The notes beneath the pieces were generated by a model. That model saw only the letters and a program-made list of their open reading frames with translations. It was not told the origin of the DNA and did not search any database. A stretch of 64,000 nucleotides of DNA from Mytilus edulis. Its lineage: Eukaryota. The position numbers and the translations under genes were made by a program. Below are positions 1 through 64,000 of the stretch, piece after piece. Location of the stretch: assembly GCF_963676685.1 (NCBI RefSeq), contig NC_092348.1:13268001-13332000 (forward strand), written 5' to 3'. Numbering within the stretch: the first letter of the stretch is position 1; every line of letters starts with the position of its first letter.

Positions 1-1015
1 GTTGTATTTGAAAATTAATGAAAATTTACTTCTGAACATTTTAAAATGCTTAAGATTAGAAAGTTTCAAATTGGGAAACCCACATTTATGGCATGCATGT
101 TGAATAATATGATACTATTAGGATTTTGTGTAATATACTATTAGGATTTTGTGTAATATTTTAATATTTCATGTAGTTTATTCTGTTTTATAGACTGAAG
201 TAAAGAAAAGAGAGAAAAGAAAAAGACTTTGGAAATCGTAAGTACTCGTAATATATAAAAAGTCAGGCTATTCAGATAATTTTCTACTACAAATGTACCA
301 GTAATTTAATAGTCTGAAAGCCAATGGTCTCATGAAGCTACATTCTATTGTAAAACAAATTTAAGACATGAAACCTGTCATTTGAGTTGGTTTTAGCCGT
401 CTTACTGCACAGTTTACCATATCACAAGTCTGCCCTCTTCCTGTTAATTCAGTGTTAAGGTCTAGGTCATACTAGTAGGTCTAATGTACTGCATACATTA
501 GAATGTCAGTTTGTCAATGCCCATGTCCTGTAATTATGCAGGGTCTGGTTTTTCTCTTGACTATTTGTGTCATCTGCACACTGGATCCATTGGATGTTGG
601 ACGTGTGCTGATTGATGGTTTGGTCTTGGATGCATGTTTTTCTGTTAGTTGTTGGCTATTGGCTGGCTGTTGGTGGCTTCCAGTGCTCTGGGATTGTGCT
701 TGGTGTCTTTGGTTGTTTGGGTGTGCAAGTCCCTTGCAACGCTCTGTGTGTTATCATTTGTTATCATTTTGGTTATTTAAAGATTTCTCTTGTAACAAAT
801 GTCCCTTTGGAAGAACAATATTTTTGATCAATTACTTAGTTTACAATTGACAAAAGCTAGGTTAAATAACAACTTATTTTTCCTAACGTGTTACAATATC
901 CTGAAAAATCTATAAGAAAAGCTAATTTTGCTAACCAGAAATTATAAAATTATATGGCGTTTTAATATGTTCCTGCATGAACACTATGACACACAAACAA
1001 TCAAAGCTGCACTGC

Positions 1016-2348
1016 TTTTTATAGGACCGCAAAAATTGAAAATTTTTTGGTCGTATATTGGTATCACTTTGGCGTCGTTGTCTGCGTCGGCGGCGGCGTC
1101 GTCGTTGTCCAAATACTTTAAATTTTCGCACTATAACTTTAGTTTAAGTAAATAGAAATCTATGAAATTTTGACACAAGGTTTATGATCATAAAAGGAAG
1201 GTTGGGTTCGATTTTGGGAGTTTTGGTCCCAACAGTTTAGGAATAAGGGGCCCAAAGAGTCCAAAATTGAACTTTGTTTGATTTCATCAAAAATTGAATA
1301 ATTGAGGTTCTTTGATATGCCGAATCTAACTGTGTATGTAGATTCTTAATTTTTGGTTCCGTTTTCAAATTGGTCTACATTAAAGTCCAAAGGGTCCAAA
1401 ATTAAACTAAGTTTGATTTTAACAAAAATTGAATTCTTGGGCTTTTTTGATATGCTGAATCTAAACATGTACTTAGATTTTTGATTATGGGCCCAGTTTT
1501 CAAGTTGGTTCAAATCAGAATCCAAAATTATTATATTAAGTATTGTGCAATAGCAAGAAATTTTCAATTGCACAGTATTCAGCAATAGCAAGAAATCTTC
1601 AGTTGCACAGTATTGTGCAATAGCAAGAAATTTTCAATTGCACAGTATTGTGCAATTGCAAGAAATCTTCAATTGCACAGTATTGTGCAATATCAAATAT
1701 TTTCAATTGCACAGTATTGTGCAATAGCAAGAAATATCTAATTGCACAATATTGTGCAATAGCAAGACATTTTCAATTGGAGTTATCTTTCTTTGTCCAG
1801 AATAGTAGTTGAGTCAACTTAAATCATTGTTTTATACAATATACAATGTATATTCACTTTTACTACCAACTGATAAATTACAACAATTTTTACCATTCAG
1901 TGATAAAAAAAATAAGCACTTTATTTTACATTTTAATATTTTATGATGTATTTAAATGAGTAGTTATTGTTGCAAACTCCATTAGAAATTTGAATTGAGA
2001 TCAGTTTTGGAAAAAGGGAAAGGGGGATGTGAAAAAAAATGGGGGGAAGGGGGGGGGGTTAAATTTTTCTCATTTCAGATTTCATAAATAAAAAGAAAAT
2101 TTCTTCAAACATTTTTTTGAGAGGATTAATATTCAATAGTATAGTGAATTGCTCAAAGGCAAAAAAAATATTTTAAGTTCATTAGACCACATTCATTCTG
2201 TGTCAGAAACCTATGCTGTGTCAACTATTTAATCATAATCCAAATTTAGAGCTGAATCCAGCTTGAATGTTGTGTCCATACTTGCCCCAACCATTCAGGG
2301 TTCAACCTCTGCGGTCGTATAAAGCTGTGCCCTGCAGAGCATCTGGTT
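1016..2348 (+). mobile_element. Non-autonomous Helentron-type element (HINE / DINE-1-like) with internal minisatellite
   Basis: Starts TTTTTATAGGACCGCA with a nearby partial inverted copy (TGGTCGTATA) and a (GCG/GTC)-type microsatellite at about 1070-1110. Ends with the subterminal inverted repeat TGCGGTCGTATAAA (2310-2323), a short GC hairpin and TT. This is the typical HINE architecture. Confidence 0.7.
1541..1780. repeat. ~35-bp palindromic minisatellite, about 7 copies
   Basis: Unit TATTGTGCAATAGCAAGAAATTTTCAATTGCACAG. Unit junctions are palindromic, with a perfect ATTGCACAATATTGTGCAAT at 1741-1760. Confidence 0.9.
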
Positions 2349-4203
2349 ATAATATATATAATTATAGAAGAAAAGGCTAAAGCCCATGTGGGATTTTTTT
2401 CGTTTTCTAAGGGAAAGCTTAGAGTAATCCTACTGAAATTTGAACTTTACATGTAATTATATATAATTTATTTCTAATACACCTATAAATGGAATAAATG
2501 CTAAATTAAAAGGATCAAAATAAAACAATCGTGAGTAAAACCATTTGTTTCAGTCTAATTGACATATAAGTCAGTATACTTGCTTAGGTTCAAAACCTCT
2601 TTTATTATTTATAGTAAGTTATCCTAAAATGGGAAGCAATTACTCAATGGCCTTAAGCTTACAGAGAACAAAAGATACAAGAAAAATTTGCCTGAGGAAT
2701 GGGGAAATATTGTATGGTTTTGTTTGTCCTATATTTCGGGAGGTCAGTCGGGAAACATATGGCAAGGCCTGACTCATAGATATATGTTTTGTTGTTGGTT
2801 TAATGTAATAAACATTGGATATATTGACGTAGAAACGAAATGTTACATGTATTTTTGTGACACATGTGCCAGATCAATCTTAGAATCAATGTTCGGCTTT
2901 GTTTAAAGTGACCACATATGGCTTCATTACTTCAATCAAAACTCTCATATTAAGTGATTGTTAGGGAGGGCTTGACTAGGGTAATTTTGTAAAAAATAAT
3001 ATTACATATTCATTGATGGCTTTCTTCTTTATGTATGATTGATCCTAATAAATTTGTACCAAAAAAATGTATAGATATATATATATATACAGAGGAAGAC
3101 AAATTCAATTCTGAATTGAATATCATCACTTTACAATGATCATCCAAAATAAATGTTTTGATCTCCTTTCCCTTTTCTCCTACATGTATGCTAACTATAG
3201 GCTATTTCAAAGAAAGACTTATTTCATCAAAAAATCCTATGTTATCTATATTTGGTGTTATTTATATGTAGCTATTTGGATAAACATACATGAATGTCAG
3301 AATTCGTGATGGACACTGGTTTGATGGTCAAAACTTTTCCCCTTTACAAGACATTATGACTCTTTCTTGAACATTTGGAATATGACAGTTGTTTTCAATT
3401 CATTTGATGTGTTTCGGTTTTTGATTTGCTATTTGCTAAGGAACTTTTCATTTTGAATTTTTCGTGCGATTTGATATTTTTGTGTGTAATTATTATTGAC
3501 ACCCCTTTCGTCAGGCCTAAATTAAAATATTGTTTGTTTGCCCTTTTCCGACCCTATGTTTTGAAACAGGGTAGGTAGGTAGGTAAAATATTTTATTTTT
3601 TTCCCCAAAAAAATAACTTGGCTCGGTATATTATTTGTCATGGGTAGGCAGGTAGGTATAATATTTTATTTTATAGATACAAACTCTGCAAAATGTTATT
3701 TGTGTCCGTTTTGTTTTTGCAAATAAGTTTTCTGGGACTATTAGTTTAAAAAAAATATCACGTAGAATGTGAAGCTAATTCATATGCACTACTATTTTGT
3801 TTTCAAATATAAAAAAAATAGAGCTGTGCCGCATATCTTCAACACGTTTATATGCCTGGAACTTTGAAGAGTTTGGAAATCAGTTTGAACTTGCACTTTT
3901 ATTCTGTACTACGTACCTTGTATGCTTACCTTAAGATTTTCTGTAAAAGATAACTTTGTACTGATAAGATATATCCGGGCAGACATACATTACTAGTAGA
4001 AAAAGTCCCTAGAGTGTTAAAAACATCGTGTGTGCCTTTGTTTCCAATAAAAATGCCACAAGACTTTAAAAAACTCTGACAATTGTCACGTATTTTACAT
4101 CGCATTCATAAATGATCTGTATGGACAACTTGGCGATTTTACTGCCAGATATTCTCCACTTTACAGGGTTTTGTCACTTTTGGTTCATGTCAGATATAAA
4201 TAA

Positions 4204-4440
4204 TGTTGTGCCGATATGGTACAAATAAGTAAAGTGTGTATGTAATAAACAGAATACCTTTAATATCTGTAAATATCTGTATATCTGATGAATCAGTAGA
4301 CAGCAATATAATAATACATGTGGTTAATACAGTAAACGGAAGTCGAAGAGAATCCTCGTGACGTCAGTCGTCCAGAGGTATTGCTTGGCATACTGTAAGA
4401 TATGGACTGGTTCTTCTGTGTATACATAAGCGGCACCACA
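4204..4440 (-). repeat. 3' LTR (237 bp)
   Basis: TG...CA termini with an imperfect terminal IR (TGTTGTGCCG / CGGCACCACA). Identical by eye to 14003-14239. Contains CRE TGACGTCA (4359-4366), ETS CGGAAGT (4337-4343) and a minus-strand ATTAAA candidate polyA signal. Confidence 0.97.
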
Positions 4441-4452
4441 TCCGTCCCCTTC
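4441..4452 (-). other. Polypurine tract (PPT)
   Basis: Minus strand reads GAAGGGGACGGA immediately before the TG of the 3' LTR. Confidence 0.9.
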
Positions 4453-4739
4453 ATGTAGAATCAGTCACATATTTAAACTAAAAAATAAACCTAAAAACAA
4501 GATAAAATACAGCCAAGAATTTAACGCTAGTTCATAACTCTCTGATGTTGCGGGTAATAGTTAGAGATGCAAATTAAAACACTCTGTATAAAATATTCAG
4601 TTTCTGTATAAAATATTGAGTTGAAGAAACTCAAAGTCATCCATATATCAAAAGAAACGCATATACATATATCGGAACCGTCCTGGTACTGATAAAACTA
4701 TTTACATAATCCATCAAAAACTCTATTATTGAAAAATTG

Positions 4740-6515
4740 CTAACGAGGCCTAGGGCCCCAGCTAGCTGGCTCTTGTCTTAACTTTGGGATACCGTAGAAT
4801 CGGAGGGCATTATCATTAGCCATCCAGTTTAAAATGTTCAACGGAATGTTTCTGCGCTGACTCACTGCCAAAGCAACATCTATCAAGTTCCAGGGATGGT
4901 TCACCTCACAACATGACCTTGGCGAAAGAAACGGGGCATCGGACTCGAGGATTAACTGATGTGGTAAGATCCTTGAGATCGCATCACTGTTTGTGTTCGT
5001 GTCCTTTAGAAACTTGCCCGTGATTCCAAACACAACATTAGGAAGGCTTTGCCATTCTCTCAATTCCTCAATACTACCATCAAAGCAATGGCGATGATAG
5101 TGCAATTCAGCAAAACCACTGCGAATGATGGCCAATACACGGGCTGCAGCATCACCACTACCTTTATCACGACAGTGCAAGATGACAGGCAACTGTCGAC
5201 GTTGTGCGATCTGCAGCATCTCCAACAAGGCTTTTTCCTGACAGTCCCACATTCGCTGTTGACATTGCTGTGGAGTGTGACATCGCTTGCATCCACACCT
5301 GGATGTGAAGTCAAGGCCTATTTCGCCGACTGCTACGCACTTGTAGTTTCCCAACAGGTGGTCCAAGTCCTCAAGTTGCTTGTGACTTACTCCTTTGGCA
5401 GCAATATGGGGATGTATTCCGAATGATACATACACTGACTTTGCAGCTCCAACTTGTACTGACCAGCTGTCCCAATGTTCTGGGAATACATAGTTGGCAA
5501 TTCCGTAGTAAAAGGTGTTGTTATGCTCAGCCGGAGATATTCGTGAGCTCATATGTAAAAATGTGTTAAAATGTAGTCTCTTGAGGATTAAGTCTAAATG
5601 AAAATGACTGTCTACAAAGACAAATGGCTCTAGAAGTACTGGTACAGTGTCCACAATCCATGCACCCTCGTAAGTAACAAATTTATCACAGGATAACAGA
5701 GACTGTTGTTGAGCAGGTCCTACTCTGCGTAATAGGCTAGTCATAATCTCCCAGTTGGTCAGACTGATGACATGGTTGGGAGGGTTAGCACTGATGTGCG
5801 ACAGGCGGTCAGGACTATAGTTCTGTGCATAGAACACCAGTAGCTGTTGCTCTTGGTCACTGAAACCACTGGTGACGGTTTCATGTAATTGCCGGTCAAG
5901 TACATACTGTAACAAGCCTTCGAGATCTGTTAAGCCAAACCACGATTTAACAAGGTGAAGAGAGCCACTCACCAACTGGCACCACAAATGAAGGTGTTCT
6001 TCATCAAAGAAACAACCAATCCTATGTTCCTCTGTGTGTCTCCTGGCTAGAGAAGATGCCTGGATTTCCTGCTCACAGCAATCCCAACAGGCAGTAGCAC
6101 CCGACCAAAACCATGGAAGGTGTCTCTTGAGGACATGACGGCGTGTCTTTTCCCTTGACACCATCCCACATATTGGACACTGTCGTAATCTGTTTTTCGA
6201 GACTGCTACCGCACCGCTTCTCTCCTCATCGATCTCACTATGGTATATACCAATACTAGTATCTACACCAACACTGCTGTGTGTCTCAACAGGGCCTAAG
6301 GCCCCAGAAGCTACACCAGCAGTCTGGTAATCTGGACCTACTTCTTCAGCTGGACCTACTTCTTCATCTGGACATACGTCTTCATCTGGCCCTACTTCAT
6401 CTATAACCATTAGATCTGCCACGTCAAGATCGGTACAATCGGATTTACTTTCATGCCACTCGCTGTGTGGACTCAGTGACAACACATCTTGGTCTGAACG
6501 AGACCCCTCTTCCAT
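4740..6515 (-). CDS. tatD: ORF3: TatD-family metallo-nuclease with N-terminal acidic repeat and two C2H2-like zinc fingers (~591 aa from first ATG; ORF track extends it to 6536 with a non-ATG start)
   Basis: TatD motifs in order: FVDSHFHLD, GIHPH, AVGEIGLDF, LPVILHCR, HRHCF, ILESDAPFL, ending NALRFYG. The N-terminus has CPIC-x10-H-x4-H and CWDC...RRHTEEH. No stops or frameshifts, no introns. Confidence 0.92.
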   Translation of the reverse strand: MEEGSRSDQDVLSLSPHSEWHESKSDCTDLDVADLMVIDEVGPDEDVCPDEEVGPAEEVGPDYQTAGVASGALGPVETHSSVGVDTSIGIYHSEIDEERSGAVAVSKNRLRQCPICGMVSREKTRRHVLKRHLPWFWSGATACWDCCEQEIQASSLARRHTEEHRIGCFFDEEHLHLWCQLVSGSLHLVKSWFGLTDLEGLLQYVLDRQLHETVTSGFSDQEQQLLVFYAQNYSPDRLSHISANPPNHVISLTNWEIMTSLLRRVGPAQQQSLLSCDKFVTYEGAWIVDTVPVLLEPFVFVDSHFHLDLILKRLHFNTFLHMSSRISPAEHNNTFYYGIANYVFPEHWDSWSVQVGAAKSVYVSFGIHPHIAAKGVSHKQLEDLDHLLGNYKCVAVGEIGLDFTSRCGCKRCHTPQQCQQRMWDCQEKALLEMLQIAQRRQLPVILHCRDKGSGDAAARVLAIIRSGFAELHYHRHCFDGSIEELREWQSLPNVVFGITGKFLKDTNTNSDAISRILPHQLILESDAPFLSPRSCCEVNHPWNLIDVALAVSQRRNIPLNILNWMANDNALRFYGIPKLRQEPASWGPRPR

Positions 6516-6516
6516 C

Positions 6517-6555
6517 CTAGAATGAGAGGAAATCAAAACATAACATGATTAGAAA
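6517..6555 (-). promoter_or_regulatory. Putative splice acceptor for ORF3 subgenomic mRNA
   Basis: Minus strand reads TTTCTAATCATGTTATGTTTTGATTTCCTCTCATTCTAG|GATGGAAG: branch-like CTAAT (6548-6552), pyrimidine tract, AG, then G-ATG. Confidence 0.6.
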
Positions 6556-6652
6556 TACAATAGCGAAAATTATGCACATTTATTACTAAGTACGAACACG
6601 CAAAAATAAATATATACATATATACATATGAAATTATCCCACACAATATCTA

Positions 6653-9600
6653 TTACGTTTGGTATCGTAGTGGGCATCTGATTGGCCTACCATACCTTGA
6701 TGTGTGCTCAGAAGACAGAGAGGCCGAGGGCCTCTTCTCGTCATCTGTGCTGCTGAGTTCGGCATCTACAATGTCCCCATTGAAACCGTTATCTGAACTT
6801 GAAATTTCCCCCAGGTCTAAATTTTGAGGTTCATCAATGCTATTACTAGTAGCATCTAAAGCGGTAACTGTATCACACTGGGGCCCCTGTTCCAGTTCTT
6901 GTGTCAACGCAGTATGGGTATAGGACGGGTCACCTAATGACTGGGGTAAAACAACACTATCAAAAGTGGGCTGATTTGCTTCGAACATGCCCTGAACATT
7001 AAAGTCAACACCATAGGGTATTGTATCATCAAGATCATCCCAGCTCTCATCCATTTCACTTTCAGCTTGGAATAACGCATGCCTTAGTCTTTTGATCCAG
7101 GTCGGGATATCCCTGTCGTTACAAAGTTTCAACTTGTCATGGTGCACTACTGAGTCTCCCTTTCTTCCTCGGATAGTGTACAATGGGGGTCTACTAGACA
7201 CGACAAGAAACGGTCCACACCATGGTGATTTAAGCTTCCTGCTCTGCCCGACTTTTGTAGTTGAGTCTGCCTTGTACACCAAATCGCCTGGTTGATATTT
7301 ATGTTCAACAACTCTTAGGTCATAATCCCGCTTTTGTCTTAGTTGCGAGGTGTGAAGACTGTGCCTTGCAAATTCGTGAATCTTTTGCATCCTACCGACT
7401 AAATGTTTTACCCAAACGTTGGGGGTCATTCTGTTCTGACCGTACTGTGGCATGCCGAGGAGAAGATGAACAGGTTGGATAGTCTCTCTACCCAACATCA
7501 TTTGATTCGGCGTAAATCCAGTTTGCCTATTCACCATTGAGTGCATTGCCATAGATAAGAAAGGCAAGTCTCTGTCCCAGTTACGACAATTTTTCTCAAT
7601 AAAACATCTAATCATGGCCAATACAATGGTATTGTACCTCTCTACCTGGCCATTTGATGAGGGATGATACGGGGTTGTTCTGGTTTTGGCAATTTCCAAG
7701 GCATCACATAGTGTTTTAAATAAGTCACTGTCAAAGTTTCGTCCTTGGTCAGTGTGGATTTCCAAGGGACACCCAAATGTCACCACGAAATGCACAATAA
7801 ATTTCTCAGCAATCAACTTCGCTGTCTGTTCAGGTAATGCAGCCATCTCTACCCATTTTGTGAACTGATCCACCATCATCAAAACATAATTATTGCCGCT
7901 ATTACTTGTATTGAAAGGCCCGAGAATATCGAGATGTACTCTCTCCATCGGATACCCAGCGTGGAACTGCCCAAGTGGTGCTCTAGGTTGCACATGTGCC
8001 TTTTTATTTTGACTACAGGTGGCGCAAGTACTAACATAATCGTCACAATCTTTGCGCATGTTATACCACAGGAAAGCCTGCTTCAACTTATCAAGCGTTT
8101 TTTTCTGACCCAAGTGTCCTGATGTTTTGGTGTCATGACAATTTTTAAGCACTTCTCCTTTTAATTCTGATGGAACAACTAAACAAAGACCTTGGCGTGT
8201 TGGACAACCTATGAATTTGTAGTATAGAACATGGTTAAACATGACAAAGCAAGGTCTACACAACCAAAGCGACCTAGTTGCCCTACTTTGCAAACGTAGT
8301 TCAGCCTGTGTTGGCTCGACGTCTTCCTCCATCCATTTTAATATTGGAGCCAAATCAGGGTCTTCTTGCTGAAATATCTTTAACTGTTCAGGTGGGTATT
8401 CAGGTGCCCAGTTGCTACATGGGTTGCCATCAGTATATGGTAAAGTATCGTCTAAATTTGGTGATGGATCTGAGTGACAATCCCCTGCCAGAGCCGTGGG
8501 CTCTTGGTCAGTGGACATGTCCTTGTCATTTTCAGCGACTACTGAAACAGTGCGTACTGATGCTATCACTGACTTAGTAGCCAATGGAATCACGTCGTCT
8601 ACGTCATTTCCGAATCTGCTCCACTGTTCGTGAGCTCGTAGGCAATATTTACAACCATGACATGGCAGTGTTGTGGGATCAAATCCTGCCCGATAGCAAT
8701 CACATTCAGGAACATCGTCTGGGATGCGACTTAGACCATCAGCGTTACAATGCTTCTTTCCTGGACGATGGATGATCTCCATGTCAAATGATGACAATTC
8801 TTCCAACCATCGCGCTAGTTGTCCTTCAATATGCTTGAAACGCATCAGCCATACCAAACTGTTATGATCAGTGCGTAAAATAAAACGTCTACCAAGTAAG
8901 TAGTGACGGAAATGCCGACAAAACTTTACAACGGCCAGTAACTCTTTCCTTGTTGTACAATAACGACGCTGAGGCTTTAAGAGAACATGGCTTGCAAAGC
9001 ATATAACCCTTTCTTCACCATTTTGTAATTGTGATAAAACTGCACCTATGGTGGTGTCAGATGCATCGGTATCTAATATGAATTTATCATTGGCATTAGG
9101 ATATGTCAAGCAAGGTGCACTTATTAACGCCGTTTTTGACTGTTGGAACGCCTTTTCGTGACACTGTTGCCATTCAACTTCTCCTGTTTGGTGAGCAAGG
9201 TCGTATAGACATGCAGTCATTTCTGCATAGTTGTGCAGGTGATCCCGGTGGTAATTGACAAACCCTAGGTATGACATGAGTTCTTTCTTTGACTTGGGAG
9301 TTGGCCACTTTTTCACTGCTTCTATCTTAGAAGGAGAAACGGAGATGCCATTAGCACTCACCAGTTTTCCTAAAAACTCAACTTCGGGCTGAAACAGTTG
9401 GCATTTCTTCGGTTTCAGCTTCAGGGTATATTGTCTAAATCTTTCAAATGCAGCCCTCAAATTAATGAGACCATCCTCGAAGTTGCGACCGAGAACCACG
9501 ACATCATCAAGATAAACTAACACCTGTGTCCAAGTAAGTCCTCTTAAAACGAGTTGCATGGCCCGCTGAAATGTTGCTGGAGCGTTACAAAGGCCCATTC

Positions 9601-10876
9601 CCATTCTGGTGTGCTCGAACAACCCATATCTTGTAATGAATGCTGTTTTCTTTCGGTCTTCTGGCTCAAGCTCAATCTGATAATAGCCACTGGCAAGGTC
9701 CAATGTACAGAACGTGGTGGTGCCTTGGAGTGAGTCCAAGCAATCCTCAATAATAGGAATAGGGAAGCAATCTTTTATTGTTCTGTCATTTAAAGCTCTG
9801 TAGTCAATGCACCAGCGCACGGTTCCATCTTTCTTTCTTACCAGCACTGGAGCTGAGGCCCATTCAGAAGATGATGGCTCAATGACACCTGCTTGTAACA
9901 TCTTGTCAAGGTGTTGCTGTTCGAGATCTTGGAATCCAAGAGGTGTTCTTCGCATCCGGTGTTTAACTGGAGCGTGGTCTTTTGTATCTATTTTATGCCG
10001 GACAGCTGTAAGGCAACCGAGATCTAGGTCGTGCTGTGCAAATACATCCTGGTATTCGATTAATAACTTCTTGAGTTTTAACTTATCTTCTTGACTAATC
10101 ACATGCTTTATAGAACGTTCATACAGGTCTGTTAAATGGGATGGCAACGTAGACGATTCTTCTTGGTTTAAACCTGGTGCCATGGGCACCTTGGTTTGTG
10201 TTTCTACGATGCCACGACGGACATCTGGAGTTCGATTTTCACTTTCTTCCGAAGTCTCCTCCATTATACTGTCAATCTCTTCTAAATGACCTATCGGTGT
10301 ACCCTTTTTAATACGTATGTAACGATTCCCATCAATTAAAATAGCTACAGGGCAAGATTTGCCTTTTCCGACAACATGCGAAACTAAAACTCCACTGGCA
10401 AGAGAGCATGGCTCCAAAATAAACTCTTGTTCAGATCCTCTGTGTGTATCAATGCTAAGGATCATTTTTGAATTTGGCGGGACTGTGATTGTACGCTTAA
10501 TGCAGACTTGTTGAGAAGCACTATCATCAGATCCAGTAACGAATGATGCGGGTATAACTCTGTTGTTAACTGTAATTGATGGAGTGCTGAGGTTTATGAC
10601 TGCACCAAGCGTATCCAGGATATCTAGACCTAGAATGACATCATCTGTAAGTGGTGCCCTGCACACGTCCCATCTTATTTCTAACCCATCTATATTCAGG
10701 AGTGTGTTCCTAATGATCTTGCCAATGACCAGTTGCTCGCCCAAACCACGTAGCGTCACTGTTTCGGAACATTCTATATTCTCCGGTATTAATTTCTCGT
10801 TGACGAGTGTAATCATAGCTGCTGTATCAACAATCATACTTGCATTTTGTTGAAACACTGTTCCCCTAACTGCCAA
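6653..10876 (-). CDS. pol: Pol polyprotein (protease, reverse transcriptase, RNase H, integrase with GPF motif); frame is open up to 11020 and is entered by -1 frameshift
   Basis: PR: IVDTAAMITL and ILGLDIL. RT: WASAPVLVRKKDG..CIDYRALN and YLDD. RH: FILDTDAS, TRKELLAVV, TDHNSL, NADGLSR. IN: H-x6-H...CATC, HLDILGP, HTDQG, GQVERYN, WCGPF. No chromodomain seen; acidic C-terminal tail. Confidence 0.97.
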   Translation of the reverse strand: MAVRGTVFQQNASMIVDTAAMITLVNEKLIPENIECSETVTLRGLGEQLVIGKIIRNTLLNIDGLEIRWDVCRAPLTDDVILGLDILDTLGAVINLSTPSITVNNRVIPASFVTGSDDSASQQVCIKRTITVPPNSKMILSIDTHRGSEQEFILEPCSLASGVLVSHVVGKGKSCPVAILIDGNRYIRIKKGTPIGHLEEIDSIMEETSEESENRTPDVRRGIVETQTKVPMAPGLNQEESSTLPSHLTDLYERSIKHVISQEDKLKLKKLLIEYQDVFAQHDLDLGCLTAVRHKIDTKDHAPVKHRMRRTPLGFQDLEQQHLDKMLQAGVIEPSSSEWASAPVLVRKKDGTVRWCIDYRALNDRTIKDCFPIPIIEDCLDSLQGTTTFCTLDLASGYYQIELEPEDRKKTAFITRYGLFEHTRMGMGLCNAPATFQRAMQLVLRGLTWTQVLVYLDDVVVLGRNFEDGLINLRAAFERFRQYTLKLKPKKCQLFQPEVEFLGKLVSANGISVSPSKIEAVKKWPTPKSKKELMSYLGFVNYHRDHLHNYAEMTACLYDLAHQTGEVEWQQCHEKAFQQSKTALISAPCLTYPNANDKFILDTDASDTTIGAVLSQLQNGEERVICFASHVLLKPQRRYCTTRKELLAVVKFCRHFRHYLLGRRFILRTDHNSLVWLMRFKHIEGQLARWLEELSSFDMEIIHRPGKKHCNADGLSRIPDDVPECDCYRAGFDPTTLPCHGCKYCLRAHEQWSRFGNDVDDVIPLATKSVIASVRTVSVVAENDKDMSTDQEPTALAGDCHSDPSPNLDDTLPYTDGNPCSNWAPEYPPEQLKIFQQEDPDLAPILKWMEEDVEPTQAELRLQSRATRSLWLCRPCFVMFNHVLYYKFIGCPTRQGLCLVVPSELKGEVLKNCHDTKTSGHLGQKKTLDKLKQAFLWYNMRKDCDDYVSTCATCSQNKKAHVQPRAPLGQFHAGYPMERVHLDILGPFNTSNSGNNYVLMMVDQFTKWVEMAALPEQTAKLIAEKFIVHFVVTFGCPLEIHTDQGRNFDSDLFKTLCDALEIAKTRTTPYHPSSNGQVERYNTIVLAMIRCFIEKNCRNWDRDLPFLSMAMHSMVNRQTGFTPNQMMLGRETIQPVHLLLGMPQYGQNRMTPNVWVKHLVGRMQKIHEFARHSLHTSQLRQKRDYDLRVVEHKYQPGDLVYKADSTTKVGQSRKLKSPWCGPFLVVSSRPPLYTIRGRKGDSVVHHDKLKLCNDRDIPTWIKRLRHALFQAESEMDESWDDLDDTIPYGVDFNVQGMFEANQPTFDSVVLPQSLGDPSYTHTALTQELEQGPQCDTVTALDATSNSIDEPQNLDLGEISSSDNGFNGDIVDAELSSTDDEKRPSASLSSEHTSRYGRPIRCPLRYQT

Positions 10877-10959
10877 ACTTTTCCCAATCGTACGTCTTAT
10901 AACAATATCAGACGAAGCCGTGGGCCTCGGTTCTGATTTGTCGGGTGGTATTTTCCCTT

Positions 10960-11017
10960 GGCCATGTGATTTAAGAGTCGAGTGTTGGCCTACCGGCTCG
11001 ACCCGTTGGCATTTAAC
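10960..11017 (-). promoter_or_regulatory. Predicted -1 programmed ribosomal frameshift signal (G_UUA_AAU + H-type pseudoknot)
   Basis: Pol is in the -1 frame and overlaps the gag end. Heptamer GTTAAAT (11017-11011), 6-nt spacer, stem GGGUCGAG/CUCGACUC, loop GGCCA complementary to downstream UGGCC (10964-10960). Confidence 0.75.
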
Positions 11018-13314
11018 GACTCAGTTGTTGGATTAGAGCTAGGATAAGCTCTGTCGCCAGGTGAAGGAGACCGTTGTTTAAAGTAGCCCGGATTTCTAGA
11101 ATTTGGACGTGGTGATGGTGAACGTTGACGTTGAGGACTAAATGACCTCTGTTGAGGACTATATGACCTTTGTTGAGGACTATATGAACTTTGATTAGGA
11201 GGTGGTGTAGGTGATCGATACGCATTGTACTTAGGTGGTGTATATCTTTCAGGAGACCTACCACGTGTATGTTGATCAGAAGAAAGCATCACCTCTGTCA
11301 ATTTGGTCACAAGTTGAGTCAAGTTCCTTACTTCCTTTTCCAATGGACTATTAACAGTACTAGCACTTTCTTTGTCCTGTGATTGACCAGCGCTATCAGC
11401 AAATGAGACCTGTCTGTGAGCAAAATTTGGACTTCTAGATCCATAAATAGCCTTCTGATTTGCTATGGACGTTTTCATGATTTTCAACGCTTTATTGATG
11501 GACTCTGGGTTTCTTTCTATCACGTGACGGGCAGCCTCCTTGTCCTTGCAACCTCTGAGGAATGCCTCTGTGCCAATTTGATCAATGACAGAATTGTCAC
11601 ATTTATCATACCCATCCATTGCAATAAAATGGACCCGTTCAGCAAACTCCTCCAGTGTTTCACTGTCTTGCTGCCTCACATACTGCAACTGACGTCTTGC
11701 TGATACAGGTTCGTCCTTTTTGCTGAAACGCTGTTTCAGTGCTTTCCTTAAAGCCTTATAGTCATCATCGATGTTGACCTTTCTTGCATATTCTAAAGCC
11801 ACATCAGCTAGACAGTCCAATAGTCGGCAAACTTTCTTCCTATTTTCCCATTGTCTCCTTCCTGCTGTTCTTTCAAACTGATAGATAAAGGCTTCCCACG
11901 TAAGAAAACCTCTTCCTGTGAAAACTTGCATTTTAGGAAGCTGGGGACTTCTACTCCTGTCTCTCGCCCCAGAGTTTTCCTGCCATCTAGAGTACTCCCT
12001 ATCAAGAGAGGAGTCTGACGAAGAGCTGTGACTTCTTTCCTTTTGCTTTTTAGTGCGTGATCTTGATGACCTGCTAGTGTCAATTTGCATTGGTGACGGG
12101 CCTGTCGATGCGACTGTTGTCATCACAGGGGTCATAAATGCAGGCGGAGGTTGTTGTATCATTGATCCTATATGAGGGTACAGAGCTGGTCTACTCTGTA
12201 CTAAGGATGCTGCATATGATTCGCTACTTGTAGCTGGTGCAACGTGTAAAGGTGTACTAACATTGATACCCTGAGATACATATGGCGTACCAACATAGGA
12301 CGGTGCAAAAGTAGCCGTTGCTGGAGTTGTGTAATGTTGGGGTTTATATTCAGTGGATGCTCCTTCTATGCCTTTGAATGGATGTTGTGTTACCATACCT
12401 GAGGTTGTCCCGTGCAGAGCCGAGGGCCCTGGCACGCTTCCCTTGTCACTCAGTAGTGGCAACGAACCTTGCATATGATAAATCTCCTGCTCACTACCAA
12501 ATATTTCTGGCATACCTTTGCCCTGAGACTGTTGAAACAACACTGTGTTGTGCAGAGCCGAGGGCCCTAACACATTACCTTTGGCACTCGATACTGGAGT
12601 TGTACCTGCCTTAGATTCAGGCTGTGTAGTGTGATCAAATGACATAATTGGTGAGAGACCAAATGCTGGAGGCTTATTTTGCAGTAATGGAGTACTGGCA
12701 ATATACGGAATAGCTTCAGATTTCTGTTTAACAGGAGTATCCATAGAAGGGAGTTTGACTTCCTTATTTCTCTTGTCAATCAAAGTGCTAACACTTGATG
12801 CCATCTGCTGAAATGAACCTGGGTGTTCAAATGCGCTCTTAAATTGAACAGTACTTGCCTCATCATTAGCAGCAGCCATCTTGTCTAGCCGTCTTCCCAA
12901 GGCATTAAACTTATCCGATGTTAACTCTTCTAAACGTTTACCGTTAGCATCAATCTTCTCGTCAATTCTCTGTTCTGACCGTTGCACTTGTTGGGATATT
13001 GCCACTATGTTTTCTGAACTGATTTTTGTTGCTTCTTTTTGTTCGGCTTGAATATTTAACAAACCGTGAAAAATCTGTTCAATGCGATCCTCACTTTGTT
13101 TCACTCTGTTTTCAGTCTCAACAGCTCTTATTGCATTTGCTTTTCTATCCGCCTGAAACTCTTGGTATAGCTGTTCCAATGACATTTTGGTATTTTCAGC
13201 TTGTTCTGTTAAAGTATTATCAGCTATATGTTCTTTTGTGAATATGTCATCATGTATCAACTCCTCTGTTTCAATGTTTTCCTTCAGTTCATTATCATCC
13301 CCAATTCCTGACAT
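10990..13314 (-). CDS. gag: Gag-like protein (774 aa)
   Basis: First ORF after the PBS and 5' UTR. Coiled-coil N-terminus, P/S/T-rich linker, capsid-like region (WEAFIYQFERTA..W; RQQDSETLEEFAERV) and an RS/SP-rich C-terminus without a CCHC knuckle. Confidence 0.9.
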   Translation of the reverse strand: MSGIGDDNELKENIETEELIHDDIFTKEHIADNTLTEQAENTKMSLEQLYQEFQADRKANAIRAVETENRVKQSEDRIEQIFHGLLNIQAEQKEATKISSENIVAISQQVQRSEQRIDEKIDANGKRLEELTSDKFNALGRRLDKMAAANDEASTVQFKSAFEHPGSFQQMASSVSTLIDKRNKEVKLPSMDTPVKQKSEAIPYIASTPLLQNKPPAFGLSPIMSFDHTTQPESKAGTTPVSSAKGNVLGPSALHNTVLFQQSQGKGMPEIFGSEQEIYHMQGSLPLLSDKGSVPGPSALHGTTSGMVTQHPFKGIEGASTEYKPQHYTTPATATFAPSYVGTPYVSQGINVSTPLHVAPATSSESYAASLVQSRPALYPHIGSMIQQPPPAFMTPVMTTVASTGPSPMQIDTSRSSRSRTKKQKERSHSSSSDSSLDREYSRWQENSGARDRSRSPQLPKMQVFTGRGFLTWEAFIYQFERTAGRRQWENRKKVCRLLDCLADVALEYARKVNIDDDYKALRKALKQRFSKKDEPVSARRQLQYVRQQDSETLEEFAERVHFIAMDGYDKCDNSVIDQIGTEAFLRGCKDKEAARHVIERNPESINKALKIMKTSIANQKAIYGSRSPNFAHRQVSFADSAGQSQDKESASTVNSPLEKEVRNLTQLVTKLTEVMLSSDQHTRGRSPERYTPPKYNAYRSPTPPPNQSSYSPQQRSYSPQQRSFSPQRQRSPSPRPNSRNPGYFKQRSPSPGDRAYPSSNPTTESLNANGSSR

Positions 13315-13984
13315 GTTGTCTTTATTTCAAATTACAATATTCTTAAATATTTCAAATTACAATATTATGCAACTCAAAACAATATGACAATATGCACTGA
13401 GTAATTACTCAAGGCAAATAAATCTCAAAATCACAACTTTTATGTGTGACTCAAGACATAAACAATGCAGCTTTTTTATAAAAGCTACTACTTTTACAAT
13501 TTCAAAAATGCAGGCAACAAAATAGGGCAGAACTGGAACAGAGACTCAGCTGACACACTGTACTTTATTATACGGTGTATAATATGTTGCTCATAAATAT
13601 TTATGAGTGTATATACCTTCTTTAATATAAAATATCAGTCCAAGTTCAGTATAAAATATTATACGAAACCAATCTACTGAAATGAAGACTGTTTCCGGTT
13701 TGCGTCTGCGCAATGGAGTTTTGCAGACAAATGACTTCCGTGAAGAAGGACCTAATGGCGATAACCGGAAGTTCCTAACCTTATCTGATGAAAAATATCA
13801 AATATAAAGATATCATACGTGCTAAACTGTAAAAATTTGATGCAATTAATCTACAATCAATCTGATGTAAATTTAGGGTAAGGCGCACGTAATGAATTTA
13901 CAAAAAAAATGAAGTATGGAAAGTTTTCAAATCTGCAAAGGCGCCCTCGTGGAGTCCGCCTCACTTGCTAAAAATTATTCGTTC

Positions 13985-14001
13985 TTTGTCGTACGACGCC
14001 A
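13985..14001 (-). other. Primer-binding site (PBS)
   Basis: Minus strand reads TGGCGTCGTACGACAAA starting 1 nt after the 5' LTR CA end. TGG is complementary to the tRNA CCA end. The cognate tRNA was not identified. Confidence 0.85.
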
Positions 14002-14002
14002 A

Positions 14003-14239
14003 TGTTGTGCCGATATGGTACAAATAAGTAAAGTGTGTATGTAATAAACAGAATACCTTTAATATCTGTAAATATCTGTATATCTGATGAATCAGTAGAC
14101 AGCAATATAATAATACATGTGGTTAATACAGTAAACGGAAGTCGAAGAGAATCCTCGTGACGTCAGTCGTCCAGAGGTATTGCTTGGCATACTGTAAGAT
14201 ATGGACTGGTTCTTCTGTGTATACATAAGCGGCACCACA
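14003..14239 (-). repeat. 5' LTR (237 bp)
   Basis: Identical to 4204-4440, followed on the minus strand by the PBS. Confidence 0.97.
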
Positions 14240-17200
14240 ATAATATAGCGGCATCGTTAACATAATCATCCTGATCTGCGGATCACAAAAGGCCATCCCT
14301 ATATAGAATACAACGTCCGTTACAAATTAGTTTGTACACACGTTGATAATTTTGTATCAAACGAACTTTTTTGAAAATGAACCCTGCTCTTTAAGTATAA
14401 AGGTACAGAGAAGCGTTCACATGCTGAACATCGATTTCAAACAAATGCTTTGAAACTTCAAATGCAAGTGTTCATGTCAAACGCTCAGGTGATACCAAAC
14501 GGACTGGACCTTATACGTTGAAGATAAAACCCGAGAATTCCAGATAAAATAGTTTTGAGCGGGAAATACAAATATAAGATTTTTGGTAGGAACGAAAAAA
14601 TAAAATAAAATAAAATCTTGCTGGTAAATACAAATAAAAGATTTTCAGGCGCAACGAATTTATAGGGTCGGTCGGTAAAGGGCAAACAATCAATATTTTA
14701 ATTTAAGCCTCATTGCCGTTTTCGCAGTATTATAAAAAACATTGCAAAAATGTCCTCACTTTACTACTATTATCAGTCTTCTGCTGTGAGGAAAGTAAGA
14801 GTGATAATTATATCTCTCCTGCTTTAAGGTCACAATTTAGTGATAGACACCTCAGAGAATTAACAGTTTGTCCAGTAGGTAACACACATTTTTACATTTT
14901 AATTCTGCACTGAACTTCGGTACTCAAGTATTCAATACCTTAATTAAAAGGAAATACAGAGTGTTGTTCAAATAGTCTTTTGAACACTTTACAACTGGAC
15001 TGTTTTTTCCAAAAGGGCTGTGGTTTTGTCTCGCCCTTATCTGATTGAGAAAATTTGAGGGACTAATTGTTAAGAGAGAGTTATATCTCTTGCATATAAA
15101 AACACCCAAGGTTGTTGATTTTGAAAAGAGCAGGCTAATGCCACTACAAGGCAGCACTTGCACCAGCAAAGTTAAAAAGGGATTGATATAAGTTGTAATG
15201 ACTTGTTTGACAATCACAGGGGTTTCATTATCTTTCATGTTGACTGGTACTTTCCACGTTTCTAGGTGGTACTTTTCAATTTATTCCATGAATATCTTAT
15301 ATAAAAATTCCTACATTTAGGCAGTACTTGTCAATAGCATAGGAGGGTAAAAGTACCGGGTACCGCCTCCTAATGAATGGCCTGCAATCAACCATTAATG
15401 AATATGTTTCAATTACATCTAATGTTTTGACAGCAATGTGATCTGATTTGTAGTGAATGCTATACAAGATCTTGTTTCCACCACTAATATATAAAAATTG
15501 GTGTTTAACTACCAATCAATGACTGCTATTATCAAGCTTTCATGTCACAAATATACTGTGAATTCATTTATAAGTTGTTGGGTACTAAATATTGATGAAT
15601 TTGAAGATAAAAATAGACCATGTATACTAGTATACATCTTTAGGCTTGATGCAAAAATTATAGAAAAAATACAATATCAACAAGCATACAGTGTTTTCCT
15701 CAATCCAAGAACCTTAATTGCTACATATGAAAAGAAATGAATCTATTTGAAAATTTTAGGAGCTTTATTTATTGTTCTGTTAAATTCAGCAACATTTTGA
15801 ATTCACATTTATCACCAATAATAAGGAAGTAAAATCCATGTATTTATCTTATCTATGATTATTTTAAGACCAATTTCCTTTTGATTGATTTTTGCATCTG
15901 TTCGGCTGAAGTGGACCATATAAATAATTTCACAAATGTCACGTTACACCACTGTTCAAACACGGAGGCAGGTGATTTTGTTAATTTCACAAAAAACTAA
16001 ATTAATTATGCCGAAGGAAATTGGTTCGAGCAGGTGCTTGTTGATATCATAGCCTTAATATATCGTGTCTCTAGAGTTACTGCCAGACTTGTAAGCATCA
16101 GTAATACCTATAATAGTACAAAAACGTATTCTAAGTTGGTTTACTTGAAATTGTAAAAAAAAATATTGATTTATTTATAGATAAAATGTTAATTGAAAAT
16201 ACAAAAAAATAATATAAGAGGAAAAATGACTGTTTCATGTTAGTTGTTCCTGCTTGTTAGTTGTGAAAAAGGTATTGCTATTCCCAATAGGAGATCTCCT
16301 TTTAACCCTGAAACTACTCAACTTTTACCATAAAGTTTCATGGAAAATCCTTTTCAGGAAGAAAAAGGTTCTCATGCTATAATAAATTTGAAACAATTCA
16401 AAAGAAAAGTAAAATCATGATAAAATCAGGTAGAACGGGCTTGATATAATATCAAATCGATATGAAGCACAAAAACCACTAAGCAACCATAATCCCAACG
16501 TAGATGACAAAAAAGAAGCAACACAACTTTTCACACAAGTTCAAATGAAGAAAAATAAGCAATTAAAGGTCACTAAACAACCTTCAACAATGAGAAAACA
16601 TATATTGTATAGACAGCTTTTAAAGGCCTCAACATAAAAAAAAAAATGTGAAACAATCTAATTTAAAGAAGAAACTAAACTCTTATTTTTAACAATACAA
16701 TTTACAAAAAAAATGTCAGACAAGCTCCTCCTCACTTGAGGCAGTCACATCAAGAATATGGCAGACATGTTTGTGAGTGCTCAACCCTCCCCTTACCTTG
16801 GACATTGGTATAACAAAACAATATTAGAACAAACTGGAGATGGCTTGAAACAATAAGGTACAGAAACAAGATGTATTTTAACAAAGCACAAATATTAGAG
16901 TACTTGTAATTACTGACAGCTAGTTCAAAACAAATTTCAACTAACAAATAAATCATGTTCTCCCAGACTAATTTTTTTGTTATTCACTAAGGAAGAGGTT
17001 AAACTAAATAAAACAAAATTGGCTTTTTTTAGGGGGGGGGGGGGACCTACAGCAAAAGCTGGTAGCTGCATATATTTAAAATTAACATGAAATTCAGAAT
17101 TATTAAGGCTAACATATTGTGATTAGCAAATCCATATTGTAAATAATTGATTGCTGTAGATGATGATAATTAATTATTTTGGCTTTTCCTACTTCAAATA

Positions 17201-18004
17201 TTGTAATAGGAAGATTTGTTAAAGCTTACATATTTTAATTAACAAATCCATAATTCCTACGAATGTTTACTATTGATGATGGTAATTTTAGCTTTAATAA
17301 TTCCAAATATCATTAAAGACTATATTTGACAAAGTGATGATGATAATGATGATAATAATAATAATTGTGGATAGTTACATATTCCAAATGTATTAAAAAA
17401 CTTCGTTGCAAAGAATAAACAGAAGTTGACTCAATGTTTGACATTTGTCATCCTTTGGATTAAGCCATAAAACCGTTGTTTTAATACAGAGCCCACCTGA
17501 GTACAACTGTATATGCACATGTGTGAGCCTTGTGTTTCTTGTCGTTAGTGATTCCACCCAGAATTCTGTACACCTGAACCAAGCTATTCCAAATAGACAA
17601 TATATATTTTAACAATCATAAATTTGGTATGGAACACCTGAGCTTAAATTTAACATCAGCACTTTATGGTAGGAAATATATACTGTTATGAACCATTAAA
17701 TATATACGAATGCAAACATGTCAAAATATGTATTGTCAAGTTAGGTTCAGTGGGAGATATTAAAGTCGATTTGGATATAACATGGGGAATTATTGTTAAG
17801 TCTGAACTTTTATTATATTATTATATATAACTGCCATCAATTTAGTTCTATTTGGAGACTATAATTTATGTATATTCATTGAATATTCATATGTCTATGT
17901 TGATAAAAATGAAAACATCTTTAGAAATGGATGAAATAGATGAAACCATGACAGTTTATTATGAAAAGGAACAGTTACAATGTTCCAGAAAGAAAAACCC
18001 TCCA

Positions 18005-18660
18005 TAAACACCAAGACATGATGTCATGACTACCAAATTCTTTTAAAAGGTCCTTGAATACCAAGACATGATGGTTACAATTACAAACGTCTTTTAAGAA
18101 CATTAGGGCAAAGGCATGCTGTCATGGTTACCTATTTTTTTTCACAATATAAAATATAAAGACATGATGTCATGGCTACCAAATTCTAATCTTTAAAGGA
18201 CATAAAATACTAAGACATGATGTCACGGTTACCAAGTTTTTTTAAGGACATAAAATACCAAATTGAGATGTCATGGTTACCAAGTTCTTTTCAGGACATG
18301 ATATACCAAAACTTGATGTCATGGTTACCAAGTTCTTTTAAGGACAGAAAATACCAAAGCATGATGTCCTGATCACCAAGACATAATGACATGCTCACCA
18401 AATTCTTTTTTAAGACAAAAAACACCAAGGAATGATTTCATGATCTCCATATTATACTATTTTTTTTTTACAAAAAGACAAAGAAGACCAAATCATGATT
18501 TCATGTTCACCAAATTATATTTCAAAAGGACATAAAAACACTAAGACATTATCCCATGGTCTCCAAAATAAGTTAAGGACATAAAACACCTAGCCATGAT
18601 GTCAAGGTCAACAAGGTCATTAAAAGACATAAAACACAAAGTCATGATGTCATGCTCACC
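18005..18660. repeat. Degenerate ~47-bp minisatellite (left part)
   Basis: Repeated AAACACCAAGACATGATGTCATGGTTACCAAGTTCTTTTAAAGGACAT-like units. Confidence 0.85.
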
Positions 18661-18664
18661 AATA

Positions 18665-19965
18665 GATATAAAAAGCGGTAGAATGAGTGCCAATGAGACA
18701 ACTCTCCATCCAAGTCACAATTTGTAAAAGTAAACCATTATAGGTCAAAGTGTAAAGCAAAATATTGTCCTATGAAATATTGTACCACAAGACAATATTT
18801 CATAACTATGTATCATGAAATATTGTCCTTGTCTATGGAAAAATGTCCAGAGAAGGACAAATTTGCATAGTGAAATTGTGTCTGTATATAGACAATATTT
18901 CACAGATGAATACTATGGAACTTTGTCTTGTTAAAGGGAGGTTATATTTTGTGTGAATTAAGACAATATTTCATAGATAAATACTACAAAATTGTGTCCT
19001 GTTAAAAGGAGGTACACGTTATATTTTGGTTATATTTCGTGAGTATTGAGACAATATTTCATAGACAGATTGTCATGGAATTTTGTCTCATGAAGGGGAG
19101 GTTATCAACATATATTCATGTATATAGAATTTTTTTTCTGCGACATGTGCCTGTGTATATATTTACAAAATAAGCTATTGTCAGTACATTGCTTATATTT
19201 GTACAGAATAATGTAACCTATTAGACAATTCTTTAATCTATAATAAAACATTTGTAATGTTTCTATACAAATTTGAAACTCACTATTAGTAATAATATAA
19301 ATTCTCTACTATACAAAACAATTTCAGTTATAAATCTAAAAATGTTAATGCTGCATGCTTGTGTACTATTTGTAATTGGGAAATAGTTTGATAAAAAATA
19401 TTTTCAAAGCCAGTATTTCATGTAGTGAAGTATTGTCATGAACAGAATTTCATAGTAAAATATTGTCTAGAAGGAGGTGACAAATTTTAATGGACAAGGA
19501 CACTATTTCATAATGAAATATTGTCCAAGACAATATGTCATTATGAAATACTGTCAGTGGACAATATTTTATATGAAAATTTGTCCGACAGACAATATTT
19601 CATGGAGGACAATATTTTATGTTACAAAAGCACAGTCTTCAACACGGAGCCTTGGCTCACATCTAACAGCAAGCTATAAAGGGCCCAAAAATTACTAGTG
19701 TATAACCATTCAAAAGGAAAACCAACGGTAGAATATATATATAAAACAAGGAAACTCTTATGAACCACATCAACAAACAACAACTACTAAACATCAGATT
19801 CCTCAGATTCCAACCAAATGCAGGGGGTTTAAACATTTTAATAGGTACCAACCTTCACCCTTATCTGAAACAATAGTGTAACATCACAACATGGAAAGAC
19901 ACTGTAAAATATGAATTGAAATGGCTTAACTCAATCGAAAGACATATTAACACAAGTGAACATGC
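18665..19965. mobile_element. Dispersed SINE-like repeat interrupted by a MITE
   Basis: GCCAATGAGACAACTCTCC...TATAGGTC|...CTTCAACA...GCTATAAAGGGCCC. Related segments occur at about 16565-16630 (same strand) and about 61210-61330 (opposite strand). Confidence 0.55.
18751..19626. mobile_element. Ginger-like non-autonomous TIR element (876 bp)
   Basis: TGT...ACA termini, ~35-bp imperfect TIRs (TGTAAAGCAAAATATTGTCCT / AGGACAATATTTTATGTTACA), 4-bp TSD AAAG (18747-18750 and 19627-19630) and many subterminal GACAATATTTCAT / ATGAAATATTGTC motifs. Confidence 0.7.
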
Positions 19966-19969
19966 AAGT

Positions 19970-20210
19970 GCATCAAGTTCATCAAAGGACATAAAACACC
20001 AAGACATGATGTCATGGTTACCAAGTTTTTTAAAGGTCATTAAAAACCAAGACATAATGTCATGGTCACCAAGTTCATTAAAGGTCATAAAACACCAAAT
20101 AATGATGTTGAGGTTACGTTATTCATTAAACGGCAAGAGATGATGTTTTGATCACATTAAAGACTCAGAAACTCCAAGATATGATGTCATTTTTCACCAA
20201 TTTCATGAAA
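19970..20210. repeat. Degenerate ~47-bp minisatellite (right part, continuation of 18005-18660)
   Basis: Same CCAAGACATGATGTCATGGTTACCAAG unit. Confidence 0.8.
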
Positions 20211-23200
20211 GGAAACACAACATACTGGAAAACACAATCTTGTGTCTACACAATACATGTATTTGTTTTGCATAATTTTAATACAGTTGAATATAAAAAG
20301 ATAAGAAGATAGTAATAATTGAAAAGTATATGTTGACCTAAACTTTAGATAACCAAAATCAATCAATAAGAGGGGGTCCTACTAAAAAACGCCCGGGTGA
20401 AGAAAAAGCGCCCAGGGAAGAAAAAAAAAACCTAGGGAAAAGAAAAGGCGCCTGGGGAAAATATATAGAAATTGTATTGGCATGAGACAACTTTGTGTCG
20501 ATAAAATAAGTTATGCACATTGATTTTTTTTTAAATTTTAGACAAGTATTTTGCAAATTCAAATTATAGACATTTGTAATAAAGCATGATATCAAAATAA
20601 AAAATACCAAAACAACTTAAATTTCACAGATAAATATTAATTTTATAAAATTAGAAGAGTTACACATTAATATTTAAGAATGATAAAAGTGACATGCACA
20701 TGTATATCAGCATCAGCAAATAAAACAATTATACTATGCATGTTAAAAGCAGGTGTTTGGTATAAAACAAATAATATTGAATCATCGATAAACAGTTTTG
20801 GTTTTATAAAAAAATTCGAATAAAATTTACAATTTTTACGGTATATTCCACAAGGGCAGAATATCATATTTGCCTTAGCAGTGGGGTTAACTTTTCTTAG
20901 TATCAGGCATGTTGAAACCCTTCCACGATCTTCCAATGTCAATTCAAGTGTGTTTAATAAAATACAAAACTTTGAATAGTGTTCACCATGCAGTTGCAAA
21001 TATTAGACCTCGGGCACTGATTTTTTTTTAATAACGAAATATTATAAATTTTGATTCAAGGACAATATCGTTCATAGAATCCTGTACTGCTTCTGATTTG
21101 ATGATACAGGATTGAAATTAATTGTAATCAAAAGCTTATCCAATTAGGTTTAAAAAATGCTGAAAATCATATTCACATTTTACTAAGTATTGAAAATATC
21201 TTCAATTTCTGCATGTCTAATATGATAATAATTGATAATATGCCTTTTCATTAAGCGAAAAAAAATAGGCAATATTTTTCAACTGAATTTTAAGTAATTT
21301 TTTGCCACATGACCATCTATATTTTTTGGTTGTAATGCAACATTGGCATTTCTAGTAACAGGAAATGCTACCTGTTTTTCCTAGAGTTTGTGCAAGTCTT
21401 GTATAGTTCAAGAAAAAAAAACCAAACACCCACTGATACCCTTTGGAAAATGCATTACAAATAATTGCGCTCTTGTAACCAGTAGATCTCTAAACAGGAA
21501 GTAGAATGGAGTGTCATCAGATTCTTGTAAGCTAAGTGTTGACACAGGGTCTGTATCTTAATCAAACTGAGCAATTCAAATTTTTTACTGATGAATTATG
21601 TGTTTGACATTTGTTATAACTGTTAGTGTTATAATAATTTCATGAACCTCCCAAAAGTTCAAGGAATTATAATTCAACAACAAATCTCTGTATTTGTGAT
21701 AAAATTTAATAAAAATTGTTTACCAATTTATGATATCTGTATTCCTATTGTAAATATTTTCTTGTCAGTAAAATACAATACATGCTTTGATATGTGAGGT
21801 GTCACTTGTAACATTTGGATATTGAACTAACTGAGAAACTTCAACCCCATGTGAAGGACCAAGTAGATAAAGCCACATAGAGAAAAATATGATGACTACT
21901 GCATAAATAGGTACCCAAAGAACAACGAAATATTTAAGTTTCTTTATGATGGGCCCTTTTCATTTTATCATTAACACACAAATAACGCTTTTAGCTTCTT
22001 CATCATGAATTATTAAAAAAAATATGGTATTTATGAAGCATATGTTAGCATGAACATGCAGGACTGTAAACAGTTTGTGGTATGATGTTTAAATCTAGAT
22101 ATAAATGGAGATCGAGTATATGTCAAGTGGCCAGCAAACTAACAATACAACAGCCTCAAAACCTCATTATGTTTGGCATTGTCTGGTATTACATCTTTTG
22201 TTTTTCTCTTTGCAATCTCTTCAACATCAGCCGATATTTAATTGTGGAATTGTTATCTCTTGAACACTATGTTTAATGTATTTTTTTAATTGGAATAGCA
22301 ATGAGATTTTTTTATGAATTTGAGAATCACAGAAGGCAATAACTTATTTATTGAATCAGTTCTCTTAATAAAATACCAATTGAACGTAGAATTTTTCAAT
22401 ATCCTTTTTGCAAGATGATACATATTGAAACTCTTCATAAACAAGAGCGTATGTTACGTGACATTATCAAATCAAATTTACCAATCTCATTACCAAGAAT
22501 GGCAATGCTTGCAGATGTGCACATTTTAGGAGAAATTGGATAAAAATATCCATATAAGTTTATTATATGGTTTTCTACAGAATAGCAGGATTAAGACGGA
22601 CCAATTCCATTTTGTTTTAATGAAATTTGGTAAAGTGCCACCTGCACCCAGCGTTATTGGAATTAGTAGAAATATTGTTAAACCATTTGTGACATTTTGA
22701 AAAACTACATTACGGCAATGTATGCTTTTGTTGACAGAATGAGTTTGTCAAATGAAAGATGTGGGTTTGTTTATTATCATGCTACAAAAGACTTCTGTGC
22801 AAAACGCTAAATATATACTGAATTTGCCTCTAGTTCTAGTTGATATTAGTATGATAGTTAGAAAATAAGTATTTTTTGTAATGTTTTTAAAGCTTAACAG
22901 CTTTAATTGTGAATTCAATTTAAAATACAACTGCATTGCTACTATTCTTTCAATCTATCTGTCCCATTTAAAAAAAACAACAGAAGGGGAATTTAACAAT
23001 TTGCCTACTAAATAGTCAGAATGAGGGGGATTAAGGCAGGTTTCAATACAATAGATTAACTTAGTGTTGGTTAATTTATACTTGCATTGCCATATTAAAA
23101 ACAATAGCCAAAATTAGTCATTAAAATCTCTTATCTCTTTAAATAATAACATTTTTGGAACATCTGGGAAACAGACGGAGGAATGTTTGTATAATTGGGC

Positions 23201-23737
23201 AAATGATAGGACAATTGTACAAATGATCTAATTCCCTGTAATTGTCTTGGCTTGTTCTATCATGACAGTAATCATACACACAGATGTCACAGAATTTCTA
23301 CAAATCTCCAATATTTCATCATTTAAAAGCCCACATGAGATCTGATACAAAATTACATTTCTTATATATTTGCAGTTGTAGCTGTAAATGAAAGTGAAGA
23401 TTAGAAAATTAGAAAGTTTGAAAGAATTGTAAGTAAATACAGTTAAATCTCCTATAAATGAAGGAAATTAGACTTGAACAGACATTCTACACCTAGTCCA
23501 AGAATAATTCTCACTGGGACCATTGTTTTGTTTCTAGTGAATCAGTCAGTATATAGCAAGTCTCAAATTATTCTCAATGAAATAGAGAACTGTTAAAAGC
23601 TTATACGTATATATCAGATATGTCCATCTCAAGTATCAAAGTAGTACTCATAAGACAAAAACTAAAAATGCCATGGCCAAAAATGAAAAAAAAAATGACC
23701 AACATGAGAAACATCAGTATACAAAACACCACACAGT

Positions 23738-24238
23738 ATATTTATCAATTCTAATGCAATTATTTTGTATCAATGGTTCTGATTGGCTGACAGTTAGCGT
23801 AAAATTCTCTATTTCCTTGTCTGTAACTAAGGAAGCTGACATTTTGAATTGCTGAATGTATTGACATGCAATTTCTACAATAATAAGCCAAAAAAACTCA
23901 CATGTTGCACCTAAAAATCTTCTTTTTATCAAATTTTATTACATTCTGAAGCGGCACAGAAGCCAGAAAATGTCCGGTATTAATGTTTAAGGCTGGAAGC
24001 ATACCTATGACGTCACCTAGTGTAGGGACCAAAGAAGATAACATCATTTCGCGGAATTTTCTTTAATGAAGATTTCACACTGAAATAATGATTGAAATTT
24101 AATGATGAACTTGTTTTGCATTAGAATAGAGATAACTGTATTGTATTTGAAGCTTTAAGGACGTCCATTGGTAGTTTTACTGTCGCAAATTACTGATGGA
24201 CGTCCTTAAAGCTTCAAATACAATACAGTTATCTCTTA
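23738..24238. mobile_element. Small non-autonomous element ending in a long hairpin (class uncertain)
   Basis: ATTCTAATGCAA near the left end is inverted as TTGCATTAGAAT at 24116-24127, followed by a perfect 41-bp inverted repeat (24128-24168 / 24196-24236). Confidence 0.55.
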
Positions 24239-26737
24239 ATTCTACTATAATATCTATCTAGAGACATATAGTCATCCAGAGTTTCAAAGAGAAAACCTGT
24301 CTTCAGGTCAACCTTTTATATGCTGTAGTTTTGAATGTTTGAAATTGTTCAAAGGTCAACCCTCTTATAAGATCAGTTCTCTCTGGCCTAGTGTGACTTT
24401 TATAAACAGGTTGGACTGTACTTTAATTATTAATAAGGAATACTATTGGTGTTGTGAGATAACATATATATGGAATCAAAATGATTTTAAAATTTTTGGG
24501 ATATCATTAATTGAATACTAAATGTAGAACATTAAACTCTGGATTTCGCTGTAAAATATCTATGGCTATGGAGCAAAAGTTAGTGAGCTTACAATATCAG
24601 GTCTTTTACTCTGTATATATGTGAGTATCAACACAATCAGTGAAATAGAACTTCAGATTCAATTCCATTATCACTCCATACTGAAGAATAACTTAAAAGT
24701 TATGAATCAGACATCTAATTTAAGTTCTAGCTGATATAAGATTAGAAAAAACTCTTTGATATTTTCTGTAAGGGAGGGTTAAAGTTTTGTGGAAGTTTTT
24801 TATTCTATTTGACATCTGATATTGTCCATATATTTCCAATTACAAAAGAACCTTAATAAGAGCGAGCATTTATTCCAATTTGAAACAGGTGGGGAAAAAA
24901 TATTATTTATGATTATAATTTACAGTATATTTTTTTCAATAAATTCCAGTATTTGGCGTGGTGTATAAAAGCTTAACTAATGCTGTCAAAGCCAATATGT
25001 CAGTTTTGTCCTGTTCATGATATTTCTCAATAAGTATTCTCTTATGTGTCAGACACAGACGTACAGTTCTAAAATATCTGTGAAAAGACAAATCTGTTAG
25101 GATAGATCGCCAGTACAGGTTAAATGGTTATATTTCCATATTTTGAAAACAGTTGGTTTGTTTGACAGGATTTCTTGGCACATGCATATGTTGTTTGAAT
25201 TAGCAGTAGAAAATTAAGTGTCATCAGTGTATGTTGGTGACTGTCATGTCGGTTCTGATTCTGACAAATTATTTGAGGTTTTCTGTCTAAAACAGTTTTT
25301 TTTGGTCATGTTCTATAAACAATAATTGTATGGGGACAATAACTAAGTATGGCTTTGGCATGGGTATTTCTTATTTGATAAAACTGTTAATTAAAAGCAA
25401 GGATCATATGAGGTCAAAAGGTTAAACTATTTTCAATGACCTTTTAACCCAGAAATGGAGCAGCTAACTGTTGTTTTACTGTATATTTTTTAATAGGGTG
25501 ACTTTCAGTAAAGGATATTATCTTTTGAAAAACTTATTATATGATTTCTGGAAAATGATCTAAGGACTCATGATACTTGGTATGTGGTTAAGATATATAT
25601 ATTTGAAATATTTTACAAAAGTGTGAAGGCAAAAGTTTTTTTAAATGTTTAACCACATTTTAAAAATTTGGTAAAAATCAGTGCTTTGATAATATAATAT
25701 TGTGAATGACTTACTCTGTATAATCTTAAAGTTTGACAGTCCTAAAAGACTAAGTTTTAATTTTAGAATTATACTTGTTATTGACATAGTTGTGGACATT
25801 TTCTATGTTTTCAGTATGAAAGAAATAAGGTCATCATTAAAATTGTAATCTAATTTCTGAAATATACAATTATATCAGTTACTGTTTAATACTGATATTG
25901 TTTAATTCTATAATTGTTTATTGTTTCCTGCTTAATATTTTAATTTGGTTTACTATTTCTTCCAACAATATCATATATATAAAGTATGAAACCATCTCTA
26001 TTAAAACATTAAGTGGTGGAGTGGGTGTATGTCTACTTCCATACTTCCATGTGCATGTCTCTTGGCGATTCTTAAAAACAACAAGGGAGTTTTTTTAATG
26101 TTGAATTTTAATCATCAACTAATATTTTTCAAAAATATTGAAAAGGGGAAACATTAGAAATGACATTAAATTGGAAATTTGCGTAGTATGGGTATAATTA
26201 GGTACAAGAGTCACGGAAGTATGTTCTCACTTTGGAAGGAAATCTCATTCAAGTGTTCCTTCCTCATTATTTATCTCGGTAGTACAATTTTCCTTTTGTT
26301 TAGCCGTAATTAAGTTAATGAGATGTCACATGACAAACTTGTTTATCACATCTTCAGTAATTGTACTTTGGTTGTTATGTGGGAATTTCCTCCTTTATAA
26401 ATTAAAAGATCCATCTATTAACTTTCATAGTTATTTTAGTGTTACTTCTTCCTTTGGATACTTAAGGGAAAGTGTAAATTAAGGCTTGATGACCATTTTT
26501 TTTTCTCGAAAATTTTACTCATTCTGAGGTTTATTGTATCTTCTAGGTTGTTTCATTAATTTCACTCCCCCCTCCCCTGCACCCACCCAACCCCCTCCCA
26601 AACACACTTTTGTGTATGAACATCAGATCCAATAATATACAGATTCTTATAATATTTTCCTGTAAGATATTGTTATCAGCTGTGCACCGTATGATTAAAT
26701 CGTAGAAAGTCCCCCTCCTTAATTAATAAACACTTTC

Positions 26738-27056
26738 ATTCTGCAATGACAATAATACCTTGGTGTAAGTTAGATATAACACCCATTCAGGTGTATCTTA
26801 TACTTATTATGTCTTCTGTAGATCATAGCTTCCATGCGTGAGTGCATGCAATTGAACAAAACAGTGAAAATAAAACATTGACCTCATCACTACTATCTTC
26901 CCCCATACCCCTCTGTCATTCTGCATCGAAAATAATATCTTAGTGTAAATTATAGACACACCCATTCATAACACCCTCAATATGTATCTAATACTTATGT
27001 CTTTGGTAGATCAAAGCTTCCTTGTGTGAGTGCAATCGTTGAATAAAACATTGACC
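26738..27056. repeat. Diverged ~180-bp tandem duplication
   Basis: CATTCTGCA...ACACCCATTCA...GTAGATCA(T/A)AGCTTCC...AATAAAACATTGACCT occurs twice. Confidence 0.75.
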
Positions 27057-28041
27057 TTGATCAGTAATACACATCCTATTATTTTATTATTATATTATCT
27101 TTACTAATTAGATATTACTAATATGATGTTATAGATAATTGTTTATAATAGTTGATAGCGTATATCTATTAGAACAGAACGTTTCTTTACCTAACCTTTG
27201 GCTAGTTAAGTTTGGTTTGATTAATTATTTCCTTATTAATAAAAAATTTACCTTAATGTTGTTAGATTGCTGTCTTATTGACAATCACACCTTCTTTGAT
27301 GCATATGTATTAAATATATAATATAAAGAAAAATATATTGTTCATGCACTTGAAGTTACTTTTTTTCCTTCATGATCTTAGCATGATATATTTAAAAGCT
27401 TTTAAATGTTTTAAGTAAAATTAAAGTTTATTTGATAAAGTGTAGTTCAAGTTTTATGGTTTGAAGATTATGAAAGATTTAGAGGTAATTTTGAGAGTTG
27501 GACTTTTTTCCAATCTAATCAGATGCATGAATAGAAATTCTGCATGTACATATACCAATCATATTATATAATGTATAAGATTAGTTTGTCAAAGTATAAC
27601 CATGAAACTTTGGATTAAATTTTATAGTTTCCTCCGTTTCTTTTTGGTGGGCTCATTTTATTCCAGTAGAAATGACCCTGTCTGTCATATTGCTGTGATA
27701 TTAATCAGCAGTAAATAGTCTAATACTTGCTGTAATTATTGATTACCTATTCTTATGACATTATCAAAAGAATATGGTACCCATCATCAAGTCCTCCACT
27801 TGTCCATTTAGAGTTTGAACTGACCAATGTTTAAATGGTACACCTAATTTGCTGACACCAATATGATAGCACTAGCAGGTTAGTTATCCATTACATTTTA
27901 TTTATTACCTTACTATCAGATCCATTTACTTCTTATGCTTTAAGAGCTGTGATAACTAACTTAGAAAAGAGGGTGCAATTGACTCGAAGACCTTTATGAA
28001 CTCATATTCCTATGTTTGATCTTCTTGTAGCTAAGATATAT

Positions 28042-28294
28042 AGGGGCCTCGGTGGCCGAGTGGTCTAAGTAGTTACTACTGCAATCACAAGCCAGTCAAC
28101 ACTTAGGTTGTAAGTTTTGAACCCCGCTAATTCGAGTGCACTCGACTCCAATCTTAATTGACTAGGTTTGTCAGTTTTCCTATCGAAGGTCATGGTTTTC
28201 TCCGGGCACTCCAGCTTCCTCCACCAAAAAAAGTGGCCGCCACAAAATAGCCTAAATACTGTTCTTAAAAGTGGCATTAAAACACAAAAATTAC
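28042..28294 (+). mobile_element. tRNA-derived SINE with V-type central domain
   Basis: tRNA-like head GGGGCCTCGGTGGCCGAGTGGTCTAAG (A box), degenerate B box GTTTTGAACC, V-domain-like GGTTTTCTCCGGGCACTCCAGCTTCCTCC and an A-rich tail. 16-bp TSD TGTAGCTAAGA(T/C)ATAT at 28026-28041 and 28295-28310. Confidence 0.85.
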
Positions 28295-28394
28295 TGTAGC
28301 TAAGACATATCACCAAGTAATCTACTGTATTAAAGTATTAGTTCCAAGAATTGTTAAGAGACTTTCCCTCTTTCATTCTTTCATCCTTACCACT

Positions 28395-29392
28395 GTATGA
28401 TATCTTCCCCCATACCCCCTCTGTTGTGTTACTCACTCCTAAGTTGTCTTATCCCCTCCCCCTTGTAACTAAGTATGTACTGTCTTGCCCCATACCCCCC
28501 CCCCCCCCCTGTGTCACTTACTCCTTAGTTGTCTTATCCCCTCCCTCTTGTAACTAAGTATGTACTGTCTCCTCCCTAATCCCCCGCTATGTCACTCACT
28601 CCTAAGTTGTCTAATCCCTTCCCCCTTGTAACTTCAGTATATACTGTCTCCCCCTAATCCCCCTCTATGTCACTCACTCCTAAGTTTTCTAATCCCCTCC
28701 CCCTTGTAACTTCAATATGTACTATATTGTCCCTATCCCCTCTATGCAACTCACTCCCAAGTTGGCTTATCCCCTCCCCCCCTGTAACTTCAGTATGTAC
28801 AGTCTCCTCCCATACCACCCACTCCTAAGTTGTCTAATCTCCTTACCCTTGTAACTCAGTATGTAATATCTTCTCCCATACCCCCTCTGTGTCACTCACT
28901 CCTTAGTTGTCTAATCCCCTCCCCCTTGTAATTTCAGTATGTATTGTCTCTCCCCATACCCCCTCTATGTCACTCACTCCTAAGTTGTCTAATCCCCTCC
29001 CCCTTGTAACTACAGTATATACTGTCTCCCCCTATCACCATCTATGTCACTTCTTAGTTGTCTAATCCCCTCCCCCTTGTAATTTCAGTATGTATTGTCT
29101 CTCCCCATACCCCCTCTATGTCACTCACTCCTAAGTTGTCTAATCCCCCCCTTGTAACTTTAGTATATAGTATCTACCCCCCTTTCCCCCCTCTGTCACT
29201 CACTCCTAAGTTGTCTAATCCCCTCCCCCTTGTAACTTTAGTATGTAGTATCTACCCCCTATCCCCCTATGTCACTCACTCCTAAGTGGTCTAATCCCCT
29301 CCCCCTTGTAACTTTAGTATGTAGTATCTACCCCCCTATTCACCCTATGTCACTCACTCCTAAGTTGTCTAATCCCCTCCCCCTTGTAACTT
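28395..29392. repeat. C-rich ~72-bp minisatellite, about 13-14 copies
   Basis: Unit CCCCTCTATGTCACTCACTCCTAAGTTGTCTAATCCCCTCCCCCTTGTAACTTCAGTATGTACTGTCTCCCC-like. Confidence 0.92.
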
Positions 29393-30186
29393 CTCTATAT
29401 ATCATTGATTACTTATTGACATTATTTTTAAGACCAGGTGTAACATGTGTTTGATATGAACAGCTGTTTTTCTCTGTGATACTTCACAGACTGAAGCCAG
29501 TACTGCAGGAATATCTATCTCTGTATCTATGTTGGCGCCATCAGTTTTCTTAACCATCTGCTACTGCTATCATCGCCACATGAGGGTGATTGGAACCATC
29601 TAATTGATATGATAACACTACATAGAAAATGTGTGTGTTTGTAAGTGGTGATTGTTCAGACCTTAAAATACCTGTAGTCGACATCTATCAATGCTATTTG
29701 TACTCCGTTAGTTTTTCTGCAATTGTTTAACCAGATGCCTTCCGTGCTGATGAAAAAAGTAGCGCTAATTGACTTACGTTTAACATAAAGGTAGATTGTT
29801 AAAGACACCATACCTGAGTATTATATAAATCTCTGTTTACCTGTTGAGAAAAGCTAATTGGGAAAAGAATTTAGTAATCTTTATTCCAGATAGATGCAAT
29901 AAGCTGACATTCTTAAGTTTATATTTGTCATTGAAACTGAATGTTTGATGTTTGTGTGAAGTCATAAAAACTTTTTCCTCAATAACCCAACAACTTCACT
30001 TTTTAGCATTGATGATTGAATAAACTTTGATCAGATGCTAGTTTTTGTGAAGAACAAATGTGGTAGAAAATCATAACAATGTTTGAAGGACTTGAAACCT
30101 TAAAACGATGATGGTTTCTGTACGGAAAATAGACAAATTGAATTATGAAGTGACTGTAGGTTATGTGTAAGACATTTTAACTAGAT

Positions 30187-30292
30187 ATGGATGAAGAAAA
30201 GGATAGAAAACCAATCAGCCTATACAAACTAATGAAGTTAAATCCTCAGCGATACCACAGTATTTTCTCGATGGACATTTTTCATCCAAGAC
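30187..30292 (+). CDS. Candidate first coding exon of the host gene (MDEEKDRKPISLYKLMKLNPQRYHSIFSMDIFHPR, phase 1)
   Basis: ATG preceded by an in-frame TAA, 106 nt open, then donor C|GTATGT. Phase 1 is compatible with the exon at 63642. Confidence 0.4.
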
Positions 30293-31873
30293 GTATGTAA
30301 AAAAAATCTTTCAATTTGAAGCATGTTTTTCAATATTTTATGGTGAATGGCAAATAATTTTTTCTTTTCAAAAATTATTTTCTTTTCTGTATTTTTTTAT
30401 TTGTTGTCTTTTTACTAGTATATATATTTTTATTTTATTCTTTTTCTGTAAGTGTTAGATCCAAACATTTTATAACAATAATTAAGATCTAAAATATGTC
30501 TTATGTTATTTAATAGGTATGTAGTCTGCAATATTAGAATGTTAACTTTTCTATGAACTTTTGTAACATTCTTTAGAAAAAAGTTTCGTGACTATAAGTT
30601 TTTTGTTGGACTTTTATCTTTAATTGTCATAACATAGTCAAGTAGCTGTTGCATGCAATATAAATGTGGTTTCATTTCAAGTGCTTTAAACTAATATCAA
30701 TTGATTACATTATGCCAATACCACAAAAAAAAATTTATTATCAATTTTTTTTTAGTAAAGAAAAAAAGAGTCAGTGTCCAATCAGCATGTGCAAAATTAT
30801 TTTCCTTCCTAAATATTATTTTGAGAAAAATAGCTATAGGAATTTATAGGGAGGTTGTTTTTTCAGCAAATTGAAAAGAAAATGAACAGAAAATCCTTCC
30901 AGTCACCATCCCCTTTCTCTTGCTGTCAAATCTACAACATTTTTTTTTAATATTATTACACTATTGGAGTAACCTTCATTTTTAGATGAAACTTAAAATT
31001 TGCATTATAAATGAAAGAAATTTCTAATTATTATCATATGTTATGACACAATTAAATGTCTTGATGATAATGTGTGCACATGAATAACATTTGTAAACTT
31101 CATGACTATATTGTGAATTTCAGAAAAAATATAAAATGACCATTTGAGCTTATTCAAGAAGGCTTGTGTTCCTGTTTTGAGTTCATTAGTATATTCCAAA
31201 TATTGCTATCAATTAGTTAAATCGAAGGCAGTGAAGGCTGTTTGTTTTTCAAAATTTATGGCAGATTTTGTTGTTTTAAAGTTTTGACCACTTTTTTGAG
31301 GCAGGTCATTGTTCGTTACAGGACTTATTAGTCTAATATTAGATTAGATTTACATTACATTATTTTCAGCTATATTTAAGTCAGATAATTGTACTGGCGG
31401 AAAAATTTGGATTTTTAAGAAAGCCACTTATTTAAGCAAGTTATTGGTCATTACAGGACTTTGACTTGAATTGTCATAAAGTCAAACAGATTTATTAACA
31501 CTCAATAGATATTAGGTAAAAAGTCGAACTGCTTTTGGGGTTGTTAAGGACTTGGTTAATTGAAGGGACCATGCACAGTAGGAAATCCTTATTCTTCCAG
31601 GCAACCTCATTTGACCTATGGTTAAAGATATGCTTCCTAGTTGTACTCCTAGTCTGGTTTTTTATACTGGGTTTTAGTTAGGTAGTATCGATGGAAGTCT
31701 AAAATAAAAATGATAGAATCAAATTGTTCATACTTTGGGATCATGTACAGGAAAAAACATCATTATGATGATTAGAAGTTAAACTAAATGATAGAATTGT
31801 TAAATAGATACTAAATTATAGCTTTTAGACAATGCTTTGAGAATATCAAAAGAAAAGATAGGGTCACTGTATG

Positions 31874-32161
31874 TTTTTTATGCCCCACCTACGATAGTAG
31901 AGGGGCATAATGTTTTCTGGTCTGTGCGTCCGTCCGTCCGTTCGTCCGTCTGTCCCGCTTCAGGTTAAAGTTTTTGGTCGAGGTAGTTTTTGATGAAGTT
32001 GAAGTCCAATCGACTTCAAACTTGGTACACATGTTCCCTATGATATGATCTTTCTAATTTAAATGCCAAATTAGAGATTTTACCCCAATTTCACTGTCCA
32101 CTGAACTTAGAAAATGATAGTGCGAGTGGGGCATTCGTGTACTGAGGACACATTCTTGTTT
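31874..32161 (+). mobile_element. Short Helentron-type MITE (HINE), copy 1
   Basis: TTTTTATGCCCCAC...GGGGCATA, (GTCC)n microsatellite, core, GTGGGGCAT subTIR, GTGT..ACAC hairpin, TTCTTGTT end. Near-identical copy at 37224. Confidence 0.8.
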
Positions 32162-33889
32162 CTGGCTAAAATACAAAATAGGAAAATTCCATGTATATTT
32201 TTTCAGAAAATGTACTATTTCGGATTTACCTCCCCTTAAAATGCCAATTTAAAAACATTAAAATTCAACCAAAAATAATTTACAATTGTAAAAATATTAG
32301 TATTTATAAGTTATAATCTTATAAAATTTGTTCTTTAAATTAAAAATTCACATTAGTTATCTGCATTCCTGTATCGAATTGTGCTAACTTGATCCAAAAT
32401 GTGGACCTTAGGTTCTCTGTTTTTTACAATCAAAGATCGCAAAAGACACCCATACCACCTTAGTAGCTTGTTTACATTACATGTATGCATTTCGGTGAAT
32501 CTGTCAGAATATCACAAAGTACTTATGCATTTTCCTGAGTAACCAAATCATTCTTTTTGGGCCTTCACAAATGTTAAAGTCATTTTTATGAGAAATTAGA
32601 TCACCCTGGGTTCGGAGCTAGTAAGAACTTCAATATGGTTAATAATTTTTATATATTAATTCAAATTGACATAAACACACTTTCATCATGGAAGGTATTT
32701 TTTAATTGCTCATTGGAAGTGGTGAACTAAGACTTTTGTTTTTCAAGTTGTCAATCCACGATGTTGGAATGTAAGAAAATATGAAGAAAAGAATGAATAG
32801 ACAAAGAATGTTTTAAATAAACTTAGAAGAGAGAATAAGAAGTATAAAAAATGTAATACTTAAAGCTGTCAACTTAAAGTTAAGTTATAAGTATCAAGAG
32901 GAAAAAAGAATAAAAAAAACAGTGAAAAAGTAAACAAGTGAAAGAAAAAAAACACCAACATTATAGTAAGATAAAACCATGTATGTTTTGGTTTTTTTTA
33001 TCGGACTTGTGTCAACTTATTCTGCAGTCTGAACCTGTTATGTCTAAGTTACCTCTAGTATTATAACAAAAGGCTTCCTATGTAAGCATTACATTTATAT
33101 GCATCACAAAAGGGCCAATGAAACAATTATAAAGTATTCTGAGTGCCTATAAGACTGTTTATATAGCCTTTTTAAGTATCAGAGAAGTGGCAAAAATATG
33201 TTTTTGTAATTATCTTGAGTAATCTTTTGACAAGGCTTGATGGTTTCTGGTATATAAATTATAAAAATGCATGTGTTTAACATCTACCATCCGCTAGTAT
33301 CTCTGCAGTCATTTTGCACATGTTGTCTGGCGCCAGCCTGTCGCAGCCAAATCTGCAAAATCAATTATTTTGACCCCAGCCAAAAGAACTACTCAAAACA
33401 TATGATATTGCAATGCGGATCTAATGCTTAAAATACTATACAAGTAATGATTTTAACATCTGTTAGTTTTCTCTGATGATAAGAATCCAGGTTTACATCA
33501 ACAAGTGCACTGGTATAATGTTGATAGTTGTTAATATCTATCTCTAGCTTAAATAAACTGATAGTGTGAAACATTGGTGTTGATACAGATGTAAGACAAC
33601 ACCTATACTATGGCAATGTTTTGACAGTTTGGTAATATACACTAACAATGAAGTAATAGTCTAGATATTTTGTCAGAAAACGTGATACTATTATGTCTGT
33701 GTATATTTTGACAGTTTTGTAATAGATATTGTCAACACTAACAAGTAATGGTTGACTGGATTTTGTCAGAAAAGAATGGTGTCATAGCTGTCACAGTTAG
33801 TCTGACCGGGAAATTTGTTTCATGTGTGGGATATTGTCTGTCAGAAATAGTGCCAAAAGCTGTGGGATTTTGAATAGTTGTTTTATGAA

Positions 33890-34180
33890 ATGATTGTAAG
33901 GTGAATGTCTGTGTGGCAGGTATCATCTGACCTTGACCTCCTTTTCATGGCTCATTGGTAAATCTTAAGTTTTCATGGTTAAGTAAACTGTTTCTTAGAC
34001 ACAGCATGAAATAGGTCAACTATTTTTAAAGCATTAATTGATTGTAAGGTGAACATGTCTGCCTGGAATAGTTCATCTGACCTTGACCTCATTTTCATGG
34101 TTCATTTGTTCTATGTTTACCTTTCCTGGTTGAGTCAGTATAGAAACTATAAGCAATAGGTCAACTATATTTAGTATATT
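33890..34180. repeat. Degenerate ~150-bp tandem core repeat (2 copies), likely a Helentron remnant
   Basis: TGATTGTAAGGTGAA...CATCTGACCTTGACCTC...TTTTCATGG...AATAGGTCAACTATT occurs twice. Confidence 0.6.
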
Positions 34181-37100
34181 GGTGTACATCATTGCAGCAG
34201 TGAACAGTTTCTAAAGGAACTTAATATTATCCTCCTGCTCAATTAAATGGACTCTGACCTCCAGTTCATTGACTTAGGTTATTGTTCATATTTGGTGCAC
34301 AGATATGAAGTGACCTGTATTATAAAGAAGTGCAAAGATACATGATAAAAATTCTGGAATCCCACAAAAATTAGGTCACTTTGACCTACATCTCGTGTGT
34401 CATTGATCTTGGTTTTTCACACCTGAGATCAGTAACATAGGCCAAGGACAATCATAACAGTGATATCAAGATGTATCTAGTTATTAAAGTATGACAGTTC
34501 CCACCATATATTATAAGGCATTCTGACTTAGTTATTTTAAACTTAATGACTTTTGTACCTTTGAAGTGCCACTTCATTTTTCAGATAGAAAGTTTAATGT
34601 GTAATTGAGAAATAAGGCTAACTTACTGTTACTTTATACCAGTTTGTAGAGGAGAGCCAAGAGGCTTTTTCTTTTTTTTTACTGAATGTGATTTTTATTT
34701 TAATAAAGGCTTTTGAACCTGAGACAGAATGTCAGCTTTGCCAAAGTACAAAAAATATGTTATTTTACGACAATGAATGGTTGTTGAACCACTGTTCCCT
34801 TTAATTGCAACTCTAAGTACAACTGTTCAAATTGAAATATTTTAGATAAAATTCAACAATTTTGAACTTGATGTGGGTGAAACATATTATCATGGTCCCA
34901 AACAAAGCTTTATAAGGTCAGTGACTGTATATTGCCAACTTTTGATACTGTCAATGCATTTGGAATGCACAACTAGCACAGTTGTAGTATTAATTTTGTT
35001 CATCTTTCAAATATATATATGATCTGAATCAGTAAAAGTTCAAGGTCAGAATATTTTTGTTTATTTCAGATCAGTCATCACTTCAGTCAAAACATTTTTT
35101 TTTAAATTTAAAAATCTGTCAATTTTAGAGAAAAATATGCTGCTGAAAGTTAAATGTTCAATCTGATAAATAATATTGCATGATTTAAAAAAGAAAGTAA
35201 AGCTCAGATAGTATATTTGCAACTCTTGTCTTATTGGGAATCATATCTCATCTTATTTTTATGTTAAACATGCTTTATAATTGTATGGCATTTAATGTTA
35301 TTAACAAAATAGCAGTTATAATGTTCTGTCAAGGATTTCGTCAACAATTACTTGTATAACTACTAATAATTTCATAAAATGCTGACAATATTAAAACCTT
35401 CACTTATTTTTAGCAATTTAGTAATTCAACATTTAAAATGTGAACATTGGTGACATTCACAAATTCAGAAAGAGTATTTTTTTGTTTGTATGATTGCAGT
35501 TTAACTGTTCTGAAATATTTCTTTATTTGACTGCACAAAAATTTGCATCCATAAATAACGGTTTTGAAGTATTTACATAGCTGATTAAGTACTATATTGA
35601 CTGGTGAAAGAGAAATTGATATCTTTGAACCAGTGTATTAAAAGTGATTTGAACAGGGATAAAGATTGTTACTTAGTGTGGGGTTATAATGATAAAGTGG
35701 TATTTAATGGGCCCTTTTCTGTCAGAGAAATTATTGTATTGGTTAATGTTACAGCCAAGTTCTTACTAACGAGTTTTGTTTTTGAAAAACTGGGAAAATA
35801 CAACATCTTTTTAACCTTTGATAGTTTTCAAACAAATATTGTATAAATAGATAATAATGAAATAAATAAAACAGATAGATAAATAGATAAAAACTTCACA
35901 ACTAACATTTACTCAGACTTTAAAGGAAATTAAGAAATGTTTTATCATTCAATCTCAAACAAATATTTTTATGAATGAATAATAATGATGGAAAAACAAA
36001 TGTATAAATAAAATGAATAAATAAATATATACTTCAACTAACATTTACTCAGACTGAAAATTTGAAAGGAAATTAAGAAATGTTATGATATCATTTCTCA
36101 GACTTGTGCAATAATTAATATCCTGCTGATAATCTTTTCCATGTAGTTTCCCCTGCACGACATGTAGTTGAATAAATATCTTGTTTTTATAGATAATTTA
36201 ACCCTCATGTTGACAAAAAACTGTTTTAATTTGGCCTCCATGAACGTTATTGTGTTTTCTTTTGAACTTTGTAAATACTGCGGGATTTTCCCGTAATAAC
36301 AGAAAATTGTATTGATGCGATGCAGGTATTATTAGAATTGTCTTCATTAACTTCTAAGACCATGTTATACACGGACATATGTCAAACCATATGTGACAAT
36401 CTGTCAGCCATTGAACGCTACACCCTGTCCTCCACTGTAACAATACCATTGGATCAGTGCTGGTAACCGAGGTGTCGATAGAGTCAAGTAAATAAACCCT
36501 ATTAAAGGTATCTTGAATAAGCAGATTAACACTTGAATTGCTTGTAATTGTCGCTTGAATTGAGAAGTAATAATTTGTTGCATTGATTCAGAGGTGACAA
36601 GCTAATGATGAAATTTTGAAATATCTGACATATGGCTACAAGTTTACACAAAAGAAAGATCCATATCATTATTAAGTTGGTGCTTATGTTTGACAATTAT
36701 ATTTTTATTCTTATTCAATTACATGGTGTTTCTATGTTCATTGGAAATCAATTTAAATGTTATGATAATTATTTTCTTAACTTTTTAAGTAATATTTTTT
36801 CCCAATAAAGATAAGGAAAAAACAAGGCTATAAGAATTTAAAGAGATTAATTTGTAGTATGCATGGCAGGCCTTAATTTTTTACATTCTTAACACGTGTG
36901 ACTTATTGTCATTTTTATTTTTTTTTTCATTTTCAATAATTTACCACAATATATTGATATATATACAACATACATAAATACATATATATGTATTAAATCT
37001 TACATGATTTCCGTAGACTGAAACAGCTGTATATATTCTAATTTTGTCTACTTTGGATTTGATTATTTATAAAATAATAATGTACAGCGTGTTGCCTATA

Positions 37101-37223
37101 TATATATATATATTTAATACCATTTGATATTAAACCTACAGGATATTGTATTGTTTCCCACTTTTTGGTAGCACATGGTTTTCAGTTTAAATGGTCACTG
37201 CTGGGGTAACATTTAATGCTGTA

Positions 37224-37529
37224 TTTTTATGCCCCACCTACGATAGTAGAGGGGCATTAATTTTTCTGGTCAGTGCCTCCGTTCGTCTGTGCGTCTGTTC
37301 GTCCGTCTGTGCGTCCGTCCGTTCGCTTCAGGTTAAAGTTTTTGGTCAAGGTAGTTTTTGAAGAAGTTGAACTCTAATCAACTTGAAACTTAGTACACAT
37401 GTTCCCTATGATATGATCTTTCTAATTTTAATTCCAAATTAAAGTTTTGACCCTAATTTCAGGGTCCACTGAACATAGAAAATTATAGTGCGATTGGGAC
37501 ATCCGTGTACTTGGGACACATTCTTGTTT
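37224..37529 (+). mobile_element. Short Helentron-type MITE (HINE), copy 2
   Basis: Same structure and sequence as 31874-32161. Confidence 0.8.
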
Positions 37530-38440
37530 GGTCATTGTTTGGACAAGGTTGTTATGACATTAAGAGACAATAATCAATCTATTAAAAATTATACTTGCAA
37601 AATAAAATTTTGAATCATACCATTGAAATTAGACCCTTGTATTTGTGTTATGTGAACTCAAGATATTTTGTCTTGTTTTCCGTGTTGTTGTATTGTTGTC
37701 ACAAAGGCATATTTTTAGAATCTCCATTATTTATTATTTATTTCAAGTTTGGTTGACATAAATATGCTGGTTACAAGTTGTCATGTCAATCAAAATCTAA
37801 CATTATCAACCAACAGAACAAGTGAAAAACAACTGGCATATATATTCCTGACCAGGTAGAGGCTTCAATGGCAGAACATTTGTTTCCTCCCTTTGAAAAA
37901 TGTATCTCTTTTTTAATGTTAAAATATAGACCTGCTTAAATTCTCTAAAATTTTAAGATTTTCTTAATGTAAAATAAAAAATTGATGGTTATTTTGAAGA
38001 TATTATTTAATGGATAGAGGTTTTTATTAGTCAAATTTCTTTTGTTACTGTTGACAAAGTCAAGCATGGCTATGCCAGCTGATCACAGGCATTTTATGTA
38101 AAGATAAATTATGGAGAGAAGAGCTTATGAATTGTTCTTAATTCATTGAGTCAAACTAACCAGATGAGGTCTTACAAAAATTAATGCAACCTTTAAATAG
38201 ATTTGAATTTGTGTGACAATAACGTTTTTGTTGAAATATATTTTAGAATAATTTGTAGTCTTTCGTTCCTGAGACATCTAACTGAATTTAGACTTTAATA
38301 CTGGACATACAATGAGTGTAAATGCAGCACTCACTATATGGTATACACCTATTTGTGCATGCAACAATAAAGAAATCAGATAATGTACAGCCGGCTCTTT
38401 TAAAGTACATGTAAGCTTTTTGGCAACACGATTTACTTAA

Positions 38441-41400
38441 AGGGAAATTCCGCGATTTTTTACTTATCATCTAATTATGTTCATCTTAACATAAAAAACA
38501 CATTTGCAAAGTTTTAAATTTATATTCCTTCTAATAACGGAGAAAATCAAGTATTTGTAACTTTTTTGGTTGAATTCTCGAGTGGGTCGTGACGTATTAG
38601 CCCGATTTATTGAATTCTGGGAAAAAATAAAATCTGTTTAACTCTTATAGCTTATCGACAATATACGTAATTAAAAGCGCACAGCTGACGAATGGTCGAA
38701 GTTATAAACCACAATATAAGAATGAACGAAAGTGAATATGCATATATATACCGTTTTGTATTGATTGAATTAAACTCCTATAAAATTATCTCTAGTAAAT
38801 GTTTTTGAATAAATTTAATTAATTATTGTTGAGATTTTTTTCATAAAATATTTATTGAACATTTTTACTGATATTGAACTGAAAATATTTCAGTTCTATT
38901 TACCGTTATTGTTTTGATAATCATTTCAATGCAACTAATGTGTGAGCAGAGTGTGTATATTATTTTGTAAAGGTCACTGTATATTTCTCGGCTTGAGGTC
39001 AATTCGTTTACCTTGTAGCTATTTAGCCGCAGGTGTGAGTTCAAGCGTACACAGGTATAAATGTTGTTATTTGGAAAGGATAAATAGAAAGGATTAGAGT
39101 ATATGCTGTCATGATGTTAATACATTAAGATTAAATACACGATGAGAATAAAGATACAATAATTAAATTGTGTAAATTAATTGAAAATAAAATTCAGATT
39201 CGTAATTCCGAAAGTGTATAAAAATAAAAGGAAACAATTTTTGATTACTTTCTTAGCGGCAATTGGCGTAAAGATTCAAATATGAAGCAAAAAATAGTAG
39301 TTTTAATCTTTAATAAAAACTAAATGCAATATTACCCAATTTGATATACCATTGTACATCTGTTTGATATCATTGACTTTACCGGAATTTCTTAACTTGT
39401 ATTCAAATCTGGCTGTGTTTACATGCTAATAAAACTATTGCAATTTTAAAGTTTTTAATTGACAAAAAAATACAACATACAACATGCATAATTTTTTTTT
39501 AGTTTCTTTTTAACATTTTATTCTTACATAATTAAATTCATTTGACAATCATTTACACGAACTTTTTGTGAAAAGAATACTAATTATCTAAGCTAAGGCA
39601 TTATATCTTTTGAGGATTTTTGAGGATTTTTTTAAAAATTCTATGATAATAGTTGTGCAATGTTGAACATGATAGCCGTCATTAATCCAAATAAGTAATA
39701 CAGTAGTTGTAATAAAAGTTATACTTTAGTCATGCATTACAGATATTGACGAATTTATAATAGTTCGTTCATACATCGTTGTTCATGAAACAATCATTAT
39801 TAGTATACATGTAAGTTTCCTGACGTATAAGAGCCATTGAGGATGAGCTCCAGAGAAATCAGACTAGTTGCGTTTCGTTCGTTTGTTTGTTGGGAAAGGA
39901 GAGGAAATGCAACCGCTTGTACAGATAAACGACAGAATTACCATACAAGCATTTATAGTCAACACAATCAGAAAGAGTTCCCATCGTTAGACGGGGAATA
40001 TGAAGGCTTCCAAGAATGAACAAGTGACATGTCTAACTCTGAACAGTTAGAGAACAGACTATCGACATCGAACGCTTGTTCTTGATATTTGAAACTGTAT
40101 GCATATATATATACGTATACGTTTATGATATAGTGATGAGTTCTGACAAAAACTAAATTCCTTCATGGTTATATCTTGCCATACGTTTATATTGGTTTGT
40201 AAGGTGATTACTCAAAATCGTTATTTGAAAATCCTGTTTGTGAGATGTAGATTCATTTCAATACAGAAATTTCGTCTATATATTTCACAAGTGTATAACA
40301 CGGAGAAGCTCTGAAGGTTCATTACTCCCATTTTGTTTGGGTGTGAACCATCGATGTTTACAGCAATATCAAGGAATAAGGTGATGATGGTAGAAAGAAC
40401 TATGGGCGTCATGTGGCAAATATTACATGCATATCGGACAATGAGTTGTCAATCTGTATGAAAAGTTTTCCAATACAACCATATTATTGAGAAGGAATGT
40501 TTACATGCTATACTCTCGTACTAGTATTACAGGGTTCTTGTGGCGTTCACCTTAGACACACATCGTTTTAACGATGTTTAAAAAAAGACAGAACCAATTT
40601 AATGTCATATTTCCCTATTTTTTAAATATAACTAAAATTCTTTTATCTGACAAGAATATCCCTATTTAGCGAACAAGTAATTTATTCTTTTTTCGGTTAT
40701 TGAATACCAAGAAAGAAAATAAATCCCGAAATTAATTTGAAACTTTGATACTCAAAAGTTTCCCAGCAAAATATTCACATCCCCTGGGGATAATTAGTGT
40801 TCGTCCAGTGGCATATATAACAATTGTGATGACGAACTCCTTCCTTTGTTTGAGAACAATCTTATTGAAATATAAATCTGTGATTTTCCTAGGTCCACAG
40901 CTTCAATGAACCAAAGCAAAAGTTATACATCGACCTGTATTTAAATCAAATTGGTTCTCTTCTTCTTTTGGTATACAACTGTAGTCTATCGACATTCGAT
41001 GATTACATACTGTTGGGATACGTTGGCTAGTCTATTTACAACACTTTTACCCCTATTTATTCAAAATATATGTTTTTTTCTTATGTTCAATGTATACACG
41101 TATATATTTTAAATTGCGCTATAGTTCCGTAACTTTATATCCAGTCGTATAAACGAATCGTCGGCAAGTGCGTACATTTTTTTAAATCAATATTTCTGGT
41201 CTGTTCCAATCTGTCCTTCACTATTGACAATGACTATATATTACATTTTCCCAAATTCACCCTTGGAAAAAATATTTAAATAGATTTTAATTTCATCGGG
41301 TATTATTTATATATTATGAATTATATTCTTTACACCAGAAATGTTATTTATAAACAAGCGTATGAGTTTAGTAATGACAAGTAAGACAGAGTTGTATATT

Positions 41401-42075
41401 ATACATCTGATAGTTCAAAATGGAAAGTTATAAGTTATAAGTTATCAGCCGTGTACACTGATCAATACCTGCAGAAGTGAAACGATGCATGAACTTGCAA
41501 GCCCGACAGGAAATCGCTTGAATACCTGGACGTGTCACCTCACACCCCTCACACTACCTTTGGAAGTAATACCTTTAGCCATGCTGGTGATCAGATAAGG
41601 GAAGATCAAAATATATTTGAAAAAAGTTTATTACTTTAAAGAATTATGAACAAATTAGATTTTCGAAAACAATTTTCACGGAACACTTATTTATGATTTC
41701 AACTTTGACTTTTCACCTAATTCCAATATCAACAGTTTAAAAACAACAGACCATGGTAATTAAAAAAAAAGTAAGAATATTTTCCGTATCAAGTTAGTTA
41801 GTCGTATTAAACAACCGTACGATTGACAAGATATCGACACGCAATTACGACTACATCGGTTACTGTAGTTTTGTTTCTTTGTGGTTTATAGACATATCGT
41901 TTTTATTCATCGGGAAAGAAGACAAGATGGCGGATCTCGGAGAATTGATACTCTAAATTTAAAATCGATGGTGATCGCTTATCTAGCGGAATAAAACTTT
42001 AATATCTATGAATTTGAACATTTTTATACAGAATGAACATAATATCAATTTTTGATTTTTTTGCGAAGTTTCCCT
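38441..42075. mobile_element. Kolobok-type DNA transposon, defective (3.6 kb)
   Basis: TTAA TSD (38437-38440 and 42076-42079) with TIRs AGGGAAATTCCGC / GCGAAGTTTCCCT (RR start). The interior is CpG-richer than the flanks and carries a KolX-like remnant. Confidence 0.8.
39733..40019 (+). pseudogene. Frameshifted remnant of a KolX / P2X7 ballast-like zinc-binding domain
   Basis: Pieces in shifting frames: CITDIDEFIIV...VHETIII; REIRLVAFRSFVCW; NDRITIQAFIVNTIRK; EFPSLDGEYEGFQE*. These match the CIT..F..VC / R..AYR.F..W / R..IPSC.V..IR..FP...G.Y.GF pattern of this domain. Confidence 0.65.
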
Positions 42076-42569
42076 TTAAGAATCAGTGAATTATTAACTC
42101 AGTTTTGAAATGTCTAAAGTGACATAGAAAGTTTTGATTTAGAGTTATAATACTGGGTGTAAAATTAATATCAGATCTTTGTTTCTGATGTTACAAATTT
42201 TATAAACTTGGGGAGTATTATGATTGACATATTGTTGAAGACTATGTGGTCTTCTAGATGTTGGTTTGTTAAATTTAATAGCTTGTTGACAAATATACCT
42301 CACATCTCCTTTTAGAAATTTGGAGTTAAAAAAATAATCATTTTTTTCTATCCATAAATATGGCTAATACATTGATTCTCTTGTAAACTTCTTTAAGTTT
42401 ACAGAAAACTTCTTTTGTTTGCAAATAAACTTGTGTCATGGATGCTTAAATAGGAATAAAAATCAAACAAATTACCACACTCCACCCCCTTGTCAGAAAT
42501 AGAAATCTGCAGGAATTAAAATTCAGTAACCAAATATAAAAGATTAAAAGATACTGATGACACTTCTTT

Positions 42570-42717
42570 CACCTGATCAAACTATTACATAGTGTTAACT
42601 GATCAATACCTTCTTATTATTACACCTGACCTAATGTATTTACACCTGTCTCACAGATTATCATATTGATACACCTGGAGAGTCATACCTGGCCAAGATC
42701 AAAGAGAATTTCACCTG
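42570..42717. promoter_or_regulatory. Homotypic cluster of five CACCTG E-boxes (candidate enhancer)
   Basis: CACCTG at 42570, 42623, 42643, 42672 and 42712, all in the same orientation, in non-tandem sequence. Confidence 0.45.
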
Positions 42718-42868
42718 GTTGACTTTAAAATATGTTTAAAGGTAATAAACTGTACATTAAATCAGACTATAGAAATAGTTTGTTAAGTGATAATGTGTAT
42801 TATGATAACTGTAACTAATTGATGGAAAGCTGTAAAAATAATTTATTCATCACTTATAAAATTGTAAA

Positions 42869-43025
42869 AGATTTGAGGGTAGAAATTTATTGTAATCTAG
42901 CAAGATTACAATATATGTACAAATATTTTGTTCTGTTTATTAAGTTTTATTGTTACAGATTTAAGGGTAGAAATTTAGTAATTTAGCAAGATTACGACTT
43001 GTTCTAATATTTTGTTCTGTTTCTA
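42869..43025. repeat. ~88-bp tandem duplication
   Basis: AGATTT(G/A)AGGGTAGAAATTTA...TAGCAAGATTAC...AATATTTTGTTCTGTTT occurs twice. Confidence 0.75.
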
Positions 43026-45924
43026 ATTTTATTTATAAAACAATATATCTTTGATATTGTCACAATTTCTTCAGATCGTATACAGAAATAAAACAGAATA
43101 CTGTGAGGACAATTATAAAATCCAGATCACCATTTCTGTATTTGGAAATATAGATTTAATTAAGGGCAGAGTGAGTATGTTTGTTCATTCCAAAGACCAG
43201 GAAGAATAAAGTTGAATAAGGTCGTATTTCAAGTGCAGAAAGGACAAAACATTGCAAATAGGTTGTTCTTTGTAAGAATGAAAAAGCAATCGAATGACAG
43301 AAAAAAACAATATTTGACATCTGATATTGAAAACTAATAATTTCCGACATTGTACATTTTAACAAAGCAAAACAAATATAATTCTGTTAACCTTCCCTCT
43401 ATCTCATTGACCAAGAGAACCTTTTAATATTTGTATCAAACAAAAAATAACAAAGTTTTATATGACTTTATTCCAAAATTTATTAATTACAATACCAGTA
43501 TCCAGATGATACCAGACTTGTTATTAAATCAGGGAGATTTTTTTTTAGAGAAAACTGTAATTAATCAATGAACTAATTCCACAGATAGGAAAACATCTGG
43601 ATGGAGTCTGGCCTGATATTTGACAAAATTGGAGAAAAGCTGATTTTCTTTGGCTATCTTAACTTTGCAGTCTATGTAAGGACTTCATAAAGAATGATAA
43701 GACAGTATAGAATTTAATTACATACCTTGGAAGAAAAGTATCAGTTTAAACATGGTACCAAGTGATAATGTTAAAACACTATAGAAATGTCTTCTCTGTA
43801 AGGCATTGATAACTCTCCTTGACTTAAAACAAAGAGGATCCTGATGGTAGGACAACAATGTTCATTCAAAATTCATAATTGACATTGATGAATAAATGTC
43901 CTCGGTCATTTATCCAAAGTATCTGTAGAAGTAAGAACTATTGAAATAGATATTAAAAAACCAAAGAAATATATCTGGTTTACGATGAAATTGTTGTCTC
44001 CATTACAAAATCTTGACTAAAATTGGAGACTCAGATATTTTAAATGATTTACTACTGGACTTGAAGCAAACAACAATCGTTCTCAGCTTGTATACTTTAA
44101 AATTAAAAGATAATTTTTAAAAGTGGAAATATTAGTAAAAACAGTAAAGAGATATACATATACATGTAGTTATCTGCGTAGTACTTATAATTGAAATGAA
44201 TATTTAAAAAAAAATCAGAAATGATAAATCTAGTTTAAAATAAATTCATTGTCTCTATAACAAAATCTTGATTAAAATCAGACTGATTATCTTGCGTGAT
44301 TATTACTGAAAACAAATAACAATCAATCTATCTTGTATGATTTAAAATTGAAAGATTTTTTTTTCAAAGTGGAAATCAGTACTACACGTAGAGATAAAAT
44401 TTGCATTTTAAGAAAGACTTGAATACAATATAGTATGGTCCTGTTATATACCTGAGATACTTTATATAATATTTCAATTAGGAAAACAATTAAATGTAAG
44501 TGATATAAAACACAGACTTTCAATTAATAATTTAAAGGTAATTAATAGTATTTATTTTCGATTGAAATTGATTTAAAATTGGGAAATTATCATTTCAATA
44601 TTTTTTTTCAAATGGCAGGTTCCCAAGCTTATGATCAATTGCAGGTTTTGCAATATTTCCAAATTAAAACACAATACAATATATTTTGAAATAGAATTAT
44701 TGAACCAAAATCAATTTTGGAACAGAGTGAGATTTCTCAGTCCTGTTCCATTCCCAAGAAAAAAAGTTTTGGTCAATTTTTTGCCTGCTCCTTCCAATAA
44801 AACAATGATTTTGCCAGAGCTAATATTTGATCTAATATAGAATTCAGCATACAGTATTATTGGGCCATCTGCTGTTTGTCAAATTATTTCTCATATTTAT
44901 AAATTATGGAACAAAAATGTCTTTGTAGTTTATTAAGCATGCAGACTCCAGACAATACAGACAGTTTATCGGAAACAGGTATATATAAGATTTTCTTTTA
45001 ATTGACTTGACCTTTAACTTTTTCTTTAATATTATTATTATATAACTTATAATAAGACTTTTCATTTTAATTTTTCATATTTTTTTTGTCAAAAGTTGTT
45101 TTATTTTAGAGTTCCAGACACATGACTCGTAATTTTAAGGGCTCACTAAATTAAAAAACATTGAATTAAAAGCTACCTTTTTTGTACTGGATTTTTTTTC
45201 TGCATCAAGGAATGATATACAAGAGTTTCAGATTTTACCGTTTGTAGGCCAAAATAATGACATCATGAAAAAAGCAGCAGTGATAAAAAAAAATTGTAAT
45301 AATGCTGTTTCGTTGGTTTTGATATAATCCACTAGAAAATTTTTGATATTTTCACAAATAAAACTCAGTCAAATTGCTGTTTTAAGACAAATATGGGACA
45401 ATATAACTACTGGTAGACAGAAACAAAATAACTTGATAACTTTTGAAATTTTCTGAATATTTGTGTAAATTAGTATTGAAAATGTGAATAAATGACGAAT
45501 ACATCATTATAAAAAGAGCTAATAGAAAGCTGTTTCCGTTTCATAGAGTTGTAATAATAGAGTTATTGAATATAAAATACACACTAGGCAGCTTTATGAT
45601 GAAAATATCTATACAATACTATTCTATTTGAATAAATAATTGTTCTATTTTAGTAAGAATCATAATATAATTAGCTATTATAGGACAAAAGACCTCTTTT
45701 ATACCTTATCTTTGACATCTAAAAATATACCATATATCTCAGTGTGGTTCTCCTTTTATTCATATATACATGTATAACTTTTGTAAATTTGTTCTTAGAT
45801 ATACTCCTGTTGTTAGTACAATGTACTCGTAATCTGTTGTGATATTACCTGTTAAATTCATCTGGTAGGTAATTTTTCTTCCTTGTATGTACAGTAATCT
45901 GTATCTGACCTGAAAGCCACATTT

Positions 45925-46675
45925 GAAATCTTGTATGTGCTAATTGTCTCACTTTTCAGGAACTTGTATGTTCTTTCAGTGTGTCCCACAATCCCTGAAC
46001 TTGTATGTACCAAGTGTTCCATGATCCCTCAGAATTTGTATATTCTGTGTTTTCCACAATCCCTGAATTTCTAAGTTCTGTGTGTCCACAATCCCTAAAC
46101 TTAAATGTTCTGTGTGTCCCACGATTCCTGAACTTGTATGTTCAGTGTGTCCCACAATCCCTGAACCTGTATGTGCTTAGTGTCCCATGATCCCTGAACT
46201 TGTATGCTCTGTGTGTCCCATGATCCATGAACCTGTATGTGCTTGGTGTCCCATAATCCCTGTACTTGTATGTTCTATGTGTCCCACAATCCCTGAACCT
46301 GTATGTGCTTACTGTCCCATGACCCCTGAACTTGTATGTTCTGTGTGTCCTATGGTCGCTGAACTTGTATGTTCTGTGTTTCCCACTTTCCCTGAACCTT
46401 TTTGTTCTGTGTGTTCCATGATCCCTGAACTTGTATGTTCTGCGGTGTGTCCCACGATTCCTGAAATTGTATGTTCTGTGTTTCCCATGATGATGATGAT
46501 CCCTGAATTTGTATATACTGAATGTGCTCCATAATCCCTGAGCTTGAATGTTCCAAGTTTATCACGAACCATGAACATGTATGTGCAGAGTGTCCCGCCA
46601 TCTCTGAACTTATATGTACTGTGTGTCCCCCAATCTCAGAATTGTGAATTTATCAAGTGTCCCTGTACTTGTATA
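45925..46675. repeat. 33-bp minisatellite, about 22 copies
   Basis: Unit TCCCTGAACTTGTATGTTCTGTGTGTCCCA(CAA/TGA). Confidence 0.92.
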
Positions 46676-49600
46676 TACATTGTGTGTAGAGAACAAAATT
46701 GTAAATTTCTTCCACTATCTTCTAGATTGTAAATATTTTTCATCTCATAATACTTCAAATTGTAAATATTTTCCCACTATTCTCCAAATCTTATACTGTA
46801 AACATGTACATTTTTTTTCTGTGGGGTCACTGTAATTTTCACAATAACAAAAAAAAAAGCATTTTAGGCAGGTGTTAAATTCAGTAATGGAACAATAAGT
46901 TTGTATTTCAAGTCAATATTAGTTAACATGGTTATTATAATCAGCAATTTGTTATAATGGAGTTTTGAATTATAATTTGAAATTAAGAAGTTTTTAAAAT
47001 AAAAAAAAAGTGAATTGATGCAAAATTAGTAAATGTTCAATAAAAGAAAAAGAAACCGTTTTATAGTTTAAATGGCTAATGAATTATTTCTATTTCTATG
47101 GAGATGTCACTTTGTGATTCAATAAATAGAACTATTTAGTGGCTGTAAAGTCAGATGAAGATCCATATATGTTAAGGAAAGAATTGGCAGGACTATAATC
47201 CAGCTTTTTTCAGAGAAAACATGAGGCTATGAGGGCACTAATGCTGTTATATTTTGATACCACTATCATATCGATGAAAAAACATGATTTGGTCCAATGA
47301 TTGTAGGGAACTTGGATAAACATATATTGTATAAGCAAAGAAAAAAGGATTTCTTAACTGTTTCTTGTTGGATTGTTCAGTTTTGTTTAAAACTTCAATT
47401 TTATTCTTGTCTAATTAGCTTCCAAAAATTGAATAACAAGCATACCTTTTAAAGGTATTTGCAGACATATGTTGCATGCATGTATCAAGTTGGAATCACA
47501 TGTTAATATTTTATGAGTATATATGGTAGTGTCACATCAAGGAAAACAAATATATGTGCGAAAATTCAAAATGAACTCCTGGAAAGATTTGCTAATTAGA
47601 TAATATTAAAACTGTAATATATCACTAACATTGTGCAACGAAAACATGTTTTGATATAAAGCAAATGACACTTCCAGTGTATAGATTTCTTTAAAGAAAA
47701 AAATATTTTCGCAAGATTAGGTATTATTTAGGGTGTTAATTTTTACAAGGTGTATATATAATAAAATGACAATATGAAAAAGCTTCTTGTATATTTCTCT
47801 GGACAAGGATACTAAGGTCCTATTTTACAATAGCATAGCAGGGTCCTATTGTACTGGACAAGTATACCAGTGTCCTTTTTAACTGGACAAGTATACCACT
47901 GCAAGGGTCAATCTTTGACTGGACAAGTATATTAAGTCTTATTTCACTGACCAAGTGACATCCTAACATAAGGTAAGGAACTACAATTATAAATGCAAAC
48001 TTCCTGCATGATCTTTTTTTTCATTGGAGAAAATCAAAGATGGGTGTATGAAATTACCAAGTGTATTTCGTTTTTAGTCATTTCTTAAAATTTTTATATC
48101 AGGGCATTCTATTATATTTAACTTTCTCTTTGGATTTTATATGAACATAATGGTATGTTTCTGATCACATCATCACTAAAGGTTCTAATGCCAAAGGGCA
48201 ATCTAGTAATTTGTTTCTTTTTGTTTTTAGGAGAACATTAAAATTAATTAACGGCTTTGAGGCTATGTAATTTAATGATGATAATGCATGAGACAATATA
48301 ATTTGACAGGTGAAGATGATTCCAGTTTTATCTCATGTTTTTATCAGAAATTGATTTATGAATGTAAAAAAGGAAGATTTTACTTTGCAGCTGTGGAAAC
48401 AGGTGAAGTTGTCAGTGTAATCCTTATTTATTCAGGGTACCATTCCCAACTTTAACAGGAAACCTGGAAATCTGATCATGATAATTCTTAAAAAGTTTTG
48501 GAATGCATTTTTTTTCACATTTATCAAAAATCTGTTGAGATGACATCATGCAATTCATGTGATAATGTACTTTTCCTGTCATCTTTGAATGTCTGATATT
48601 GGTTTAAAGCTTTGGTATAGAATCAACTTGAAACTTTAATACATTTATTATGAAATGACCTTTTTAATATTTATGTTAAATGAGTGTTTTGACCAAATTG
48701 ACCCAGATTACACAGTTTACTGATCATGCAAGTATTATAGTTAGAGTTTATTTAGGGCATGGTAACTCTTTGAACTCAGCATCATGTTTTTACTCTATTT
48801 GTCCTGACAATTTCAACATTTATAAACCATCCTTTAAATGATTATCTCAATTGTATTCTGTTTTATTGTTAATGATCAAAATTAATGTGAATTCTCTTTT
48901 TCCTTAAACATACAATAATGAAGAATGCTATTAATCTATTTGAAATTTGTTTAGTTAAGATAAAACAATTTATCTTCTATTTGTCCTGAATTTATTTTTC
49001 AAAAAAATTGGTGTGTGGATCATTGAGAAATTAATACTTTGTCATACCATGATGAATAACCAATACCCAGATATTAAGTAGAATACTTGTGATATCACTC
49101 AGCCCTATGAGATCCTTATAACAAGTATGATCCCCTAATTGGATCCTCTGTATGCATTGGCCAGCTGTTCAGTATCACTAGCCATATGCCTAGTTTCCAT
49201 CTGGCCTAGTTGGTATTGACCACTATTAATCAATACCTCCCTGGAATCAATCAACTATCACTCTAACACAGAGTAAATATTTTTTTATCAATTACACCTT
49301 TGGTTAATGAGTTTTGATATGGAGAAATAAATAACCATAAGTACTTACACCTAAGGGAAAGGGGTGATGGCAGGCAGTAGTCAATTTTGTAGGGAACTTA
49401 TTGTTGAAGAATTTTTGGGAAAACAATTTAGAAACTTGATGTTGCAGAAATTTAAAGAAAATAAATTACTTTTAGTTTTTGCTGGTGACATGTACAGCTC
49501 TTTGAATTCAGAATTTGTATAGACTTTGCGGTTTCATTTTGAAGAGAGAAAAAAATTACCATTATCTTTAATCATAAATGCATATATATTTATACCCCGA

Positions 49601-52600
49601 GGGGTCGATGGCTTAAGAACAAAACAAATAACACAAACACATAAAATCGTAGAATAGACAGTATCATATAGTAAGAATTCCTTCAGATACAATATAAATA
49701 CTTCTGCAGGTCTGGAGTCCATACTCCTCAATACAAACAACTTTTTAATTAACAAAACAAACAAGCTGCATAATTTCAAATGTATTGTCAAAAGAAATAG
49801 AAATTTATCTTTTGTGAATTGTATTATATGAAAATTCTGTAAATCTGCTGAACAAGAAATGCTTCAAGTGGACAAACTTTGAAAAATTTACCTTTTTAAA
49901 TTATCTCGTTACAAGGATTGGGGAGATAATAGTTAAAAAACAGGGTACATATGTTTTCAAATATTGCATAAGATCTTTTTGATAGACCAATGTTTAACCT
50001 CTTTTTCAGCCATCAGCCACACAGTAAACTTATAAGCATCAGAGAACATTAAATTGTTCAATTTGCAACATCTTGTATTATGATTTACATTTTTTTCATA
50101 CAATTTGTAGTAAGGAAAATAATAAAGAAAATTATTGATAAATAAAAATTTTGGTTCAACATATGTTGCAGGGATTGTGATTCCTAAGGTTATAAAACAT
50201 TATTATAGTGCAGTTTAAATTCTCTTAACCAGGAGTCAATCATTGATACAAAATTGTACCAGAAGGTTTTTTTACTAAAATTGTACTGATCTTGAAAAAT
50301 GTACTACATGTATTTATATTGATTCTTTAAATATAGTTTTCATGAGTTTACTCCTTAATAATATTTAAACGCAACAATTAGTCCCCCCTCCCCCCAATAT
50401 AAAAACAATGAATAATCATTTAAACAAAATTGAAGTCATTAGCTCAAGTATCTTCACAATCATCAATATGTGGGTTGTTAATTAATATTAAAAAGTCAGA
50501 TATAAATGGTTATGAAAATAAATAAAAGCAGTTTTCCTTCTTATTATAAGAATCAATAACATCTGATAAAATAATTACATGTTGAGCAAAATGATTGAAT
50601 TGTTTACATGCAGCCGTGGACACCTGTCACCAAACTTTTACCTGTGTCAGCTCTTAAACTTCCCACAGAATAAAGTCTTATCTCTTTGGCCATTACATGA
50701 TGTCAATTTCACAGTTAATCATAATTATTCACCATATTTATTAATGTTTAATTTGGATTAGGATAATCTTCGGTATTATGATGATGCTCAAAACAGTAAT
50801 TGCTGGTAAGGTGTTCAAGTGTAAAATTCTAAGTTAATCTGACTTGTCCACAGGTTGTGGGTGTATTACTACTGTAACAGAATGCATGTAACTACCATAG
50901 CCATATGCAATCTTAGTTTTGTTGAAAAAAGTATTTAATTTCACTTCAATAATGGGCACAAATTTTATATTTAGCATTAAAGTTATGAAAATGATATTAT
51001 ATAACATTGTTTATGTTTATGGACAAGATTTTGATTAATGTAAAACAAAGTTGGGACATTATTTATTTACATCAAATACCCTCTCCTTGAACTTTTAAAG
51101 TTCACCTTATTTGTTATGATAACTGCTAGAATTCACAATGAGAATAATGATGCTAATATTGAAATGCTAAGACATATTGATCGTTCAATATCTTTATTTT
51201 TTAAGACTTTCTAGACGAGTTGATTATTTCCTGTTGTTCCCTAGATCTGGGCCATTCATTAGTCAAAATTTAATTAAGAAGTAAAACTTTGTTGCCTTTC
51301 ATTAATTTTGTGGTTGCATCATAAAAATAACTCAACTATATCTGGTTTAAAGAGGAACCACAATTAAGGGAAGAAAAAAAAATAATTAAGTATTTTCAAC
51401 CCTAAAAGGAACCAGGTCCCCATCACTCCAATGCTCCTGGTCCAGCCATTTATCTTTCTTTAATCAGAATTGACTTCCTTTGGATTTAATTCTATTTATC
51501 TGACATATTCAATTCTGGCATTATTGACTCTGCACCCATGGTTCTCTTTAAAGACTGAGTTATAATGTCTTATATATATTTACAAAATGAAACTATTAGT
51601 AAAACATTAAATGCTAATTGCAGCTCACAACATGACTTTTATTAGAATTCAATATCTGCAATTGTTCTTAATTATAAGAGGGTCTCTAACCCTTGCTTTG
51701 TGCCTGGCTGTGTCTGGCTTTTCTGTTAACAGTCTGTACTTCTCATTAGAAAGAGTTAATAGCAAACTGGCGCCAGTTGTGTTTTCTTTTCAAATGGTTA
51801 CACATGCTAAACTTGTCATCTACTATCTTCAGTGAGAAGTGAGAGTGGTTTTTGGCACTGGCTTATATCAAGAGAATTGTGCCATGTGTTTGCCATATGG
51901 TGGAATGTTTCTGTTTTGAAACTGTTTTATGACCTTCCAGTTAAACCCTGTCACATTACACATCTTTGGACATCTGGTCAGTTGTTTCATTGGAGGCAGT
52001 GGTTTTTGATAAGACTTTAAAGTTGTAATATTTGCAGAGTTTTTTTTATCATTTTAAGATCTTAAATGAGAGTCCCAATAATGTGTCTCAAAATGTGTTT
52101 TTCTGTTGACTGATGTCTTAATTGGGAGCTTACAGGCATCAGTATGTCAGTCTAGAACAAAGCATACTAGCTCAATATTTGCTCTGAAAATTAAACAGCG
52201 ATCAAGCAGTCAGTAAAAGATTTGTTAATGATTTCACCAATTTTTATAATCAATATTCAACCATCCACATAACCAGTGAAGATAGTTTTGATAAAATGTT
52301 GCAGATAGAACAGTCATGCATATTTTTGTGAAAGTATGCAGAGAATGACAACCTGAACCACAATGAATTATATCACAAAACAAAATGTAACTTTCTTCAC
52401 TAGCTGACAAGATTAAGCAAAAAATACCAGTTTGTACCTGTTTTAACAATAACATTTTTGTCACAAACAATTACCATTGATTGTATTAATTTAAAGATTT
52501 CAGAACTTTCCAAAATTATTTTTAATAAAGAATTAACATTTGCTAGACCTCTTTTGCAACAAAAATCAATAAACATGAATATTACTAAATATAAATATAA

Positions 52601-53218
52601 TGATTGAATTTGACCAAATGCTGCATGAAATATTGAATTTTATTAAGTTGACTCCTAGAGGACATGTAACATTTGGCTAATATACTGAAACAGACGTGTG
52701 ATTAAATGAATGATGACGAATACTGGGTTTGGAAAAACCACAATCAAAATATTGTCTAATTAAAATTTAGGTCAATTATGAATCAGTACTCATCTGTTAT
52801 TATATCCTCTGCTATGTTTTTGGTATTGAGATCACAGTTACCCTTAATGTCTGGTCATCTGTAAATCAGAAGCAGTATGGTATGGACACCTATTATCCTC
52901 CCATTGTAACTGGCCAATCTGATGAACATTTCACAGTTGTAGCTGTAGGTATATTTGTCCAGAGATAGCAGTCTCAAACCACATCTGATCACATCTAGCC
53001 ATCATGGTGGCATCTATATAAGCATCTTCACTAGCTGAGGGTTAGGATTGTGCTTCCTCCTCAAGAGGTGACCAGATTGTAACCCGTGGCAGTGAATTAC
53101 AGTCGCCAATGCAGATCTTAAGTTTTGTAGCTTGGGTTCTCTGTTCGATTGCTTTCTTTGCGGTAACAGTGACATTCTTTGTTTGATTGTTTCATTCTTA
53201 TCAATTAACTTTATACAA

Positions 53219-53422
53219 CTGTAAATTCAGAAATTATTGCATGCATTTATTATTGCGATTTTGTCATTTTAGACTTAAATGCGATTTTAATTTTTATGAT
53301 TTGAGAAAAATCCCGCTTAATTTATATAGAATATTTCAAAATGCGAGTTTGAATTATTGCGTTTACAAGTCTGTTGCATTTTCGCAATAATAAAACCCTC
53401 GCAATAATTTCTGAATTTACAG
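53219..53422. mobile_element. MITE with 22-bp perfect TIRs (Tc1/mariner-like)
   Basis: CTGTAAATTCAGAAATTATTGC ... GCAATAATTTCTGAATTTACAG. The expected TA TSD is degenerate (AA / CA). Confidence 0.7.
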
Positions 53423-56204
53423 CATTTAAATTGAAGTCACCATATTTAACACGTATTACCTTATAATATTTGAAAGAACAGTCCACATGGAATAAATGGA
53501 TAACATTTCTTAAAGATCATTGTCTTGTGTTAAAAAGCCCACAAACTTGTAAAAACTGCTGAAAATTTTCAATCATTTTAGAAATATTATTTGTCATAAC
53601 TGTCCAGTCATTCTTTTATTTGTTGTGAAGTGTACATTCGTGTTAAACAATTTTTCCCAGTTTTGCAAAGATAAAGGTTAATTTGGCTTCAAATTGGTCA
53701 TGAAATTGAATTTTAAAAATCTCCCAATTGGCAATAAAGCAACAACCAACAATAATGTATAAATAACAGCATGTTCTGTGGTTGGGTCACTTGGACAGTG
53801 TGTTACCACTATTAGACAGTGTGGCTGATGCATTCTGTCCTAGAGTGGGTCACAGTCTCTTTCAGGTCTGTTTATACCAATCCAATCCTCTCTCTGTCGT
53901 GAAACATGTATTGCTACAATAAGATTTTTCTCGTTTGTAATGATGATGATGATCAAGAAACATTACTTTGTCTTAAAAACATAAAATTAATACTTATATA
54001 TAGACTTTTGTAGCTTCTCTTTCAAGAAGATCAAAGAAAGATTTTACCTATACTGTATTTGATTCTGGTAAAAAGTGCGTGTCCAGTTCGATGTACTGTC
54101 CCTTTCGATGCCTTATCCCCCTCCACACTCAGACCAACTTAACACCCTGTCCACTTCACAAAATCTCATTAATCCATTAGATTCCTTTGCATGTTGACAT
54201 GTTATTAAAACTCAGTTTTGTCATTTTCTCTTAATGTTTTATCCTATGTTTTATTGATCAAGAAAGCAATAAGAATATGAAATGAGAAAAAATCTGAAAG
54301 CTGACATGCAAACGCCTGTCCAACACATGTGTTAATTAGTTAATGAATATTGAAGAAGCCTTGAGCTTTATAGTCATGTCACCATCATCAACATGATTAA
54401 TTTTAATCATACTTAGTAAATGGTCAGAAGGGTTTATCATCTATTGGCCTGGTATCACTGATATCTATCATGGAATGTTTAGAGGTAGCAATTTATTTGA
54501 TGGTATTCCTAAGCAAAGAAATTCTTTATTGTTTCATTATTTTTGTAGCTAAATGTCTTGAAATTTATGAGATATTTAATATTCTCAGCTTAGCATCATT
54601 AGAAGTTTAAAATATTCTCCTAAGTGGTAAATGTAGCTATATATTGCATCTGACTGTAATAAATGACAATAGAACTTGTCACATTTCTGCAAAAGAAAAT
54701 GTTAAATTCAGAAGTTTTCTAATTTTACGTCTATTTCAAAGTTACTTCAGATATAATGTTATTATATAATGTATGAAGAATATTTTTTTAGAAACCAAAA
54801 ACTGGTATATGAAATGGTATATATATGCCAATTTTATTGTGTTGGCATTGCTGTCTCTTGTTTTTGTTGAATTTGATTTAAGTGGAGATAACAAGCTTTT
54901 GAAATTAAGAACTTTAAAGTTCTGTTGGCTAATTCTTTTCAATGGAATCAGTACATTAAAAAGTGCTGGCTTTTATTAAGTCCTGGACACATTATACAAA
55001 GATGTGTGTCTCTCATTGAAGAAGATATGCCTGTCCTCTAAAACTGTTTTAGATGTTTGTCTTGTTAGGATTCTGTCTCATTTAGGTGTATCACAAATTA
55101 CTATTACACTTATTCAAGCATTTAAACTTGCTTTAGTCTTATTGTCTTTTATACAGAGCACTTTAATAGATTCATTTATAGACTTTGACAGGACTATATA
55201 TTAGGAGAGGCAAGTCTATTTAAAGCATGCTGCTTTAGAGTAATATTTTTAAAAATTCTGGCTAGGTAATCTCTGTTCATTTGTCATCACATTTCTGGCC
55301 CAAGTTCTCTAGAAAATAATCTGCCACTAATTGAATCATCACATGACTGCCACCTGACTTTGTCCCCATGGAGACCAGTTCATTGCTTTTACACCTGATT
55401 ATCTCCCTTGGGCAATAACATCCTCCTTCCATATTAATTTTCTGTCAGTGTCCTCAGGTTGCTGTTGAAGTATGCAATTGTTTTAAAGACAAACCTGGGA
55501 ATGTAGTAAATTGAAAATAAATGTAATTTATTGACAACTGCTTTTTCAGTATCTTTGTAAAAAATCAATGTTTTTTTCAAGACAGTTCAAAGTTTGTTTT
55601 GTAGTCAGTTTCATAACAGCAGGTGAATTGTAAAATGAATAGACAACATTAAATTACAGAATAATTGCTGTGTATGTGGAAAAAATCACAGCTTACATAG
55701 GTGTCAATATAAATTACTTAACATTATTAATTTACCTTTTTACAATAAAAAAAAAGTTATATAAAATTATTTTTTGATAGTGTCAAAGTTATTGTCAGAG
55801 ATGCTATTTATACTGACCCCACAGTGCGGTAATATTTTTTTGTAAATTTTAAGTGAAAAAAAATAATTGCAAAATAACATATCTGTTAAAATATCATCAT
55901 TATCTTTAGATCTCAAATAGATAAATTAAAAGTCTTAACTCTTACAAATCAACATTAATATAAAAATATCTTTTTATCCAGACAAATTTGAAAATTAATG
56001 TAAAATTCATGTGTAGAGTAGGGGAGTTATGTAACAGTTTCATCACTCTGCCAGATTTGTTATGTTTTGTTTGACCTCTAACCCTGCATGGTGTAGTGTT
56101 CTGATATTGATAACATGTGGTATATGATTTCACATACCTTGCTGGAACCAGTCTGTCTGCCAGCTGTAATGTTTAACAGATGTTTTATGTAATGTGTTTA
56201 GCAC

Positions 56205-56665
56205 AGGTGGGAGTTAAGTAGTAAGGATTCTGAAAGAAAAAGGGGGAGGGGTGTAGTAGGAAATGGAGGGACACCGGTGGTGGTAAGTATTAAGGATTCT
56301 GAGAGAAGGGGGATGTAGTAGAAATGGACCGAAGCATGTGGGATTAAGTAGTAATGATCCTGAGGGAGGGGGGATGTAGTAGGAAATGGACCCAAGTATG
56401 TGGGATTAAGTAGTAATGATCCTGAGGGAGGGGGGATGTAGTAGGAAATGGAGGGATGCATTGTTTTACACAGGTAGGAGTAAATAGTAAGGATTCTGAG
56501 GCAGGGGGTTGTAGTAGGAAATGGAGAAAGACGGATGGGAGTAAGTAGTAAGGATTCTGAGAGAGGGGGCTGTAGTTAAAAATGGAGGGACACCGTCACC
56601 GGTGGGAGTAAGAAGTAAGGATTATGAGGGAAGGAGGGGATTGTTGTAGGAAATGGAGGGACACA
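56205..56665. repeat. G-rich ~60-bp minisatellite, about 7 copies
   Basis: Unit GTGGGAGTAAGTAGTAAGGATTCTGAGGGAGGGGGATGTAGTAGGAAATGGAGGGACAC-like. Confidence 0.9.
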
Positions 56666-58033
56666 TTGTTTTACCATGTGACATTTAAAAGACAGTCTCA
56701 GTTTTGAGAGTGTCATTACTGGATGTGTTACTAAAAGAGTTTGCTTTACCCTCAGCTTTTATTACTGCTATTATCAGTCAAAAACAAAGTGACTGTAGGT
56801 AAGATGTTACAGACACTGATGTTTGAGGTACTTGTCAGATATCAATCAATTCTAAACTGCACAACTATTAAGGAGTAACATTCAAATCCTCCATCCCCAT
56901 CCATTACTACCCTTTCATCCAACCTAAATCATTATATATATAATGGAATGTGTTCAAAAACTTATTTAAATATATTTGAGCCATACATACTGCTAAATTG
57001 TAAACAAAAGAGACTAGTAAGATTGAAGACAAACTCACAGGCCTTTACCAATTGTCAGCCTCACCTTAAGTGCTTATTTTGCAGACTGATTAAATATTTA
57101 GTATTTCATTCAATAATGTCTGTCATATCCTGCTACAAGGAGTCCTCTCTTAATTTTATTGACTCCTGTTTAAGGATTGCAGCTGTTTTTATATAATTGT
57201 TGCAAAATTGATATAATATAGAAAAGGTTAACATATGGTTAAAATGTTATAAATCATTAAATCATTTAGTTTTCAATTTGAGTCTTTAATTCCCATATGG
57301 TTTGTTCTACAGGCATGTCACCTGTTCTGATGTTATCCATGTGTCACCTGTCCATAGTATAAATATTTTACCTGCAATTTTATGCCCTAGAGAGAAAATG
57401 CTGGAAAGCCTCATTAAATTATTAATGTTCTAAATGGAGTCACAGATGAAATACCAGAATAATGGAGAGAAGACATTAAATCTGTTATTGTTGGATTTTA
57501 TTGCTTGTTTCCCCTGTAATCCTGAGTAATGAGCAGATCATCACCAGAAGACATTACTCTTTATTCACTACAAACGGATTATCATGAAAGATCAATTTTT
57601 TTTTCAAAGTTTTATATATTATTTCTTAAAATGGAATTAATGTTTGGGGAATGATGTCTTTTAGTATTAAAAATGTCAAAGCATGAGGATTTTGTATTTG
57701 AATATTTTTTTAATAGCTATAAGAAATATTGTTCAGTCTGGTTTATTCACATGGATTGTTTGTTATCATTAAAGTCCAGTGGCAGATATTAGATAGGTGT
57801 TACAGGTGTCCTCTGCCATACCTGTTTTCTGTCTGCTAATCCAGAGTTTCCAAAGTTTCTGCATGGTTTACATAAATGATGTCAATTATTGTTAACAATT
57901 TTTTATAACTTTCTGAAAGAAATTCTCTGAGTTAATAATTATACTTTATTGAAATATATAAGACAACTAAAACATACTCATTAAAAGATTTCATAAAATA
58001 TATATAAACATAACAATCAAAAATAAAAATCTT

Positions 58034-58340
58034 GCACATATTTCTATAGTGCAAAAAAATGTAATTCACATATATTTCTATAGTGCAAAAAAATGTAATT
58101 CACATATATTTCTATAGTGCAAAAAAATGTAATTCACATATATTTCTATAGAACAAATAAAATGTAATTCACATATATTTCTATAGTACAAAAAAATGTA
58201 ATTCACATATATTTCTATAGTACAAACAAAATATAATTCACATATATTTCTATAGTACAAAAAAATGTAATTCACATATATTTATATAGTACAAAAAAAA
58301 TATAATTCACATATTTTTCTATAGTACAAAAAATGTAATT
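58034..58340. repeat. ~34-bp AT-rich minisatellite, about 9 copies
   Basis: Unit AATTCACATATATTTCTATAGT(G/A)CAAAAAAATGT. Confidence 0.93.
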
Positions 58341-60969
58341 GAGATCTTCTTTAAATGTTCCCAGGTATAACATGTAAAATGTAATAAAAAAAAAATCCCC
58401 ACCAAAAAATGTATGGACATATGGTACAATAAAAAACCCATTTACTGGCCAGAAAATCTAATTTCACTAAGATTTTAAGCTTTGTATTATTGAGCAAAAT
58501 AAAATCAAGCGCATGGAGGCCAAAATCACTTTCTTCTTAATCTTATATGAAAGTCATCAGAGAATTAAGGAAAATTACAGAAATGTATAAATTATGGAAG
58601 AACCCACTTGACAAAGGAATAGAATAATGGCATCCTGAATTGAAACAATAATTTTTGTCAGAAAAAATCCATATATTAAAATTAAAATTAAAATGATTTT
58701 TTCTTCCCGAGTTTATTATCACATTCAACAAAACAAATGTAAGGGTAATATGACTATCTTGGGGAAAATAAAATTCTGATCATATTTAGAATGAACTATT
58801 TTGAAAGTAAAAACAAATTGAATTAAATGATAACTTACAAGTTTTAGGAAGGTAAATTAGTGTATTTGCTATAATTCTTAGATGTATTTGTAATTGGATC
58901 CAAATGGGAAATATCAATTAAGTATGTTTTAAGTGATCAAAACCAAAAATACCACAAGTGTGAATGAATATTAATAATTGATAGCAACTCAATTAGAAAA
59001 AGAAGATATTGGGAGACTGGTATTAATTGGGTATAATTCAGTTGTACGAAACATCAAAGTCAAATTAACACAAAAAGTAAATATAAAAACAAACAGTAAC
59101 AGATTAACAGTAAATATTTTAAATTTCCATCTAAAGATTGTTTGCAGAAGAAATAAATTTGCTAATTTACTAAATTATTTGTGTATATGCACAAATAACT
59201 GATTAATTAGTTTGGCAATCATTAGAAACAAGCGATTCCTTAATACCTGTTTTCCAGAAACAAATTAATTGATTGGTTGGAATTTGCTTATCAAAGAGAA
59301 GACAAAAGCAAAACCACATGACCAGGCTCCAGCTTCAAAAACACAAATGATTAGAATGTAATGAAAGAAATGTGATGTGTAATAGGAAACAGATTGGAAG
59401 ATTTTCTACAAATTTTCTCTGACAGTGGAAGGCGGAACTCATTAACACCTAAGCCAGACTCTGCCGTACAAAGTATCAAGCCATCTGCTATTCATTAATG
59501 ATAATTGGTCTATATTCTTGGGTTCTTGGCCAACAACTGAATTCCCACTGCATATTTAATATGTTTTTTGTTTGTTTTACTTGTGTTTTTAATTTGTGAG
59601 GCTCCAAGGCTAAGAATGAGGAAAGTTTTATGTACTTTTCTCTCCTGACAAAGTAGGTCTAAATTTGGAAGGTTTGGGTGTGTACAAATAAATAAATAAC
59701 AATAATGGAGGACATTTAGTTTAGGAAATTTGTAGGGTGACCTATATAGGAAAAAATGATATATTATATTTATTTGTATTATTTTATCATTAATTTATCA
59801 TTTTTGGACAAAAATTGAAAATATAAGAAAACAAGTATAATAGTCAAGATTTCCACCCGAAAGAAGAGTAAAAAGCAAGATTGCTTAAACAAATAACATA
59901 TAATTAAAATGTTGATATTAATGTAACCCTATAAATGCACAGGCACGTGTTATACGTTGATAGTGGGTCTTCCAATGGATAGAAACAAGTGCCTGTGTAT
60001 GAATGGCTATAATCAATTTTAAAAAGCTACAATGAAAAAAAAAAGCATTAAAAGAAGGATTATTTTGATTAGCGGCTATGAAATACAATACTTTGGACAG
60101 AAGTATTTTTATAATATGCTTAACGTTTCCAAAGAGCATGTACTTGTTATAACAAATATTTATTTAATTACTTATGTTAAGATAATAGATATTTGACCTG
60201 ATATAACCTTACATGTCCCCTCCACCTGGGCCTCACCACTGTTTGTCATTTTTAAGAGGTTTGTTTTGATTGGTTGATGAGAAGATACATCTGACTCCCA
60301 AGAGGAAGCAATACACATGGATAACAACTTCACATTGAATTGGTAGCTCTGCCAATTTCATTCTCTTTCATTGATGGATGTAGTTTGTTCTGTGTATTGA
60401 TCGATATATTTGTATTTTTACATTGATGACATTTTGTGGTGGATCATCTTATTTTTGACTGACAAACAGTGATTATTTTGTGTGGATTTATTACATTAAT
60501 TTTTTGCTAGAAATATTCAGTATAAACATTGATATTCTAAAGTGATGTTAATCTAATGACCAATTGTGAGTATAGTTAAGTATGATAGCTATTATCAACC
60601 AATATTGTTCTTTTATTTAATGGATAAAGTTAAATGCGATATTGTTTTATTATTTGATAACCTTCAATGCTTTATTTGGATTTCTCTTTTACTGTAAATA
60701 TGGATAATTGTTTAGTTTTCTAAATACAATTAAAATTGAACTCATGAATAATATAGTATCAGCTAGATGTATAAATCGTTAAAATCCTCTTGATATTTCC
60801 CAATTGATGTGGCATTTTTTCAATTTTCAATTTTGTTTGATATTGCAATTAGAAAAAAGTGTATTGATGTGCAACTGCAAAAAAAAATGTTTAAAACAAA
60901 CATTGTGATACATAGATTATAACATAGTAATTAAATAAAACTAATGATTTCCATGAATCTTAAGTTTCT

Positions 60970-61332
60970 GTCAGTGACATCAATGTTTAGGGGGAGGTTT
61001 GGATGCCCACTGAAATGTTTAACCTTGCCACATTCTGCCACATGTGTGTCCAAAGTCTGTGGCCTATTATTCAGTGGTTGTAGTCTTTGTTGTGGTATAT
61101 CATATTTGTTTTATTTATTGTTTTGTAGAAAAATCAAGCACTTATTTTTGTTTTGTTTGAATTGTTCTACTTTTGTCATTTCAAGGCCTTTTATAACATG
61201 CTAATTGTAATATGGGTTTTGCTCATTGTTGAAGGCCATACAATGACCTATAGTTGCTAACTTTATATGTCATTTGGTTTTCTTGTGGATAGTTATCACT
61301 GTGGCAATCATACCACATCTTCTTATTTTTAT
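60970..61332. mobile_element. Dispersed SINE-like repeat, degenerate
   Basis: GGGTTTTGCTCATTGTTGAAGGCC...GACCTATAGTT...GGCAATCATACCACATCTTCTTATTTTT is the reverse complement of motifs at about 16565-16600 and 18685-18750. Confidence 0.55.
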
Positions 61333-63641
61333 ATCCCCTTTATAAAAAGAATGCAAAATTACACAAATAATACATTTATAATATCGAATTCATTTATATC
61401 TTGAAATATTATATTGAATTGAAATATATATTTATGGTAAAAAAAAAAACTACCTAATTAAGTAAAATCAAAACATTATAATCATTCTTCCGGCAAACCT
61501 TGAGCAATTTCCTCTAATTGTTGACAATTATTTAAGAGTCGTATTAAAGGAGTATAAATATTCAAAATTCAAAAGATGAATAAAATTACAGAAGATTATT
61601 CCAATGACTAAAAATATTGGTGAGATATGTGGGCACAATATGGTTTATATTAATCAACCAGGAAAACAAACTGATTGAAACCAGCAGTGAATACAGTCAT
61701 AAAATACACAGTTGATTATCTCCATTCTGTCATTAAATCTGTCACTGATTAAAATCATGGGGGTCCACCTGTGTCCCAGCAGTGGGTAAACAGACGTGAT
61801 GTATGCCCTGGAGCATGTCGGTCACGCCTTCTGTCATCTGTTATAACAGACAGTAGATGCAGGTACTTGTTACGGTTGATTTATCTTTGTCAAACAAGCT
61901 GTAAGAGATTTGATTACTTGTTTATTAGCCATCTGATGGTCTGATAGTTTCAGGAAGTGGTACTGACACGCCCCCTTCTTAGCAATGCAGGTAGTAATTG
62001 TTTGATGGCTAATTCATAAAATGTTTGTAAGAAAACTGAAAAGAAGGATTTGAAAAAAATTGTTGTCATTTTAATAATAATCATGGTTCAAGAAGGTTGG
62101 GGTATGTACATTTATACATGCATTGGATATTATTTATTATTTTTTTACATTATTTATACATGGTAAAAAATATGTGCTGTTTTTAGAAGATCAAAGTTGA
62201 GCAGATGGAGTAACAATAGTATTAGTTTTAAGAAATTGGAGATAAACATTTGTAATGTTTTATTTTGATTAAATCATTATAAATTCATCACCAAAATAGG
62301 ACGGAGATGCGATTACAAAGAGATTTTTACTGTTAGAAAAGTAACGGTTTACCAATCGTAATTATCCTGTTTATACAAGTGGCAAAGTATTTTGTGAATC
62401 ACCAATGTAAATGAGGAGTTATGACAAGTGATCATGGATATTTAGATTTGAATTTTATAACAAAGTGCATTGTGATCCAACAGAAATACATTAAAGGATT
62501 AGAGGAATATGTTTATGATTGAAATGTTTTAATTTGTGGTAGATATGTTGTGTGTAAGAGTAGTGGTTCAGCCATCAGTCCCCATCACTATATCAAAATT
62601 TTATTTCAATACGAAAGTTAAATTGTAAACCAATGTATATATTTAGTTTGTTTTGGTGAAAAAATCCTCTAAATATTTGGTTTCCCAAAATTTGTTCTGA
62701 TGTTGGAATTTCCAAACCATGTGTTTTTGTGAAAAGAACTTCCAACAGGTGACCACAGTCTATTAATTAATACATATAATTAACAATATAGTATGTAACA
62801 TAGAAGTACTGTATACCAGATTTTAAAATATATGAAGTAAACTGCTACTTAGTGCACTCTGGTGTAATGTGTAGGAGGGTCCTTATGGTATAGTCAAGTA
62901 AAATCTGGGAGGCATGGAAATAGTCTCAAGATGTCTTTGTCAGTTTTCAACTTTTGTTCAACCTGTACATTCATTTTGACAAAGAAAAATGGGTGGAAAA
63001 AAGTTTGTGTATAGTTTAACAGTTACAATGTAATTATTTATAGATTTATAACATGTTAACTGGCAATATAACCACCTATTGACTTGTAATGATAAGACAA
63101 AACAACACTGTACATGTGTTACATTGAAGCATATGGCTTTTGTTGGTAACATGCTGATGTTCTTTTCTACCTAGCAAAACAATAAAACAATATTTCAGTG
63201 TGAATTCTGCTTTAAAATCCACATTGAAAACGCATGGGACACAGATTTGGTGCAGGACAGATACTGCTTCTCTTTCAGGTTTTGTTTAATGTAAACTCAG
63301 TACTGGGGATTCATTTATTTTAGTGAGTACCAATTTTTGTGGTTTAAGGAAAACTTGCATATTTGTGGATATTTAGAATCGTGTTTTGACAAAGTTTGCA
63401 TACCTTCCTTTAGAAAATTTGTATTTTGTTGAAATTTTAAATCTGTGGGTCCTCCAGTAACCCACGAAATCCACAAAAATTGGTATTCAACAAATATAAC
63501 AGATATGATCTACTATATAGTATGATACTCAAGGGGGATTATCTCTCAATTGTTTATTTCTGTTGTTACAGATTATTGTCTATTATACAGTGTTACACTC
63601 AGGGGAAATAATCTGTTAATTGTTTCTTTCTATCTTTACAG

Positions 63642-63779
63642 ATTATCGTGAGAACATTATGCCAGAGTCACCTGACATTAAAACACCAACGCAGCAATCA
63701 CCACTGAATATGACCGGAGGTATGGGCAGTACAGTTAGAGATGTGCCACGCCCACAGTCAGGGGGAACAGCTCTGCCAG
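63642..63779 (+). CDS. 138-bp internal coding exon (YRENIMPESPDIKTPTQQSPLNMTGGMGSTVRDVPRPQSGGTALP), probably of a CBFA2T/ETO/nervy-family corepressor
   Basis: Strong acceptor TTTCTTTCTATCTTTACAG| and donor CAG|GTATGC, phase 1-1, GC above the flanks. MPESPDIKT resembles the MPDSPVDVKT motif near the start of vertebrate RUNX1T1/ETO exon 2. Gene identity is inference from a short motif. Confidence 0.6.
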
Positions 63780-64000
63780 GTATGCAGATCATTATATTGC
63801 ATTCACCTTGTCAATCTCTCCCTTCTTCCTTCCATCCTTTTGTTCAAACAAAATATTTGTTTATGAATAAATGTCTCCTAGACAATTAGAATTTTATAAA
63901 ACAAGCTCGGGTTAATCATTGAATTTACAAACTAAACGTATGTGTACATGTAACAAGTGTTTCAGTAGCTATACCATGTTAGACCATATAACCTGATTGA

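Follow-up and report, generated by a model that had tools for sequence, protein, structure and literature searches.

Introduction

LTR elements are thought to require gag, pol and, at times, env only. dUTPases are carried by other LTR elements, and many retroviral antagonists are made from separately spliced accessory genes. Among the systems described so far, the LTR elements Juno and Vesta of bdelloid rotifers possess third open reading frames (ORF3s) for DEDDy exonucleases and GDSL esterases, as reported in the accessible text of Rodriguez et al. 2017 (PMC5408684). The mollusc Gypsy clades MolGy1-16 and the C-clade were defined by RT/RNaseH only (Thomas-Bulle et al. 2018, PMC6238403), and the text and readable supplements of that study hold no mention of TatD, DNase or a third ORF. 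The term 'TatD' is likewise absent from the accessible text of PMC6238403, PMC10294476, PMC13524379 and PMC5408684. In the accessible part of a squid paper, TatD appears as a gene label in a figure legend. No description of a TatD-bearing Gypsy or LTR element was found in the literature as judged by title and abstract, with Repbase, Dfam, GyDB and subscription journals outside the scope, where an entry of this kind may exist; the initial annotation was likewise aware of no described gag-pol-TatD architecture.

Class II TatD proteins are defined by an N-terminal HxH motif together with E, H, H and E/D metal ligands (PMC10085689, accessible text). Human TATDN2 is reported in the accessible text of PMC10711561 as an R-loop and hairpin RNase, which degrades the RNA strand, has little DNase activity and is weak on plain RNA:DNA duplexes; its residues E593/E705/D707 correspond to E91/E201/D203 of E. 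coli.

Results

Structure of the element and its insertion site

The window is the whole stretch of DNA that was analysed, 64,000 nucleotides of Mytilus edulis (contig NC_092348.1, positions 13,268,001 to 13,332,000). Its positions 4204-14239 harbor, on the minus strand, an intact Ty3/Gypsy element encompassing an LTR pair, a target-site duplication (TSD), gag, pol and ORF3, with the following features:

14003..14239, minus strand: 5' LTR, 237 bp, with TG...CA ends
4204..4440, minus strand: 3' LTR, 237/237 identical to the 5' LTR
4200..4203 and 14240..14243, no strand: TSD ATAA, 4 bp, flanking the element
13988..14001, minus strand: primer-binding-site (PBS) position, with a TGG start one base past the LTR, overlapping a 10-bp palindrome
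13326..10990, minus strand: gag frame, Met at 13314 (ORF 10990..13314), 774 aa from the Met
6653..11020, minus strand: pol frame, protease-RT-RNase H-integrase, 1455 aa, overlapping the gag end in the -1 frame
6516..6555, minus strand: splice-acceptor-like site with a branch-like CTAAT, a pyrimidine tract and TAG, its end one base ahead of the ORF3 ATG
4740..6515, minus strand: ORF3 (frame 6548..4740, Met 6515), 591 aa, intronless and without internal stop
4441..4452, minus strand: polypurine tract, abutting the 3' LTR
3514..14709, no strand: insertion host, an inverted-repeat element of about 1.16 kb with TSD TCA and arms at 3513-3553 and 14670-14710, split by the retrotransposon and not part of it

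The gag product matched Retrotrans_gag of Pfam (E 2.7e-5, PNMA-like), the Pfam domain order after gag is PR-RT-RH-IN with an intact RNase H, and the nearest solved structures of the RT are Ty3 chains (E 1e-79). A single pattern search identified no match for the primer tRNA of the PBS, and Rfam returned 0 matches. The initial annotation had described a young and intact Gypsy element with an uninterrupted third ORF on the same strand, bearing the full set of TatD motifs, between pol and the 3' LTR; the identical LTRs, the ATAA TSD, the open gag, pol and ORF3 frames and the presence of all catalytic residues in the 591-aa product bear out both descriptions. The window element is a recent insertion, and the branch to which it belongs is an old Ty3/Gypsy branch of many families; the window-type RTs very probably belong to one of the RT/RNaseH-defined MolGy1-16/C-clade groups. 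A joint corresponding to an empty site, which omits 10,040 bp (element and TSD), was observed in sequencing runs X21 and X1, and these joints probably come from further copies of the repeat that flanks the element.

Domain architecture of the ORF3 protein

The ORF3 protein was divided into four parts:

6201..6515, minus strand: aa 1-105, acidic tail, 27 D/E vs 3 K/R, with short hydrophobic-acidic motifs
6024..6179, minus strand: aa 113-164, a pair of C2H2-like zinc fingers, each a CxxC...H...H unit (aa 113-132 and 143-164)
5661..6008, minus strand: aa ~170-285, conserved helical module, no Pfam family
4791..5615, minus strand: aa 301-575, class II (HxH) TatD TIM barrel; one subclade has a Cys4 loop insert (aa 407-418)

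The TatD assignment is confirmed by Pfam, where TatD_DNase spans aa 301-575 over the whole profile (1-253 of 253, E 7.4e-41); TatD was the only Pfam domain of ORF3, with no DEDDy/RNase D exonuclease domain. The motifs D302-x-H304-x-H306, GIHP at 366, GEIG at 397 (E398), HCR (H447), HCF (H476) and E524-x-D526 are present, and the class II ligand set (D302, H304, H306, E398, H447, H476, E524, D526) is complete, the metal-ligand and catalytic residues being conserved in 77-82 of 84 homologues. The AlphaFold2 model displays a pLDDT of 93.9, and the top 16 ranked rows of Foldseek are all TatD-type structures, the best being 1j6o (E 5e-15, TM(target) 0.87). No hydrophobic segment was found in ORF3, the maximum 19-residue Kyte-Doolittle value being 1.33, and with this hydropathy and a TatD fold ORF3 is not a membrane glycoprotein of the env type.

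The zinc-finger ligands are kept in most of the 84 sequences, namely C113 in 81, C116 in 82, H127 in 83, H132 in 84, C143 in 82, C146 in 81, H160 in 59 and H164 in 55. The fold comparison with tandem C2H2 fingers is weak (best VIA Z 4.4, rmsd 4.4, 56 aligned), and Foldseek gave no match for this region at E<=0.001. For the helical module no fold match was obtained in VIA-wide (where the best Z for this part was about 3), in BFVD or with Foldseek against the PDB, an absence that does not equal a novel fold, and the Atlas matches were all below 0.9. The hydrophobic-acidic motifs of the tail resemble SUMO-interacting motifs (SIMs); SIM-like motifs were observed in 30/68 ORF3 tails vs 19% in shuffled ones, with a pattern picked after data inspection.

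Linkage of TatD to Gypsy pol and variation among relatives

TatD was located downstream of the RT in 58 of the 85 RT matches with at least 56% identity and in none of the 65 below 56% in the same genome, a count based on 104 hand-listed of 134 PF01026 matches with weak second fragments left out. A listed integrase match was present at most 4.5 kb upstream on the same strand for 52/71 of the best PF01026 matches, where the chance expectation is about 0.0002 each; this count covers 105 hand-listed of the 134 matches, weak second fragments again left out and one taken from a separate search. The order gag-PR-RT-RH-IN-module-TatD between LTRs 96-100% identical was observed in nine of the ten diverged loci fetched, and same-strand pol upstream of TatD in 8/80 metagenome loci. 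The structure of the sister copies of the window family rests on match coordinates.

The initial annotation had proposed a Gypsy lineage with a dedicated accessory nuclease, a proposal that would fall if the homologues were unlinked to pol and LTRs, or if ORF3 occurred in a single copy or decayed neutrally. Linkage to pol in many families, the 9/10 loci within LTRs, dN/dS values of 0.06-0.18 and the tracking of the RT by TatD uphold it. ORF3 families that possess the zinc-finger/helix module without TatD, intact copies included, account for 10/85 RT matches, and in one window-family copy ORF3 is deleted; TatD is regarded as accessory because sister families retain the module without it. A PHD finger is located at the pol end in the sister branch. 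In one non-autonomous family (L136, module E 2e-23) the zinc-finger/helix module is joined directly to gag-protease, and six frames of about 1480-1540 aa were matched among such fusions. The module was detected in 0/27 and 0/118 host TATDN2-type proteins.

Selection and phylogeny

ORF3 is under purifying selection, with dN/dS of 0.06-0.18, far below 1, in nine near-full copies each compared with the window copy; pN/pS is 0.04 for the module, 0.12 for TatD and 0.07 for the integrase. The ORF3 TatD is about 30% identical to its TatD relatives, and the catalytic residues are kept at 25-30% overall identity. In the TatD tree (56 chosen rows, without vertebrate TATDN2 and eukaryotic TATDN1), support is 99/91 for the retro-TatD clade, 99/98 for TATDN2 and 100/97 for both jointly. 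A further tree with metagenome proteins used 24 of 65 metagenome TatD rows, and in both trees, neither holding vertebrate TATDN2 rows, the retro-TatDs form a single clade sister to animal TATDN2 and not nested within it. This gives ORF3, which the initial annotation had proposed to place relative to TATDN1/2/3 and bacterial TatD, a position beside animal TATDN2, and neither with bacterial TatD nor with TATDN1/3, in trees without eukaryotic TATDN1 rows. The RT and TatD trees, which it had proposed to compare, agree: supported splits are common to both (Mantel r 0.91, p 0.0001, 12 elements, L054 dropped for its short RT).

A bacterial or viral origin of ORF3 was considered and rejected, the tree separating ORF3 from 14 prokaryote-type rows and a TATDN3-like row (100/97). 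Scans of viral contigs gave 25 stretches, 0 confirmed, and scans of genome contigs with a single ORF3 protein, which reach close relatives only, gave 20 stretches, 0 confirmed. Proteins labelled as bacterial MAG fall within the retro-TatD clade and carry the module, and they are a probable case of host contamination.

Splicing signals and expression

ORF3 has an env-style splice-acceptor signature as far as sequence goes: the acceptor-like site before the ATG was observed in 11/15 representatives vs 14.5% (51/352) and 18.5% (1384/7500) of controls, under a rule fixed after data inspection that 4/15 representatives fail. In 9/9 other elements, a GT that resembles a donor and lies close to the 3' end of the LTR was among the top four scores, in a scan without control, and the window family has no strong donor at the conserved position within the LTR. 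Spliced ORF3 reads were not seen in the 4 of 24 RNA runs examined, almost no reads fell on ORF3 in two raw RNA runs, of which 6% and 18% were read, and contigs of X1 (9174 nt, 4258-13448) and X2 (5722-6867) are unbroken across the acceptor. The loci L049 and L050, which carry TatD without pol, were considered as a retrocopy of spliced ORF3 mRNA; they represent a 5'-truncated copy that stops where the LTR ends and has no poly(A), and therefore provide no evidence of splicing. In oyster, whole ORF3s occur in short Logan contigs (1.9-3.1 kb), which fit a small mRNA, could be fragments and were left out of the count.

Discussion

It is close to certain that the window element is a recent insertion of an old Ty3/Gypsy branch, that the third gene of this branch has been inherited with the RT under purifying selection, and that its product combines a TatD barrel, sister to animal TATDN2 and with its catalytic residues intact, with a helical module, a pair of zinc fingers and an acidic tail. 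The nuclease suggests an enzyme step, so far undescribed, for copying or protecting the element. The DNA roles that the initial annotation listed are no more likely than an RNA substrate, because the barrel is sister to TATDN2, a reported R-loop and hairpin RNase. By motif position, E398/E524/D526 of ORF3 would be the counterparts of TATDN2 E593/E705/D707. By analogy, the reading we prefer, at somewhat under even confidence, is that ORF3 may be a TATDN2-like 3' RNase working on the element's own R-loop-like RNA:DNA structures.

ORF3 would likely be translated from a spliced subgenomic mRNA, like env, and a donor inside the LTR would yield a spliced RNA that lacks the PBS and is not copyable. 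Judging from its residues, the protein would very probably be an active metal-dependent nuclease. Given both, the chances would be evenly balanced that a TATDN2-like preference has been kept in a structure-specific 3' RNase, whose substrate would be the RNA in three-stranded R-loop-like RNA:DNA structures and hairpins made by the element; the substrate may have changed, because the ORF3 barrel branches beside TATDN2 and not within it, and is about 30% identical to its TatD relatives. The reported weakness of TATDN2 on plain RNA:DNA duplexes also speaks against this reading. The zinc-finger/helix module would direct the nuclease to element nucleic acid or chromatin, and it would most likely act in the nucleus on LTR copies under transcription, where removal of R-loops would keep the element transcribed and limit damage or silencing. 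The nuclease would increase the success of the element without being essential, because sister families lack TatD. The PHD finger at the pol end in the sister branch and the SIM-like motifs in ORF3 tails are hints of a chromatin type. Against a nuclear role, the non-autonomous gag-protease-module fusions suggest that the module works in the particle.

It is possible, if doubtful, that ORF3 is packaged with Gag as a helper of reverse transcription, which would trim RNA primers, strand-displacement intermediates or cDNA 3' overhangs, supplement RNase H and ready ends for the integrase. The L136 family fuses gag-protease to the same module, the acidic tail could bind the basic, RS-rich C-terminus of Gag, and TATDN3 trims ssDNA overhangs down to duplex (PMC10085689, accessible text); however, pol already has an intact RNase H, a 3' exonuclease inside the particle would endanger genomic RNA and cDNA, and the Gag fusion is seen for the module only, not for TatD.

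A role in counter-defence or competitor exclusion, in which ORF3 would destroy host small-RNA guides or their precursors, sensor-triggering cytosolic cDNA by-products or the nucleic acids of rivals, is unlikely. It would suit a separately spliced accessory gene, as with many retroviral antagonists, and TatD is retained by numerous families although some do without it, the pattern that an arms race would be expected to give. TatD has also been co-opted in conflict systems such as that of QatD (PMC13434339, accessible text). Selection on the barrel is nevertheless purifying, not diversifying (pN/pS 0.12), and the zinc-finger module speaks for targeting by sequence or structure instead of bulk clearance.

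Less probable still is that ORF3 processes abasic or uracil-derived lesions in cDNA or at integration gaps, as a functional counterpart to the dUTPases that other LTR elements carry. The class II active site with its HxH motif is preserved, and the available texts report AP-endonuclease activity for TATDN1, TATDN3 and E. coli TatD/YcfH (PMC10085689) and for QatD (PMC13434339), whereas TATDN2, the nearest cellular clade, is reported to have little DNA nuclease activity (PMC10711561), and AP-site cutting breaks cDNA unless repair is coupled. That a host TatD was retro-captured by one element as a neutral passenger without a role for it is hardly credible, for the ORF3-less derivatives and the lack of visible ORF3 expression in two RNA runs stand against dN/dS far below 1, catalytic residues retained at 25-30% overall identity, co-divergence of TatD with the RT and a conserved acceptor, and selection, RT/TatD trees and RT linkage already contradict it.

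A wider proposal, put forward tentatively, is that one old Gypsy branch (bivalves, gastropods, probably sea urchins) has evolved a modular accessory gene expressed from a spliced mRNA of its own. In it, a new targeting module of zinc fingers and helices would be combined with interchangeable effector parts: most families would have an RNase derived from TATDN2 and others a ubiquitin-like domain, while parasites of the system would have the module fused directly to Gag. The nuclease form would be an R-loop resolvase or anti-silencing factor. No LTR element is described with such a transposon-encoded function in the literature searched. The TatD-bearing branch is large, has been mobile recently and comprises about two-thirds of the 85 nearest RT matches in one genome; across deep divergence it has kept a TATDN2-related nuclease with its catalytic residues intact. 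This retention points towards a nucleic-acid bottleneck, in retrotransposition or germline silencing, that had gone unrecognised. The TatD-bearing and TatD-less sister families represent a natural with/without comparison, and the zinc-finger/helix module a new domain. In addition, the finding suggests that many gene models labelled 'tatD', 'TATDN2-like' or 'YcfH-like', in the annotations of molluscs and sea urchins as well as in MAGs of symbionts, may be transposon genes.

Comparison with known systems

As in bdelloid Juno and Vesta, an enzyme of 3'-5' exonuclease type with its catalytic residues intact is encoded as ORF3, in the place of env, by an element of Gypsy type and is lacking in some branches, whereas the fold is a TIM-barrel TatD instead of DnaQ/RNase D, and the window ORF3 is fused to a zinc-finger/helix module. 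The bdelloid ORF3s exhibit no significant deviation from neutrality within the genome (PMC5408684, accessible text), in contrast to the mussel ORF3, whose dN/dS is 0.06-0.18 and which tracks the RT. With animal TATDN2, ORF3 has in common a class II HxH barrel, the same catalytic positions, a sister-clade relationship (100/97) and a long N-terminal extension (Jaiswal et al. 2023, PMC10711561; Dorival and Eichman 2023, PMC10085689; accessible texts of both); unlike TATDN2, it is mobile, intronless and multicopy inside LTRs, with a distinct N-terminal module and a Cys4 loop insert in one subclade. The env-bearing Ty3/gypsy errantiviruses, in the accessible text of PMC13524379, exhibit the same gag-pol-ORF3 layout and an acceptor-like site just before ORF3, but the window ORF3 has a soluble nuclease fold with no hydrophobic segment. 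As with QatD of the QatABCD anti-phage system (PMC13434339, accessible text), a class II TatD has moved from housekeeping into genetic conflict; QatD, however, belongs to another TatD clade and serves bacterial host defence, whereas the window TatD is carried by a eukaryotic selfish element.

Structure of the Element and Its Insertion Site

The intact, young Gypsy retrotransposon with a third open reading frame (ORF3) between identical LTRs, as described in the initial annotation, was recovered with the following features (window positions).

4204–14239, minus strand: complete LTR element with LTRs, target duplication, gag, pol and ORF3
4204–4440 and 14003–14239, minus strand: LTRs, identical at 237/237 positions
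Flanking both LTRs: target duplication ATAA
13314 (Met) to 10990, minus strand: gag
11020–6653, minus strand: pol, with protease, RT and RNase H followed by integrase in Gypsy order
6515 (Met) to 4740, minus strand: ORF3, 591 aa, same strand as gag and pol

A polypurine tract directly abuts the 3' LTR. The insertion lies within, and splits, a multicopy inverted-repeat element of ~1.16 kb (window 3514–14709) with 41-nt arms of 93% complementarity and a TCA target duplication, which is MITE-like and perhaps of PIF/Harbinger type; empty-site joints (10,040 bp) are present in sequencing runs X21 and X1, probably from other copies of the flanking repeat. A perfect 10-bp palindrome (13988–13997), possibly an RNA dimerisation signal, overlaps the PBS region, and in a 99% identical element on a metagenome contig (L051) the LTR is followed directly by the PBS, an order that a circle with one LTR, a tandem copy or a collapse in assembly could explain. 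The window also contains minisatellite arrays (18006–20209, 28415–29431, 45927–46686, 56260–56654, 58019–58333 and 1525–1779, with periods of ~48, 78, 33, 62, 34 and 35 bp, respectively), a 50-nt hairpin (24128–24236) and two copies of a ~290-bp repeat (31875 and 37224).

Linkage of TatD to Gypsy Elements

The gag-pol-TatD architecture is a lineage trait linked to pol. Protein matches, at 99% to an M. edulis fragment and 92% to an M. coruscus protein, mark the host as Mytilus-like. At least 77 ORF3 matches were detected in the genome, including 10 near-full copies at ≥96% identity (8 without stops) at nine distinct sites, since loci L005 and L006 have a common flank. By coordinates, ORF3 is carried by 11/14 two-LTR elements of the window family, and one ORF3-less copy whose sequence was inspected is a deletion. 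Ten diverged loci (27–34% identity) were fetched, nine of which display gag-PR-RT-RH-IN-module-TatD within LTRs of 96–100% identity (100% in four), the tenth being a truncated copy; the module is the zinc-finger/helix part of ORF3. Among the best 71 PF01026 matches, 52 have a listed integrase match ≤4.5 kb upstream, against a chance of ~0.0002 per match, and TatD lies downstream of 39 of the best 41 integrase matches. For RT matches of ≥56% identity (85 of 150), TatD was found ≤10 kb downstream in 58, a TatD-less ORF3 relative in 10 and neither listed in 17, compared with TatD downstream in 0/65 below 56%. Metagenome loci showed same-strand pol then TatD in 8/80 and TatD alone in 69/80. RT adjoins a TatD remnant at G000:C13:37935856-37937490, where both share one 762-aa open frame, and at C7:74919269-74920607 of the same genome; both loci are probably internal deletion derivatives.

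Domain Organisation of ORF3

ORF3 begins with an acidic tail (aa 1–105), followed by two CxxC...H...H units (within aa 113–164), a helical module (aa ~170–285) and a TatD barrel. The units give a consistent but weak fold match to tandem C2H2 fingers (VIA Z 4.4, rmsd 4.4, 56 aligned), and further structure searches with the zinc-finger part returned no match at E ≤ 0.001. The helical module is well predicted (N-domain pLDDT 93.3) and was assigned to no family, and no transmembrane segment was found in ORF3. The barrel covers the whole Pfam TatD_DNase profile (aa 301–575, E 7.4e-41), TatD structures top the search results for the AlphaFold2 model (pLDDT 93.9), and its eight metal-binding or catalytic positions are retained in 77–82 rows of an 84-sequence alignment. 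By its HxH motif the barrel classifies as a class II TatD, following the definition in PMC10085689.

TatD is an accessory part of ORF3, of which the zinc-finger/helix module may be the core. A sister Gypsy element (L135, G000:C7:55257300-55261300), with several intact relatives forming sister families of like layout, has a PHD finger at the pol C-terminus and a 497-aa ORF3 with an acceptor-like site, a distant module (E 3e-11 to the ORF3 of locus L087; HMM E 1e-7) and no TatD; the Atlas neighbours of its short C-terminal domain are ubiquitin-like folds (0.82–0.88), a lead to a possible ubiquitin-like domain. In L136 (G000:C3:12725300-12729800), a single long ORF joins gag and protease directly to the module and shows no RT in the portion read; similar ~1480–1540-aa frames occur on contigs C5, C6, C8, C10 and C11, and the family is apparently non-autonomous. 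TatD may have been gained once and lost in some families, or added onto an older ORF3.

Selection, Phylogeny and Distribution

ORF3 is under purifying selection, with dN/dS against the window copy of 0.06–0.18 for nine near-full copies and 0.13–0.40 for older broken copies; within two other families, values were mostly 0.08–0.13, with 0.31–0.33 in two pairs that included a broken copy. By region, pN/pS was 0.04 for the module, 0.12 for TatD, 0.07 for integrase, 0.41 for the ORF3 tail and 0.57 for the pol tail. Every well-supported split is common to the RT and TatD trees of 12 elements, and although their Mantel correlation (r 0.91, p 0.0001) is inflated by kinship of near-copies, the deep splits are nonetheless congruent.

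In a 56-row mixture-model tree, unrooted and built without vertebrate TATDN2 and eukaryotic TATDN1, the element-borne TatDs (retro-TatD) form one clade (99/91) joined (100/97) to the separate clade of animal TATDN2 (99/98), apart from prokaryote-type and TATDN3-like rows. A single ancient capture from the TATDN2 line would be the simplest reading of this topology. Three host TatD loci were observed outside elements: a single-frame locus (L131, C10:84487600-84488700), presumably TATDN3-like by its motifs; a divergent intronless TATDN2-clade gene (L132, C4:41498850-41500150); and a multi-exon TATDN2-like gene (L133, C1:97817450-97820850).

Retro-TatD members, known as proteins alone, are named from Mytilus, Saccostrea, Crassostrea/Magallana, Mactra, Ruditapes, Mercenaria, Argopecten, Pinctada, Haliotis, Diadema and Lytechinus. 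The module is present in 22/26 clade proteins tested, being absent from three Lytechinus proteins and locus L058, versus 0/27 and 0/118 host TATDN2-type proteins. Five clade proteins annotated in bacterial symbiont MAGs (P0036, P0341, P0344, P0374 and P0398) probably represent host DNA in the bins, and a further clade ORF3 (P0038) has a NADAR domain fused C-terminal to the barrel. Large proteins of B-box or ankyrin-repeat type (P0059, P0067, P0073, P0084, P0094, P0141 and P0151) also contain the module, 2–5 times in tandem and possibly in domesticated form.

Expression and Possible Function of ORF3

According to Rodriguez et al. (PMC5408684), ORF3 expression usually proceeds through spliced messages. 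The ORF3 ATG is immediately preceded by a branch-like CTAAT together with a pyrimidine tract and TAG, and such an acceptor-like arrangement, scored by a rule chosen after data inspection, precedes the first ATG in 11/15 family representatives versus 51/352 internal ATGs and 1384/7500 shuffles. A donor-like GT 18–42 nt before the called LTR end had a top-four score in 9/9 other elements (scored with a weight table, no control), and no strong donor-like site was found at the corresponding LTR position of the window family. Two raw RNA runs, sampled at 6% and 18% of reads, yielded 106 and 237 mapped reads, most of which by far fell on the flanking repeat, and an ORF3 depth of 0–0.4. No splice joint inside the element was seen in the four runs mapped, and contigs of runs X1 and X2 (tentatively taken as RNA) cross the acceptor-like site unbroken; splicing of ORF3 mRNA is therefore only predicted.

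Because its TatD is sister to TATDN2, whose human form is reported to remove RNA from R-loops and hairpins with little DNase activity (PMC10711561), ORF3 is tentatively read foremost as a structure-specific 3' RNase on the element's own R-loop-like structures, at which the zinc-finger module would aim the nuclease, most likely in the nucleus at transcribed element copies. A particle-borne helper of reverse transcription ranks second and seems rather unlikely, and counter-defence or competitor exclusion comes third as a doubtful proposal. PMC10085689 describes TATDN1/3 and the E. coli paralogues as AP endonucleases that also act as 3' exonucleases on ssDNA, and repair of AP sites by ORF3, placed fourth, is improbable. 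A neutral passenger, ranked last, is scarcely credible. The architecture of the element and the linkage, selection and ancestry of its TatD are established; the splicing of ORF3 and the activity, substrate and location of its product are predictions.

Comparison with Known Elements

Full-text literature searches and term searches of relevant mollusc and metazoan surveys, a scope lying outside Repbase, Dfam, GyDB and closed journals, returned no gag-pol-TatD layout in the text covered. An earlier database annotation of the layout is conceivable, on balance against the odds, and an earlier functional description is much less likely still. Bdelloid LTR elements likewise carry enzymes as ORF3, one a 3'-5' exonuclease, according to PMC5408684, so this kind of ORF3 is already known.

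Follow-up and report, generated by a model that had tools for sequence, protein, structure and literature searches.

The 64,000-nt stretch of Mytilus edulis DNA analysed here (the window) contains, on its minus strand, an LTR retrotransposon whose third open reading frame (ORF3) encodes a zinc-domain/TatD nuclease and starts one base after a sequence resembling a U2-type splice acceptor. That this acceptor is used by some route we regard as quite likely. With more reserve, we favour the specific reading that ORF3 is made from a spliced, LTR-initiated RNA and translated from its own ATG. A spliced ORF3 mRNA of this kind had been proposed in the initial annotation, and on the basis of sequence and gene models it stands as the best reading. 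Under this mechanism, transcription would begin in the 5' LTR and the bulk of the RNA would stay unspliced, providing the genome and the mRNA for gag and gag-pol, while a fraction would be spliced from a leader donor (13779, 13616 or 13964) to the TAG ending at 6517. Such a splice would take out gag, pol and five upstream ATGs, leaving an mRNA of ~2.4-2.7 kb from which ORF3 would be translated at its own ATG as a free zinc-domain/TatD nuclease.

The element occupies 14239-4204 of the minus strand (10,036 nt), with gag, pol and ORF3 all intact. Its main parts are the following.

14003..14239, minus strand: 5' LTR, 237 nt, TG...CA, same sequence as the 3' LTR
14063, minus strand: ATTAAA poly(A) signal in the 5' LTR
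13984..14001, minus strand: primer-binding site, beginning with TGG one base past the LTR
10990..13314, minus strand: gag, 774 aa; Retrotrans_gag, weak PNMA match
6653..11020, minus strand: pol, in the -1 frame relative to gag; protease, RT, RNase H, integrase
4740..6515, minus strand: ORF3, 591 aa
4204..4440, minus strand: 3' LTR, with a polypurine tract just before it

Since the two 237-nt LTRs are identical and the element is flanked by a 4-bp target duplication (TTAT), it was inserted recently. The LTRs with TG...CA ends, the primer-binding site, the polypurine tract and the target duplication are those of Ty3/Gypsy elements, and the Pfam domain order after gag, protease-RT-RNase H-integrase (the protease being recognized by its DTAA motif), is of the Gypsy type. 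Transcription presumably starts in the 5' LTR near 14085, and pol ends at a TAA stop codon (6655-6653, minus strand). Apart from gag, pol and ORF3, no frame of at least 150 codons is found in the 64-kb window; a tRNA scan and an Rfam search of 4000-14500 both gave 0 matches. At the gag-pol junction (11020-10950, minus strand), where pol overlaps gag by ~30 nt in the -1 frame, GTTAAAT, slippery-like but non-canonical, precedes a hairpin across the gag stop (-14.7 kcal/mol, 61 nt), and together they probably constitute a -1 frameshift signal. The protease motif usually takes the form DTGA. Here it is DTAA (pol residues 4-7, 10828-10817), as it is in the M. coruscus model P0191, and DTAA is therefore a family trait.

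ORF3 consists of an acidic disordered N-terminus (residues 1-95), a Cys/His zinc-binding helical domain (~105-294) and an HxH-class TatD nuclease domain (301-575) that contains a Cys-rich insert. The TatD domain is recognized both by Pfam (PF01026, E 7e-41) and by fold (E 7e-15), and it has the barrel, the HxH motif and the conserved Glu, His, His and Asp of Group II TatDs; the corresponding residues H304, H306, E398, H447, H476 and D526 are present in 90% or more of 80 sequences. The zinc-binding helical domain (6203-5634, residues 105-294) is modelled with a mean pLDDT of 94, and its Cys/His ligands are conserved across the family. Compared with 48,161 chains, this model found no match (best Z 2.6), which does not by itself show the fold to be new, and against viral structures there was none at E<=0.001; an Atlas comparison likewise gave no match (best value 0.83). 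The initial annotation had regarded ORF3 as a regulated accessory gene and not a passenger: the conservation of catalytic and zinc-ligand residues in the 80 sequences bears out that it is maintained, while regulation is at most a proposal. Human and E. coli members of Group II TatD (TATDN2, TATDN3 and E. coli YcfH and YjjV) are described as 3'-5' exonucleases and AP endonucleases (PMC10085689). Like them, ORF3 keeps the TatD fold, HxH and the metal-binding Glu, His, His and Asp; unlike them, it adds the zinc-binding helical domain and the Cys-rich insert and resides in a retrotransposon. ORF3 probably acts on the element's own cDNA or RNA:DNA intermediates, in 3'-5' trimming or clearing, or in repair at integration.

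The same annotation called the ORF3 message env-like. The label suits the position after pol and the route of expression, but not the product, which by Pfam and fold is a TatD. Considered as an Env, ORF3 has no signal peptide, hydrophobic N-terminus, membrane segment or furin site (R-x-K/R-R), and its peak 19-residue hydropathy, 1.33, is located in a TatD strand. By its ORF3, the element is thus not an errantivirus.

The family to which ORF3 belongs has well over a hundred divergent relatives. The nearest named proteins come from Mytilus edulis (99%, 335 aa), M. coruscus (92%) and M. trossulus (71%), and most of the best 150 relatives (representatives after 50% clustering) cover both the zinc and TatD domains. 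A 39-row tree, which does not identify the donor lineage, places ORF3 among element-type proteins, separate from bacterial TatD. Among distant members, only those with pol pieces (P0026, P0028, P0036 and P0097) are shown to reside in retrotransposons. When stray host contigs were sought in prokaryotic genomes, all 80 loci among the matches listed were prokaryotic TatD. One element-type TatD, P0033, is labelled as a Sedimenticola MAG on a 2.6-kb contig and is probably host DNA in a bacterial bin. In three distant relatives (P0035, P0090 and P0144), a NADAR domain is fused to the zinc-domain/TatD protein.

The acceptor signal lies at the end of the short spacer between pol and ORF3.

6516..6652, minus strand: pol-ORF3 spacer, 137 nt, 73.7% A+T, 49% T, five out-of-frame ATGs
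6548..6552, minus strand: branch-point-like CTAAT, its branch A at -33 from the exon
6517..6539, minus strand: pyrimidine tract and TAG acceptor, 16/20 pyrimidines; the intron would end at 6517

On the minus strand, TAG (6519-6517) is followed by a single G (6516) and then by the ORF3 ATG (6515-6513). The spacer, CTAAT, pyrimidine tract, TAG, G and ATG are all found as first described. The usual definition of a U2-type acceptor includes a branch motif located 18-45 nt ahead of the exon. Here such a motif within this distance is combined with a YAG and its pyrimidine tract and with an AG-free zone of 69 nt ahead of the acceptor, there being no other AG between 6587 and 6518.

This acceptor-like sequence exceeds what is expected by chance. 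The score used is a plain pyrimidine count combined with general motif definitions, and it involves no training on mussel introns. At least 16 pyrimidines in 20 precede 4 of the 720 AGs on the sense strand of the element, and the TAG before ORF3 is the sole YAG among the four. When the spacer was dinucleotide-shuffled 20,000 times, a comparable site at most 10 nt from the ATG arose in 0.27% of the shuffles, or 0.095% if a branch motif was included; the 16/20 cut-off is the value observed at the ORF3 acceptor itself, and with a laxer cut-off of 14/20 the shuffle rate rises to 3.9%. Mononucleotide shuffles of the spacer gave a comparable site near the ATG in 1.0% (0.4% with the branch motif). 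In host DNA, comparable sites end 2 of 724 tiles of 137 nt and precede 8 of 2,117 ATGs. On the antisense strand of the element, 8 of 506 AGs are comparable acceptor-like sites.

The spacer ATGs, at 6627, 6619, 6579, 6546 and 6541, precede the TAG, and none of them is in frame with ORF3. Because of these five ATGs, scanning or reinitiation from pol to ORF3 would be hard, and splicing to the TAG at 6517 would remove all of them. The context of the ORF3 ATG is good (A at -3, G at +4) for every leader donor candidate. The N-terminus that follows is conserved. Among 193 related proteins, 24 could be aligned to the first 12 ORF3 residues. Of these, 16 open with a Met just ahead of a DVLSL-type motif (42-99% identity), another 2 are attached to pol sequence, and the last 6 are weak, low-complexity cases; the own-Met count of 16/24 is inflated, since ORF callers take the first in-frame Met by design. 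Judged from these alignments, the N-terminus at its own ATG is the real start of ORF3. No gag sequence was found in any of the 193 proteins, which argues against a Cer1-like product shared with gag. Within the disordered acidic tail of the N-terminus (6515-6390), two short motifs are conserved, DVLSL and hydrophobic-DE-V, and they look like short protein-binding motifs, which may resemble SUMO-binding motifs.

Gene models from other copies bear on the same position. P0001 (M. coruscus, UniProt A0A6J8E709; ORF3 92% identical) reads HTSR-MEEG, as does P0037, a member of a more distant M. coruscus subfamily, and an AG one base before the ATG is therefore needed in those copies. In both, the junction joins a donor at the end of pol, not a leader donor, to the ORF3 acceptor. 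A third protein, P0193 (M. edulis), begins at the spacer ATG 6546, reads through the tract and carries Q at the position of the TAG in the window; the simplest codon to account for this would be CAG, hence still YAG. All three are predicted gene models, and what they suggest about the acceptor is to be read in that light. The model of a near-identical M. edulis copy, P0038, bypasses the ORF3 acceptor. In more distant relatives, an AGN codon precedes the start Met in one of three, a null result (P ~0.3).

Potential donors were ranked by pairing energy with the 5' end of U1 over 420 upstream GT sites. Four of them are relevant here.

13774..13782, minus strand: donor candidate AAG/GTTAGG, GT at 13779, rank 22/420, best in the 5' UTR
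13611..13619, minus strand: donor candidate AAG/GTATAT, GT at 13616, rank 23/420, second in the 5' UTR
13959..13967, minus strand: donor candidate CAA/GTGAGG, GT at 13964, rank 45/420, just after the primer-binding site
6690..6698, minus strand: donor-like AAG/GTATGG, GT at 6695, in the last pol codons, rank 10/420, phase 2

The sites at 13779 and 13616, which the initial annotation had put forward, exist and are the top two of the 5' UTR, but they reach only ranks 22 and 23. That list was moreover incomplete, as the pol-end donor at 6695 outranks both and is in frame with ORF3. The candidate at 13964 was also absent from it. An 11-codon uORF (ATG 13816) stops one base ahead of donor 13779, and first exons from 13779 and 13616 would both contain it, while donor 13964 would leave a first exon without any ATG. 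The middling strength of the leader donors would fit an element that needs to retain unspliced RNA.

Of the other ways in which ORF3 could be expressed, an internal promoter is unlikely, though less so than the rest. It would lie either in the spacer or inside pol, and in the latter case a pol donor, for example 6695, might nevertheless be joined to the ORF3 acceptor. The relevant feature in the spacer is a weak candidate.

6585..6616, minus strand: TATATAT (6616) 29 nt before an initiator-like TTAGT (6587)

This is the sole TATAWAW plus initiator-like pair of the 10-kb element, and internal promoters have a precedent in the env genes of Oikopleura Tor3b/4b, where the promoter is described in pol or in the post-pol spacer and the RNA is unspliced (PMC4402516). 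However, the TATA plus initiator pattern was defined post hoc and recurs in 8.6% of dinucleotide shuffles and in 11 of 724 host tiles, a start at 6587 would leave three out-of-frame ATGs ahead of ORF3, and a spacer promoter leaves the acceptor-like site unexplained. A bacterial promoter scan, of a type unsuited to a mussel host, found 0 promoters. Less probable again is that the acceptor simply has no use, having arisen by chance in a T-rich spacer, and that ORF3 is either hardly expressed or translated from full-length RNA through reinitiation or internal ribosome entry; we consider this the most doubtful of the readings. The non-coding parts of the sense strand are indeed T-rich in all regions (37-49% T), and a near-equal acceptor-like TAG (15/20 pyrimidines) stands at 4491 in the 3' UTR, where it is the polypurine tract, and not an ORF, that follows. 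Furthermore, the uORFs from 6579 and 6546 both terminate at the TAG of the acceptor, one base short of the ORF3 ATG, a spacing that fits stop-restart. Yet spacer shuffles that keep composition place a site near the ATG in just 0.3-1%, three other copies (P0001, P0037 and P0193) use or retain the acceptor position, and for reinitiation ribosomes would have to pass at least 95 nt and several ATGs beyond the pol stop, in a frame entered solely by frameshifting.

The remaining alternative, which we hold improbable, accepts the acceptor but makes the pol-end donor (GT 6695) its main partner. Splicing out the resulting 179-nt intron would remove the pol stop along with the 13 codons before it, with ORF3 in frame through the junction, so that ORF3 would be fused behind integrase and packaged with Gag-Pol. 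This donor is the nearest strong one and ranks above all leader donors; P0001 and P0037 carry the exact junction, and in the distant relative P0036 pol sequence also continues into ORF3. Against this, the in-frame phase is a 1-in-3 coincidence, and the string AAG/GTATGG is spelt by R-Y-G codons, of which it may be a by-product. Were genomic RNA spliced efficiently, intron-less copies could also arise, whereas the window copy, P0191 and P0193 retain the pol end or the spacer. Pol sequence is present in only 7 of the 193 ORF3 relatives and a full Pol-ORF3 fusion in 0; no ORF3-containing protein of 1036-2955 aa occurs among 8,000 long candidates (weak evidence), and none of the 6 matches obtained from 36 candidates in a search of short proteins spans the pol-ORF3 junction. 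P0036 was rejected as a natural fusion: it is without the zinc-finger segment present in P0140, ends early and looks like a decayed copy or a model. We therefore rate the pol-end route as minor, or as the predictor's choice. A speculative extension, to which we give little credence, is that in a widespread mollusc Gypsy lineage one acceptor and two donors form a switch between a free nuclease and an integrase-fused one. If so, the pol-end donor would replace the basic integrase tail with the whole zinc-domain/TatD protein, and a nuclease for end-trimming or repair, encoded by the retrotransposon itself, would enter both the particle and the integration complex.

The preferred reading, splicing of an LTR-initiated RNA to the ORF3 acceptor, follows a route known from other elements. 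In Drosophila errantiviruses, env junctions of gypsy, ZAM, idefix and springer have been mapped as spliced (10.1101/2023.08.03.551782). Like the mussel element, these are Ty3/Gypsy elements with a third ORF after pol, which in their case is reached by splicing from the 5' end. There, however, the first exon is described as contributing either a peptide or a portion of the start codon, and an envelope protein is made, whereas mussel ORF3 has its own ATG one base past the acceptor and encodes a soluble nuclease. The LTR elements Juno and Vesta of bdelloid rotifers provide another parallel, namely, an enzymatic non-env ORF3 at the env position, either a DEDDy exonuclease or a GDSL esterase, so that a 3'-5' exonuclease is included; expression of ORF3s from spliced messages is stated in that account as a general rule (PMC5408684). 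They differ from the mussel ORF3 in having a DEDDy fold in place of a TatD barrel. In C. elegans Cer1, also a Gypsy element, the non-env accessory protein CERV is reported to be made from a spliced mRNA (PMC10309623). CERV is described as having five exons, some common to gag, and a role in RNA export, which contrasts with the gag-free relatives of mussel ORF3. Finally, Oikopleura Tor elements document both candidate routes, the env RNA of Tor3a being spliced, but their cargo is a membrane glycoprotein (PMC4402516).

An acceptor ahead of a third ORF is expected in such elements, so that the site alone is ordinary; the nuclease cargo is unusual. The probable expression route is of a known type, an env-like subgenomic splice, and the main interest is the TatD cargo together with a possible Pol-TatD isoform. 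Literature searches did not find TatD cargo in retrotransposons, although it may be recorded in supplements or Repbase reports, and the term TatD has 0 occurrences in the main texts of the rotifer study (PMC5408684), a mollusc LTR survey (PMC6238403) and an errantivirus survey (PMC13524379). Many mussel database entries named 'tatD' appear to be this retrotransposon gene and not host genes. The value of the acceptor is that it offers exact and cheap tests, in the form of junctions ending at 6516, of how the TatD cargo is expressed. Provided that ORF3 is expressed, and especially if this happens as a fusion to integrase, it would represent a second family of LTR-element accessory nucleases after the rotifer DEDDy enzymes, raising the question of why retroelements bear 3'-5' nucleases.

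In the flanking DNA, 41-nt inverted repeats (93%) at 3513-3553 and 14670-14710 lie 650 and 430 nt from the retrotransposon, which may have inserted into a MITE-like element of ~1.2 kb. Two copies (86-89%) of a dispersed repeat with a CCGT-type microsatellite are found at 31875-32161 and 37224-37529. The host DNA also contains tandem arrays at 1525-1779 (unit of ~35 nt), 18006-20209 (~48), 28415-29431 (~78), 45927-46686 (~33), 56260-56654 (~61) and 58019-58333 (~34).
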